NCBI GenBank assembly: GCA_051294375.1 | Contig: JBJCIZ010001674.1 | Location: 1 to 64,000 of the forward strand | DNA from: Paraspadella gotoi | Lineage: Eukaryota; Animalia; Chaetognatha | Direction: 5' to 3' | Length of the DNA: 64,000 bases | Shown here: positions 1-64,000 of the stretch, piece after piece | Numbering within the stretch: position 1 is the stretch's first letter | Layout of the letters: each line of letters opens with the position of its first letter | Notes under the pieces: generated by a model | Database searches by the model: none | What the model was told of the DNA's origin: nothing | Seen by the model: the letters and a program-made list of their open reading frames with translations, nothing else | Translations under genes and position numbers: made by a program

Positions 1-395
1 GACCTCCCTCCAGCGCCCCGGCAAGAAGGAGGAACCCAAAACTCACGACCTTCGACCCAGACCACATCAAAGAGTGGCTCGATCGACTGAAACCCGCCGT
101 CACCGACGAACCCGCACCCCCCGATCCGCCGCAGGCGCGACCACGTGGTCGCCCGCGTCGTACCACTGCAGCCCCGCCACCGGCACCACCTCCGGAAACG
201 GAAGCGGCGCCACTCGCGTTTTCCACGACGCCGCAAATCGCTCGTCGACAATCTGCATCAATACCTGGTCTTATCAACATCCTTCGACGATGCTTCAGCC
301 GCCGGAAGATGACGAATGAAAACGATGAAAACGACGACGCAATTCAATGACTCTCAAGCCTTCTCCCCACCCGGTCAAAGGCTTGGTGGGGGATG
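1..395 (+). mobile_element. pol: 3' end of a Ty3/Gypsy pol (integrase C-terminal tail, frameshifted) plus polypurine tract
   Basis: Frame 3 reads DHIKEWLDRLKPA, like the (V)S(I/L)DRLKPA motif at the end of many Gypsy integrases. A shifted frame reads RPRGRPRR. A purine tract GGTGGGGGATG directly precedes an LTR at 396. Confidence 0.65.
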
Positions 396-625
396 TGTGG
401 ACGAACATCAAGAACACGCAACCTCGTCAACCACATGACCTTACCAAACTTACCTCGCTCAATTCCCCCAACTTATTTATGGTCAAACGTTGACCTTTAT
501 GGTCAAACGTTGACCTTTGTAAATACCATTGTAATAGACTTAGCATCTGAGCATTTTGACTGTTAATTGTTTATAACGTTGTTGAAGAATAAATTATTCT
601 TACTCTGAAACTTGTTGCGTCCACA
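396..625 (+). mobile_element. 3' LTR of a Ty3/Gypsy element (230 bp)
   Basis: Perfect 8-bp inverted ends TGTGGACG...CGTCCACA, preceded by the PPT; AATAAA near 588; internal 20-bp tandem duplication TTTATGGTCAAACGTTGACC. Confidence 0.8.
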
Positions 626-970
626 CCGGCACCTTTTAAAGCAGAACTTTAGGAAAATCCTGGAGGCTCAATTCATTCTAAATCACTTTGCCAACTTAAT
701 GCCACTGTATTGCGACTTTTGTTCTACAAATTAATTAAAAATAATATATCAACAGAAAACTTATCGAAAGAGCTGAACACGAATTTCGGGATCCAGTGAA
801 AGACCGGAGAGTGGAGAGCCGGAGCAAGACTTTCCTTTTTCTTCTTCTTTTCGGTTTTTTTTTTTTTTTCCTCCTTTCTTCCAACCCAGAAAAAAAAATC
901 GATACACCAACAATATATAAAACAATTTACAAAGTAAGTTTGTAGAGTCATCACATGCACTGTTTAATTT

Positions 971-1630
971 ATGATTAAGAAAAACGTCGAATTTGGGATC
1001 AAGTGCAGTATTTTTTTTTTCTTTTATAGAAAACCAATATTTCGATCTTATTTGACAGATCATCGTTCAGGTAAGAGTGAAGTGAGTAGAAGAAGAGAGC
1101 TAAGGAAAAGAGAGAGAGATAGAGAGAGAGCAGAGCACAAGAGAGCGGTTGACACTGGAAAGTGGGCCATTCGGGTCTGGCCCAGCATCGTCAGCACTGC
1201 TCAGCCCATTCGACTGGACACCGGACATCCTCTCACGTCCACGCATCAAAGACCCATCCAGCCTCAGCCACCACCTAAAGGTGGAAGAGGCCTTGTGGAT
1301 CAGGCGCCTCGATTGTGGCCCGGGCAGAGGCCTCAATGAAGATATGGGGTCTTATGTCAAAACCGATGCATGGAAAACCGATCCTTAATTCCCTGGGAAG
1401 AAATGAGACTAGACATTGAAACGAGGGGGGGGTGGAGGGATTTATCCCTGTTGTATTGTCTGACTCTCACCTGTTCTCTCTATCTCTCTCTCTTTTCCTT
1501 AGCTCTCTTCTTCTACTCACTTCACTCTTACCCTGAACGATGATCTGTCAAATAAGATCGAAATATTGGTTTTCTATAAAAGAAAAAAAAATACTGCACT
1601 TGATCCCAAATTCGACGTTTTCTTAATCAT
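971..1630 (+). mobile_element. Penelope-like element remnant: GIY-YIG endonuclease C-terminus between inverted pseudo-LTR copies
   Basis: Frameshifted peptide EHKRAV...FDWTPDILS...LKVEEALWIRR...LNEDMG matches the PLE GIY-YIG C-terminal pattern. About 160-bp inverted repeats at 971-1128 and 1474-1630 each carry a hammerhead-like motif. Confidence 0.75.
1530..1570 (+). ncRNA. Minimal type-I hammerhead-like ribozyme in the PLE terminal repeat (inverted copy at 1033-1072)
   Basis: ACC-CTGAACGA-T-GATCT(gtcaaata)AGATC-GAAA-TATT-GGT: stem I ACC/GGT, stem II GATCT/AGATC, short palindromic stem III. The core has one nucleotide more than CUGANGA. Confidence 0.55.
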
Positions 1631-1796
1631 TTACAAAGTAAGTTTATTAACATTCGTTGCCAATTTCCCCCCCAAGTATGTTTGTTTATTTGTTGGTTTT
1701 GTTTTGTAAAAGTTTTTTTTTCAAATTACCTAAAAAATGAATTGCTCTTGAAATTAACGTAGTACCAAAAAATCTCGACAGTATAAATTGAGCTAT

Positions 1797-2117
1797 TGTG
1801 GCAGCCTCGATCACGTGACCTTTCAAGCTCAACAACTAACAAGAAATTCTCTCTCTCCCTCTCTCTCACCCACGTGTGGCAGGAGATATAGACGACACAA
1901 GGTTGAAACAGAATGATTTTTTATTCTCTCAAAAAGTGAAAATCAATAACAAAGTGAATACTACTTCTGGTCTATATTTACAGGACAAAAGGACAAAACA
2001 TGAGGACATGTTCGGACATGGTAAAACAAAGGATAAGTCGTGAAGCCCGTTGGAGGGAGAGAGAGAATTTCTTGTTAGTTGTTGAGCTTGAAAGGTCACG
2101 TGATCGAGGCAGCCACC
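1797..2117 (-). mobile_element. Solo LTR (1875-2117) plus an inverted partial copy of its 5' end (1797-1865)
   Basis: The minus strand ends ...AATAAA...CTGCCACA. The inverted copy starts TGTGGCAG, giving TG...CA inverted ends. About 65-bp near-perfect inverted repeat. A diverged relative of its 5' end appears near 5020-5079. Confidence 0.5.
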
Positions 2118-2766
2118 CTATATTTATTTTTCAACCAATTTTACTTATTTTATTTTTTTCAAAATAATTTTCTCAGATTCCTGTTTGCAAAGAAAAATGG
2201 ACAAGTGAACATTTTTATACGGTTCAAAGGATAAACAAAGAAAAACTTTGACACATCGTCTTGCCCGATCTTCCCGTCTTTGCCAAGTTGACGAAGTAGG
2301 AAAAGTTTTCATCGGAATCGTCGATCGTGGAACAAAAAATACCGTTCAACGCCGACGAAATGGACCTGAGGCGGTCTATTCACACCGCCTCACTCGTCAT
2401 CTTTCTAATCATCTCGAGATCATCGTCAGCCTTGGAAATGCCTTTTTCGCGCCGTCGTCGTCGTCGTTCACCAAACAATGGGAATGAGGAAGGAGACGAC
2501 CTGCCTTTTCCAATTCAAGAAGTTTGGTGACTGAAAGCCAAGTTACTTGATTGATTCTCTTAATTCGAGCGTTTGGTCAAATATTTTAAGGTCAACTTTT
2601 TCTTGCGGAAACTCGCGACGTACTTTTAAGTTTCGTTTAATTATATATAGCCATAGCCAATGAAATTTAAATGCTAATGTATACAGGGTTAAAATAATCT
2701 ATGATGACCATAGATTATGAAATATTTTTTTGTAAATGTCTTTTTCTGATGCTCATTATTCATTAA

Positions 2767-3328
2767 GGCGTAGTAAATTTCTAAAATTTTAACTTTAATT
2801 AAAATTCTAATAAGTGGAACGAACAACTTATATACATGAACATTGTATGCTAATAAAAAAATTTATAATAAATTTTTACAATTTACGCCAGTGGCCATAT
2901 TTATACTAGTATCTAAACAATAAATGTTAAAATTTCAAAACAGTTTTTGTGTAGATTTTTTTCGCAGATTTGGATTGATCATAAAAAGTTGATAAAAAAG
3001 AAATATAACTCTTTTGGAAAAATTCCTTCATTAAGTGGGTCAAAAATAGAAAAAGCTATATTTAAGCTGGAAAATTTAACTTTTTTCATATATTAATATA
3101 TCAGTTTTTAATTTTTAACCCACTTGATAAGAATTTAAAAGCACATATTTTTTAAACTTAAGGAAAGTAATCTTGTCAAATAAGAAGTCCTATGAAATTT
3201 CGATTATAATAGTACTTTAGCCTACTGCGCAAAAATTAAAAAATAAAAATTTTAATTAATGTTTCACTGATGGTATGTTGTTCATAATTGACTTTTAGCT
3301 AATTTTCGTATGTAACTTTCACTACGCC
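2767..3328. mobile_element. Non-autonomous TIR element with TTAA TSD (Kolobok-like); partial second copy at about 25995-26105
   Basis: TTAA|GGCGTAGT...ACTACGCC|TTAA. The right ~105 bp recur at 25995-26105, also ending ...GCCTTAA. Confidence 0.6.
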
Positions 3329-3737
3329 TTAATCCACATTCCAATATGATGACGTCATCATTCTATTTATAGAATGGTCACTTCCGGTTCCGGTCACTTC
3401 CATCTCTTTTGTCCATTGAAAGTATTCTTAAAAATGTCTAAATATTCGTTTGAGCATGTACTCGCTCTAAATTTTTGACTCACCCCATTGAGTGCGGTTA
3501 CCCCTAGTTTAAATGACCAAAGCAGAAACAACGCTCGCCCTAAGAAACTCATTTCCAATGAGTATTTTGGAAGTATTTTCACGTTTTAAATGTGTCTCGT
3601 AATAAAAACTTTGAAACGCATACAATTTCGTTTTTCTTCTAAAACTCATGTTGGACTCTTTGGACGGGCGACATCTAGAACGTTTAAATTCCCGAGTGTA
3701 AAGAGGAAACTCTTTACAACGATTTTATTTTAATGGT

Positions 3738-3776
3738 ACAGACAAGTTTCGGCTTTCATTCAAGCTTCATCAGTGC
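3738..3776 (-). ncRNA. Minimal type-I hammerhead ribozyme motif (PLE terminal-repeat type) in a short inverted repeat spanning about 3693-3853
   Basis: Minus strand GCA-CTGATGA-A-GCTT(gaatga)AAGC-C-GAAA-C-TT-GTC-TGT: canonical core and GUC site. A truncated sister copy lies in the opposite orientation from 3779. Confidence 0.6.
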
Positions 3777-5873
3777 TTTGACAAAACTTGTCGAAGCTTG
3801 TCTGTACCATTAAAATAAAATAGTTGATGTAATAAGACTTCGTCTTTAATCTCAATAACTCAAACACAACGAAAGAAAGTATAATCACAACATCACATTG
3901 TTATATCATCAATCAAATGTACAAATTAAACAAGACAAGGTTAGCGGATTACGGAAAGACGATATCCTCAGGCGTCGGGGCATTAAGTCGCGGTGCACAG
4001 TCTCGTGGAAAATTTTATTCACGCTCTTCTCATGCAAAAATTCTTTATCTTGTGACCAAAATTTTTACTCTGTCTGATTACTAACATATGCCTTATATTC
4101 GAAAGAACATAGGCTTTTTTACCATGACTGTTTTAATCAGTAAGATCGCAAAGATAATCAAAATATGTAAAAAATCAGGCTAAAAGTAGCTTAAAACGGT
4201 GACAAAATTTCATACCATCGTCATTGTAATTAATCTGGGTTAAACTTGTTGATTAAAAAGAGTTATATTCAAACTCAATTTACAACTAGAGATCAAGAGC
4301 TATCTTTTAAACCTATTATTTTTTCATTTAAAGAAATTTAAGGCATAACAATCAACCAAATATCTCTAAATCAGAATGACAAAACAATATTGCTTTTTTC
4401 TAGTTTTTGTATTCATTTTGTGGCTGTGACTTGTTTGGCGTTTTAAGAAAGATCTAAGATACATTTTTGGGAAAAGCATCTTCTTAGAACTTGAGGTATA
4501 AATTTTTATAAAATATTTTAAAATTTAGTATACTAAAATGATTTTTTAATTAATTAAAAAGTTGAATATTTAAATTTCGAAAAAACATTTGTCTCATGGA
4601 GAATTATAAATAAGGAACTGGAGAAATATTTTGCATTTTGAAAAAATCAGATTTTTCCCAATCGATTTTGTCACAATCTGATGTTTTTATTTTTTGATTT
4701 ATTTATTTTTAATGCAAAATTATAATTCTTCGTGAGCATGGTCTGAAAAAGTTTTTTTTTTTAAATTTTTCGTTTTTCTTTTTTTTTTCTTTTGTTTTCC
4801 ATAAGTATTCAAGAGGGATTTGGAGGACAGTTTTTCTTATCTTATGTTATTGTGATCATTTGCTATTAATTTTTATGAATCATTGCTTTTAATAATAATA
4901 CTGTAATGTGTGTAATGTAATGTAAGTGAGCAAAAGTTCTGAATTGATGCAGAAACAAAGAGAAAGCGATATAGAGAGAGTGAGGCAAAGAGTGAGAGCT
5001 AGAGAGCAAAAGCTAAAGTGAGAGAGAGAATTCTGATTGTTGTTTAAGATGCGAAGGTTGCACGTTCGAGGCTATCACAAAATATTTTTTTTTCGTAACC
5101 AGGAGATGTCAGATAAGAAAGATATTTTATGTGAGTGAAAAGTGAAATCGCGGCACTGGTTAAGGAAGAAAGAGAGAGAGACAGAAAGAGAGTCAGCAAC
5201 TGTATGGACAACAAAGTGACCAACAGTAATGAACTCTATGGTAAAAACTTATCCTGAGCTCTAATTTTCAATCCAGATCATAGACTATGGATATGAATAT
5301 AATTAATAAGTAGTTGATTTATCAATAAATATATGTATTGCAGGACTACCCAAGGCCCACCTATTACTAAAATTTAAACCATAATATTCACAAATAAGGA
5401 AGTTATGTATCATTGAAAAAATGATCCATCTAAAATATTAGCACTGATAAATATGGAAAAAAACTTTTTGATAGTAACAATATTTCTACAGAAGTTTACA
5501 AACTCTCTTGAGTACAAGTTAGCAAATTTTAAGAAAAAAATTTAAAATATATTAGAGCTAAGCAAGTTTTTAAAAAAAAAATTTGACCCAATTTTTAAGT
5601 GGTTTAAGATTATTTTTTTGAAAAAATTGCTTAAATGGGCAATAGCCAGACATCCAGGCAACGTCCTATAAAATCCTAAAGCCATTTATCCTATAAAGGA
5701 AAAGTTATCCCATGTACAGATTTACGACATTCTAGGTTCCGGTACTGTAGTAAATATAAATTGAAGATTAGCTTTAGGTCAAATAAAAATCGACCGTATA
5801 TAACGAAAATAAAAAAAGTTTTTGATAAAGCTTGATGCTCTATAACTCTCAGGCGCAATTTCTAAAACATTAT

Positions 5874-8800
5874 TGTAAAGAATAGTCGTACGTTTACTGA
5901 ATAGCTGTATTGCACTGCATAGTCGTACTAGCGCTGCTTACGGCGTCGTCGATATTTGTTTATTTGAGTTGCCTAGTTACTGAAATCTTCACTACCGTTT
6001 TCAAGGCGCCGTAAGACGATTCGACGTTACGAGTTTTTGAAACAAGATTATTTTGAGGAAAAACGTAAAAATCTTTAACTGCCCAAAATGTAAGATGAAA
6101 TTGTAAAATGTAATTCGACATTGTATTTGATAAATAATATTTTTGCAGAGTTTGAACTTCACACACTCTTCACTTCACATTCTACAATAAACTACTCTTC
6201 GTTGAAACTCACGGGCATTTTAACATTTAGCTAGAATTTTTGATAGGCTTTTGTAGTGGAAATTCGGATTTCATATTCAAACTATTTAGCGAGCAAAAGG
6301 GGGGAAAATTAAAACCACTACTTAAAGCTGGCTGGACGAAGAGGGACTTTGGCCCATTGAATCCGGTTGAAATTAAACTATAACCCAGCAGATAGCCAGC
6401 GGGGCTAGCTGGGCTTCGAATAGCGCTAATAGCCTTCCGGGCTCACGCGAACGTCGAATTTTTTCTTGGTTTTTAATAAAAGGGCCGGTCTTTCGGGACT
6501 GGTGGCTAACATTCTTCGTCACCGCTGCAGCCGCCGCCGGACACGAGGACGAGGAACGCGGGCATGCAGACGTCGAAGCTGTTGATCCAGTCGCGGACAC
6601 CACATTCATCGAAATCAACAAAAGTATGGAAAGGCCTATGCCTAACGGCGATGGCGAAAGCGAGACCTTCGTAGTTAAATTAAAGGATATTTTGAAATAC
6701 GCGAAATGCAAATAAACGTATGGTTTGGGCGTTTCTTAACAAAGTAAACTTAACTTGATTTTTTGTGGGATCTTACCACTAAGCGAAGGTCGAGCTTAAG
6801 ATCTGGACACCTTTTGTCACATTTCACTGTTTTACATTATCATTTGAGACCAAACGAGTATACAAAATTAAGTTTCACGTATGTTAGGGAATTGTCCTGT
6901 TATCGTTTTGCCCGCGTCGAATACCGCGTTGTAAGTTGTAGATGAGGAGGAAATGGAAAGATTGAGCGTGCACCGCGCCGCGTCATCAAAATCATCTCGT
7001 GAGACAGTCCGTCGAAGGTTGGTACATGATCTGGAAAAAATAAAGGAAAGAAGGAATGAGATAAGAATCGAGAAAAAGAGAATGGAAATAGAAGCGGAGG
7101 AACAAAGAATGGAAAAGGAGGAAAGGATAGCGAGAGAAAAGTTGAATCGTTTAGGCGAAAATAGTGACGACGAAGACCTGTTTTCATGGAGATCCATTAC
7201 TATGCGGTCGACGACGTCGAAGCGGAGCGGACGTGTCGAGGCAGACGCCCGAGACGCCGAGGAGCACCGCCGGGAGGAGCGCCGACGTGAGGAGCGCCGC
7301 CATGAGTGCCGTTTGGAGGAGTACCGACACGAGGAGCGCCGCCGAGAGGAGCGCCGCCGGGAGGAGAGTCACCGAGCGGAGCGCCGCATTGAGGAGTGGC
7401 GACACGAGGAGCGCCGCCGGGAGGAGCGCCGCCGAGAGGAGCGCCAAATGAAGGAGTGCCGTCGAGAGGAATGCCGAGACGGAGAGGTTGGATACGGCGT
7501 GCTATTAGACGCAGAGCCATTGCCAATAATGGCACCCAAAACAATCGTCACTGCAGTAAGTGAGCAGGAAAAAGAGAACGAGGGAGAAGTGCCCGGCCAA
7601 AGATTTTTTCAACGATTTAAAGAAATGGGGAGAAAAATTCGAGAATTTTTTGCCGTAACACCATCGGAGGTTCCGCCGCAGTCCGTCACGCCGCTAGTCC
7701 CAGTGCCGTTATTTGCGCCGCCAGAGCCCATTCACAGACCTGGATCAATGCTCGTGCCAAGGCTGTCGGAGCAGAAAGTAGATCCGGAAGAAAAAGTTGC
7801 TGAAGGAAAAGTTGCTGACGACAAAGCTGAGGAAGAAGTTGCTGAAGTAGCTGAAAAGATTGAAGATGTTTCTGAGAAAGAAGTGGCTAAAGAAGTTGGC
7901 GAAAATGTCACAGAAGTCGCAGAAAAACTCGCGGAAAAAGTTGAGAGAGAAGCTGCTGGAAAAGTTGCGGAAAAAGTTGCGAGAGAAGATGCTGGAAAAG
8001 TTGCGGAGAAAGTTGTGAGAGAAGCTGCTGGAAAAGTTGCGGAAGAAGTTACTAAAGTAGCTGCTGAAGAAGCTGTCAATGGGAAAGCTGTCAAAGAGAA
8101 ACCAGTCAACCAGACAACTGCCTGTGATCAAGGAGACGTTGCAAAATCACTTCTCATCATTTGGAGTTCTTTTTTAGTCTTGCTCCCGTCTGAATCTTTT
8201 TTGACAATTCAGTTCTTAAGTCTGCTGTCTGAGCCTGACTATAAGCTGTTAAATGCCAAGGCTTTGCTGGATACGCTGTCTGACAGTGAATTACTCAATG
8301 TGTCAAGTATCAAGGTCGTCCATGTGAAAAGCGTCGGGGAGCCTCCCCCATTGCGTTCAGTTTTTTAAGTTGAAAAAATTCATACAACATGATTATGAGG
8401 ATCAGAGACAGGAAAAGTTATATGATTATGGTTCATAGCAAAACGGTTTGGATCCCATTAATTACCTCATAAAACTCACTCACTCTACTTAAAGTAAGAT
8501 TAAAGGATGCAAAGGAGCAACCACGAGATTAAAGGATATAAAATGCTGGGCTTCAAGTCAGTGAAAAAGGAAAAGGAAGAAAAAGAAAGATTTGTCAATT
8601 TGTTAGTATTAAGATGAATTTGAATTATGAAGATGAACAGAGATAAAGTTCCTTTATAAAATGTGCAAGCTTGGTCTCACAAAAGCTTAAGATGAAAATT
8701 CTGACATTGATGAAAATATTAAACAAAATAATTTAAAATCCTTGTCCAAGTTGAAGGAGAAAGACAAGGAAGTGTGAATAGGAGTAGGACTCCTATAGTT

Positions 8801-10196
8801 TGCTGCTTGGAGCAGCTGATGAAGTTCAATGCTTAAGGAAAAGGTGGTTGAACTTGCAAGTGGAAACTAAAAATTTGTGAGGGACTCACATTCAAGAGGA
8901 GTAAGAATTGTGAGTAAGAAGATATTCTGGAGTAAAAAGGTAGACTCTGGAATAATTTAAAATTCAAGAACACATTGAACAAGTTTGGATGTGTATGACA
9001 CAAAAATGAGCTGAGAGGACCTCAATAGAGGAAGAGTACAGGTCTTCTGCGGCTCAGAGACAATGATGACGAAGTAGTTTTTTCAAGTTTGTGGACCAGG
9101 TTAGCCACTTAACCTTGCAAAGGAATAAAAATTTTCATGTCAAAGACCAAGAATATAGAAAAAGTCATTTAATTGGTGCCCAGCAATTAATCCTCCAATT
9201 TTTATTATACTAGGCGATTAAGCTTTATACAAAGTTTAAAAGACAGTTAAATAAAGAGAGAAAGATACATAAATGAGTGAGGTTAAAAGAAGCTAAGATT
9301 TAGCGGCGGGCTTGTATTTGTTTTCATTGTTATTTTAAGAGGCCATAAGAAACACTAAGCAATCTAAACCAAGGTTTCTTGAGTGCAGAGAAGGGGGAGA
9401 AAGTTCCAGAAGTGAGTCAAAACAGTTAGTCCGGTCTCGAATGCACGCACATAACAGCCCGCACACTTACATGCACCCAAACGTCGGTTCCATGACAAGA
9501 TTAAAGACAAAACGAAGACGGAAGCTTAGTCCTAAGCAAAGCGTCAAGCAAGCAGAAAAGTCATCAAGCAGAGCAGAACGTCATCGAGAAAAGCAGCATC
9601 GGGCGTCAGTCCTAGCGCGTTCGTCAAGGAGCGACGCCGTGGCGCCGTGGCGTTGGAAAGAGACGAAACGAGACCCCGCCAAAGATTGTTGCGACTCATC
9701 GAGATGCGCTGAACTACATCAGAGTTCGACAAAGACGTTCCAGTTCCAATCATTCAAGGTGCGTTCCATATGGGTCGTCAAGAGTGTGTCAACCCAAAAG
9801 ATGTCACTCCGCGGAGATGGACACGTTAACCGGGGGGAGCTCGTATGCCATGGAGACGACGAAAGCGGAACGGACAACATTAACGCGGGGAGTTCGTTGT
9901 CATGGAGACGACGAAAGCCGGCGCGATTTGGGGAACACGGGGGAAATGAATCTTTGGGGATTTCGCGGGGAAATGAACTTGGGGATAAGGGGCAGTAACG
10001 CTGAAGATAAAATCACTACCCTCATCAAAATTGGCCATTGGCGGAAGACATGATTACTTGTGTATGACTATTCAGTGGTTCGTATGTTTTTTAGGTCGAA
10101 GGGTCGACCGGGGGGGAGGATGTAAAGATATAGTCGTAGCGGTCTACTGAATAGCTGTGTACTGCATTGCAATAGCCTTACTAGCGTTTACTTACG
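5874..10196 (+). mobile_element. Degenerate, non-autonomous BEL/Pao-like LTR element; 3' LTR truncated at the next element
   Basis: LTR starts TGTAAAGA(T)ATAGTCGTA at 5874 and 10121 are clearly related. PPT GGGGGGGAGGA at 10110-10120. Eroded pol-like traces, e.g. NWPLAE near 10030 resembling the BEL WPLGR motif. Confidence 0.6.
6953..8368 (+). CDS. 471-aa gag-N-terminus-like coiled-coil, repetitive protein of the degenerate BEL-like element
   Basis: Intact ORF in the gag position. Ser-rich start, E/K/R coiled coil, HxxEERRREERR repeats and VAEKV repeats; no zinc knuckle. Confidence 0.55.
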   Translation: MERLSVHRAASSKSSRETVRRRLVHDLEKIKERRNEIRIEKKRMEIEAEEQRMEKEERIAREKLNRLGENSDDEDLFSWRSITMRSTTSKRSGRVEADARDAEEHRREERRREERRHECRLEEYRHEERRREERRREESHRAERRIEEWRHEERRREERRREERQMKECRREECRDGEVGYGVLLDAEPLPIMAPKTIVTAVSEQEKENEGEVPGQRFFQRFKEMGRKIREFFAVTPSEVPPQSVTPLVPVPLFAPPEPIHRPGSMLVPRLSEQKVDPEEKVAEGKVADDKAEEEVAEVAEKIEDVSEKEVAKEVGENVTEVAEKLAEKVEREAAGKVAEKVAREDAGKVAEKVVREAAGKVAEEVTKVAAEEAVNGKAVKEKPVNQTTACDQGDVAKSLLIIWSSFLVLLPSESFLTIQFLSLLSEPDYKLLNAKALLDTLSDSELLNVSSIKVVHVKSVGEPPPLRSVF

Positions 10197-10197
10197 A

Positions 10198-10600
10198 TGT
10201 AATTTGGTCCCGGGCGCTGAGCCTCGCGTTCTTGCTAACGATCAATACAACCGACGTAACCAAACAAACCATTTATTGAGGAACCATATGTCGTAACAAA
10301 GTTAAAACCTATAATAAATCAAATATATCAACTATAATTCCTATTTTTATACTACAATTTACTGTAACCGTACATCTTTTGGTTCCCGCTTTCGACCAAA
10401 TATCATCTCGAAAAATACTATTATTTAAAGAAAGTCAAAAAAATCATTTCTCTCAGCAAAAATCCGATGCCCGCGCCTTCGTCTCCCAAATTCGGTATGC
10501 GCCGTTTCTTCTTCCGCGGCGCTAATTGGCGTCGCAACGTAATGAATTTTCATGCCCGGCGCCGCGTCCGCGCCGCCGCATTGGCTCGCCTGTCTTTACA
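10198..10600 (-). repeat. 3' LTR of the BEL/Pao element (end slightly truncated)
   Basis: Direct repeat of 19939-20356; preceded on minus by TTGGGGGGAG. Confidence 0.9.
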
Positions 10601-10773
10601 CTCCCCCCAATTTCCCGAAATTCCACTCTGTCGGCCAACTGTGGCGGCGCTGTCCGGCGCCTCCTCCCCCCGTAAAGCTGCGTCGTCTGCGTCAGAGTCC
10701 GCTGCACTGCTCCGCTCGACCCGGCGACCGTCCTCTCGACGACTGTGATTTCGTCTCATTCACCGCCGCCGCA

Positions 10774-11003
10774 GCGCCGGCTGCTTCCAACGGCCGGCAC
10801 TGACTCTCTGCCGCCGTGCCGACTACTTCCAAAGGTCGGCACTGGCTTTCTGCTGCGGCGCCGACTGCTTCCAAAGTCAACGCTCACCCCATTATTTCAT
10901 GATTTCTGTATACTCACAGTGTTGTCGACGCCGACCGTTTCCAAGAACCGGCGCCGTCTCGATAATAATAATAATAAACACCGGTCGTTTCCAAATACCG
11001 GCG
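10774..11003 (-). promoter_or_regulatory. Array of five GC-rich RNA hairpins with conserved UUGGAA loops in the BEL 3' UTR
   Basis: TTCCAA at 10785, 10827, 10869, 10939 and 10989, each flanked by 7-9-bp complementary arms with G-U pairs on the minus (sense) strand. Confidence 0.7.
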
Positions 11004-11104
11004 CCGCCGTCGAAACCAAATACTTTTTCCTCCCCCCGTTTCGCTCGGGGGCGAAGGTATTTTATAATTTATAATCAACATGCTCCAATAATAGGTAGTA
11101 ATTG

Positions 11105-11190
11105 ATTACATAGTATAGCAGTTCATATTCAATGTGATTACATAGTATAATGATTCATATCCAATGTGATTACATAATATAACGATTCAA
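11105..11190. repeat. About 32-bp tandem repeat, 2.7 copies (GATTACATAGTATA...CAATGT)
   Basis: GATTACATA recurs at about 11104, 11136 and 11168. Confidence 0.7.
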
Positions 11191-11375
11191 TGGCTGTTCT
11201 ATGTAGTTTATCGCGAATGATCGGGTCAGTTTTGGTTTCTATTTGAACAACAATACGTTTATATTTTTATTAATTTCAACTCGGTAACTCCAGAACAATA
11301 ATTTTTAATTTTAAAAATAATTAAAATAAAATAACAGGTGAGTGTGTGTGTATGTTTGTTATAGTTTACCGCGAC

Positions 11376-12646
11376 TTATTTGACGACGATTCTTCTATCG
11401 TTGTCTTCCTTTTTCTTCTTCCTCTCCTTCTTCTTTTCCTCCGGGATTTTGCTTCTTGACGTTGAAGCGTCGTTTGTATGCATTTCGACCGACCGCTTCT
11501 TTGGTTCCGGTCCCTGCATCTCCATCTCCTGCCATCCTTGGTCTTTTGGCTTTTCCCAGCCGTTGGTTCCGCTCTTTTTTATTAATTTAATCTTTAGTTC
11601 GTCGTTTGATTTTTCCCGTTTTTGTTTGCCCGTGGTTTTCTCCTTGTGTTGATTTTCGGGCGGGAGTGCCCGTGAGGTCGCAACTTGTCCCTCCTCCCGC
11701 CTGCTGCTTTCTCCGTGGGTCTGCATTTCCGTTGGCCCTCTTACTGGCTGAGTTGTCCGTGGCGTTGATTTTTTTTCCTCCTCTCGTTCGTCGTATTCTC
11801 TCATTAGCACATGCGCCCGTCTCTCGGGCAGGAGTGCCCGTGAGGTTGACATTCTCGCCTCCTCCTGCCCGCTCCATCCTCTATTCCCTACGGATCCCAG
11901 TGTCAGTTCAACGACTCTGCTCCATCTTCGTTCTGTCTCGAGGTTTTCCCATGACTTTCTGTCTAACTTTTCCTCGAACTCCTTCTTTTCCTTTTCCTTT
12001 GCGCTTTCTAATAATTGTATTCTACTTTTTAGCCACTCGTTTTCATGATAGAGTTGAGCTTTCTCATTTCTGAGTTTATGAATTTCTCTTTGGGCTCTCG
12101 TTTCGAATTCTGATTCGCTCCTTTTCTCGTTTTCCTCAGGTCTTTCCCTCTCGTTTTTCTCCTTTTTTATTCTTTCGACTTTCTCTTTTTCGATCCTGGA
12201 CTCACTTTTTTCTTTCTGTTTCGTTACCTCGTAATTTCTTTTGATATATAGGTTAAATTTTGACTTCGGCCATCCCCTTACTGCTGCTACTTGTCTCCAT
12301 GTATCGCGAATGTCGATCACGAGTTGGGGAATCGCTGTTATTTCGGCCCAACGGTGGTCGAAGACCCATTCATCTTGAGTTCCCAGTACGATGGGCAGCG
12401 TTTTGTCTAGCATCGCCCTCTTTGCTGATGGTGAGATTTCTCCGCTTTTCATCCGGTCCCAATAAAGTGCCTTGAATTCCTGGTTAATTATGAGTTCGTT
12501 ATTATTTGGCAATAAGTTTGTTCGTTTTTTCTTTCTTTTTCGTTTATTTAATTTCTTACCTCTGGCCAATTGTCTGGTGGCTGGAACTCGAGATCAATTA
12601 TTTCCTCTTGTTTCACCATGAGGTCGATCGTATCTTCGTCTTGCAT
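11376..12646 (-). CDS. BEL accessory ORF3, probably spliced (exons 12646-12560 and 12479-11376, about 396 aa); coiled-coil, basic protein, not env
   Basis: Long open frame after pol. GAG|GTAAGA...TTAACCAG|GAA defines an 80-nt phase-0 intron joining an ATG-initiated exon to the 367-codon frame. No transmembrane segment or signal peptide visible. Confidence 0.65.
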
Positions 12647-12895
12647 TTTCACTGACTCATTTATTATTTTAAACAAAGAAGGGAAGAAAATGTTTCCCGT
12701 CGATTTAAAAATTCGAAAAAAACGGATGACGGTATTCATCCAGAGTTCGGTTTGTAGTCGTTTGTTGATCCGTCTCTAGGCAGCGTGCTTGCTTTGCGAA
12801 CGAGGTTTTCTTCTTCTTACGTTTAGTTTCAGTGTTATTTTCATTTCTTAGAATTTGCTGTACGCCGCTATTGAGTGTCGTTTATTTTTAACTTT

Positions 12896-15800
12896 TTAGA
12901 TTTCGAGTGGCACGAGCGACATCTTGTGTCGTCTGCTTATCTTTCCGTTTGGAAGTTTTATCAACGCTTCTCTTGCGTAATTTCCTTCACCTTTTGTTTC
13001 GACTACTATTCCCGTGCGCCAAACGTCTCGTGGAAGATTATTTTCAGTTATCAGTACGAGTTGACCTACCTTTAAATCGTTGTTTGATTTGTTCCATTTT
13101 TCTCTCCTTTGTAACGTCGTTAAATATTCAGTTGACCATCGCTCCCAGAATTTGTCCGCCGCTTCTCTTACTTGTCGCCAAGTCGCTCTCATTTGGTCTC
13201 CTATGGACGGTGCGTGCGGTAATAAGGTAAGGGCTGTTGAGGAGTGTGCGTACGGGTAAATGAAATTTATCGGTGAGAGCGTAGTTTCTTCGTTTGGATC
13301 CGTTGATGCGGCTGTTAAAGGCCTTCGGTTTAGTATACCTGATATTTCACTTAGTATCGTCGTAAACGTATCCAAGTCTGGTTGTGGGGGCATGGCTGCG
13401 CTTATGTGTTTCTTGGCTGATCTTACTAATCTCTCCCAGATACCGCCCCAGTGCGGAGCATCCGGTGGGCCGAATCTCCATTCAATTCCCTTTTCTGCTA
13501 TTATTTCATTTAATTTTTTGTCTTGGCTTACCGCTTTCAATTGTCTCTTTATTTCATTCGCCGCTCCTACGAAATTCGTTCCGTTGTCTGATATTAATAC
13601 TTCAAGTCCAGGGCAAGAGTTTTTGAACCTTATGAGTGCGTTCAAGACGGACATGGCTGACATATCTTTTAATACTTCAAATGTGATTGCTCGTGTCGCT
13701 AGACAAGTGAGGAGTAGGACGTTTTTCTTATTAAGGCCTCTGCCGGCCATTTTAACTTGAAATGGGCCGAATACGTCTAGGCCAGTTGCTCTGAACGGGA
13801 TCGTTATGTTCGTACGTTCTATGGGAAGATTGGCCATTTTTTGTGGAGTTGGTCGTTTGTAAAGTCGTTGACATGTTACGCACTTTCGTACTATGTTTTC
13901 TACTTGTTGTCGTCCTCCAAGCAACGTGTATTTTTGTTTCAGTATGTGGAACGTGGTTCCCGTTCCAGCATGTAGTAATGACTCGTGTTCGTCTCTTATC
14001 ATGGCGTTGACCGTTTCGTCGTTTTTTGGAAGTATATAGGGATACTTCGTGTCGTATGTTAGATCGTTTGCATTTTTTAATCGTCCTCCTGTTCTCAAGC
14101 AGCCTTCCTCGTCAATGAATGGATTTAGTCCCGTCGTTTTCGTTGACCTGTTTCTTAGTTCTTTGTGTGAATCTGGTGAGTTTACTCCAAGTTTTACTAG
14201 CTCGAACATTTCTGATTTGAAATGTTTTCTTTGAATGGCTCGTATGAGGATGATTTTTGTCTGTTTGACTGTTTTTGCGTCTAGCGTGATGCCGTTAATT
14301 TTTTTGTTTACCTTGTTTTTACTCTTTAGGATTACAACGATTTCTTTTACCGCTTTTAAAAAATAAGCGACTCGTCGGATTTTTCCCATCCAAGTTCCGA
14401 TCTTCTCCGTCATCTTCAAGGGCCACGTCACATTCGCGTCATCTGTAATTGGGTTTTTTGGATACTCATGGGTCGCATTAATCACTACTAACTCAATCGG
14501 TGAGTAGCCACTATCTTCATCGGTTTCATTCAACTTCGTCTCTGATTCCTTTTTTCCCTTTTTCAGTTTTTCGGGATCTCTCTCAATCGGCCACTCCTCC
14601 GTCGGCTTCGTCAACCATTGGGGACCTTCAAGGAACACTTTCCACTTCTTCTGCTCGTCTGCTGCCAGTCCTCGGCTGGCATAATCAGCTGGGTTTTCTT
14701 CTCCAGGCACGTGCGCCCAGTCAGAGGTTTTCGTCAATGCTCTGATCGCTTTTAATCTGAAATTTTCAAATGTCTTAAATCTTTTCGTCCAACTTTGTAT
14801 CCATTTCAGGACTGTCGCGGAATCCGTCAACATCACAATCTCGTCAAAGGTTTCACCTCCTTCACGTACTATCACGTCTCTCATCTGCGCGGCGAGTCGC
14901 GCCGCATTCAACTCAAGTCTCGGCATGCTGTCTCCGTGATCAATTTGTCCAGGTATTATCGTCTTCTGCATCTGTGTGGGCACAACGTGAGCTCGTGAAT
15001 AAAAATATGACACCTTACTTTTTCCAGATCTTGTGTCTTCCTTCTTTATGTACGCTACCGCTCCGTATCCGTCAATTGAGGCGTCTCCAAATACTATCAA
15101 AGTGGTTTTGTTTACCTCTATTCCATCGTCTGAGGTCCATCGGGGCAACATGATCTTCTTTAGGTGGGGTAAGCTCTTTCTCCATTCGTTCGTCTTTTCT
15201 CGTAACTCCTCGGGCAATTTTTTATCCCAATCTATTTTTAGGCTCGCGGCATTCTGCGCCAAGATCCGTCCTCTCAATGTAAATGGCGACACCAGGCCCA
15301 ACGGGTCAAATACTGACGCCACCAGTCTCCACAGGTCTCTTTTCGTATTTACCTCGTTCTCCGCTCTCTTCGACTTTTTAACGAAATAAACGTCTCTCTT
15401 AAAGTTGTATCCGACTCCCAACACTTTGGAGGCGTGCTCTCCCTCTGATGGGTCTTCCGGAAATGCGTTGTCGGCAACCGACTCCAAATCGTCCGTCAAT
15501 TCGTCACTCGTCTCTTCAGGGGCTTCAACCACCTCGTCGTCGTCGTCCACCAGCGCTGCAGGTTCTGAGGATTGCCATTTACCTAGCTCGAATCCTCCTC
15601 GTCTCAATGCCTCCGTCAAATTCCGTCGCATCTTCCGTGCCTCTTCAATATTATCCAGTGAGTCCAAATAATCGTCCACGTAAAACTTAATAAATAATGC
15701 AATGATTACCTCGATTGGGAATTCGTCTTGAATGCTTTTTCCGTGATACTGTAATACGAAGGTAGCCACGCCTGGGCTGCCTGCTCCACCAAATACGTGA

Positions 15801-17050
15801 ACAAGGGGTTCGTGTTTCTCCAGCGTCTTGAGGGTTTTGTCTTTGTAGAAAAAATATCTGAAGGCTCCGACGTCTTTCGGGTCCAACTCAATTTGGTGAA
15901 AAAACAGTTTTATGTCTCCTGCTAATGTCACCTTCTTTTTTCTGAATTTAAATAGGATACCGATCAACGGGGTCAAGTTGTCCGGTCCAGGGATCAATTC
16001 GTCGTTCAAGGATCTGCCTCTTACCTTTGATGCGCAGTCCTGACAGATTCGGAACTTACCGGGCTTGTCCGGCCTCGTCACAACATGCAAAGGTGTGTAA
16101 AACTCCGGATTTTTGTCTAACGTATCTTCTACCACTTTTCTCGAGTGGCCCATCTCAATTGTTTCTTCCATTGTTTTCATGACTCCTTCTAACAATACTG
16201 GATCACTTTTCATTTTAAATGCTGTTTTTCTTGCCCTATTTTTCGCGTTTTGTATCGACTCTTCACAAACCGTTTTAAAGTATTCAGCCGTCTTTTCTCT
16301 CCCTTTTTTCCAGGGTGACGGGGCGATGTAGTGACCTGTGATGGGATTTTTTCGTATCCCAGCCTCCAGCTGCTCCAACGCGTATTGGTCCTGGGCCGAT
16401 GGGTGGACCACTTCCGAGGGATATCTCTCGTCTCCTCTGAGAATAAAATCGTGTTTAAACATTGTTTGTATTAATTTTTCTAACTCATCATATTCGTTTG
16501 TATCAATACAACATCCTATTGTCTCGGGGTTTTCTTTTGATGAGGCACCTATCAGTGTCCATCCAAATGCCGTCTTCAGTGCAATGGGTTCCTTCTCATT
16601 GCCGACTCTCGTCTCTCCACCAATCCAGAGTGGAGCAAATCTCGCGTCTAGTATAATTTCAATATCGTCGTCGTTTAACTCGTCTAGTTCAACGTCTCTC
16701 ATGTGTTCATAGTCTCGTATATCCGCGTTTCGATAGGGCGCCTCATTTTCCGTAGTTAGGATATCTCCTACCAATACCCTTTTAGCCATCGTCATATTAG
16801 ACCCGTCAAGGGCTGAGATAGATATATCAACGTAATCTCTCCAGTTTCTCGATACTGAGTCATACGTAGTTAGGTTAGTGAATAGTGTATATGGTTTCAA
16901 TCCTAATTTTGTTATTATTTTTGATGTTATTGCTGACCTTGTGGCTCCTGTGTCCAGTAAAGCATACGTAGCAACCTTTTTTGATCCGTTTTTAACGATG
17001 ATTGGGACAATCGGACGTAGTGCCCCCGTTGCTGCGTATGCTGCCGCAAG
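12896..17050 (-). CDS. pol: BEL/Pao Pol (protease, RT, RNase H, integrase), intact
   Basis: YALLDTGATRS protease in frame upstream of the listed ORF; FYVDD RT; FGDAS..GYGAVAY, PRLEL and NPADYASRG RNase H; H..H..C..C, GLDVFGP, SDNGTNF and PHWGGIWERLV integrase. Confidence 0.97.
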   Translation of the reverse strand, partial: LAAAYAATGALRPIVPIIVKNGSKKVATYALLDTGATRSAITSKIITKLGLKPYTLFTNLTTYDSVSRNWRDYVDISISALDGSNMTMAKRVLVGDILTTENEAPYRNADIRDYEHMRDVELDELNDDDIEIILDARFAPLWIGGETRVGNEKEPIALKTAFGWTLIGASSKENPETIGCCIDTNEYDELEKLIQTMFKHDFILRGDERYPSEVVHPSAQDQYALEQLEAGIRKNPITGHYIAPSPWKKGREKTAEYFKTVCEESIQNAKNRARKTAFKMKSDPVLLEGVMKTMEETIEMGHSRKVVEDTLDKNPEFYTPLHVVTRPDKPGKFRICQDCASKVRGRSLNDELIPGPDNLTPLIGILFKFRKKKVTLAGDIKLFFHQIELDPKDVGAFRYFFYKDKTLKTLEKHEPLVHVFGGAGSPGVATFVLQYHGKSIQDEFPIEVIIALFIKFYVDDYLDSLDNIEEARKMRRNLTEALRRGGFELGKWQSSEPAALVDDDDEVVEAPEETSDELTDDLESVADNAFPEDPSEGEHASKVLGVGYNFKRDVYFVKKSKRAENEVNTKRDLWRLVASVFDPLGLVSPFTLRGRILAQNAASLKIDWDKKLPEELREKTNEWRKSLPHLKKIMLPRWTSDDGIEVNKTTLIVFGDASIDGYGAVAYIKKEDTRSGKSKVSYFYSRAHVVPTQMQKTIIPGQIDHGDSMPRLELNAARLAAQMRDVIVREGGETFDEIVMLTDSATVLKWIQSWTKRFKTFENFRLKAIRALTKTSDWAHVPGEENPADYASRGLAADEQKKWKVFLEGPQWLTKPTEEWPIERDPEKLKKGKKESETKLNETDEDSGYSPIELVVINATHEYPKNPITDDANVTWPLKMTEKIGTWMGKIRRVAYFLKAVKEIVVILKSKNKVNKKINGITLDAKTVKQTKIILIRAIQRKHFKSEMFELVKLGVNSPDSHKELRNRSTKTTGLNPFIDEEGCLRTGGRLKNANDLTYDTKYPYILPKNDETVNAMIRDEHESLLHAGTGTTFHILKQKYTLLGGRQQVENIVRKCVTCQRLYKRPTPQKMANLPIERTNITIPFRATGLDVFGPFQVKMAGRGLNKKNVLLLTCLATRAITFEVLKDMSAMSVLNALIRFKNSCPGLEVLISDNGTNFVGAANEIKRQLKAVSQDKKLNEIIAEKGIEWRFGPPDAPHWGGIWERLVRSAKKHISAAMPPQPDLDTFTTILSEISGILNRRPLTAASTDPNEETTLSPINFIYPYAHSSTALTLLPHAPSIGDQMRATWRQVREAADKFWERWSTEYLTTLQRREKWNKSNNDLKVGQLVLITENNLPRDVWRTGIVVETKGEGNYAREALIKLPNGKISRRHKMSLVPLEI

Positions 17051-19276
17051 TCAGGATGACGTCGACGGCATCGTTCGGTCGTCTTCATGCAAAGAGGAGT
17101 GGTGCCGCCCTGAACAGATTCGGCATCCCAGAATTTTGCCGCAAGTGGCCGCAGTATGCCCTGGCTCGAGGCATCGTCTGCACATCCCTTTCTCATCTAA
17201 TAGGGCCTTTCTCGCTTCCTTCTTCAGGTCCAGGTATCCGTGACATGATCCAGTATGGTGTCCTCCTTTACAGAAGGCGCAACTCAACGTCGTGTTTCGC
17301 CGCGGCGCGTGTGTGGCCGGGTTCTGATTGGGATTTGGAAATGTTACAGTGTCGGTACTTGCCGATACGTTCGCCGTCGCGGATCCTCGGTAGAAGGTCC
17401 TTCCGGTCATCCTCGGCGTTGTCATCGTCGTCGTCGTCGTTGTGACCGCTGTCGTTGCGCCAAATATGACGTTTCTGTTCTCTTGTATCATCGACTGTCT
17501 CTTCAAGAAAGTAATAAATTTGTCAAACCCTGGCTCTACCTCTTGGGATAGATCGTCATCTTCGTCGGCCAATCTCGCGAGCCTGTCGTCAGCCATCCTC
17601 TTGGCCCATGCCGCCCCAAACTGTGGCAATCTCCTGTTTAGAATATCATTATATGTGTCCTGAGCTCCAAAGCTAGATCCACGCCCTGTCTCATGCGCCC
17701 ACGCGTAAATCTTTTCTAACTCTAGTATAGCTGTCTTCACTCCGGCTGCCTCGCGGACCTTACCTCCTCTCAACCACTCCTTCAGCATATGCTTCGCCGT
17801 GTGAGCCTTTTTTCCAAATTCAAATTTTAGTGCTTTGATTACCTTGGTGAGCGCTTGGACGTAATCCTTTGATGCTTCAAAACGCGAGATGATGTGGAGG
17901 GCATCTCCGCTGAAGTACTCCCTCAACTCTCCAAATCTCATCTCCTCTGTAACTCCGTCAATGTTGGCGAGAGACTCGAACAAATTTAATTGCGTTTCGA
18001 AATCTACCTTTCCATCTCCGACAAATTTCGCTTTGGGCCTCTTCTGCTGCAAAAGGGTCAGCGCTTGGTGCTGCAGCTGGATGCGGCAGAGTTGTGCCAT
18101 GGGATTCGTCTCCATCACGGGCTCGCTGGATGGCGTTGTCGGATTCACTCTGCTTGGCACTATCGCCGGGTCGACCTGCTCCACAACTGGTCTAATCGGA
18201 GACAACTGCCTTACCTTTGGCATGGATGGCTCGGCTGTGCGTGCCACTTCCCGGTCTCGCTAAATTCGGCGCCTCTTCATCATCAATCGGCACCTGGAAA
18301 TCCACCAAATCTTCGTCCGGGTACTTACGGCGCGGCGGCTGCTGCTGCTGCGGCGTCGGCACTCTCCACTGGCGGTGGCGTCGGCGTCTTCTGAGCTGAC
18401 TCTGCTGGAACGGTGGGTGGTCCGTTTGGCAGTAACTGGGCTCCATGCGGCGTCTCCACCACCGTCTCCAGTCCGTCAAAGTCATGCTCTCGATCATCTT
18501 TCCTCTGCATTTTAAACGCCTCATCTCGTTCTCTTTTTCTTCCGTGCCAACTCCTTTGCTTCCATCTCCAGCCTCAGCTGTCTCTCTTTCGTCTCCAGCT
18601 CTAATTTAAAACGTTTCTCTCTTTTTCCATCTCCAGCCTCAGCTGTCTCTCTTTGCTTTCCATTTCGAGCTGCATCTGTCTCTTTTACTCGCCCCACTCT
18701 GCCTTCAATTTTTCTATCTCTAACCTGCTCTTTTGTTCAGCGATTTTCGACGCCTCCATCGCGTGACGTTTCTGCGACGCGAGCGATCCGCGTGATGATG
18801 TAGAGCCCACCTTTCTCGGGGGCGAAGTCGAGGGTCCTGACAATATTACCGTTCGACTTGACGTAGCGATGGGCACTCCTAGATCCGGCTCGGCGACCCA
18901 ATTTGAGCTGTGAGGCGACGGCCAATTCCCTCCAATTCCTCACCTATTGGGCGGACATCTCCGGCTGAGAAGCATCTCTGCGACGCGAACGGCAACTGGC
19001 GGAACGACGCCGCCAGGAACCGGAGGATGTGTCGACGCGCTGCTCCTGGCGCAGGGAAGTCGCTGAGGGCACGCTTCGCCCCTCAAGGACCGTCCTCGCC
19101 CCGGTCAGTCTCCAAAGCCGAGATTACGTTGATAACGTCGTGGAGCTGCTGGGTCGTCTTCTTCAGAAGCTTCCTCTGATGCGAAGCCTCGGCGACCGTA
19201 TCCGGCGTCGGATCATACTTAGCCAACCCGGCAAATTTCTAAAACGTTTCAATACCGTTCGCCAATTCCGTAACAT
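17051..19276 (-). CDS. gag: BEL/Pao Gag (open 17051-18247; upstream part frameshifted, start approximate)
   Basis: Three BEL-type knuckles: CAFCKGGHHTGSC, CRRCLEPGHTAATC and CRICSGRHHSSLH. Coiled-coil fragments upstream. Confidence 0.85.
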
Positions 19277-19929
19277 AATGGTCTGACCCCTCTCTGCGTT
19301 TGATTATCGCTTTCAGCCAAGTATCCTAGCAACAACTCCATACCCATCAAAATCACGGGCAACTGTACGAGACATTTATTTCAATATTAAGTTCGTTCAT
19401 CAATTCGTTTCACTCCGTCTCTCTCTCTATCTCTATCAATCACAATATAGGCAGTACCAAGTTAGGACACCAATAATAATTAAATGCAGTATCACGTATC
19501 GACAAAGCAATAATGAAAAAAGTTTGCGCGGTTTGTTTTTTTATTTCTATTTCGCCTCCGTTCCGTTCTTTAGTTTATTTACTTCAATAAATAAATATTC
19601 TCCAATAATTGCAATGATGATTGAGCGATTGATAAAATACGTACCCGGCGAGCTCTTCCGCCCCGATTTATTCAAAAGATAGGGCGTGACTTCGGGCGCC
19701 CTCTCTATGGAAGAGATGCCGCTTCTATGGGCCAACCTCCCTTTTCGTTCGACACCGCTTCAGTGTCCCTTCGTTTTTCTATTTTCGTTTTCGACACTCT
19801 CTTCGTGGGAGTGCCACCTTTATTTTTCGGCGCTCTTTTCGTGGAGCCCCAAATCTTTGTGCTGTAAAACGTCACATAACCTTCAAACCGCCAAACTCGT
19901 CGTCCCCAAGAACGCCTCTTTCACCCAGA

Positions 19930-20356
19930 TGTTTTTAATGTTAATTTTGGTCCGCGGGCGCTGAGCCTCGCGTTCTTGCTAACGATCAATACACCGACGT
20001 AACCAAACAAACCATTTATTGAGAACCATATGTCGTAACAAAGTTAAAAACCTATAATAAATCAAATATATCAACTTATATTCCTATTTTTATACTACAA
20101 TTTTACTGTAACCGTACATTCTTTGGTTTCCCGGCTTCGACCAAATATCAATCTCGAAAAAAATACTATTATTTAAAGAAAGTCAAAAAATCATTCTCTC
20201 CTCAGCAAAAATCCGATGCCGGCGCCTTCGCTCTCCCAAATTCGGTATGCGCCGTTTTCTTCTTCCCGCGCGCTAATTTGGCGTCGCAACGTAATGAATT
20301 TTTCATGCCCGGGCGCCCGCGTCCGCGCGCGCCGCATTGGCTCGCCTGTCTTTACA
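19930..20356 (-). repeat. 5' LTR of the BEL/Pao element
   Basis: TGTAAAG...AAAAACA on minus, followed by a PBS-like sequence. Confidence 0.9.
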
Positions 20357-21004
20357 TATAATCGTTTCATTTTCGTCAAATCATGACAAATGATGGTAAT
20401 ATTTAGAATCTTATGATGACTTAGAGAGACAAATGTAAATAATATAAAATGACATAGAGAGACAAATCCATGACAATGATGATGACATTTACAGTCAAAT
20501 GATGACAATGATAATGACATTTAGAGTCTAATCATGATGACATTGACCTTTTAAATGATGACAATCGTTATGACCAGGTAAAACGGCTGTAATTTCTTTC
20601 TGTGTCACTCATCATGTTTTCTGTCATAGATTAATCTCTCTATAAACGATTCATTCACAAAGATCAGTGAACGCGAGAAATTAACGTCCGGCCTTCACAA
20701 CAATTTCACGGATCTAAAAGATAATCTAGCCTGGATGGAACTCTACCTCGTATGATTCCAAACCTCTCACTGATCAAACAACAATGAAAACAAACATAGT
20801 GAGAGATGGATAAGGTCAATTTTGATTGTAACTCTATTTACTATTTAATTCTACTACGTGCGGTTATTCACATTCGGGTCACAAAAAATTCACCCGAAAA
20901 TTAGAAAAGACGCTTTATTTACAATTAAGTCAAAAGCGGAACAAAAAAAAACAAACGTAAACAAACGGAATCGTGAAAACAAAAAGGACAAATAAATTAT
21001 CGCT

Positions 21005-21056
21005 GTCTCTCTCTCTCCTCTCGTCTCTCTCTCTCGTCTCTCTCTCTCTCTCTCTT

Positions 21057-21121
<65 letters not shown>
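21005..21121. repeat. (CT)n microsatellite
   Basis: Seen directly. Confidence 0.95.
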
Positions 21122-21124
<3 letters not shown>

Positions 21125-21139
21125 GCATGTTCGTCTTCT

Positions 21140-22190
21140 TTTTAGTCGGATCTGCTATATCAGCAGATCCGCCAAACTCACTTTATAACTCACTTTTTCG
21201 GTTCCGTCAGCGTCCGCCCCTCAATATTGTCTGGGCACACACTATTATATCATGTCCAGAACATCGGATTATGACTAAATATGCAAAATGATCCGATCCG
21301 ATCGCCGTCGTGTCGCGATCGTTCCGGTCCGGTCCGCCGGGTCCGTCCCACCTTACAACATAAACAACAATTACTCGTGATTGGCATGATGGATTTAAAT
21401 GAAATTTTGTGTGGGATAGGTAGAGTTGTGTGATGAGCCTGGGATATTAAAGTTTCGATGGAATTCGTCCGAGTGGAAATGAGTTTACAATGGAAAACAA
21501 AACAAAAAATATATCACTATTTCTGAACACCAATTGCTCATGCATGTGGATGGGACTGATTGACTGGAATTTCGTGTATTGGTAGATAAGTGTTGTGAAT
21601 TGAACAGGCAAAGTTCAAGTTTCGATGGAATAGTTGAGTGAAATGAGTTTAAATGAAAAAACACAAAAAACCTGTTGTTACTAATTTGATTATGCTTCTT
21701 ATTTCACTTTTATTAAACGTTATATGCAGGATGTATTTAATAAATCAAATAATTAATGCAGTTAATTACAATCAATCTAGTAAAATAATTAATCAACTAC
21801 ATTAATTAATTAGTCAACTCAATCCCGTCCATCCGTCCCATCTTGAGCCCAAAAAGCTCCCATAACTATCGTGATTGGACTGTTGGATTGGCAATTAAAT
21901 TCGTTGGTGGGGTAGGAAAAGTGTGTGATACAAACGCTGGATATACAGAATTTCCCGATGGAATTCGTTGTGAGTGGAAATAGTTTTAAATGTGACAAAA
22001 CATACGTCCGATTTACTTAAATTCTTTCTTACTTATTAACCATAAATCACTCTCAATTAACTCATAATGGATGGAATAGATTGAGTTGAAATTTTGTGTG
22101 TGAGGTAGGAAAATGTGATGACCGAACGCTTGATATAAAAGTTCAAGTGGAACGTACCAGTGGAAATGAGTTTAAAATAGAAAAAAAATA
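21140..22190 (+). mobile_element. Helentron-associated (HINE/DINE-1-like) non-autonomous element with internal tandem repeats
   Basis: T-run, palindrome CGGATCTGC-tatatca-GCAGATCCG, GTCC-type microsatellite, then about four diverged units each ending GAGTGGAAATGAGTTT. Confidence 0.5.
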
Positions 22191-22744
22191 TGAGTCACAT
22201 TATACTTGAATCTCTTTTCTGATTATATTTTAACCTCCATGATGATTGAGAATGAAATTTTGTGAGAAGCGCTGCCGTATGGCTACAAAAGCTGAAGTGA
22301 CACAAGCTAGCTCTATGCATAAAGTTTATTGACGGCCAATCGCAAGAGGTTGAAGAAAATCGCATAGTTGACAAAAATGTGCCCAAGCTTAAAAAATTCT
22401 TAAACAGCATAAAGGATCCCGTCGCTATTAATCAGAACAAGAGAGAGAGAAGAGATAGAGAGAGAGATGAGAGTAGAGAGAGGAGAGAGAGAGTGAGAGA
22501 GAGAAGAGAGGGAGAGAGAGAAGAGAGAGAGAAGGAGACATACATAATAAAAAAATCTTAAAGACCTCAAGATCGAGCAGAGCACTATCAATAGAAAAAT
22601 TAATGAAAAAACAACCGGGGAAAAAAACGCATGAATCATGCGATAACGAATATTGATGAATAGTAATTGAATTGAGGTAATACTAATTGATTGATGTAAT
22701 AGCTATATTTGATAGAAGTTTGATGTAATAGGAATTGATTATTG

Positions 22745-23389
22745 ATTCGATATGTATTGAACTATGTTCGTAGAGGTGGCTGATCGTTGACAACTAACTG
22801 GCTGAGCTGATCCTGCGCTATCAAAACGAGAGGAATTCGAGTTTAGATGGCGCGGACGAGACGATGGCGCGGTCTTGACGCTCAAGATGATCTGACGACA
22901 AAGTCCTAAGCCCAGCACTTCTAGTTGGTATCTGAGTAGAGAGAGTAGAGTTAGAAGTCTTTGTTTCTGAAGCCATAATAATATGAGATGTTTCCTCTAT
23001 AGAAAGTCCACCAATCCAGCGATCACATCTTATAAAAAAATGAAGTTTCCGAGATATCTTAATAGCGATTTATTATCTTTTAAAAGTAGTAAATATAAAA
23101 CGACATTGCAAGACTGAACAAAACTGAGAGGTCACACGTCGATAGATATCAATGCTGAGATCTAACGAAACGGCGGGAAACAATCAGAAACAGCCATGGC
23201 GTAGCCACTCGGAAGCTGCTACTTAAGTATATATACTATGATACAATTAGAAACCAAAGATGTCGCCTGTGGATCGCCGAAGAAATAGAATTTCACTTGC
23301 GTTAGTAAAATAGAAATAAAAGAGCATCGGGGGTGAAGAAGAGAAGTTTGGATTTCTCACGGTATATTATTTATAATGATTTCGTAACA
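22745..23389 (-). mobile_element. LTR-like repeat (3' LTR), intron-less version; degenerate internal region probably extends to about 25970
   Basis: Starts TGTTACGAA on minus right after purine tract AGCGAGGGG; homologous to 28885-29657. Left boundary approximate. Confidence 0.55.
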
Positions 23390-26242
23390 CCCCTCGCTAT
23401 CTCAGGCATGCCAACATGCATACGTGGGATACCCGAGCATGTCTAGAAATAATCATCAATATATCCGGGCGCAGGTGGGTGATGGAAAGTAGAGAAGGAA
23501 AAATTTTTAACGCTGAGTATGCAAAAAAATGCGCCAGGACTTACTTGCTAAACTTAAAATAAACTTTGCGATTCCATAAATCAGACCGTCTTCCTCAAAA
23601 AAAGCCGACCAAAACGGAGAGACGAGCAACGGCGGCAGACGACAACTGACCGGCGCTAGCTCTCTTCCACACGCGGTTGTACTTCAAGTCATGATGTTTG
23701 AAGCGAAACAGTGAGTACAAGACATCGAATATGATCAAAATTGTACGAGATGGTAAATACAATAGCCGTAATAATCAAATTCTTCTGTCTGACTCAAAAC
23801 AGGCTTCGAAGTTCGATTCGTACCGATCGGGTCACGCGTACAGCCGAAGATACCGCTCATCAGCCCGCTCATCGCGAAGCGCCGTGGTTACGCGTTACCG
23901 AAGCGTACCAAACCTGACTGCGAAATAAAAACGGGTAAATCCTGACTCGAACGGCGTGTTTCAGTACACCCCGTTTAAACAACCATGATTAATACAAACG
24001 AAAACGCTAAAAAACTGGACTTCTTTCTGATTCTAAAAACACTTGCCCCCGCTAACTGAAAAAATGGGACACATGAAAGGATCCTAGAAATATAAATTGA
24101 CACAAGGCAGGGGGAATGAGGACATTGGGAGCTAAATATCATCTAACGACTAACTGACAAAAAAAAAAAATTAGAATTTTCGGTTTACTAGCTTCCGGGC
24201 ATATTACTAACCAAATAACCTAAATATAAGCAAAACAATATGGCCTTTATCGAAACTAAAGTCGGTTATAACTGACCCCTGGTGGCCGACTTTAAACCGA
24301 TATTTTTTCACTTAGGTCGAGACGCGAAGACCGGTTGTAACTGACCCCGGGTGGCCGATCTTTCTGAGCCCGACATATGTTACACCCGCGACTTCCGAAA
24401 GTAGCCAATAAAGGAATGAAGCGTGAATAATAATGGAAGCCCGAAATTATAAGGATAATACGGCACCGCCGACCAATTCGAATTCTAAAGAACCGAAAAG
24501 GTAAAAAGAAAAAATAAAGGTTGTCGATCTTGGGTAAGCGCATATACACCCGCTTACCGAAATGCAACTTTCCGCCCCCGCAGGATACGAATATATGGAT
24601 CTCGAAGTTTAATTTCGACGGCTAAGAACGAAATCATACCCTTCGACCTTCAATCGAACTTGGCGAGGCAAAAAGGTTGCCTTTCATGGTCACGAACAAC
24701 CTGAGGCGAATAACACAATCTCAAATATTCAAATTTTCCTTACCGCAGGTGGCCGCATCAGAGAAACGTCAAGCATATCTTCAGGTCATGTCACAAGCAT
24801 TCTTCATAGCGTCCCTCTACGATTCTCCATGAGGACCCCGTATAGGAGACCAATCTGAAGATCTGTGTATATTCGACTCCTTACCAAAAATATTAGAGAC
24901 GCACAACCGTACTACGCACAAAAACCTTAGGACTACTCCTACGGGAAAAATAGTAAATTGAAACCATCGAATTGTACTAATATCTTCGCCGTCGAATCTT
25001 TGTAAAAATCTCTTCTTCTTGAAATGATACTATTCTTGAATAAAGCTGTGAAATACACTGAAAAACAAAAATATTAACATTCCTTATACTACCTTATGTC
25101 GTAGTAGGTTAGGCAAAATAAAAATATTAGACTAGACCTAAAAAACGAAATCAATACCTAAACAAAAACCCGAAAATACCGAAACCTAATAATCTTCCCT
25201 AAAAACGTAACCATTCTAAAATGCGCTGAGGAAGTTATTTTATTGGTTTACCTTACTTTAAGCATCCGGAATGCCGAACAACGAGATCAAGTATTTCGGG
25301 CAAGGCAAAGCAGTATGACTACGGATGGGCGAGACCCCTCAAACCCTGCCAAAAAGTAAGCAAAGCAATAATATGATAAACCTTCTCGTCGCTGGCTCCC
25401 TACCCAGCTCCCCTGCTAACTTATTTTAAGGGAGTAAAACACAAAAAAGTGGGGCGTACAATATACCAAACGAATACGAAACGAATACTTGCCATCAGAG
25501 AACGCGTCGTAAACGTTCGGATAGGTAGTACTTAAAGGGTTTTCGTAAAGGTTGTTCGACGCCCAAGAAGGAGGCGAAGTCAAACAAACAACTTTCGTTA
25601 CCGATTAAGAAAAATATTCCGAGGGGTTTCCGGCGACTTTTCCCAACCAACTCTGTGCGGAATCGGCTATACGTAAGGAAGAATCGCCCGCCATAGCCGG
25701 CGCGCAGGGAGACAGTCTTGAACAGAGGAGAGGTCACTCCGAAAGCCTAAATATTTGTGATATTTTAGCGTCACTCGCGAGACTCCGTCCGTCTAGAGAC
25801 ATTCGAAAGTCGAAAGCAAAAAATTTTATAAAAGCTGAAAAACGTAGGGGGCAAATTATGAATAATATAAACGATCAAAGAGAGATAATCTATATTATTC
25901 TACCTACTCTAAATTGTCGCCATCTCTCTTGAGCTATCCAAAAAATACCCAAAAGCTAAATAAATACAANNNNNNNNNNNNNNNNNNNNNNNNNTACTGC
26001 GAAAATTAAAAAATATAAAATTAATTTTTTTTACAAATTAATGTTCACTGATGGTATGTTGTTCATAATTAACTTTTAGAATTTTCGTATGTAACTATGC
26101 CTTAATATACAGTCCTGTGCAAAAAAAGCATACTATGGTGGACTAAAACCCACTAACCGTTCATCAGCGGCCATTTGAGTGCCAGGAGCAAGTCATTCGC
26201 CTCCTCAACCAAAGGTCCGGGTTCTAGCCCGGTGGTCGTCTG

Positions 26243-26320
26243 GGCAGTTTTAAAAGAGGGACGGGCGCTTAACCCGCCTGTAACATGTGTTACAGCCTGA
26301 TCCGAAGCTCAGGGATTGCT
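26243..26320 (+). ncRNA. Twister ribozyme, type P5 (diverged copy)
   Basis: GGCAGTT..GAGG-GA-CGGG-CGCT-TAA-CCC-GC-CTGTAACA-tg-TGTTACAG-CCTGA-TCCGAAGC-TCAGG-GATTGCT; P5 substitutions keep pairing through G-U. Confidence 0.8.
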
Positions 26321-26323
26321 TTT

Positions 26324-28775
26324 TAGGCCGGATCGAGTTCAGAGTTAGACCTTGCCTGTCTGTGATTCCAGTACTTTTCATGTACTTAAATATGTATATG
26401 AAGTTATTTTTTTTTAAATATAAAGCGGATTATTGAATATTTACGTTTTAAAATTTAACCGCACTATAATATGCAAATGAGATTAAAGGACAAATGATTT
26501 CTCAATATAATGCGAAATATTGGCAAATAAATTAAAATCTGCACTGTCTTATCTCAACAGTAGTATTTATTTGTACATAAAGTTATAATTTTTTGGAAAG
26601 GTTATGAATAAACAAATATTATAATGATAATAATTAATAAGATTAGTATCAAAAATTATTAATGGATTTAAAGTAATATCCTTCACGTCATTCAGAAAAA
26701 ATTAGTGTTATTAAAATTTTAGCACAGATCTGGGAAGATTCAAATATAAAACTAAGAAAATGATAAAAGAAAATAGTTATGGTTTTTACTAAAAAAATTG
26801 TATTGTACAAAGATATGCCTCGTAAAAACTATGCAACCCGTCTCGCCGTTCGCATGTTCGCCGTTCTCTTTCTTTAAAAAATCTCGCCAATCGACCTTTA
26901 AAAAAATGAATTTCGATTTGGGAGTGATTTCGCTTAGTCAAATAGCGCCGCTCATTGACGCCGAAAATCTCCGAGGAGAAGAAGGGTTGCTTCACGACGC
27001 TGCTTATTACATCAATGTCGCCGTCTTCTTTGTCTCCTTCATCTCCATCGCCGTCTCCACCTCATTAATTTCGCAATTTATTCATTCTCTACGGCAATAA
27101 ACTTATTCTCGATTTATTCATTTATTCGATATTTACGTCATTCAAGATTTAGTTCAACCTACGGCTGACGAATCAAACGTGCGACCCTCCAGGTATAGAA
27201 AATAAGAAACAATTTCACGATTATTACAAGAAAACTTTTATAACTATTGAGTCAACATTCAGATAAGTGTTTATCTTTATGTAAAATATATTGCCTCGTA
27301 AACCTTTCCCAGATATCCAACAGAACCAGATAAAAATTACTACTCACTGATGCATTTGCATTAAGAGTTCGATCAATAAAAAGTATTTAACCTTTTATGG
27401 ACTTCAGAACAAGGAGGAGATGGCAAAGTTACTCCTCAATTTTGAGGAAGGAAAAAAAAAACTGGATTCTTAAAATATTAAATGGGAAATCAGTAATGTA
27501 ATCCGTAATATAATTTCTTTCCATTTTTTTTATCTAGAATATACAATTTTCTCCTTCTATCACTTGTGACCCGATAGGTACAAATTTTTCTCTTTATGTC
27601 AATTTTTGCTGAGGTTCAATCAATGTTTTACCAAGAAACGGTTCTGTTTTCATTCGTTTTTATGACCGAATCACGATCGTCCGTCTGAAACTTATTTCTA
27701 CGAGTTTCTAAACCATGTTTTTTATTGTTTTCTCTCATTAAACATACGTTTTGAAACTCTTGTCAACTCATTTTTGGACGGGGGACGCTTGAACGTTAGT
27801 TTCCGCGTACGAGAAGATAGAATTCTTCTTTAGAGATAGAGAGAGAGAGAGAAAGAAAAAGAAAGAGAGTGAGAAAGAGAAAGAGAGGGAGAGTGAAAGA
27901 GTGAGTGACAAATATTATGCCTCGCCTCGGTTATTTTTTGTCGCTTTCTTTTCTTTGCTACGTTTACCGTTCTTTTAGTCTCTCGGTTGTTTAATGCCCT
28001 TTTTATTTCATATTTTGCCATTACGAACTATCTGATTTTGGCTCTCCGATTGGTCCGTGCTTATGACTGTACCTTACCCAAAGATATAAAAGAGACGTGC
28101 TTACCAAAAACTAGGAGGAAGGGTTACTAATGATTCGTGACAGTCGGTAAGCATTTAAAATGTTATTTTTATAATTTTATGATTAAGTTTTAAGTTGACT
28201 ATTTTTAATAATGTTTTCTCTTGTTATATTTAGAAATAGTTTCCCTTCTTGCTTCGTCTCACACTCATGTAATGTTTATTACAATACAAATTATAAAATT
28301 TATACTTTTAGTTAGTTTTAATAAATGAAAAGCAAGTCAGAATATACTAACTCGCTCATGGCGTTACGGTAAAATCCTCAACACAAATATAAAATTTACT
28401 CAACGTTCTTCTCTACTCTTTATTCATCAATTTCCTCGTCATTCAGCATATATTCATAAAGAGCCTATGATACACTTACAAGGGACGGACGACGCCTCGA
28501 ATGCTTACCTGAGAAACAACTTTTTATAAAGTAAAAAGAATAACAAAACTAAAATTCGATGGTCATGTGACCAATTTCCACCAATCACAGATTGCAATTG
28601 AGGATTTTATTAAAAATTGTAAAATCTGCAGTGGATCCTGAATATTTTTNNNNNNNNNNNNNNNNNNNNNNNNNTGGCAAATTATTATTGTGAAACCAAA
28701 TAAAACTATATTAGGTAAAGGAATCACGACAGGCAACATATTTGGAAAAATTATATGTGCATATGATCCGCCCTA
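26324..28775. mobile_element. hAT-like non-autonomous DNA transposon (spans an assembly gap)
   Basis: 11-bp TIRs TAGGCCGGATC / GATCCGCCCTA (one mismatch); 8-bp TSD TTGCTTTT / TTGCTTAT. Confidence 0.75.
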
Positions 28776-28884
28776 TTGCTTATATTGAACGGTTCTATCA
28801 CTAACTCATAACAATAATTACTGTCTCTTCAATACTCTTCAAAGTTAAGTGACACTCGTTTTACACACATATTACAAAAAGTAA

Positions 28885-29657
28885 TGATTGATGAATTGAA
28901 CTAAGTTCGGAGAAGTGGCTGTCCTTGAATTCTAACTGACTAGGCTAATTCTGCGCATTGAATACGAAATGAATTCGGGTATAAATGGCGCAGAAGAGAC
29001 GATGGCGCCGGTCAAGACGCCCTGGAGATGACGACGACAAAGTCTCGGTAGATAACGTCGGCTAAGGCCGAAAGGACGACGATCTACAAAGCCCAGGACT
29101 TGACGAAATGTCAATGACGTGTCTGATGCTTGAGAGTTGTAGAGTCTGTAGTAGTAGTTGAAGTTAGAAGTCCTGGGCAAGGAATAACAAAACATTTAGT
29201 ACAAACTCAGCAAATATATATAAGTTTAAAGTGTCTTTCTTACTTGTTTCTGAAGCCAATAATAAAATAGAGATGTTTCTCTCATAGAAAAGTCCACCAA
29301 ACCAGCGATCACACAAAAAATAAGTTTCCGAGATATCTAATAAAAGAGTTTCTAAATGCTCTGAAAAGAACTAAAAACCCAGTGACAACTTTGAGATCTG
29401 AAGATACCACGTGGCCAGAATTTCGATCAGAATCAAATCGAAATCTATCGAAATCACGGGCACCAATCAGAATCAGCTGTACACTGCCTTCGGAAATCTG
29501 TACTTTAGTATAAACAAAAGAGAGATCCTAAAGATGTCGTTGCGATCGCTAGAACGGAGGCATTTTCGATGTCAGTAATAAAGAACAAAAGAGCATGGGG
29601 AGAAAAGGTAGAGAAGCTGGATTTCCTCGTAATATAAAAGATAGTTATTTCGTAACA
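28885..29657 (-). mobile_element. LTR-like repeat, paralogue of 22745-23389, containing a 71-nt GT-AG intron (29173-29243)
   Basis: Starts TGTTACGAA on minus; collinear similarity blocks with the 22.7-23.4 kb copy. Confidence 0.55.
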
Positions 29658-29727
29658 ATTGATAAATGTAGATTTTAAAATGAGAAATCCATATGTGTGA
29701 GTTATAAGAAAATTGGTGAGACATTGT

Positions 29728-29969
29728 GTTCTATGGGCAACCTCCCTTTCGTTCGACACCGCTTCAGTGCCCCTTCGTTTGTTCTATTTTCGTTTTCGAC
29801 ACTCTCTTCGTGGAGTGCCACCTTTATTTTTCGGCGCTCTTTTCGTGGAGCCCAAATCTTTGTGCTGTAAAACGTCACTAACCTTCAAACCGCCAAATTC
29901 GTCGTCCCCAAGAACGCCTCTTTCACCAAATGTTTTTAATGTTAATTTGGTCCCGGGCGCTGAGCCTCG
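29728..29969 (-). mobile_element. Fragment of a second copy of the BEL element (LTR end, PBS, 5' UTR), ending at a gap
   Basis: Near-identical to about 19722-19969. Confidence 0.9.
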
Positions 29970-30186
29970 NNNNNNNNNNNNNNNNNNNNNNNNNNNNNNN
30001 NNNNNNNNNNNNNNNNNNNNNNNNNNNNNNNNNNNNNNNNNNNNNNNNNNNNNNNNNNNNNNNNNNNNNATAATATTATATTATTAATAAAATTTATTAA
30101 AAATAAAAGTTGTTGTTGTTATTCGTCGGCCATGTTGGCAGAAATGACAAGGAGGGAAAGCGTTGATGAGACAAGAAAAAAAAAAA

Positions 30187-30223
<37 letters not shown>

Positions 30224-30841
30224 AAGTGATGAGCGCCACTGAGAGGGACAGAGTTAATGAGATAGAAAACTGGCCCTCGAGGACTTTTTTTTAATTTTAT
30301 TTATAATTGGTTTCCTATTCAGCGAGTCTCGGCTGGTGTCGCAACTGTATTTATTTCCGAGCGAGTCGCTCGCGTTTGAGTTGTGCTTAACTCAAGTGGG
30401 CGGAACTGTAAATGAAGCGGGAGTGATTTAAGTAGTACTCGTAGGGGAAAAAAAAGAACAACGGAAAGTTTCGTTGTTTAAAAAGAACAGTATTTTCGTA
30501 TTGCTATTATTAGATTAGTTTTTTGATTAATAAAGGTTTTTCCGAGCTTGTAATAAAAATGCCACGTCGCCTGTTGTTTCTTTTTTTTCTTTTTCATTGT
30601 ACATACAATGTACAAAGTCATTAAAGTCTGAAATTTATCATATATCATAGATTATTAGCTACAGAGAGTTCGTGATTTAAAAAAAAAATCTAGTTCGTGG
30701 GAGTTCGACTTTACTTGATCATTGAGAATTATGATATTTAATAAGTGGGATATTTTTTATGGATTATTGAATGAATCATGAAGCCTCCATTGGGACGAAC
30801 GGGAAACGTCGTGTGTCATAAACGGAATATAAAGACGACGC

Positions 30842-30874
<33 letters not shown>

Positions 30875-31289
30875 AGAAATCGAACGATTCAAGGATCAAC
30901 GTCCGACGAACGGATGAAACTCGTGTATAAATAACTCGGCCATTTCCTCCCTCCTCCATAAAACTGCGAGTGAACCCGTCTCCTTGCCGACCCCCATGTC
31001 TTCCCCATGCCTTTTTTGCCATGCCTCCTCCAACCCCCCCTCGTAAGCTTTAATCCGGCGGATGCATGGATTATGGGACTCGCGATAAGAAAGGAACGAT
31101 ATTGAAGGCCGAATGGAGATGGGAGGGGGGGGACCTAGGGGGGACGTGAGATGGGGAGGAAAATGGAGATTGAGACGTGAGAGACGATGAAAGGACTGAG
31201 AAGGAGATGGGTCGGGTCCTTGGGAACAGATGGCGAGTGGGAAAATGTGAGAATAGAGTAGCAAGGAAACGGATACAAAAAGTTGAGGA

Positions 31290-32100
31290 GAATGTGGTTA
31301 GGAAAGGGAGAGTGGAGGACGGAATGTGNNNNNNNNNNNNNNNNNNNNNNNNNNNNNNNNNNNNNNNNNNNNNNNNNNNNNNNNNNNNNNNNNNNNNNNN
31401 NNNNNNNNNNNNNNNNNNNNNNNNNNNNNNNNNNNNNNNNNNNNNNNNNNNNNNNNNNNNNNNNNNNNNNNNNNNNNNNNNNNNNNNNNNNNNNNNNNNN
31501 NNNNNNNNNNNNNNNNNNNNNNNNNNNNNNNNNNNNNNNNNNNNNNNNNNNNNNNNNNNNNNNNNNNNNNNNNNNNNNNNNNNNNNNNNNNNNNNNNNNN
31601 NNNNNNNNNNNNNNNNNNNNNNNNNNNNNNNNNNNNNNNNNNNNNNNNNNNNNNNNNNNNNNNNNNNNNNNNNNNNNNNNNNNNNNNNNNNNNNNNNNNN
31701 NNNNNNNNNNNNNNNNNNNNNNNNNNNNNNNNNNNNNNNNNNNNNNNNNNNNNNNNNNNNNNNNNNNNNNNNNNNNNNNNNNNNNNNNNNNNNNNNNNNN
31801 NNNNNNNNNNNNNNNNNNNNNNNNNNNNNNNNNNNNNNNNNNNNNNNNNNNNNNNNNNNNNNNNNNNNNNNNNNNNNNNNNNNNNNNNNNNNNNNNNNNN
31901 NNNNNNNNNNNNNNNNNNNNNNNNNNNNNNNNNNNNNNNNNNNNNNNNNNNNNNNNNNNCCCCAAAGAGAGGATGTGGAGGTTACGGAATGTGGTTAGGA
32001 AAGGGAAGAGTGGAAGGACGGAATTTGTTAGGGGAAAGGAGAGTGGAGGGAGAGTGGAGGACGGAATTTGGTTAGGAAAGGGAGAGTAGAGGACGGAATT
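31290..32100. repeat. About 32-bp purine-rich minisatellite (GGTTAGGAAAGGGAGAGTGGAGGACGGAATGT) spanning an N gap
   Basis: Units are visible on both sides of the gap. Confidence 0.75.
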
Positions 32101-33059
32101 TTTAGAGATAAATAATTCGACACCTAGGTAAAAAAATGAAATGTGAATTTATTTTAACGTAACATCGAAGGGAAAATGCGTGCGAGAATAAAATAACAAT
32201 GCCTTTTGTATGAACTACTTTGTTTACCAAAGTAGGAATGTGAAAGGGAAATATTATTGACATTTTTGTAATTTACAGAATTCTTTCTCACAAACTTCAC
32301 TCAGCCATGCTACTAAAATTTCAAAAAACAAAATAATATTTCACAGAATGTGAAGCGCTTCTTAACGCGCGACTTAGATAATCCGAGATTATCGCAAATA
32401 AAACAAATCTAAGTTTTATCTCTATTCTTCTAGAGTGCCCTAATTTGTGCCCTAATTAATTATTGAATTCAAATCCGTGTTCAACTGCTCTCAAATAAAA
32501 ATCTTTGGAAACAAAACAGTTCTAACATGTAAAACACCTTAACTATAACCTTATATTCTTAGAACCATGTAATAAAGCAGAAATAGTAACAACATTTTGA
32601 GATAATACAATTTCCAATCTCAGGTACAAATATTCATGGTAGTAGTAGGACAAGTTGGCAAGTAGGCAAGTTCAAGGAAGGAGTTCAAGAAGGAGATGGT
32701 TAAAACTACAAAAAATAGACAATGCTAAATTAGTATTAAATAAACCTTAAACTTAAAAGTAACATATATAACCTAAATACAATTCAATATAAATCCAATG
32801 TAAACTAACCTTCAATTTGGGTTCCAGAATAGAGAATAAAACATTGGCAGCTTTATAGTACAAAACATTATTTAAAGTATTTTCCTTTTCATTTTACACA
32901 CGTGTTTTGAATTGAGAGTAAAAGTCTTGTGAAAGATTAAACTGAAACACACTCGTTAGTTAGCTCTCGTAACAGCTGATCGCGGGGAAGAGTTAATTCA
33001 GATATTCAACGGAAACGCATCACGCATAAAACGGGGTAAAACCGAAAAAGAATAGTACT

Positions 33060-33357
33060 TTCCACAACAAGCAAAATTCATTGAAGAGACACAACAGACT
33101 TCTCCCTACGGGAGGGGGGGATGTATGGTGGACTAAAATCCACCAAGCATTCATCAGCGCCATTGGTGCCCGGAGCAAATCATTGCGCCTACCATCCCAA
33201 AGGTCCGGGGTTCTAGCCCGGTGGTCGCCTAGCAGTTAAGAGGGACGAGCGGGCGTTAACCCGCCTGTAACATGGTGTTACAGCCATGATCCGAAGCTAG
33301 GAACTGCTTATATTGAACGTTCTGTCATTAACACATCAAATAATTACTGTCTCTTCA
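33060..33357 (+). mobile_element. 3' half of the twister-LTR element: internal end, PPT (33110-33123) and 3' LTR (33124-33357) with an error-laden twister at 33231-33308
   Basis: GGGAGGGGGGGATG|TATGGTGGAC...CTCTTCA|TGAC. Confidence 0.85.
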
Positions 33358-33374
33358 TGACTTTTGTTTCTAAA

Positions 33375-33820
33375 AGTGGGGAATCCCGTGTGGGAGGAAA
33401 TCAGTGTGGGAGGAATTCCGCATGGGAGGAATCCCATGTGGGAGGAATCCATGTGGGAGGGAAATCAGTGTGGGAGGAATCCCGTGAAGGGAGAATTCCC
33501 GGGTGGAGGAATCCCGTGTGGGAGAAATCCGTGTGGAAGGAATCTCACGTGGGAGGAATCCCGAGTGGGAGGAATCCCCGCGTGGGAAGAATCCCATCTG
33601 GGAGGAATCCCGTGTGGGAGGAAACACGCTTGGGAGGAATCCCACGTGGGAGAGATTCTTATGGGGGGAGGATTTCCATGGGGAGGAATCCCGTGTGGGA
33701 AGGATTCTTGGGGAGGAATTCCGTGTGGAAGGAATCCCATGGGGAGGAATCGCCAGCGTCGGGAGGAATCCCGTGTGGGAGGAATCCAGTTGGAGGAATT
33801 CTCGTGTGGGAGGAATACCA
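33375..33820. repeat. 16-bp tandem minisatellite (GTGGGAGGAATCCCGT)n; second copy at 44415-44860
   Basis: About 27 degenerate units; explains the overlapping spurious ORFs. Confidence 0.95.
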
Positions 33821-35174
33821 CAGCCCACGTGCATTATATAACCTTAAAAAGAGCATTGACTTACCATAAAAAGAAAGAGTATGGCAAGCATATTTTTTGT
33901 TAGATCGAAAAATTGTTAGCTTTTGAAATTTTTTAAGAGTGTGTGAACTATAAATTGAAACTGCTTCTTTCATATATTCGCGATTTCATTGTCCAACTAC
34001 AATTAATTGCCTATTCCTTGTGAAATTTTATAGTGTCATATTGGTTTGAATATTTTAATTTTTTTAAACCCTGAGTAATTTATAGTTATCATTCCGGAGA
34101 AGCGATGCCTTTTTATTCGCGTATAATTGTTTAGTTTCGTTTAGATCGATAGAATCATTTGCAAATCACGCATAAAACGGGGTAAATCTTTTCGCATCGA
34201 GTAAAACAAAAGATTTCGAAATCTTCTTAACCGTTTTTTTAAATTTCAGAGTTTTTTTTTCAGGATTTCTTTTTTCTATATTTTTTTCCTGTAATTTTTT
34301 TTTAAAAAGAATTAATTACTAATTACTAAGGCTTTTATTAAATAATCTATTACAAAATATCGAGAATGGTTTATTTCTTTAAACCTTTCATTCAAAATTC
34401 AAGTCATTGCTATGGTAAGAAAGAAAGAATAAGAGGAGGATGAAGCAGATGAGTAGGGTGAAAATCAGAGAGAGAGAGTAGAGAATAAGAAGAAGAGAGG
34501 TCGCGTGTTGATGCTGCCACAAGAGTTAGCAATCTTTGCAGGTATAGTTGGCGCGGTCAAACCAGAGTCATCAGAATATTTCGGAGAATCTAAAAATATT
34601 ATGGTAAAAAGACAGATTAAATCAAAAAAGAAAGTAAAATCAGTTAAATTCTGTCAAGATTCTTTCAAGAAGACTGTTCTCATTTTCGTGCGGGTCCATA
34701 CGCGTGAGACATATCCATGAATTTCAGTAACGAGTGAAAGGTCTTTTCATCCTCTTGAATTCGCCGTATGCGAACAAAAATTTGTTCAGGGAAAATTAAA
34801 TAAAACGAAGAAAAGAATAACTTAATTCGCGGAATTCCAACTCGGTAAACGATAAAAATATTCTTTTTCGGTTTTACCCCGGCGTTTTGATGCGTGATGC
34901 GTTATCCGTTGAATATCTGAATTAACTCTTTCCGCCGGCGAATCAGTGTCTACGAGAGCTAAACTAACGAGTGTGGTTTCAGTTTAAATCTTCAGCAAGA
35001 CTTTTACTCTCAAATTCAAAACAGCGTGTTAAAAATGAAAAGGAAACTACTTTAAATTATGTTTTGTACTATAAANNNNNNNNNNNNNNNNNNNNNNNNN
35101 TCTTAATATTAAATTTAAAGTAAATCATAAAAATTAACCGATCTTAATGTTAACCGTTAAAATATTAGTTCAAC

Positions 35175-38100
35175 TTTATTGACAAGCATTCTTGCTACTT
35201 ATGTTGGTGACGAGAATGACTGCTTCAGGAATGCGCCTACAAGTGGATTGCATCATCGATACTGAGCTGACATCAGCATCATCCCAGAGATGAAGTTGGT
35301 CAGGGATGCCAAAAGTTTGTTGGAGGAAGACTTGATGTCGCCTATTGATGTTGCAGGCTTCTCGGGCACTTGAAAGAAAACATATCACAAAGAAAGTCAA
35401 AGCAAATCTACATTTTTTCGCGTGGAAAAACCTTTCTGGGAACTTTTCATCTGGCTCCCATAAGTTCAACTTATTGATTCTTGCGGCAGCAACGTCTTCA
35501 ATGATCAGAGGATCCTAACTCCTTCAACAAGAGAATTGAGGTACTTTGTTGGAGATATTAATTTACCATGTGAAGAGATCAAACTTATGATTGCAAGTCA
35601 TGAACATGACAGTGAGAGTGGAAATGGGCACTAAAGGCATATCGTCAAATTGCTTGGAGATTCAGGCGTTTCAAACACTTATGCGTGTACCAGGAAACAA
35701 CACATTCATCCAAGAAGCATCACATGGTGGAAGTTACTAAGGACCGGAAATCAACAGGGAAAGCATTCATTTTTGTCGTCTATGCTGAGCCTACTGACAA
35801 AATGATGCATTCGGTTATCAGTTTGTGGAAATTCAATCAAGACTTACAAAACATCATGAAAACAAAAGAAGAATTGTTCAGGGTAGAAATGAAAAATTTT
35901 GGGTGAGGTGGTTCGAACATGAAGGAAAAAGAGCCGTTGGATTCAGAGTCTTACTGTATTTCACATAGTCTCTGGTGAGGATTTGGCTGACCTTCAGAGG
36001 AAACCTCTGTTTTCTATGTCAATGAAAAAATCAATCTGTTCCATTTTCTTCCATACATGCTAACTAACATGCATAATCGTGGAGTCAATTTGTATCTTAT
36101 TCAAGCAAGGGCAAATCTCGTGAAAGATGAATTTCTTGAAGATTGATGTTGATGTTGAGAAAGAGGGACAAAAAGGAGCAACTATGCACCAATTGGCGAG
36201 GGACAAAAAGCATTCTGAAGCAGTTCAAAATTATGGAAAATTATTCAAACCTGAACTTTCACTGGTACGAGTGAGAATGAATCCAATCAAACTCAAATCT
36301 TTCAACAGACATTCCCATAGGACAAAGTGATAAAACACTCTTACGCCAAAGACCCCTTATCAAGCAGAACAGATTGACAAGGCTTCTCAAACATAGGAGT
36401 CATTACTGAGATGACAAATTCAGATGATTAGTTTGGTTGTCAAACATTCACATAATTCTGGAGAGCAGATATGTTGCTACAGAGAGAGAAGGTCACCAAG
36501 AGCAGAATGGTGTTGATTTACAGAAAAAATGAATCAAGCTCTGATGCACTCATTCACTTCCCCACTTACCTGAAATGGTAAAGAGGTCAGGCAGGGAAAT
36601 TGCCATGTGATACAACAGTTTTCTACCAACTTGATCTGCGGATTCTATCACTCAACTGTTGATAGATGAAGAATTCATCTAAAAAGTTCACTGGGGATTT
36701 TTTTGTTTCTGTAAAGTTCTTTCAGATACCTCAGATGTCCATGGCGGATCAGTGTTGTCCTGGGTATCGCTCAACAATGGCGTGCGAGACATGTTTTTGA
36801 CATTTTCACAAAAGCATCAAAGCCCTTCATTGATGACGAAAAAAATCCCTCTGACGTACATTTTTCCCATTCATCGGCTAAATCTGTTGGACCGGGACGG
36901 AGAGCTATCCTCTAGCGGCGTGACGGCGCCGCAAAAAGCGTTGGAGAGAAGCGTTGACGAAGCAAGAGAAAAACTTCAGAATGACATTTTGCCCATTGAT
37001 GTGAACACGTTCCTTCAAACGCCGGAAAACGCGAAAATCGAGAGATATCACATCGCATCTAAAGATTGGAGAGATCTAGTCATGAAGAGCGAACTACATT
37101 TTTCCCTGTTTCTCCGCAGAAAAAATTCAAAGGAATGTGGATCAGATGCGTGCGGAAATTTTCCAAAATAGCAACGAATTCATTCAAGTGCCATTTCTCT
37201 AGTCTCTGGAGAATCAGAGTATTCCCTGGAGGATTCATTCTTCATTGTCGTTTCAAGCCATCCGCGAGAGTGCCCTAATCAAAAATTTTGGTAGATAACC
37301 CAGATGAGAACGACTGGCACCGCGCATGCGCACAAGCCCAGCTCTAGCGGAGCGCCCTCTTTAGCCCTTTTGGTCTGCATCGCCGGATCTGCTTCTGCAA
37401 ATGCGGGGCGCCTGTTGAAGGGCAATTCATCTTATTTTTCGCCGCAGACACAGATATCGTCAACGTGGATTATTAACTTTAGTATTCTTATTCTCTACTA
37501 AAGGAACTTTATTGTATTTCGTTACAATTGCTTCTAATTCGAGATTTTTGTATTTTTATATTGAATAGATAGACAAATCGTTTTAAGATTGTTTAATAGA
37601 AGCATATTACTCAAAATATTATTTATAAAACAATACAGCTTAATACCAGAAACGCAAAAGAATGGATTATCAAGTGGCTTTGTCTCGTCTTGGCTTCTTT
37701 CGTACTTTTATCTGGATTGACCAAGTCAGAGAGGAGGCTGCCCTCAGAAAAACGCGACGGCAGAGAAAACGAGAGAGGGAACTGGATCACTCTTACAATC
37801 TTACCTTCAAGGAAACGTAAACATAAACTCTTAATAGAAATATTTGTTTAGAATTACTTTGTTTATTGCCTGCGATTTTAACTCTGCATAATCTACATAT
37901 TTTGTATCGTTATATTATCATCCATCCCAAAGTGTTCTTAATGTTCATAAACTCTCCTATCTCGTCTTCTCCCTTAATAAAACCACGCCTACTTCCTTCT
38001 TTATTGTGGTGACAAGGACTGGATTAAGACTGCCACTTACGCCTTCCTTAAAGAAGACCACTAAAGTCTACCAAAATTACGCTACCGCGATCTACTCAAC

Positions 38101-41100
38101 AAAAAAAAAAAGAAAAAGCACCGCTAAACCCCTAACCAAAAAAAGAGATTACGTCAGGTCAGTCGCTACATAAACCTCCGCGAATTGAACATACTCAAAA
38201 AAATATATGTCGCAATCTTTTAAGCTTTGCATTGCGTCATTTATATATAAAATAAATTTAAAAAAAAAATAAAATAAAAAAAAATAAAAAAGATTTACGC
38301 AACAAAAAGCGAAGCACAAAAAACATATTAAACGAATAAAATCAAGACTGAAAAATTTTAAGAATAACATACCGCATTTGTGCGAATTTAGGAAGTGCGT
38401 TTAAAATGTAGCCTGAGTGCAAAAAAAAAAAAAAGAAAAGAAGAAAACCTCAATCTCTCAAAAAAAGAGAATATCTCCAGGAAAATAAAAATTTTAGCTA
38501 AAAAAAAAACAAAAAAAAAAATTTCTTCAACATTTAATGCTCATATAGAAGCAATTCTAATATTCCCAGACTAGTAAAATTAGAAGTTTAAATTCCAACG
38601 GCCCGCCTGCCCGCCTGTAAAAAAAAAATGAACGCCAAAACTTAACAAAAGATAGCCTACCGGACTTTCCGCAATGACCATGTGTTATTTTCTCTCTGAG
38701 CCGGTCTCCACGTGACCCAGCATTGCCCTGCAAACACAAAAAGACAAACTCGATGCGCTTCACCTGTTAATGGCTATTCAAAATAAAAAGTAAGCCCACG
38801 CCGAAGTCGCAACAAACAACAACAACCAAAACCTCCCTCTGTCTCTATCTCTCTCCCTTTGAAATCCCAGCAAGAAATGCTCTCTACACATAAAAAACCG
38901 GTACCAAACAAAGAACCTGCACGGGCCAAACAAATGGCCCAATCCGGACCAAATGAAAGTCAATTTGAAATGCAAGCTTCTTAAGCTCATTTCTCACGCA
39001 GCACCACCCCTACTCTATTCCCCGCGCTCAATAAGTCGAATGAAGATGAAATAATTTTTAAGAAATGCGATCTCTACTATATAGTAGCTTTTTCACGCCC
39101 ACTTAACGAAGTTCGATAGACCGCACATTGGAGTAAGTAAAAACTTATTTCAAAATAACCTTACTCATGAGGCGCCGTCTTTCAATTTAGAAGCCCCGCA
39201 AAGCCACTCCTCCTATATCTTCAAAGAAAATCACAAACCAAACGCTTGGCAAATGGATATTGTACCCCATTCACATATAAGACGAAGCTCCTCAACTGTG
39301 AAACATGTTATTTGATCAGGCAGAAAAAAAACTATGATTTGTACAATTAAGGTGCTATGATATGAAATGGCATCATTTTAAAGCTGAATTTGATCCGTTT
39401 ATCCCGAGAAAGAAAATAAACAGAAGAAAAAGGAAAAAAAGAAAGGGAAAGAGAAAAAGGATAGAAGAAAAGAAATAAAGAGGAAAAGACGTTTAGCAGG
39501 TGAATTATTCATGGCACAATTTAAAGTACTGCAAACCATTCAAAATCTTAAGGTACTGAGCGACAAAATAGATGTAAAAACGAATTAAAAACGTATGTAG
39601 AAAAGACCAACAGAGAGAAGAAAAAGAGCTCGAATCAACTAGCCACAAAACCGGAGAAGAACAAAAAACAGGCAAATACCACCTAAGAAACTTACCATAG
39701 AACCAGGTATTTGCCGAAATATTCTCTGGGCCAGCCTGAACTTTAGGAAATAAGAAAAAAGGCCCAGCAACTCTCCTGCCTACAAAACACTCAACTAAAC
39801 CAAAACCATAAGGGATTCAGAGAATACAAAACATGATGCCTTACAATCCAAAACACTTGCATCTGACAGATTTAACAACAAAACAGATATGACCCCCAAT
39901 ATTGTTATACCTAGCAGAACAAAAGATACAAACAGAAGTACACGTAAAGAACCATCAAAGCAAACAACATTTAAAAAAGACAGTTTTTTCAATCACAGAA
40001 ACTGTAAAAAAAAATGAAATTCTTCCTCCAAAGCAATACAGATGGCAACACAACTGAATTGACCCCACAAATAGCAATACAATGCAACACAAAACTGAGG
40101 AACCCCAAGCAAAAAGTCTACAGGTTCTACCTGACTTCTCCAATTGTTTAAAACTCTCTCAGATACCCTAAGATGAAATTTCTAATCTTTATCCAAACTT
40201 ACGCCAAGCTGGCCGTTGAACAATACACAAAAAATTTGAGAATAAATCAAAGCACAAGGAAAACTTTTACAAAAGAAAAGAAAGACTCGAACCAAAAGTC
40301 TTATATGATCAGCTATTTAATCATTCAAAATAACATAATGCGACCGTCCACAGCAACAACCAAAAGTTCTCTCCCCAGGTGTAAATTGACTTGAAACAAA
40401 AATTCAATTCCATAGAAGGACCAACCTGAGAAAACTTACTAACTGAAATGTCAAGCTTTGAAGAAATCTTAGAGGTAAACAAATCTCAAAATATAAGCAG
40501 CATAATCAGGAAAGGTTGAGAAAAAAAAGCACTAAGAAAACAAGCAGAATCCTATCAAATCATCCGCAAGAATGATGGGATCTTAAATCAAAACCACATC
40601 GAATCCACCAAAACCTAAAAATCAGAATACAACCAGCTAAACCATTGGCGAAAGCCTAGAAGGCACTACATGTTCTCTAAACAAATTAAACAGATGAATC
40701 CATTACACTACATGAGCCAGCTGGGTGATGGAGCCAATACCTCCATGGTGGACATCCAACCTTCTCCCCAAGCCTCTTCATCCACACCCTGAGGGAGGAC
40801 TTATGAGGCTCCGACAATGGGGCCAATAATATAGACCATAGGAGATGGTATGAATAGAAGACTTGGGTATAATAACACGCTCGACAGCAGTTCTCCAAGA
40901 TGACACGAGAAGGTCTCGCAAATGGAGAGGGGGGGGTGGACAACGCAGAAGAATGGTATATCAAGTGGCTTTGTCTCTCTTGACCTTCTTCTTCTTTTAT
41001 TCGTGAGTTGACCAATCAGGAGAAGGAGGTCTTCCCTCAGGAAGCGACGGCAGAGTAGTTAAAGCGAGAGAGGGAACTGGATCACTCTTCAACTTACTTC

Positions 41101-41284
41101 AAGAAACTAACATCAAAACCCTTATGGAATATTTGTTATATTGTTTATTGCCCTGCCATTTCTCTGCATAATCTACATATTTTGTATGTTAATTATTTCA
41201 TCATCCCAAAGTGTTCTATATGTCAATAAAACTCCTCCTATTTTTTCCCTTAATTAAACCACGCCTACTTCCTTCATTGATACA
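35175..41284 (+). mobile_element. Indel-rich second copy of the 47163-55300 Gypsy element, missing about 2.3 kb of RT/RH/IN at about 36838
   Basis: Reverse-complement match to 47163-55300. The junction at about 36838 joins sequence equivalent to about 53685 with about 51350. Confidence 0.85.
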
Positions 41285-42258
41285 ATGGATGAAATTTAAT
41301 GGCGAATTAATGAAGATTGATGGAAGCGAGCGCCTTTTGTTGTTTTGTTTTTTCTATTAAACGTGGGAGACGCGCACGGCCGTTTGTGCGGTCTTTGGCG
41401 TGGCTGTAGAACGAATGTATAGAATGGGTGACCACTTGTAATTTCACTGTATAATTTATTAATATATATTATTCAATCATTATTGTACTCACATAGTAGA
41501 CCTTCTCAAGTTTGTAGAATCCTTCAGAATCCTTCATTTTTGAACACTGGCGGACTACAGTGATTGAGAGCTGTAAGGGAGTAAGTGAGAAAATGGTCGA
41601 AACTATGCAATTAATTTATATGTGATATTAATCAAAAATAAAATTAATTTTGATTACATATATGTCATATTAATTCAATTTTTTGAGATTTCAGGTTCTT
41701 TGAATCACGGTTAGAGAAAGGCACCGATCACCCCTGACACCTGCGAAATTCTTAACGTCGCTTGAAAATGTTAAGATTCCCATGGAGTGTGAGAGGGGGA
41801 TCGCTGTATGTGTGAGAAAAAAAGTTTTTTTATGATTGTGATAACTGATCAATAATAAATATTGCGTATTTAAACCAATGTTCAAATCAAAAACGATCAA
41901 TAATGCAATAAAACTTATTTCACAAAAATTGTAAAAAGTTTTTTTCTGTTTTTTCCTTAAAAGAATTATGATATTTTATTCCGTATTGAATTATTGTTTA
42001 AAAATTATTGCATTTCGAATTCAACTTATTTGTGCATTTAGGAAAACTTATTCTACAAAATTGAATTCGTACCGGTTATGATTTTTGTATTGAATTTTTT
42101 GCTTACTATGATTATTTTCGTCTGCATAATGCATAATTTCATAATGATATGCGTGAATAAAATCACCCAACCATGTCATCAGCGGGCCATTGGTGCCGGA
42201 GGCAATTCATTCGCCTCCCAAACCCAAAGGTCCGGGGTTTCTAGCCCAGTGGTCGCCT

Positions 42259-42335
42259 AGCAGTTAAGAGGGACGGGTGCGCTTAACCCGCCTGTAACAT
42301 GGTGTTACAGCCTGATCCGAAGCTCAGGGACTGCT
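42259..42335 (+). ncRNA. Twister ribozyme, type P5 (5' LTR copy)
   Basis: Same motif as 46132-46207 with a minor change in the P1 loop. Confidence 0.8.
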
Positions 42336-42367
42336 TATATTGAAACGGTTCTGTCATTAACACATCA

Positions 42368-43951
42368 GGTTCCGCCATTACAAAGTTTGCATTTAGGAAA
42401 AAAAACGACTCTTTCCCACTATTGCTTTCATTTTGTTACTTACCAATGTTGATTAACTTGTGTGCCCACAACCACAAATTGGGCCCAACGAAGGATTGGT
42501 GTTAGAAACATCTTCACCCGTTTCTATTGCATAAAGAGTACCATTTTGTGCAACTTTTAGGAAAAAAAATTATGTCCATTTTTGTCCATTTTTACTTACG
42601 ACCTATGATTTTGATGCTTAAGGAAAGTTGAGAAAAATTTTTTACTTTGGAAATCCGTTCTTCCTTTATCTTTTTACCCCTGGGTAAATTTATTGCTTAA
42701 ATCATTTATTAGTTGCCCTATGAATTAATTTTTAAAGTTAACAAGTCAAAAAAGTTGCAGTTTCAGTCGTTTATCATTAAATTGTAACAAAAAATAAATC
42801 AAATTGGTTGAAATAACAGAAAATATAGGCATAATTAAATAAGCTTTAAACACCTACAAAAATTATCAAAAAACTTTTGACCGTTTAGCCACAAATAATT
42901 TAAAGACAACTTTTAATTTGTGACCTTTTTGTGACTTGCATTTATTTTTTGATAAAGAGAGTATTTTTTAACTCATTTATTAGTTTTTTAAAAGATTAAG
43001 GTACATACTGACGTTATTAAACAAAAAAAACCGCATTCTTTTAATCCCAATGGAAAAGCGTCAGTACTTTTTTTTTCTCAAATCGACAGATTTTTGCGGA
43101 AAATTTCCGCAAAAATTGGTCGATTTATTAAATTCTGCCTTAGGCAACCAAAAAATTTGAATAAAATCCTCCCATTTTACCCGTTAATTTCTTTTTTTAT
43201 AATGCATAAGAAATATTTTTATTTGGCTCAATGTAAATGTAGTGAGAGGAAAGACGGAAAGGGAGAACAAAAGAAAAGGAGGGTCGGGAGAGAATGAAAG
43301 AGGGGGGCAAATGGAAAAAAGCTAATGTCGAAAAAAAAATAGTGAGACAAATAAAAGGTAGGAAAAGAGCCGAAAAATGGAAAGAAAAAGAGGGGAAAAG
43401 AAAAGCCGGGAAAGAATGAAGAAGAGAAAAAGGTGAGGAAAGTGGAAAGAGTGGCAAAAAAAGTAGGGCCAAAAAAAAATGGTAATTGACGCGTGAGAAG
43501 TAGGAGGCAAAGATGGGAAAGAAAAATAACAAATAAAAGAGAAGAAAAAGAGATAAAGAAAAAAGAATCAGGAAAGGCTATGAGGGGAAAAAAATTGTCA
43601 TAGATAATGTGGCGTCCTCCTGAATAGGTTTTTGTGTAAGTCCAAAGACGTGAAGCATTCTTATGAGGAATTCAATCTTTTAAAAGTTATCTTACCATAA
43701 AAAATTAATCCATACTTATTTCTAAAATTAATGATATGATTGAACAATCATTGAAGAAATCATGTTCTTACCGTATTTTTAACTCATAGAAATTTACCTG
43801 GAAAGTACTTATGTCATAAGAAGAAGATAACTATAGCCTCCGTTTTTTAAATAACGAAAAGCTTCATTCAACCAATGAGATCAAGAAGATGCGTTAATTA
43901 TTTGAAGTTTCAGATTTCGTTGTCTAAAAGACACGGATTGTATGCGGAACC
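42368..43951. mobile_element. Non-autonomous TIR DNA transposon with 4-bp TSD (ATCA), inserted in the twister 5' LTR
   Basis: ATCA|GGTTCCGCCATTACAA...TTGTATGCGGAACC|ATCA. The empty site is visible in the 46 kb LTR copy. Confidence 0.85.
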
Positions 43952-45959
43952 ATCAATAATTACTGTCTCTTCATTGGTTCAGCCCGACTTCCCAAAAACA
44001 CAACAGCAACAACAACACTTTTCAGGCGACATTTGCTTCAACCTGGCAAAAGCACTTCTGCCATCAACACATTCAGGCAACATGCCTCAACTTGATTGAC
44101 GAACTTTACAACCAACAACAACAATTCATTAAGAGACACAACAGACTTCTCCCTACGGGAGGGGGATGATGGTGACTAAAATCCACCAAGCATTCATCAG
44201 CGGCCATTGGTGCCGGAGCAAATCATTCGCCTACCATCCCAAAGGCGGGTTCTAGCCCGTTGGTCGCCTAGCAGTTAAGAGGGACGGGGCGGCTTAAACC
44301 CGCCTGTTAAGCATGGTGTACAGCCTAGATCCGGAAGCTCAGAACTGCTTATATTGAACGTTCCTGTCATTAACACATAAAATTACAGTCTCTTCATGAC
44401 TTTTGTTTCTAAAAGTGGGGAAATCCCGTGTGGGAGGAATACAGTGTGGGAGGAATTCCGCATGGGAGGAATCCATGTGGGAGACACCCATGTGGGAGGA
44501 AATCAGTGTGGGAGGATCCCGTGAAGGGAGGAATACCGGGTGGAGGAATCCCGTGTGGGAGAAATCCCGTGTGGAAGGAATCTCACGTGGAGGAATCCGA
44601 GTGGGAGAATCCGCGTGGGAAGAATCCCATCTGAGAAGGAATCCGTTGTGGGAGGAAACACGCTTGGGAGGAATTCCCACGTGGGAGGAATTCTATGGGG
44701 AGGAATTCCATGGGGAGGAATCCCGTGTGGGAGAAATTCCTTGGGGAGGAATTCCGGTGGGAGGAATCCCATGGGGAAGGAATCCCAGCTCGAGGAACAT
44801 ATCGGCAGTTGTGGGAGGAATCCAGTGTGGGAGGAATCCAGTTGGGCAGGAATCTCTTTGGGATACCACCAGCCAGCCGTGCCATTATATAACCTTAAAA
44901 AGAGCATTGACTTACCATAAAAAGAAAGAGGTATGCAAGCATCTATTTTTTGTTAGATCGAAAAAATTGTTAGCTTTGTGAAATTTTTTAAGAGTGGTGT
45001 GAACTATAAATTGAGAAACTGCTTCATTTCAATATATTCGCGATTATCATTGTCCAAAGTACCAATTATTGCCTATCCTTTGTTAAATTTTATAGCTGTC
45101 AATTGGTTTGAAGTATTTTAATGTTTTTTAAACCCTGGAGTAATTTTATAGTATCATTCCGGAGAAAAGCGATGCCTTTTTATTCGCGTATATATTGGTT
45201 TAGTTTCGTTTAGATGCGATAGAATCACTTGCAAATCACGCATTAAAAACGGGTAAAATCTTTTTTCGCATCGAGTAAACAAAAGATTTCGAAATCTTCT
45301 TACCGTTTATTTAAATTTGCAAGTTTTTTTTTCAGGATTTCTTTTTTTATATTTTTTTCCTGTAATTTTTTTTAAACAGAATTAATTACTAATTACTAAG
45401 CTTTTATTAAGATAATCTTATACAAAAATAATCGGAAGGTTTATTTCTTACTAAACCTTTCAATTCAAAATTCAAGTCATTGCATGGTAAGAACGAAAGA
45501 ATAAGAGCTGAGGATGAAGCAGATGAGTTAGGGTGAAAATCAGAGAGAGAGAGAGCAGAGAAGAGAGAAAACAAGAAAGAGAGTCGCTTGTGTTGATGTT
45601 GGCCAACAAGAGTTAGCAATCTTTTTGCAGGTATAGTTGGCGTCCCAAACCAGAAGTCATCAGAATATTTCGGAGAATCTAAAATTTATGGTAAAAGACA
45701 GATTGAAATCAAAAAAGAAAAGGTAAAATCAAGTTAAATTCTGTCGCCCCAAGAAATTCTTTCAAGTAAGACTGTTCTTCATTTTTGTGCGGGTCATTAC
45801 GTGAACATATCCATGAATTTCAGTAACGAGTTGAAAGGTCTTTTCATCCTCTTGAATTCGCCTATGCGAACAAAAATTTGTTCAGGGAAAATTAAATAGA
45901 AACGAAGAAAAGATAAACTTAATTCGCGAATTGCCAACTCGGTAAACTTATAAAAACTA

Positions 45960-46314
45960 AGTTCGTCATCAAGTTGAGGCATGTTGCCTGATGTGTTGAT
46001 GGCAGAAAGTGCTTTGCCAGGTTGAAGCATGTCGCCTGAAAGTGTTGTTGTTGCTGTTGTGTTTGGAAGTCGGGCTCACCAATGAAGAGACAGTAATTAT
46101 TGATGTGTTAATGACAGAACCGTTCAATATAAGCAGTCCCTGAGCTTCGGATCAGGCTGTAACACCATGTTACAGGCGGGTTAAGCGCCCCGTCCCTCTT
46201 AACTGCTAGGCGACCACTGGGCTAGAACCCCGGACCTTTGGGTTGGGAGGCGAATGACTTGCCTCCGGCACCAATGGCCGCTGATGAATGGTTGGTGGAT
46301 TTTAGTCCACCATA
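45960..46314 (-). mobile_element. 5' half of the twister-LTR element (cleanest copy): LTR 46314-46083, PBS 46081-46069, first part of the internal region
   Basis: TGAC|TATGGTGGAC...CTCTTCA-T-TGGTGAGCCCGAC; the PBS matches 12/13 nt of the tRNA-Trp PBS TGGTGACCCCGAC. Confidence 0.9.
46132..46207 (-). ncRNA. Twister self-cleaving ribozyme, circularly permuted type P5; predicted cut between 46183 and 46182 (U^AA)
   Basis: AGCAGUU(P5)-AAGAGG(P2')-GA-CGGG-GCGCU-UAA-CCC(P2)-GC-CUGUAACA ugg UGUUACAG(P3)-CCUGA-UCCGAAGC-UCAGG(P4/L4)-GACUGCU(P5'). Both pseudoknots (UCCG/CGGG and GC/GC) can form. Confidence 0.85.
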
Positions 46315-47162
46315 GTCATATGAATTATGCATTATGCAGACGAAAATAATCATAGTAAGCAAAACAATTCAATACAAAAATCATAACCGACGAATTCAAT
46401 TTTTAGAATAAGTTTTCTAAATGCACAAATAAGTTGAATTCGAAATGCAATAATTTTTAAACAATAATTCAATACGGAAATAAAATATCATAATTCTTTT
46501 AAGGAAAAAAACGAAAAAAAACTTTTACAAATTTTTGTGAAATAAGTTTATTGATTATTGATCGTTTTTGATTTGAACATTGGTTAAATACGCAATATTT
46601 ATTATTGATCAGTTATCACAATAAAAAAACTTTTTTCTCACACATACAGCGATCCCCCTCTCACACTCCATGGGAATCTTAACATTTTCAAGCGACGTTA
46701 AGAATTTCGCAGGTGTCAGGGTGATCGGTGCCTTTCTCTTAACCGTGATTCAAAGAACCTGAATCTCAAAAGATTTGATTAATATGACATATATGTAATC
46801 AAAATTAATTTATTTTTGATTAATATCACATATAATTAATTGCATAGTTTCGACCATTTTCTCATTACTCCCTTACAGCTCTCATCACTGTAGTCCGCCA
46901 GTGCTTCAAAAAGAAGGATTCTGAAGGATTCTACAAACTTGAGAAGGTCTACTATGTGAGTACAATAATGATTGAATAATATATATTAATAAATTATACA
47001 GTGAAATTTACAAGTGGTCACCCATTCTATAATTCGTTCTACAGCCACGCCAAAGACCCGGCACAAACGCCGTGCGCGTCTCCCACGTTTATAGAAAAAA
47101 AAAACAACAAAAGGCGCTCGCTTCCATCAATCTTCATTAATTCGCCATTAAATTTCATCCAT

Positions 47163-47501
47163 TGTATCAATGAAGGAAGTAGGCGTGGTTTATTAAGGGA
47201 AAAATAGGAGGAGTTTTATTGACATAAGAACACTTTGGATGCTGATAATTAACATACAAAAACTATGTAGATTATGCAGAGAAAGGCAGGCCAATAAACA
47301 ATATAACAAAATATTCCATAAGGAGTTTGATGTTAGTTTCTTGAAGTAACTTAGAAGAGTGATCCAGCTTCCCTCTCTCGCTTTCTCTGCACCGTCGGCT
47401 TTCCTGAGGAAGCCTCCTCTCTGATTGGTCAATCAGAATAAAAGACGAAAGAAGCCAAGAGAGACAAGCCCACTTGATAATCCATTCTCTGCGTTGTCAC
47501 A
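47163..47501 (-). repeat. 3' LTR of the Gypsy element (339 bp)
   Basis: TGTGACAA...TTGATACA ends on minus, preceded by PPT GTGGGAAGGGGGG (47502-47514). Confidence 0.8.
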
Positions 47502-48835
47502 CCCCCCTTCCCACTTGCGAGACGCTTTCTCGTTGTCATCGAGAATGCCGTCGAAGCCGTGTTTCATATCCCAAGTCTCTATTCATCATCTCCCTATGTC
47601 TTATTATATTGGCCCCTGTCCGAGCTCATAAGTCCTCCTCAGGTGTGATGAAAAGAGGCTGTGAGAAGTTGATGTCCACCCATGGGAGGTATTGCTCCAT
47701 TCACCCAGTGGGTCATCCCTGTAGTGTAATGCGATTCAATCTGTAATTTGTTTAGAGAGACATGTAGCTGCCTTCTAAGCTTCGCCAATGGCGTTTAGCT
47801 CGGTTGTATCTGATTTTTTAGGTATTTCTTTGGTGGCATTTGATGGTCGGTTTGCATTTTAAGATCCATCAGTTTTGGGATGATTCTTGATAGGATCTGC
47901 TTGGTTTCTAGTGTTTTTCTTCTTTCTCCAACCCTTTTCCTGATTATGCTGCTGTACTAATTTTGAGATTTGTTTCTACTCTAACGATTTCTTCAAGCTT
48001 GACATTTCATAGTAAGTTTTCTCAGCTTGGTCTTTCTATGGAATGAATTTTTGTTTCAAGCTTTACACTGCGGGGAGAGACTTTTGGTTGTTGCTGTGGG
48101 ACGGTTTCCATTATGTTATTTTTGAATGATAAATGCTGATTCATTGATAAGACTTTGGTCGAGTCTTTCTTCTTTGTAAGTTTCCTTGTTGCTTTGATTG
48201 ATTCTCAAATTTTTGTGTATGTTCAAGGCCAGCTTGGTCAGTTGGTAAATTAGAAATTTCATCTAGGGTATCTGAGAGAGTTTTAATCAAATTTGAAGAA
48301 GTCAGGTAGAACCTGTAGACTTTTGCTTGGGGGTTCCTCAGTTTGTGTTGCATTGTATTGCTATTTGGGGTTCATTCAGTTTTGTGTTGCCATTGTATTG
48401 CTATTTGGGAGTTCATCAGTTTGTGTTGAAACTGTCTTTTTAAATGTTTTGCTTTGTGGTTCTTTAATGTCTTCTGTTTGTATCTTTTGTTCTGCCTATT
48501 ATTACAATATGGGGATTATCTGTTTGTGTTGAAAATTGTCAATGCAAGTGTTTTGGATTGTAAGGCATCTGTTTGTATTTCTGAATCCCTTATGGTTTGG
48601 TTTAGTTGAGTGTTTGTAGCAGGAGAGTTGCTGGCCTTTTTCTTTTCCTAAGTTCAGGTGGCCCAGAGAATATTTCGGCAAATACCTGTTCTATGGTAAG
48701 TTTCTTAGGTGGTATTGCCTGTTTTTGTTCTTCTCCGGTTTGTGGCTAGTTGATCGAGCTCTTTCTTTCTTCCTCTGTGGTCTTTTCTACATCGTTTTTT
48801 AATTCGTTTTTACATCTATCTTTGTCCTCAGTACC

Positions 48836-49471
48836 TTAAGATTTTGAATGGTTTGGTACTTTAAATTGTGCCATGAATAATTCACCTGCTAAACGTCTTT
48901 CCTCTTTATTCTTTTCTTCTATCCTTTTTTCTTCTTCCTTTCTTTTTTCTTTTTCTTCTTTTATTTTCTTTTCTCGGGATAAACGATCAAATTCAGCTTT
49001 AAAAATGATGCCATCTTCAATATCATAGCACCTTATGTACAAATCATAGTTTTTTTCTGGCCTGATCAAATAACATGTTTTCACAGTTGAGGAGTTCGTC
49101 TTAGATTGAATGGGTACAATATCCATTTGCCAAGGTTTGGTTTGTGATTCTATTTGAAGATCATAGGAGGTGCTTGGGCTTCTAAATGAAAGACGGGCCT
49201 CATGAGTTAAGTTATTTTGAAATAGTTTTACTACTCCAATGTGCGGTCTATCGAACGTTGAGGGGGCTGAAAAGTACTTATAGTAGAGATCGCATTTCTT
49301 AAAAATTATTTCATCTTCATTGCTTATTGGCGCGGGAATAGAGTAGGGTGGTGGGTGAGAAATGAGCTTAGAAGCTGCATTTTCAAATTGACTTTTCATT
49401 TGGTCCGGATTGGCCATTGTTTGGCCGTTGCAGGTTCTTTTCTGGTACCGGTTTTTTATGTGTAGGAGCAT
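48836..49471 (-). CDS. Gypsy accessory ORF with a RanBP1-type (PH-like superfamily) domain and coiled coil; probably continues through frameshifts to about 47745
   Basis: NEDEIIF...LYY...IGVVKLF...EARLSFR...LYIRC.DIED...FKAEF parallels RanBD landmarks EDE.LF...KL(F/Y)...G.VKLL...RL.MR...LAIRF.N.E.A..FK..F (recognised by eye). Confidence 0.55.
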   Translation of the reverse strand: MLLHIKNRYQKRTCNGQTMANPDQMKSQFENAASKLISHPPPYSIPAPISNEDEIIFKKCDLYYKYFSAPSTFDRPHIGVVKLFQNNLTHEARLSFRSPSTSYDLQIESQTKPWQMDIVPIQSKTNSSTVKTCYLIRPEKNYDLYIRCYDIEDGIIFKAEFDRLSREKKIKEEKEKRKEEEKRIEEKNKEERRLAGELFMAQFKVPNHSKS

Positions 49472-50274
49472 TTCTTGGCTGGGATTTCAAAGGGAGAGAG
49501 ATAGAGACAGAGGGAGGTTTTGTTGTTGTTGTTGTTGCGACTTCGGCGTGGGCTTCTTTTTATTTTGAATAGGATTAACAGGGAGCGATCGAGTTTGTCT
49601 TTTGTGTTTGGGGGCAATGCTGGGTCACGTGACGACGCGGCTCAGAGAGAAAAACACATGGTCATTGGGAAAGTCCGGTAGGCTATCTTTTGTTAAGTTT
49701 GGCGTCATTTTTTTTTACAGGGGGGGCGGCCGTTGGAATTTTAAACTTCTATTTTTACTAGTCTGGGAATATAGAATTGTTCATATATGAGCATTAAATG
49801 TTGAAGAAATTTTTTTTTTTGGTTTTTTTTTTTTAGCTTAAATTTAATTTTCCTGGAGATATTCTTTTTTTGAGAGATTGAGGTTTTCTTCTTTTCTTTT
49901 TTTTTTTTTGCACTCAGGCTACATTTAAACGCACTCCTAAATTCGCAAAATGGGTATTGTTTTTAAATTTTCAGTCTTGATTTTATTCTTTATAATATCG
50001 TTTTTTGTGGTTCGTTTTTGTTGGTTAAATCTTTTTTATTTTTTTTTATTTTATTTTTTTTTAAATTTATTTTTATATAAATGACGCAATGCAAGCTAAA
50101 AGATTGCGACATATATTTTTTTTGAGTAGTCAATTCGGGAGGTTTATGTAGGATGACGTAATTCTTTTTGGTAGGGTAGCGTTTTTTTGTTTTTTTTTTT
50201 GATGGAGGGTAGCGTAATTTTGGTAGAGTGGTCTTCTTAGGAGGCGTGGTGAGTCTAATCCAGTCCTGTCACCA

Positions 50275-50595
50275 CAATGAAGGAAGTAGGCGTGGTTTAT
50301 TAAGGGAGAAATAGGAGGAGTTTTATTGACATAAGAACACTTTGGGATGATGATAATTAACATACAAAATATGTAGATTATGCAGAGAAATCGCAGGCAA
50401 TAAACAATATAACAAATATTCTATAAGGAGTTTGATGTTAGTTTCTTGAAGGTAAGTTGAAGAGTGATCCAGTTCCCTCTCTCGTTTCTCTGCCGTCGGT
50501 TTTCTGAGGGCAGCCTCCTCTCTGATTGGTCAATCAGAATAAAAGACGAAGAAGCCAAGAGAGACAAGCCACTTGATAATCCATTCTTTGCGTTG
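50275..50595 (-). repeat. Internal LTR-derived repeat lacking 5 nt at each end, followed by PBS-like TGGTGACAGGACTGG
   Basis: Direct repeat of 47168-47496; no upstream PPT. Confidence 0.8.
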
Positions 50596-50759
50596 GTATT
50601 ACTGTATGTTTTAATAATAATATTTTGATAATATGCTTCTATTAAACAATCTAAAACGATTTGGTATTTATTCAAAAAAATACAAAAATTCGAATAGTAA
50701 GCAATTGTAACGAAATACAATAAAGTTTTTAGTGAGAATAAGAAACTAAAGTTCATAAT

Positions 50760-53700
50760 TCCACGTTGACGATATCGTGTCTCGGCGAAAATAAGATGAA
50801 TTGCATCAACGGCGGCCCCGGCATTTGCAGAAGCAGACCGGCGAGCAGCCAAACGGGTAAGAGGCGGTCCGCAGGCGGGCATTGCGCAGCGGTCCAGCGT
50901 TCTCATCTTGTCTACCAATTTGATGGGGCACTCTCGGGATAGGCTTGAACGAATGAGATGATCTCCAGAGAATACTCTGAATTCTCCAGAGACTAGAGAA
51001 TGGCACTTGAATGAATTCGTTGCTATTTTTGGAACAATTTCCCACGCATCTTGATCCACATTCCTTTGAATTTTTCTCGGAGAAACAGGGAAAAATGTAG
51101 TTCGCTTCTTCATGACTAGATCTCCAATCTTTAGATGCGATGTGATATCTCTCGGATTTTCGCGTTTCCGGCGTTGAAGGAACCGGTTCACATCATGGCG
51201 CAAAATGTCATTCTGAAGTTTTCTCCTTGCTTCCAACGCTTCTCTCACGCTTTTTGCCGGCGCCGTCACGCCGCTAGAGGATAGCTCTCCGTCCCGGTCC
51301 AACAGATTAGCCGATGAATGGGAAAAATGTACGTCAGAGGGACTTTTTTCCAGATAGAATATTGTACAAGTTGAATTGTAAACTACTCTAGCTTCGCCGA
51401 CGATGAGAATGAAATGAAGATGAGGTTCATGTTCTTGCAATTGCAGCATTATTCTCGTAATTGAATTGATGAATCTCTCTACTTTAGACTGACATCTTGA
51501 CACATTTGCCAATCCATGTATCAACTCCACTCCATGTTGACTAAGGATATTGGCTGGGAGTGTTTGATTTACAAGAGCATTGTCAGCATGGATGCGACGA
51601 GGTAAACCACTCCATTCTGTCTTATCTCTTCATTAGACAATCCACACTTCTTTGTCTTGTCGTAGATTTTGTAGGATATGCCCATGCATATCTGGAGAAG
51701 AGGTCCACAGCACAAAAAAATGTACGGAAAATGCAGCATCATTGTGGAAGGGTCCTGCAAAGTCAATTGCAACGGAGTTTCCTGGCTCCATGGGTGTCTG
51801 CATCCCTCCTTCATCTCTGGAACCTTTTTGGTGATTGTTCTGAAGGCAAATTGCACAATTTCTGATGTATGTAGAAATCTTCTCTCTCATTTCCATGAAT
51901 GTAGTAACTTTTTCCAAAGTTTTTAAGGTTCGATTCACTCCAGCATGAGTTGCTGCAGGATCACGATCACCAACAACACATGATTAGAACCTTGATTGAC
52001 CGCAGCAAATTTTGTTTCATGAGTCTTACTCAAAAGACGATGAAATTCCATCTCAGACACAACAAGGAGAAACTTGATTCCTCCATCAGGGGCTGTCCAC
52101 AAGCGCAGTAGCACTCCCTGTATACTGATGATGAAGAGACTGCGGTGACGAAGAATGCCAAAGTCCCCATAGATAAAGCAAAGCTTCATGTTATCTGGTA
52201 ACTTCCTCTTTTCCTTCAAATAATCATTTTTTCACTCACATCAGGCGCCTGTTGCATTTCCAAGATTTTCTGGAGAACTTTGTCTGCAAAAACTGGAACT
52301 TCCTTGGCTTTAATTGGCTCATCCACAACTTCGTCAACTTCCTCAGTGTGGCCTGAAGCTACATCTTTATCTGAGAGTTGAACAATTGAGACTGTCCAAG
52401 GGGCAAGAAGACCTTTCCACTTCTTGATTTCATCACGCTTTCTGCGACGCCTTGTCACTCTACTGTGAGTAGCACCAATTGAAGAGATGGAATAGCTCCT
52501 TTTGTCTAATTCCTTCTCTATTAGACTGTCCGGATCCCAGTCATTTGATGAACACTCTACTTTGTCACCGACTGCCGACGGAGGGTGTGCCGGATCAGTG
52601 GAATCATTTGCCGGAAAATGCGTCCACTCAGTGTCATCCATATCCGGAGTCGGGTCCCGGCTGGACATTTCAATGTGGGAGATATTAAGCTTAGACATAG
52701 TAGTCCTCTTCTGCTTTCAAAAAATTGAGATAATTCATCTGAAATACTTTTATTCAGAAGTGATTCAGCGAACTTTTTCTCCTTTACCATTCAGAATCCT
52801 GCCTTGGAAGAAATCTTCTGTCATAAGTACCATCTCCTCCATCATTTTCTTCCCATCTGCTCACAACATCAGCTGGATTTGCTCTAGATTCAATAAAAAG
52901 AATCTTGAAGTCAAAACTCTGAAGATAGATGATTCTTCTCACAAATGCATCATCGACTTTGTCCAGGTTAGCCCATCTTCTCAACACTTGACTATCAGTA
53001 TAATGTAGAATGGTCTCGCAGTGAAAAGTAGCTAAATCTTTGAACTGTTTCATAAAGAGCCAAAAACTCTTTATAAAACGTTGGCAAACTTCTTTTTGCG
53101 GGAACCAAAGTCTTTGAATAACATTGGACAATGTAGAGTTGCCTCTTGTCTCCATCAGCGCCTGCTGCAATCTCTGCTGAAGTTGGAAAAAGTTTTTGCA
53201 GAATCACAGATCCAATGGCATGCTGAGAGCCATCTGTGAGCACAATCAGCTCATCTTCAAGCTTGGTTGAGGGAACTCTCACCCTCCCAAGCTTTTCATC
53301 CAGAAGTACACTTTTTGCTTTTTCAAATGCTGTTTGTGGATTTCCAGTGGCTTTGAACTTTGTCTTTCCTTTTGCTAAATCACGCAATGGCCCAAGTGCT
53401 TCACTCAGCTTAGGGTTGCAAGCTAGGAACCAAGAGAAAAAGCAAGCTTAGAAATAAGGTCCTTCCTTGAGTCAGGAAAGGTGAGTTTAGCAATCTTCTC
53501 AATCTTCTCCCCTGACATTCCTTTTGCTCCTTCTGAGACTTCATGCCCGAGAATCCTCAGTTTGTCCACTCCAATGTCACTCTTCTTGGCAGACAAAAGC
53601 AGGTTATAGGTTGAGCAAATAGCTAAGGTCAGAGGTAGATCTGCATCCAGATGTTGCTTCATGTTCTTGGAGTAGGTAGATGTGTCATCAATGAAGGGCT

Positions 53701-55300
53701 TGCATCTTTTGTGAATGTCAAAAACATTCTCCACCCATTGTTGAGCATACCCAGGACCAACACTGCCATCCCCATTGGACATCTGAGGTATCTGAAGAAC
53801 TTTACCAGAACAAAAAATCCAGTGAACTTTTTAGATGAATCTTCATCTATCAACAGTTGATGATAGAATCCGGCAGCATCCAAGTTGGAGAAAACTGTGT
53901 AATCACCACTGGCAATTTCCCTCCTGAACTCTTCCATTTCAGGTAGTGGGAAGTGATGAGGCATCAGAGCTTGATTCATTTTTCTGTAATCAACCACCAT
54001 TCTGCTCTTGGTGACCTCTCTCTTCTCTGTAGCAACATATCTGCTCTCCAGAATAATGTGAATGTTTGACAACCAACTATCATCTGAATTTGTCATCTCA
54101 GTAATGACTCCTTGTTTGAGAAGCTTGTCAATCTGCTGCTTGATAAAGGGGATCTTTGCGTAAGAGTGTTTTCTCACTTTGTCCTTCATGGGAATGTCTG
54201 TTGAAGATTTGAGTTTGATTGATTCATTCTCACTCCAGTGAGTTTCAGGTTTGAATAATTTTCATAATTTGAACTGCTTCAGAAATGCTTTTTTGTCCTC
54301 CCAATTGTGCAAGTTGCTCCTTTTTGTCCCTCTTTTCACATCAACATCAATCTTCAAGAAATCATCTTTCACGAAATTTGCCTTGCTTGATAGATCAAAA
54401 TTGACTCCACGATTATGCATGTTAGTTAGCATGTCATGGAAGAAAATGGAACAGCTTGATTTTTCTCATTGACATAAGAAACAGAGGTTTCCTCTTGAAG
54501 GTCAGCCAAATCCTCACCAGAGACTATGTGAAATACAGTAGACTCTGAATCCAACGGCTCTTTTTCTTCATGTTGAACCACCTCACCCAAAATTTTTCAT
54601 TTCTCCTGAACAATTTCTTCTTTTGTTTCATTGATTTTGTAAGTCTTTTGAATTTCCACAAAACTGATACCCGGAATCATCATTTTGTCAGTAGGCTCAG
54701 CATAGAACGACAAAAATGAATGCTTTCCCTGTTGATTTCCGGTCTTGTAAGCTTCCACCCATGTGATGCTTCTTGGATGAATGTGTTGTTTCCTGGTACA
54801 ACGCATAAGTGTTGAACGCCTGAATCTCCAAGCAATTTGACGATATGCTTTAGTGCCCATTTCCACTCTCCTGTCATGTTCATGACTTGCATCATAAGTT
54901 GATCTCTTCACATGGTATACATAATCTCCAACAAAGTACCTCAAATTCTCTGTGTTGAAGGAGTTAGGTATCCTCTGATCATTGAAGACGTTGCTGCCCA
55001 AGATCACATAAGTTGAACTTATGGGAGCCAGATGAAGTTCCACAGAAAGGTTTCCAGGAAAAAATGTAGATTTGCTTTGACTTTCTTTGTGATATGTTTT
55101 CTTTCAGTGCCCGAGAAGCCTGCAACATCAATAGGCGACATCAAGTCTTCCTCCAGCAACTTTGCATCCCTGACCAACTTCTCTGGATGATGCTGATGTC
55201 AGCCCATATCGATGATGCAATCCACTTGTAGGCATTCACTGAAGCAAGTCTATTCTCTCCACCAACATAAGTAGCAAGAATGCTGTCCAATAAAGTTGAA
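50760..55300 (-). pseudogene. pol: Ty3/Gypsy pol (RT, RNase H, integrase), multiply frameshifted (mutation or sequencing error), 5' truncated
   Basis: RMVVDYRKMN, FSNLDAAGFYHQL, CPMG and FIDD (RT); LTDGSQHAIGSVILQ, YTDS and NPADVVSR (RNase H); CAIC and VAIDFAGP (integrase); order RT-RH-IN. Confidence 0.92.
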
Positions 55301-56304
55301 CTAATATTTTTAACGGTTAACCATTAAGATCGGTTAATTNNNNNNNNNNTTTGAACGCTCTAATGACCACTAGGTACCGGAGTCAATCCCAACCCGGTAC
55401 CTACCCTGCGGGAAGCGTGAGGACGGTCGTAAGCCGCCTTGGGGGTGTGGTAAAACCTCAAACCTGGTTCCATGGCTGCTAGAGGGGGTTATAGAAGTTA
55501 CGGATAGTCATCTTCAGCCCACTTAGCTCCTTATCCACAAACAAAGCGTTGTGAACCCATGAAACCTGGTGAGTGATCAGCTACTTTCTTTCACCCTTTC
55601 TTTCCAAGGCATGTCGATTTTTCCTTAATCTGAGCATGCTTGTTTTCCCCAACCGCTCTGTCATCCCTGACTGCCCTGCCTACCTTGCTTCGCCGATACC
55701 TCCTTCCTTTCCCGGTTTCTTATGTTTTTCGAAAAAAAAAACCGACGGTAAACATCGGAACTCTTGGTTCTTTTTTCGTTTTTTTTTGGCGAGTAAAGAC
55801 TGAAGACCAAAGCACTGGGTCACTGAAAACAGCGTATGGGAGAGAAAGATTAGAAGAAAATAAATGAGGTTTAAGTACGAGGTTAGGTTGAAGAGATCAA
55901 AGAAAGAATAATATTCTTTGAGTCTTATTGTCTTGAAATATTCCTGTTTCAACCCCTCAGTTATTGAAGGAAGTAAGCATATAACTTTTTAACAATATAT
56001 TTACTTTGTAATTACTCCTTGTTTGACCAGATTGTTCTGCATATGTACTCGATCAATAAATACGCAATAAATACGTAAAAATTATCAGAGACAACTGCTA
56101 AAACGGAGGCAATTAGGATAGTATTAATTTGTGTTTGAAAAAAAAATATATGAGTAAATTGTCTATCTGTAGAATCGAACCCAAGTATTTTGATCCACAA
56201 TTGATCCTGACGCCTCGACGCCAATTCGGATCGATATTTACTGTTTGTTTGAACTTTTATTTATATTTAAAATTAAGTTATTAAATTATTTAAATTATAA
56301 TAAA

Positions 56305-56375
56305 AACGTCGCGACCTGGTCTCGAACTCGGGATTTCCAATCCACTCGTCATGTCTTAACCAGAGTCGCCACTGA
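56305..56375 (-). mobile_element. tRNA-derived SINE-like head (Pol III A and B boxes)
   Basis: Minus strand TGGCGACTCTGGTT...GAGTTCGAGACC with tRNA-like spacing; no complete cloverleaf. Confidence 0.4.
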
Positions 56376-57077
56376 AATAGTTAACTCTGTTTCTTTCAAA
56401 TCTTGCTTATAACATTTCCTTATAATAATAGAATTGATCTTTTGTTATCAATTAACAAAGGAACACTGTCAAATATCAATAAGCAGCTGATTCCATTTTA
56501 TATTATTTTTCTTTGTTATTCCAGTTAAAGTCTGGAAACCATTTTGAATTTTTCAGAGGAAATTAACTGCATTTACATCCACTATTAATTTCTCTTCGAT
56601 TCGTTATTATTTAATTACTGTCAATTAATTAATTGTTTTATTATTGTTTACATATAGCTATTTGAATTGCTTGATGGCAAAAGCACTTCGAATATCTATA
56701 TGCTTTGATTATTTTATTAAGGTATTGCTTTTAAACGATTAACCAAGCAAGTTGGTTTAGAAACCTTTACTTGACGCCATCAATAACTCTGCCACGTGCG
56801 TCAGCGTCACGCCAGCGTTAACGTCATTTCCGGTTTCAATTAAAAACTCTTCTAATCGAAACTAAAATCAAGTCTACGTCACGTCGAGTCACGCCAACGT
56901 CTCTAACGCCTTCTTACGACGCCGGTAACGACGCCAGCGGCGACGCCAACTTCGCGGCCACGCCACTCTCATTCAAGCGAGCCAATCTCTTCGTTGATTC
57001 GCCTTGACGTTGGATGGCGTTATTCTGCATCAAATTGAATTGATCCTACGCCATCTACATATCTACCTCTCCCTCTC

Positions 57078-57258
57078 ACTTTCACTCATTCATAGCTCTC
57101 TATTGGGGTCCAGTACGTATGTGCCAATGATAAGGAAGATAGTAAAAAGAGATTTAAAAAAAATCTCTCTCTTTCACTCATTCATAGCTCTCTATTTGGG
57201 TCCAGTACGTATGTGCCAATGATAAGGAAGATAGTAAAAAGAGATTAAAAAAAAATCT
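57078..57258. repeat. About 90-bp tandem duplication
   Basis: CTTTCACTCATTCATAGCTCTCTATT...AAAAATCT occurs twice. Confidence 0.85.
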
Positions 57259-57395
57259 TAAAAGTAAAAGGATATCACCAAGGTATAATATCAAAGAAAA
57301 TTAATGAAAAAGTACTATAATCTAATTTGCATATTGCAGTAAATCATAATGAAGTGGAAATTCAAACAAAAAAAATCTTAAAAGCATAAGGATAA

Positions 57396-57590
57396 GCGAT
57401 GGTAACCAATTATTGATGCGATGATAACCAAATATTGATGCGATGATAACCAATAATTGATGCGATGATAACCAAATGATTAATGTGATGATAACAAAAT
57501 GATTGATGTGATGATAACCAAATGATTGATGCGATGATAGTCATTCATTGATGTAATGATAATCATTCATTGACGCGATGAGTCATTCAT
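57396..57590. repeat. 21-bp tandem repeat (GATGATAACCAAATATTGATGC-like), about 9 copies
   Basis: Seen directly. Confidence 0.85.
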
Positions 57591-57620
57591 CGTAAATAAA
57601 ACAAACAAACGAATGTATAA

Positions 57621-57662
<42 letters not shown>

Positions 57663-57988
57663 GAACTTTGTTTCCAAACATAAAACTTATTCTGACTAAA
57701 TCTCAGAATAAATCCACAAAAAATTCGGATGTAAATTTGGGATTTTGTATTGAGAAAAAAGCGCGGAATAAATGGCGATAATAGAAGTTTTTAGAAGGAA
57801 AAAAAAATCAGAATTTTTAGAAAAACACACGATCACGCAAGAGATCGTACAGAGAGAGACAGAGAGAGAGACAGATAGAGAGAAAGAGAGAGAGAGAGAG
57901 AAAGCTGGACAGCCGCTTCAGTGGGACGGACGAACGTACTTATGAACGGACGGACAGACGGACGGACGGACATTGTTTTTTTTGCATA

Positions 57989-58110
57989 ATTATCGAGCCT
58001 ACCGGCGAAGCCGGTTCAGGCTCGATATTGATTCGGGTGAGCTTCTTTGTTACGTCGTCGTCGTCGTCGGCGTCACGCATTTTTATATAAAAACTACTAC
58101 GCTTTTATAG
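57989..58110 (+). mobile_element. Terminus of a HINE/Helentron-like element
   Basis: TTATCGAGCCT-ACCGG-CGAAG-CCGGT-TC-AGGCTCGATA palindrome followed by a (CGT)n run. The other end was not found. Confidence 0.45.
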
Positions 58111-61100
58111 TTTTGGCTGGGACTTGCCGTTTTTTTTAATAAAAAATTATTATAAATTACAATGAAGTTTTATAAAAGTGTGCGATCATAGTAAGTTCAA
58201 AATTTAGATATGGCTTCTCATCTTGAAATAGCTCTGAATTTTTCATATTACATTTGGATTCAAGTATTTTTTGTTTGAATTTCCACTTTATTATGAATTA
58301 CTGCAATATGCAAATGAGATTAGAGTACTCATTATAATATCTAAATTAGTATATAGAAATGCTTTAGTCTAATTTACATATTGCAGTAAATAATATTGAA
58401 GATGGAATTCATAAACAAATCTTTGATTCAATAAAAAACATGTAAAATCAAAAGACCTTTTTAATGTGAAGCTATATGACACAATGAAAAATGACATAAC
58501 GTTACTGTTTCGATAATAAAAAAAATTTACTGTTCAATATTATTATATTTCTTTTTATTTTTTTAAACATTATAGTTTCATATGTTGATATACAAAATAT
58601 CAATGCAAAATCTTTTTTTGTTTTTTAGATATGACTGAATATAAGGTGAAAGATGATAAATTTCTTTAAAAAGTTACTTATTCATATTTATTCATAGAAT
58701 TGTAATCGAAAAAAATAAAAAAAATTAATAGTACCAATAGTTAGTGTGATGTCTCAAATAGATAGAAAAAAAACCTCATTTAAAAAATTTCCGAAAAATT
58801 CTTTCGGGAAAAAAAAAAAACCTCGGGAAAAAAAAATTAAAAGCTGGGAAAACTAAGGCTTTTACCAATGGCATCCTCCACGCCGATTGTTCTCTCAATA
58901 ATTTTTTTTATTTAATACATTTGAAAGGGAAAAAAAGAAAATTCAGAATGCAGGTTGCAATAAAGGGTACAGATAATCTGGACTTACTGACATGAATAAC
59001 CATGACCTTTTATATCTTGTGAAATGGGGCAGTAAAGAATCTAAAAAATTCAATCATTAAGTCAGTCAATGAACCCTTTCTAATGGGCTATTATGATAAA
59101 TATTTTTTCTTAATTAAATGGATGATAAATAATAAAATTAAAATTCCTTGCTATATTTAAAAGAAAATTATCAATACAATGATGTCTTGCTTTGTCAAAT
59201 ATATTGCCAGTTATATAATTTTTTAAAACTTTATTATGATAAACAAGCAGTGTGTCAAGCTTTTAGTTTGCAGTTAAAGATAATGAAAAATTCCATATTT
59301 TTTTCACAGACAAGAAGGTAGATGTCCAGACTGTTTATATCAAGCTGAAAACATTTTTGTATTTATCATTTTTGATATTTAAAAAGACATTTTATCAAGC
59401 TAAAACATAAATTTTTGCTTGTTTTTTACTTTAACTTAAAAATATAAGCATTTTATGGAATAAAAAAAATTTAATAATAATCAAAATGTAATTCAGTCTT
59501 TCCTTTTTCAAATTACAAAAAGAAAAAAAAAAAAATCATATGCCTTCATTGAAATTTTTAAAGCAAAATACTGTTATACTTTTAACTCTGATTTTAAACA
59601 AAAGCTGTGTAAAGATTTATGGATTTAATTTAATAAAACTTTTTTAGAAAGGTTGTCCCATGATTAGGGCTTTAATTTGATACCACACCCATCTTGCTAG
59701 CTCTTTTCTTTCAAAAGTTATTAAAAAAAGAACTTTTTTCAAATACGCAGTACAAATCTTTGTTAAATAAAAAATTTGGCAAAGCGGGAGTATCTCACTT
59801 GTTTCTATTGATACAATACTTAAATTTTTAAATACTTGAAGAAAATTTTTTTTGTCATTTAGAGACATATCACTTTCAGGTGTACCCATCGTATAATAAT
59901 TGATTTATTTATTTTCCCAAAAAAAGCCTAATTAAAAAGTTGAAATTTTTTCAAATTGTTGGAAAAAAATTTCCTCTGACCTATGCTCATTGAGAATAAT
60001 GGTTTTGCATAGAAAATCAAAATATCAAAAAAATAAAAAAATCAGCCTCTAGAAAAATTGAAAGGCTAGAGGCTGATTTTTTTAGAATTGCAATTTTTTT
60101 CCTAACTCGAAATTCATTATTCTCAAGTTTCAAAATATTTTTTTCCAAAATCATTCAACAATTTTTTTTTATTAATTTAAAATGTTTTTATGATGTTGTT
60201 TTTGTTTGAAAGAATTGAAAAAAAGTAAAAAATATAGTAATTATATAAGGTTTTTGGAAATACCTCTAAAATATTAGATAATTAGACACAAGGGGAGTAA
60301 GCAGAGAAAACTTCCCATTCATAAAAAAAATTGAAAATGAATTTGTCATATTGTTATTTAGATTAATTGATTAATTACAAACATATGATTCATATAAATT
60401 GAGGAAATGATGGGTAAAAAATATTCATCTTGGTCTCGGTTAACTATTAAGTTATTGTTAAAGTTTTGTTTAAATAATATTAATATTTTTTTTTACATCT
60501 ATAAAAGCAATGGTCTACAATTTTTGTAAGCGTTTCGAGCTATATTGCTTCATCTTTTTTACTATTTTTGATCTAGTTAGCTTTTTTGTTGATGGTCAAG
60601 GGTTATGGTCAGACACAGTAATGTCCAGTAGTGAATATCGCACATATTACCAAAAGTAATAATTAATTTGGCTCAGAAAACAATTTTAAAGGGACAAAAT
60701 CAGCACGAGACAGTACGGTCCACGTTATTTTTCATTGTGTCATATAACTATCATCGTAACATGGTCTAGGTGAAACCAATGTCCTAAACTCTCTCGCCAC
60801 TTCTCTTAAGTAGTCAATAATAATCTTCTCTCAAAAATAAAAAACAATTTCTATCTTTTTTTTGCCGGTTTATGGTTTAACAAACAATGTTTCTAGTTAT
60901 CAAGCTCCATTAGTGAGGCAGTGAAATGTGTATTTATTTTCTGTTTCATATCGATTCAAGTATTTTTTGTTTGAATTTCCACTTCATTATGATTTACTGC
61001 AATATGCAAATTAGATTAAAGTACTTTTTCATTAATTTTCTTTGATAGTAAGGTCGAGATCCTTATACTTTTAAGATTTTTTTATTTGGTTTTTTATTAA

Positions 61101-61554
61101 TTTTTTTCATTCATTCGCTTTTATTTCTTTTGCTTCTTTGTTAATTTTAAAGAGAGAAAGAAAAAGAGAGAAAAAGTAAAATAAGAGGGATTATTTATTG
61201 TTAGCTAAATTGAATATATATTATTACATGGAAAGGCGAAAAAAAGGAAAAAGGTAAAATAAAAGGGTGAAAAAAGGAGAGAAAAGAAAGAGGGAAAGAA
61301 AAAGGGGAAAAGTGAGAAAGAAAAAGAAAGAAACGGGAGGAGTTAATTAAAGGGGAAGGAAGAATAAGAGAGAGATTAGGATAGAAAAAAAAGAAGAAAA
61401 TAACAAAGGTAAAAAGCAGGGAAAAAGTGGAGAAGAGAGAGAGGGGTAAATATATGGTGAGAAGGGGAGAGGAGAATAAGAGAGGATAGGAAAAAATATA
61501 TTTTTTTTAAATTTAAAGATTTCATACCAAAAAATGAAAAAAAAATCATATTTG

Positions 61555-61659
61555 AAAATTAACCGAATTTAACTGTTAAAATAAATATATTAACGGTTAA
61601 GTTAAAATTATTTTTAACCGTTAATAACCGTTAACAGTTAACGGTTATCGGAACTCTAG
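61555..61659 (-). mobile_element. hAT-like transposon end with subterminal AACCG/CGGTT repeats
   Basis: Minus strand TAGAGTTCCGATAACCGTTAAC... with clustered TAACCG motifs; similar motifs border the Gypsy pol at 55305-55339. Confidence 0.4.
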
Positions 61660-64000
61660 TCGCGTGGGATCAACGCTTCCATCCCTTCCTCGATCGGTGC
61701 CATCATAGAGTTGAGTCGATGAATCACATTGCAGCCGATGGCAAAACCGATCGGCCATCGTTATCGGCGGATATCGCCACGCCCACCTTCGCCATCGATT
61801 GTTGCCATTTGAGGCGGGAGTAATTCGACGGCGAATCTCATCTTATTCCTAGGGTCTTATTGATATTGTTCCATGATACTGAAGGAGAAAGCAGTAAACA
61901 ATAAATCATAATCAATGAAAAACGTCTCATCAGAGGCGTGGGTTAAATGTGGTGGCGGGCCGGCGGCTGCCACCACATTTAAGGAAAAAATCATGGATTT
62001 CCAAGTTGAAATCAAAACAAGATTTATCCTGAGATAAAGCTTGACGGAGAGACGCACGCAGGATCAATGCTACTGAAACTAAGGAAGGCTAAGTCTATTT
62101 ATATTTGAGAGAGAGGATCAGAGGCAAGAGTGATTTTGACAGTTCAATGGTTCTTGCAAGCTGATTGGTCGATTCCGTTTCCAGATCAGCCAATCAGCAT
62201 TCAGCGATTTCATTCTGGCGGCGATTGCCCGATCCTCCGATCCGTTTTCGATTCTGGTGAGATTGATCTCCTGCGATGAGCTAATGATCTCAGAATAATA
62301 GTGTGGTCTTTTCATACAATTGAAACATTCTTTGAAATATTTTCCACTTCATTGATAGGGAAGCCAGGTACTCTGGGAGTGAATAAACGGGACTGTGAAA
62401 GAGTCTTGATTGAAAGCTTGTAGGGACCTGCTATGTCATTATCTTGTAAGAGTGATGGAGGCCTTAAACCACCAAAGCCTGTCCAAAGTCAGGGGCAAGA
62501 TAGCTTATTTATTAAATGAATGGATAATTTTTATATTGGTTGTACCAATTTCATATGAATGATAATTAAAATAATGTTTTATTTGTAAACTAATTAACAT
62601 TCAAAACGAATAAGAGTCCGATGATGAATCTCCAGGAAAGTTTCTTTCCAACATTATTAAAAACATTAAGAAAAAAGACTTATAACCCCATTATTAAATC
62701 GTTATTGATTACCTTTAAAGCCATTTGTGACACGAGGAATACGTCATTTACCTCAATCTTTGACGCTCAAATGTCATCTATCGCGCCACTAACTCCATCT
62801 CCGATGCCACCATTCATCGTGGCGCCATCCCTCGGCCGAGTTTCGAAACGGCGTTGATAAGAGGGGAAATCGATTCCCCCTCGAACAAATGAACAGTCGA
62901 GGCGAGACGGTGACCCGTACGCCCTCTGGAGAGGCAATCGGCGCCGGAAATTGAAGAGCGCCACGCGATGAGGGGTCGACAAGGGGGGACCAAGAGTGAT
63001 CTCAGAAAGGGTGGATGACGGGGAAATATGGTCATACATAGCTTCGTGGACAAGTTTATTAGTTGCGCCACGAGTACTCGGTCGGTAAGTCTGTCCATCG
63101 GTCGGTCCCACTTACGTTAAAAATTCTCATAACTCGCCTGTAGTTGGTTGCTCATTTGTTAAGACAAGAAAAAACCTCAAATCTAAGTGACTGCTAGCGA
63201 CACCTTCAGGAAATCCTAAACTATAAAGAACAAAAGATGAAATCCAATGCAGTGCATATTGTGGCAAAAACAACATGCAACCTTACCAGATCAAGAACTG
63301 GTCGAACTCTCTCTTTCTCTCTCTCTCTCTCTCACTCAATCGCCGACCGATCACCACGGTCACCAAGGGTCATCATTGACTCTCTCACCCGGCTCCTCAG
63401 CCGGTTCCTTTGTAAAGTTATTGTTACTGTTTTAGACTTAGCATCGCCACTTGTTGATTTCATATTTGTTGTTTGAGAATAAATCATTCTCGATCTGAAC
63501 TTCGTCTTTTTAATAACTGCCACAATATCATAAATACACGGGCTAAGAAAGTCACTGAGGATTGGATGTAACGATCTTGTTTTAATAAAATTGTGGTCAC
63601 ACGTTGACCACTGGAGTTGGGATGAGGACGTTTTTTTTAGGCTGCGCCTTAATAAAATCACGGACGGAATATTACAGGCAGATCCAAAGGTTTTATTATT
63701 AGTATTCACGTCATCGTCTTGCGCAGAACCTTTTTATGTATATGACAAAGCTAAACAAAGAAAAGACGATTTCGAAGAGAAAAACTGATTAATAACTTGT
63801 AGATAATTAGCCGAGAACAAAATTGAAACCCGAGAAACCTGTTCTTTCTCCCCTTTTTTATATTTTTTTTATTTTGTAGTGAAGAGAAAGTTAATAAAAC
63901 AGATCAAATATAGAGAGAGAGAGCAAATGATTTCGGCCAAAGCGACTGGCCTGTTGGAAATTCATCATTTCCATCAAACTAGTGTCAAGTTATGAAATTA

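What the first reader, a model, noticed from the sequence alone, without database searches (positions are those of the whole stretch)
42148..44396. Candidate new system: a miniature non-coding LTR retrotransposon with a twister ribozyme in each LTR (twister LTR-retrozyme)
Seen: after removing a nested DNA transposon, the element is about 232-bp LTR + PBS (TGGTGAGCCCGAC) + about 195-bp non-coding spacer + PPT (GGGAGGGGGGGATG) + LTR, about 660 bp in total, with 4-bp TSD TGAC. Each LTR holds a sense-strand twister motif. Five LTR copies occur in the window (26.1, 33.1, 42.1, 44.2, 46.1 kb), from two independent insertions. Established: LTR retrozymes described in plants use type-III hammerheads, animal retrozymes are non-LTR hammerhead repeats, and animal twisters are known mostly from non-LTR element UTRs. 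Inference: read-through transcripts would be cut once per LTR, releasing a ~425-nt monomer with 5'-OH and 2',3'-cyclic phosphate ends that an RtcB-type ligase could circularise and a Gypsy RT/integrase could mobilise. I know of no description of this combination, but could not search the literature.
Basis: partly seen in the sequence, partly recalled or inferred. Interest (0 to 1): 0.95.

Follow-up and report, generated by a model that had tools for sequence, protein, structure and literature searches.

The report
Twister-bearing, tRNA-headed mini LTR retrotransposon
This is a tiny, gene-less, very high-copy jumping element, likely of a marine animal, whose terminal repeat carries a tRNA-like promoter followed by a twister-type self-cutting RNA motif that is predicted to cut mainly when the two repeats pair and would release a ring-forming RNA of about 427 bases, a combination not found in print, though cutting and circles are untested.

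Summary
The element is real: LTR 232 bp, internal 195 bp with a tRNA-Trp-type PBS and PPT, 4-bp TSD TGAC. Public short-read contigs show sharp ends at 46083 and 46314 with many unrelated flanks in three studies, so it is a high-copy family. Four of the five window copies are one insertion assembled twice. The P5-permuted twister keeps every catalytic and pseudoknot residue, with a compensated T1, and 0 of 20,000 shuffles give it. [quoted passage not shown] The P1 linker is self-complementary, as in axolotl hammerheads that cut as dimers. Best model: the two LTR copies of one transcript form a double twister, giving a 427-nt monomer that RtcB circularises and a Gypsy RT/integrase copies. Cleavage, transcription and circles are untested. 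I found no twister LTR element or animal LTR retrozyme in print; Repbase and Dfam could not be checked.

The parts
42148..42367 (+). 5' LTR, positions 1-214, with tRNA-like head and twister (GA at 42272, cut-site U at 42284, L4 at 42316)
42368..43951 (.). nested 1,584-bp insert with about 15-bp terminal inverted repeats and duplicated ATCA (DNA-transposon-like); absent from the other view of this LTR
43952..43973 (+). 3' end of the 5' LTR, ending TCTCTTCA
43974..44168 (+). 195-bp non-coding internal region (garbled PBS at start, CAA-rich spacer, PPT at end)
   Evidence: short-read loose ends at 45959 continue as 44103 onward, so this junction is the normal element
44157..44166 (+). polypurine tract (cleaner view at 33110-33121)
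44169..44396 (+). 3' LTR (noisy copy; fails the twister descriptor)
44397..44400 (+). 3' target-site duplication TGAC
46083..46314 (-). cleanest view of the 5' LTR, 232 bp, TA...CA ends; matches the family majority in the twister core
46315..46318 (-). 5' target-site duplication TGAC
46209..46281 (-). tRNA-like head, 73 nt: 7-bp acceptor stem, box A (46273-46262), box B (46229-46219), degenerate anticodon arm
   Evidence: an 11% family variant at 46267 gives a perfect box A
46132..46207 (-). P5-permuted twister motif: P5 7 bp, general-base G at 46194, T1 strand CGG, predicted cut between 46183 and 46182, P2 2 bp plus mismatch or bulge, T2 GC, P3 8 bp, P4 5 bp, L4 UCCGAAGC
46184..46189 (-). self-complementary P1 linker GGCGCU (one G·U pair plus palindromic tetraloop alone; 6-bp duplex between two copies)
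46069..46081 (-). primer-binding site TGGTGAGCCCGAC, 12 of 13 identical to the tRNA-Trp PBS of Gypsy-32_NVi and Helenus-2_SyJa
   Evidence: no variant at 2% or more in reads
33124..33357 (+). second view of the same 3' LTR, preceded by the PPT and followed by TGAC
26134..26321 (+). independent, 3'-truncated LTR copy with twister motif, no PPT upstream

Best explanation
It is a high-copy, gene-less LTR mini-retrotransposon whose LTR holds a tRNA-like promoter module followed by a twister ribozyme motif; it is likely transcribed by RNA polymerase III, is predicted to be cut once in each LTR mainly when the two LTR copies pair, would then be joined into a circle of about 427 nt, and is likely copied and inserted by a Gypsy element's enzymes. 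Shown: the anatomy, the family's ends and abundance, boxes A and B, the twister residues, the self-complementary P1 linker and the blocked monomer fold (computed). Inferred steps: (1) Pol III starts at the tRNA-like head of the 5' LTR. (2) The first twister folds into the blocked hairpin and waits. (3) Once the 3' LTR is made, the two GGCGCU linkers pair into a 6-bp P1 and the halves swap into two catalytic cores, as in dimeric hammerheads. (4) Both U^A sites are cut, leaving a unit-length RNA with 5'-OH and 2',3'-cyclic phosphate and no terminal repeat. (5) RtcB ligates it; the circle holds one twister, which is off, so it is stable. (6) Host tRNA-Trp primes Gypsy reverse transcriptase on the circle and the integrase makes 4-bp TSDs.
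For: Sharp family ends with unrelated flanks: loose ends at 46314 in 134, 88, 31 contigs and at 46083 in 76, 53, 28 (runs X1, X5, X9); 162, 125, 32, 63 and 87, 65, 29, 31 (X2, X6, X9, X7); agreement 0.40-0.46; three studies. LTR-internal-LTR joints with 159 letters between occur in X1, X5, X9 and X2. Boxes A+B plus acceptor stem: 0 of 5,000 shuffles (boxes alone 32 of 5,000); the three acceptor/T-stem variants above 10% keep or improve pairing. Twister: UAA, G-A, T1, T2 and L4 intact; T1 is CCG/CGG against CCC/GGG in published Schistosoma twisters and the Rfam consensus, a two-sided change; 0 of 20,000 shuffles. The defects lie in P1 and P2, which tolerate imperfections in a test of more than 1,900 natural twisters, while pseudoknots and catalytic bases, intact here, do not (PMC11662667). 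The linker is fully self-complementary (chance 0.02-0.05; 8 of 227 LTR 6-mers), and swapping halves the on/off gap from 7.7 to 3.8 kcal/mol per core among like-swapped folds. Precedent: axolotl hammerheads with one base pair and a palindromic tetraloop cut as dimers, and RtcB circularises metazoan monomers (PMC7229834); twister pairs plus RtcB make circles in cells (10.1101/2023.07.11.548538); plant retrozyme hammerheads are also predicted blocked (PMC4918200).
Against: No Rfam twister match, whereas 13 of 20 phage control loci match Twister-P5. In the single copy the T1 strand pairs with the P2/T2 strand at 99% and the first P2 pair has probability 0.0, against 0.5 or more in 39 of 41 phage P5 cores (these were filtered for a perfect P2). 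The unconstrained two-copy minimum (-69.2) still keeps both blocked hairpins and lies 7.5 kcal/mol per core below the swapped active scaffold; pseudoknot energies are only crudely credited. P2 is one base short in the whole family. A T1-breaking G167A variant reaches 11% in X2 and 2-4% in three other runs. Lack of variants at 11 core positions is not significant (P 0.18). The unit-length RNA folds with only 56% of bases paired (noisy copy), against more than 70% for retrozyme circles. ARAGORN calls no tRNA. Absence of T4 runs is uninformative (P 0.47).
Confidence: 0.4

Rival explanations
1. A Helenus-type TRIM carrying a decayed twister. The LTR captured a tRNA-plus-twister unit, the ribozyme lost P1 and a P2 base and no longer cuts, and the element replicates as an ordinary linear Pol III transcript with an R repeat.
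For: Blocked fold at 99%; Rfam negative; weak scores with a phage-trained model; short P2 fixed in the family and a T1-breaking variant at 2-11%; described Helenus families need no ribozyme (PMC10886601 has 0 mentions of twister).
Against: All sensitive residues are intact and T1 changed on both sides; the losses fall only in tolerant stems; what is left of P1 is a palindrome, the form used by dimeric hammerheads.
Confidence: 0.3
2. The twister is active but only trims ends. Slow or single cutting removes the tRNA-like head or the read-through tail, and a linear RNA that keeps a terminal repeat is the transposition template; circles are absent or by-products.
For: Twisters trim 5' ends of RTE elements without circles (PMC8501958); the unit RNA is poorly structured; the element has no clear internal Pol III terminator and a T4 run follows this insertion's TSD.
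Against: Identical twisters in both LTRs should often cut twice, leaving no R repeat for strand transfer; a dimer mode would cut both sites together; LTR-borne ribozymes in plants give circles in vivo.
Confidence: 0.2
3. One reading: a monomeric twister in each LTR cuts Pol II read-through transcripts, and the tRNA-like part is incidental.
For: Box A has one mismatch in this copy, box B one, and ARAGORN calls no tRNA.
Against: Boxes plus acceptor stem at tRNA spacing in 0 of 5,000 shuffles; a family variant perfects box A; the monomer is predicted blocked.
Confidence: 0.07
4. Assembly artefact or chance motif: noisy gap-filling made the layout, and the twister is a coincidence.
For: The region is bounded by 10- to 25-N gaps, copies differ mostly by indels, and the locus is assembled twice.
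Against: Short-read contigs from three studies reproduce the LTR, its ends, the PBS and LTR-internal-LTR joints; shuffles give neither motif.
Confidence: 0.03

Closest known systems
Helenus (TRIMp3), Kojima 2024, PMC10886601 (read: main text parts 1-4 of 6, supplement parts 1 and 10 of 11, two motif searches)
   Same: TRIM under 1 kb; tRNA-like box A/B module in the LTR; PBS and PPT; 4-bp TSD as in animal families; tRNA-Trp PBS as in Helenus-2_SyJa and Gypsy-32_NVi; many LTRs per internal region.
   Different: A twister follows the tRNA module. The paper has no twister, and none of 8 L4-type octamers lay in a twister context in its consensus file (line breaks can hide hits). The LTR begins TA, not TG. 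The window's LTR and PBS motifs were not found in that file.
Plant LTR retrozymes, Cervera et al. 2016, PMC4918200; review PMC7761336 (passages)
   Same: Non-coding LTR-PBS-PPT-LTR element, 4-bp TSD, a ribozyme in each LTR, predicted blocked fold, Gypsy-type partner.
   Different: Twister instead of type III hammerhead; likely animal host; tRNA-Trp-type instead of tRNA-Met PBS; internal Pol III module; 427-nt unit against 600-1000 nt; less structured; circles not shown.
Animal non-LTR retrozymes, PMC7229834 and 10.64898/2026.07.22.740005 (passages)
   Same: Small unit-length RNA, RtcB ligation model; the axolotl hammerhead has one base pair plus a palindromic tetraloop and cuts as a dimer.
   Different: Those are tandem repeats with type I hammerheads, lack LTR, PBS and PPT, and are tied to Penelope-like elements.
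Type-P5 twister (Rfam RF02684) and Schistosoma T-variants on Perere-3, PMC8501958 (passages, section 17, supplement motif search)
   Same: UAA, G-A, T1, T2, L4, P3, P4, P5 in P5 order; a weak P1 in a retroelement.
   Different: T1 is CCG/CGG; P2 is one base short; P1 is a palindromic linker; it sits in the LTR of an LTR element, not at the 5' end of a LINE; below Rfam thresholds.
Schistosoma SINE-like hammerhead repeats (PMC6765202, passages) and the engineered Tornado system (10.1101/2023.07.11.548538, passages)
   Same: Pol III-type promoter followed by a ribozyme; two twisters plus RtcB give circles.
   Different: The first uses a hammerhead and has no LTRs; the second is artificial.

Membership tests
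TRIM / Helenus (TRIMp3) | Under 1,000 bp, two LTRs, no coding region | tested here: met
   659 bp without the nested insert; 195-bp internal region; no ORF of 120 aa or more in it
TRIM / Helenus (TRIMp3) | PBS and PPT at the ends of the internal region | tested here: met
   tRNA-Trp-type PBS 12 of 13; PPT at 44157 and 33110
TRIM / Helenus (TRIMp3) | tRNA-like sequence with boxes A and B in the LTR | tested here: met
   one mismatch each to recalled box consensus patterns; with acceptor stem 0 of 5,000 shuffles; ARAGORN default negative
TRIM / Helenus (TRIMp3) | 4-bp TSD (animal families) | tested here: met
   TGAC at one locus, read across two views of the locus
TRIM / Helenus (TRIMp3) | Transcription by Pol III | not testable with these tools
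   no RNA data; also unproven for Helenus itself
LTR retrozyme | Type III hammerhead in the LTRs | tested here: not met
   no Rfam hammerhead match; the motif is a twister
LTR retrozyme | Ribozyme in both LTRs, PBS, PPT, 4-bp TSD, non-coding | tested here: met
   layout met; the 3' LTR motif is garbled in this assembly but intact in the family majority
LTR retrozyme | tRNA-Met PBS, 600-1000 nt unit | tested here: not met
   tRNA-Trp-type PBS, 427-nt unit
LTR retrozyme | Highly paired monomer | tested here: inconclusive
   56% paired on a noisy copy against more than 70%
LTR retrozyme | Circular RNA in vivo | not testable with these tools
   only contigs of DNA-like runs could be laid
Twister ribozyme | UAA cut site, general-base G-A, L4, pseudoknots T1 (3 bp) and T2 (2 bp), P4 | tested here: met
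Twister ribozyme | 4-bp P2 | tested here: not met
   CCC against GAGG: 2 bp plus mismatch, or 3 bp with a bulge; P2 defects are reported as tolerated
Twister ribozyme | P1 stem | tested here: inconclusive
   one G·U pair in a single copy, 6 bp between two copies; P1 is reported as dispensable
Twister ribozyme | Rfam twister-P1/P3/P5 score | tested here: not met
   no match at E<=10; 13 of 20 control loci match Twister-P5
Twister ribozyme | Self-cleavage | not testable with these tools
   needs an in vitro assay

The most novel reading that the evidence does not exclude
The first animal LTR retrozyme and the first with a twister: a natural Tornado cassette in which a tRNA-derived Pol III promoter drives a transcript whose two LTR twisters cut only as a domain-swapped double twister. 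Only full-length elements would then yield a circle, solo LTRs would stay uncut, and the circle could not re-cut itself.
Probability: 0.3. Interest if true: 0.88.

Novelty: new variant of a known kind. Interest (0 to 1): 0.72.

Why it matters
It would join two separately described kinds, Pol III TRIMs and ribozyme-bearing retrozymes, in one element. It would extend LTR retrozymes to animals and to a second ribozyme class, and give twister a role in LTR retrotransposition. A dimer-gated twister would be a new way for this class to work and would explain how a fast ribozyme can sit in a stable circle. With a 427-nt unit and a defined cut site, one transcription gel tests cleavage and the dimer step, and it opens a direct test of whether a Gypsy RT uses a circular template.

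Tried and rejected
No whole genome is held, so full-length TSD-flanked copies could not be counted; summed contig depth (LTR about 1,000 times the flank, 2 to more than 10 times the internal region by run and bin) is not a copy number. Sequencing runs: 10 listed, no RNA holder listed; X9 is only guessed as RNA and covers the flank like DNA; X10 (organism B) gave 2 contigs and was not used. Rfam: nothing relevant in three searches. Family-specific patterns in metagenome and viral contigs gave 2 and 2 loci, all without LTR similarity. Looking for natural P5 twisters with a 3-nt P2 strand gave 13 loci, and the 4-nt pattern 2; 0 of 15 reached an Rfam gathering score, so no precedent for the short P2 was found. 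L083 looked like a short-P1 P5 twister but is a tandem of P1-type twisters; it is 1 of 22 rows in model R1. A second register (GAGGG at LTR 117-121, UAA at 143-145), suggested by the top alignment, was rejected: no P2, a T1 mismatch, and its UAA is locked in P3. Twister sister was considered from recall and dropped because T1 complementarity fits twister. Conservation of core positions (P 0.18) and absence of T4 (P 0.47) are not significant. Relaxed ARAGORN gives 28 or more calls at 80%, so it is uninformative. Two homolog searches with the Gypsy RT fragment found nothing. The host could not be named: the nearest BEL relatives (35-48% identity) are unnamed ENA assemblies, one cluster member in a SAR324 MAG. 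The supplement of PMC11662667 could not be read and might list this motif; that of PMC8501958 does not. Searches of earlier findings by sequence, place and full word sets were empty.
Full report
Setting. The window is a gap-filled eukaryotic scaffold with 10- to 631-N gaps. It holds a BEL/Pao element (12.9-18.3 kb) and a frameshifted Gypsy pol (50.4-55.1 kb). BEL/Pao elements are essentially animal (own knowledge). The closest BEL relatives are unnamed ENA assemblies, one cluster member in a SAR324 MAG, so the host is likely a marine animal. No genome is held.

Observation. Self-comparison gives the order V' Z V X [insert] Y Z Y' X'. I read this as two versions of one locus that differ by inversion of the 1.85-kb segment Z, merged in one scaffold; whether the inversion is real or chimeric is not resolved. 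The LTRs at 42.1 and 46.1 kb are therefore one 5' LTR, those at 33.1 and 44.2 kb one 3' LTR, and 26.1 kb is a separate truncated copy. The element is LTR 232 + internal 195 + LTR 232 = 659 bp with TGAC on both sides, and a 1,584-bp insert with inverted ends in one view of the 5' LTR. Copies differ mostly by indels, so 46083-46314 was used as reference.

Independent data. Ten public runs hold the stretch, nine of organism A in three studies (X1-X4 may be the source sample). On 45900-46500, 9,772, 2,465, 984 and 2 contigs were laid (X1, X5, X9, X10); on 46055-46325, 12,953, 2,797, 952 and 2,046 (X2, X6, X9, X7). Loose ends pile up at 46314 (134, 88, 31; 162, 125, 32, 63) and 46083 (76, 53, 28; 87, 65, 29, 31) with unrelated flanks. 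This fixes TA...CA ends and shows many insertions. A joint from LTR start back to LTR end with 159 letters between occurs in X1, X5, X9 and X2: a related subfamily with a shorter internal region. Loose ends at 45959 continue as the window's 44103 onward, so the Y-Z junction is the normal element. Of 33 positions with variants at 2% or more, 20 are C>T or G>A and 11 of these lie at CpG.

LTR positions 34-106 form a 73-nt tRNA-like unit: 7-bp acceptor stem, box A and box B 44 nt apart, broken anticodon arm. Boxes alone arise in 32 of 5,000 shuffles, boxes plus acceptor in 0 of 5,000; ARAGORN calls no tRNA. An 11% variant perfects box A, and the common acceptor and T-stem variants keep or improve pairing. 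The PBS matches the tRNA-Trp PBS of Gypsy-32_NVi and Helenus-2_SyJa at 12 of 13. These are the defining features of Helenus, TRIMs with a tRNA-like LTR and 4-bp TSDs in animals (PMC10886601). That paper has no twister, and motif searches of its consensus file found neither this LTR nor an L4 octamer in a twister context (line breaks can hide hits).

The twister. LTR 108-183 reads P5, AA, GAGG, GA, CGG, GGCGCU, UAA, CCC, GC, P3, P4 with loop UCCGAAGC, P5. Against Schistosoma twisters (PMC8501958 Table 1) and the Rfam consensus, UAA, GC, G-A and the loop are kept and T1 has changed on both sides. A descriptor with free but complementary T1 finds 3 of 5 copies and nothing else in the window, 0 of 20,000 LTR shuffles and nothing in 30 window shuffles (written post hoc). 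Rfam finds nothing. As an independent test I fetched 82 phage loci; 13 of 20 loci tested (19 of these plus L111) match Twister-P5. A model from 22 cores ranks LTR copies 1-4 of 8 hits in the window, weakly (E 0.04-3.7), and aligns the clean copy in my register.

Against a plain monomer. P2 is one base short throughout the family. The P1 linker is 6 nt, against 15-35 nt in 40 of 41 distinct phage cores (41 of 69 contexts passed a filter for perfect P2 and P4 of 4 bp or more). In the nested ensemble the T1 strand pairs with the P2/T2 strand at 99%, 7.7 kcal/mol below the active scaffold, and the first P2 pair has probability 0.0, against 0.5 or more in 39 of 41 controls. A T1-breaking variant reaches 11% in one run and 2-4% in three. 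On the other side, P1 and P2 defects were tolerated among more than 1,900 tested twisters, while pseudoknot and catalytic changes were not (PMC11662667 passages, sections 33 and 35).

Dimer model. Earlier AI notes on Naiad elements suggested palindromic P1 regions (a lead only). Here the linker GGCGCU is fully self-complementary (chance 0.02-0.05; 8 of 227 LTR 6-mers). Two copies can swap halves to give a 6-bp P1 and two cores. This cuts the on/off gap to 3.8 kcal/mol per core among like-swapped folds, before a crude 9.1 kcal/mol of T1 and T2 stacking; but the unconstrained two-copy minimum still keeps both blocked hairpins. Support is partial. The precedent is close: an axolotl hammerhead with one base pair and a palindromic tetraloop cuts poorly alone and well as a dimer, and RtcB circularises the monomer (PMC7229834 passages). 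A double cut leaves no terminal repeat for strand transfer, so a circle would be needed (inference from LTR replication), as modelled for plant retrozymes and as engineered in Tornado. The unit RNA is only 56% paired on a noisy copy.

Odds. Real high-copy TRIM 0.97; Helenus-type module 0.85; twister-derived 0.9; active about 0.65; circle given activity about 0.65; whole route about 0.4. Rivals: decayed twister 0.3, end-trimming only 0.2.

Novelty. Full-text searches for twister with retrozyme, LTR, Gypsy, SINE/tRNA-like or PBS, for tRNA-derived TRIMs, and for Helenus with ribozyme returned no twister-bearing LTR element and no animal LTR retrozyme in the listings or the passages read. A July 2026 preprint still has LTR retrozymes primarily in plants with type III hammerheads (10.64898/2026.07.22.740005), and a November 2026 paper cites only the known links (PMC13725137). 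PMC6765202, PMC6154101 and PMC7761336 were read as passages. The library lacks most subscription papers; Repbase, Dfam and the PMC11662667 supplement were not seen. Verdict: a member of Helenus by anatomy, not of LTR retrozymes as defined, but predicted to work like one; a new variant of a known kind, interest 0.72.

Noticed in passing
window 32852-55339: The locus is assembled twice around a 1.85-kb inversion (33057-34858 = 44103-45956) whose breakpoint lies in the element's spacer; heterozygous inversion or chimera, not resolved.
   Followed up: partly
window 37651-41279 (and 47168-50595, minus): A 3.6-kb unit between 340-bp direct repeats: the first is followed by TGGTGAC, the second is preceded by a G-rich PPT and ends CTTCA like the TRIM LTR; it lies just downstream of a frameshifted Gypsy pol. 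A weak lead for the mobilising partner.
   Followed up: partly
window 48836-49486 (minus): 216-aa ORF inside that unit, no Pfam match; atlas leads point to an EVH1/PH-like fold (best score 0.82, a lead only).
   Followed up: partly
window 10203-20356 (minus): BEL/Pao element with about 400-bp LTRs, an open 1,384-aa pol frame, a separate gag-like ORF and an extra 405-aa ORF (11376-12593) with no Pfam match.
   Followed up: partly
window 42368-43951: Non-coding insert with GGTTCCGC-type inverted ends and a 4-bp duplication; superfamily not identified.
   Followed up: no
window 44405-44865 and 33365-33820: Minisatellite of about 16-bp GGGAGGAATCCC-type units directly after the 3' TSD.
   Followed up: no
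window 46083/46314 (run X2): Head-to-tail LTR-LTR joint with four letters between, and many internally deleted LTR derivatives.
   Followed up: no
window 56181-56379 (minus): Two further box A/box B pairs without an acceptor stem, possibly SINE heads.
   Followed up: no
L083 and L101: Phage contigs with two P1-type twisters in close tandem.
   Followed up: partly
L029-L110: Many gut-phage-sized contigs carry P5 twisters with both P3 and a long P1, scoring above the Rfam gathering line.
   Followed up: partly
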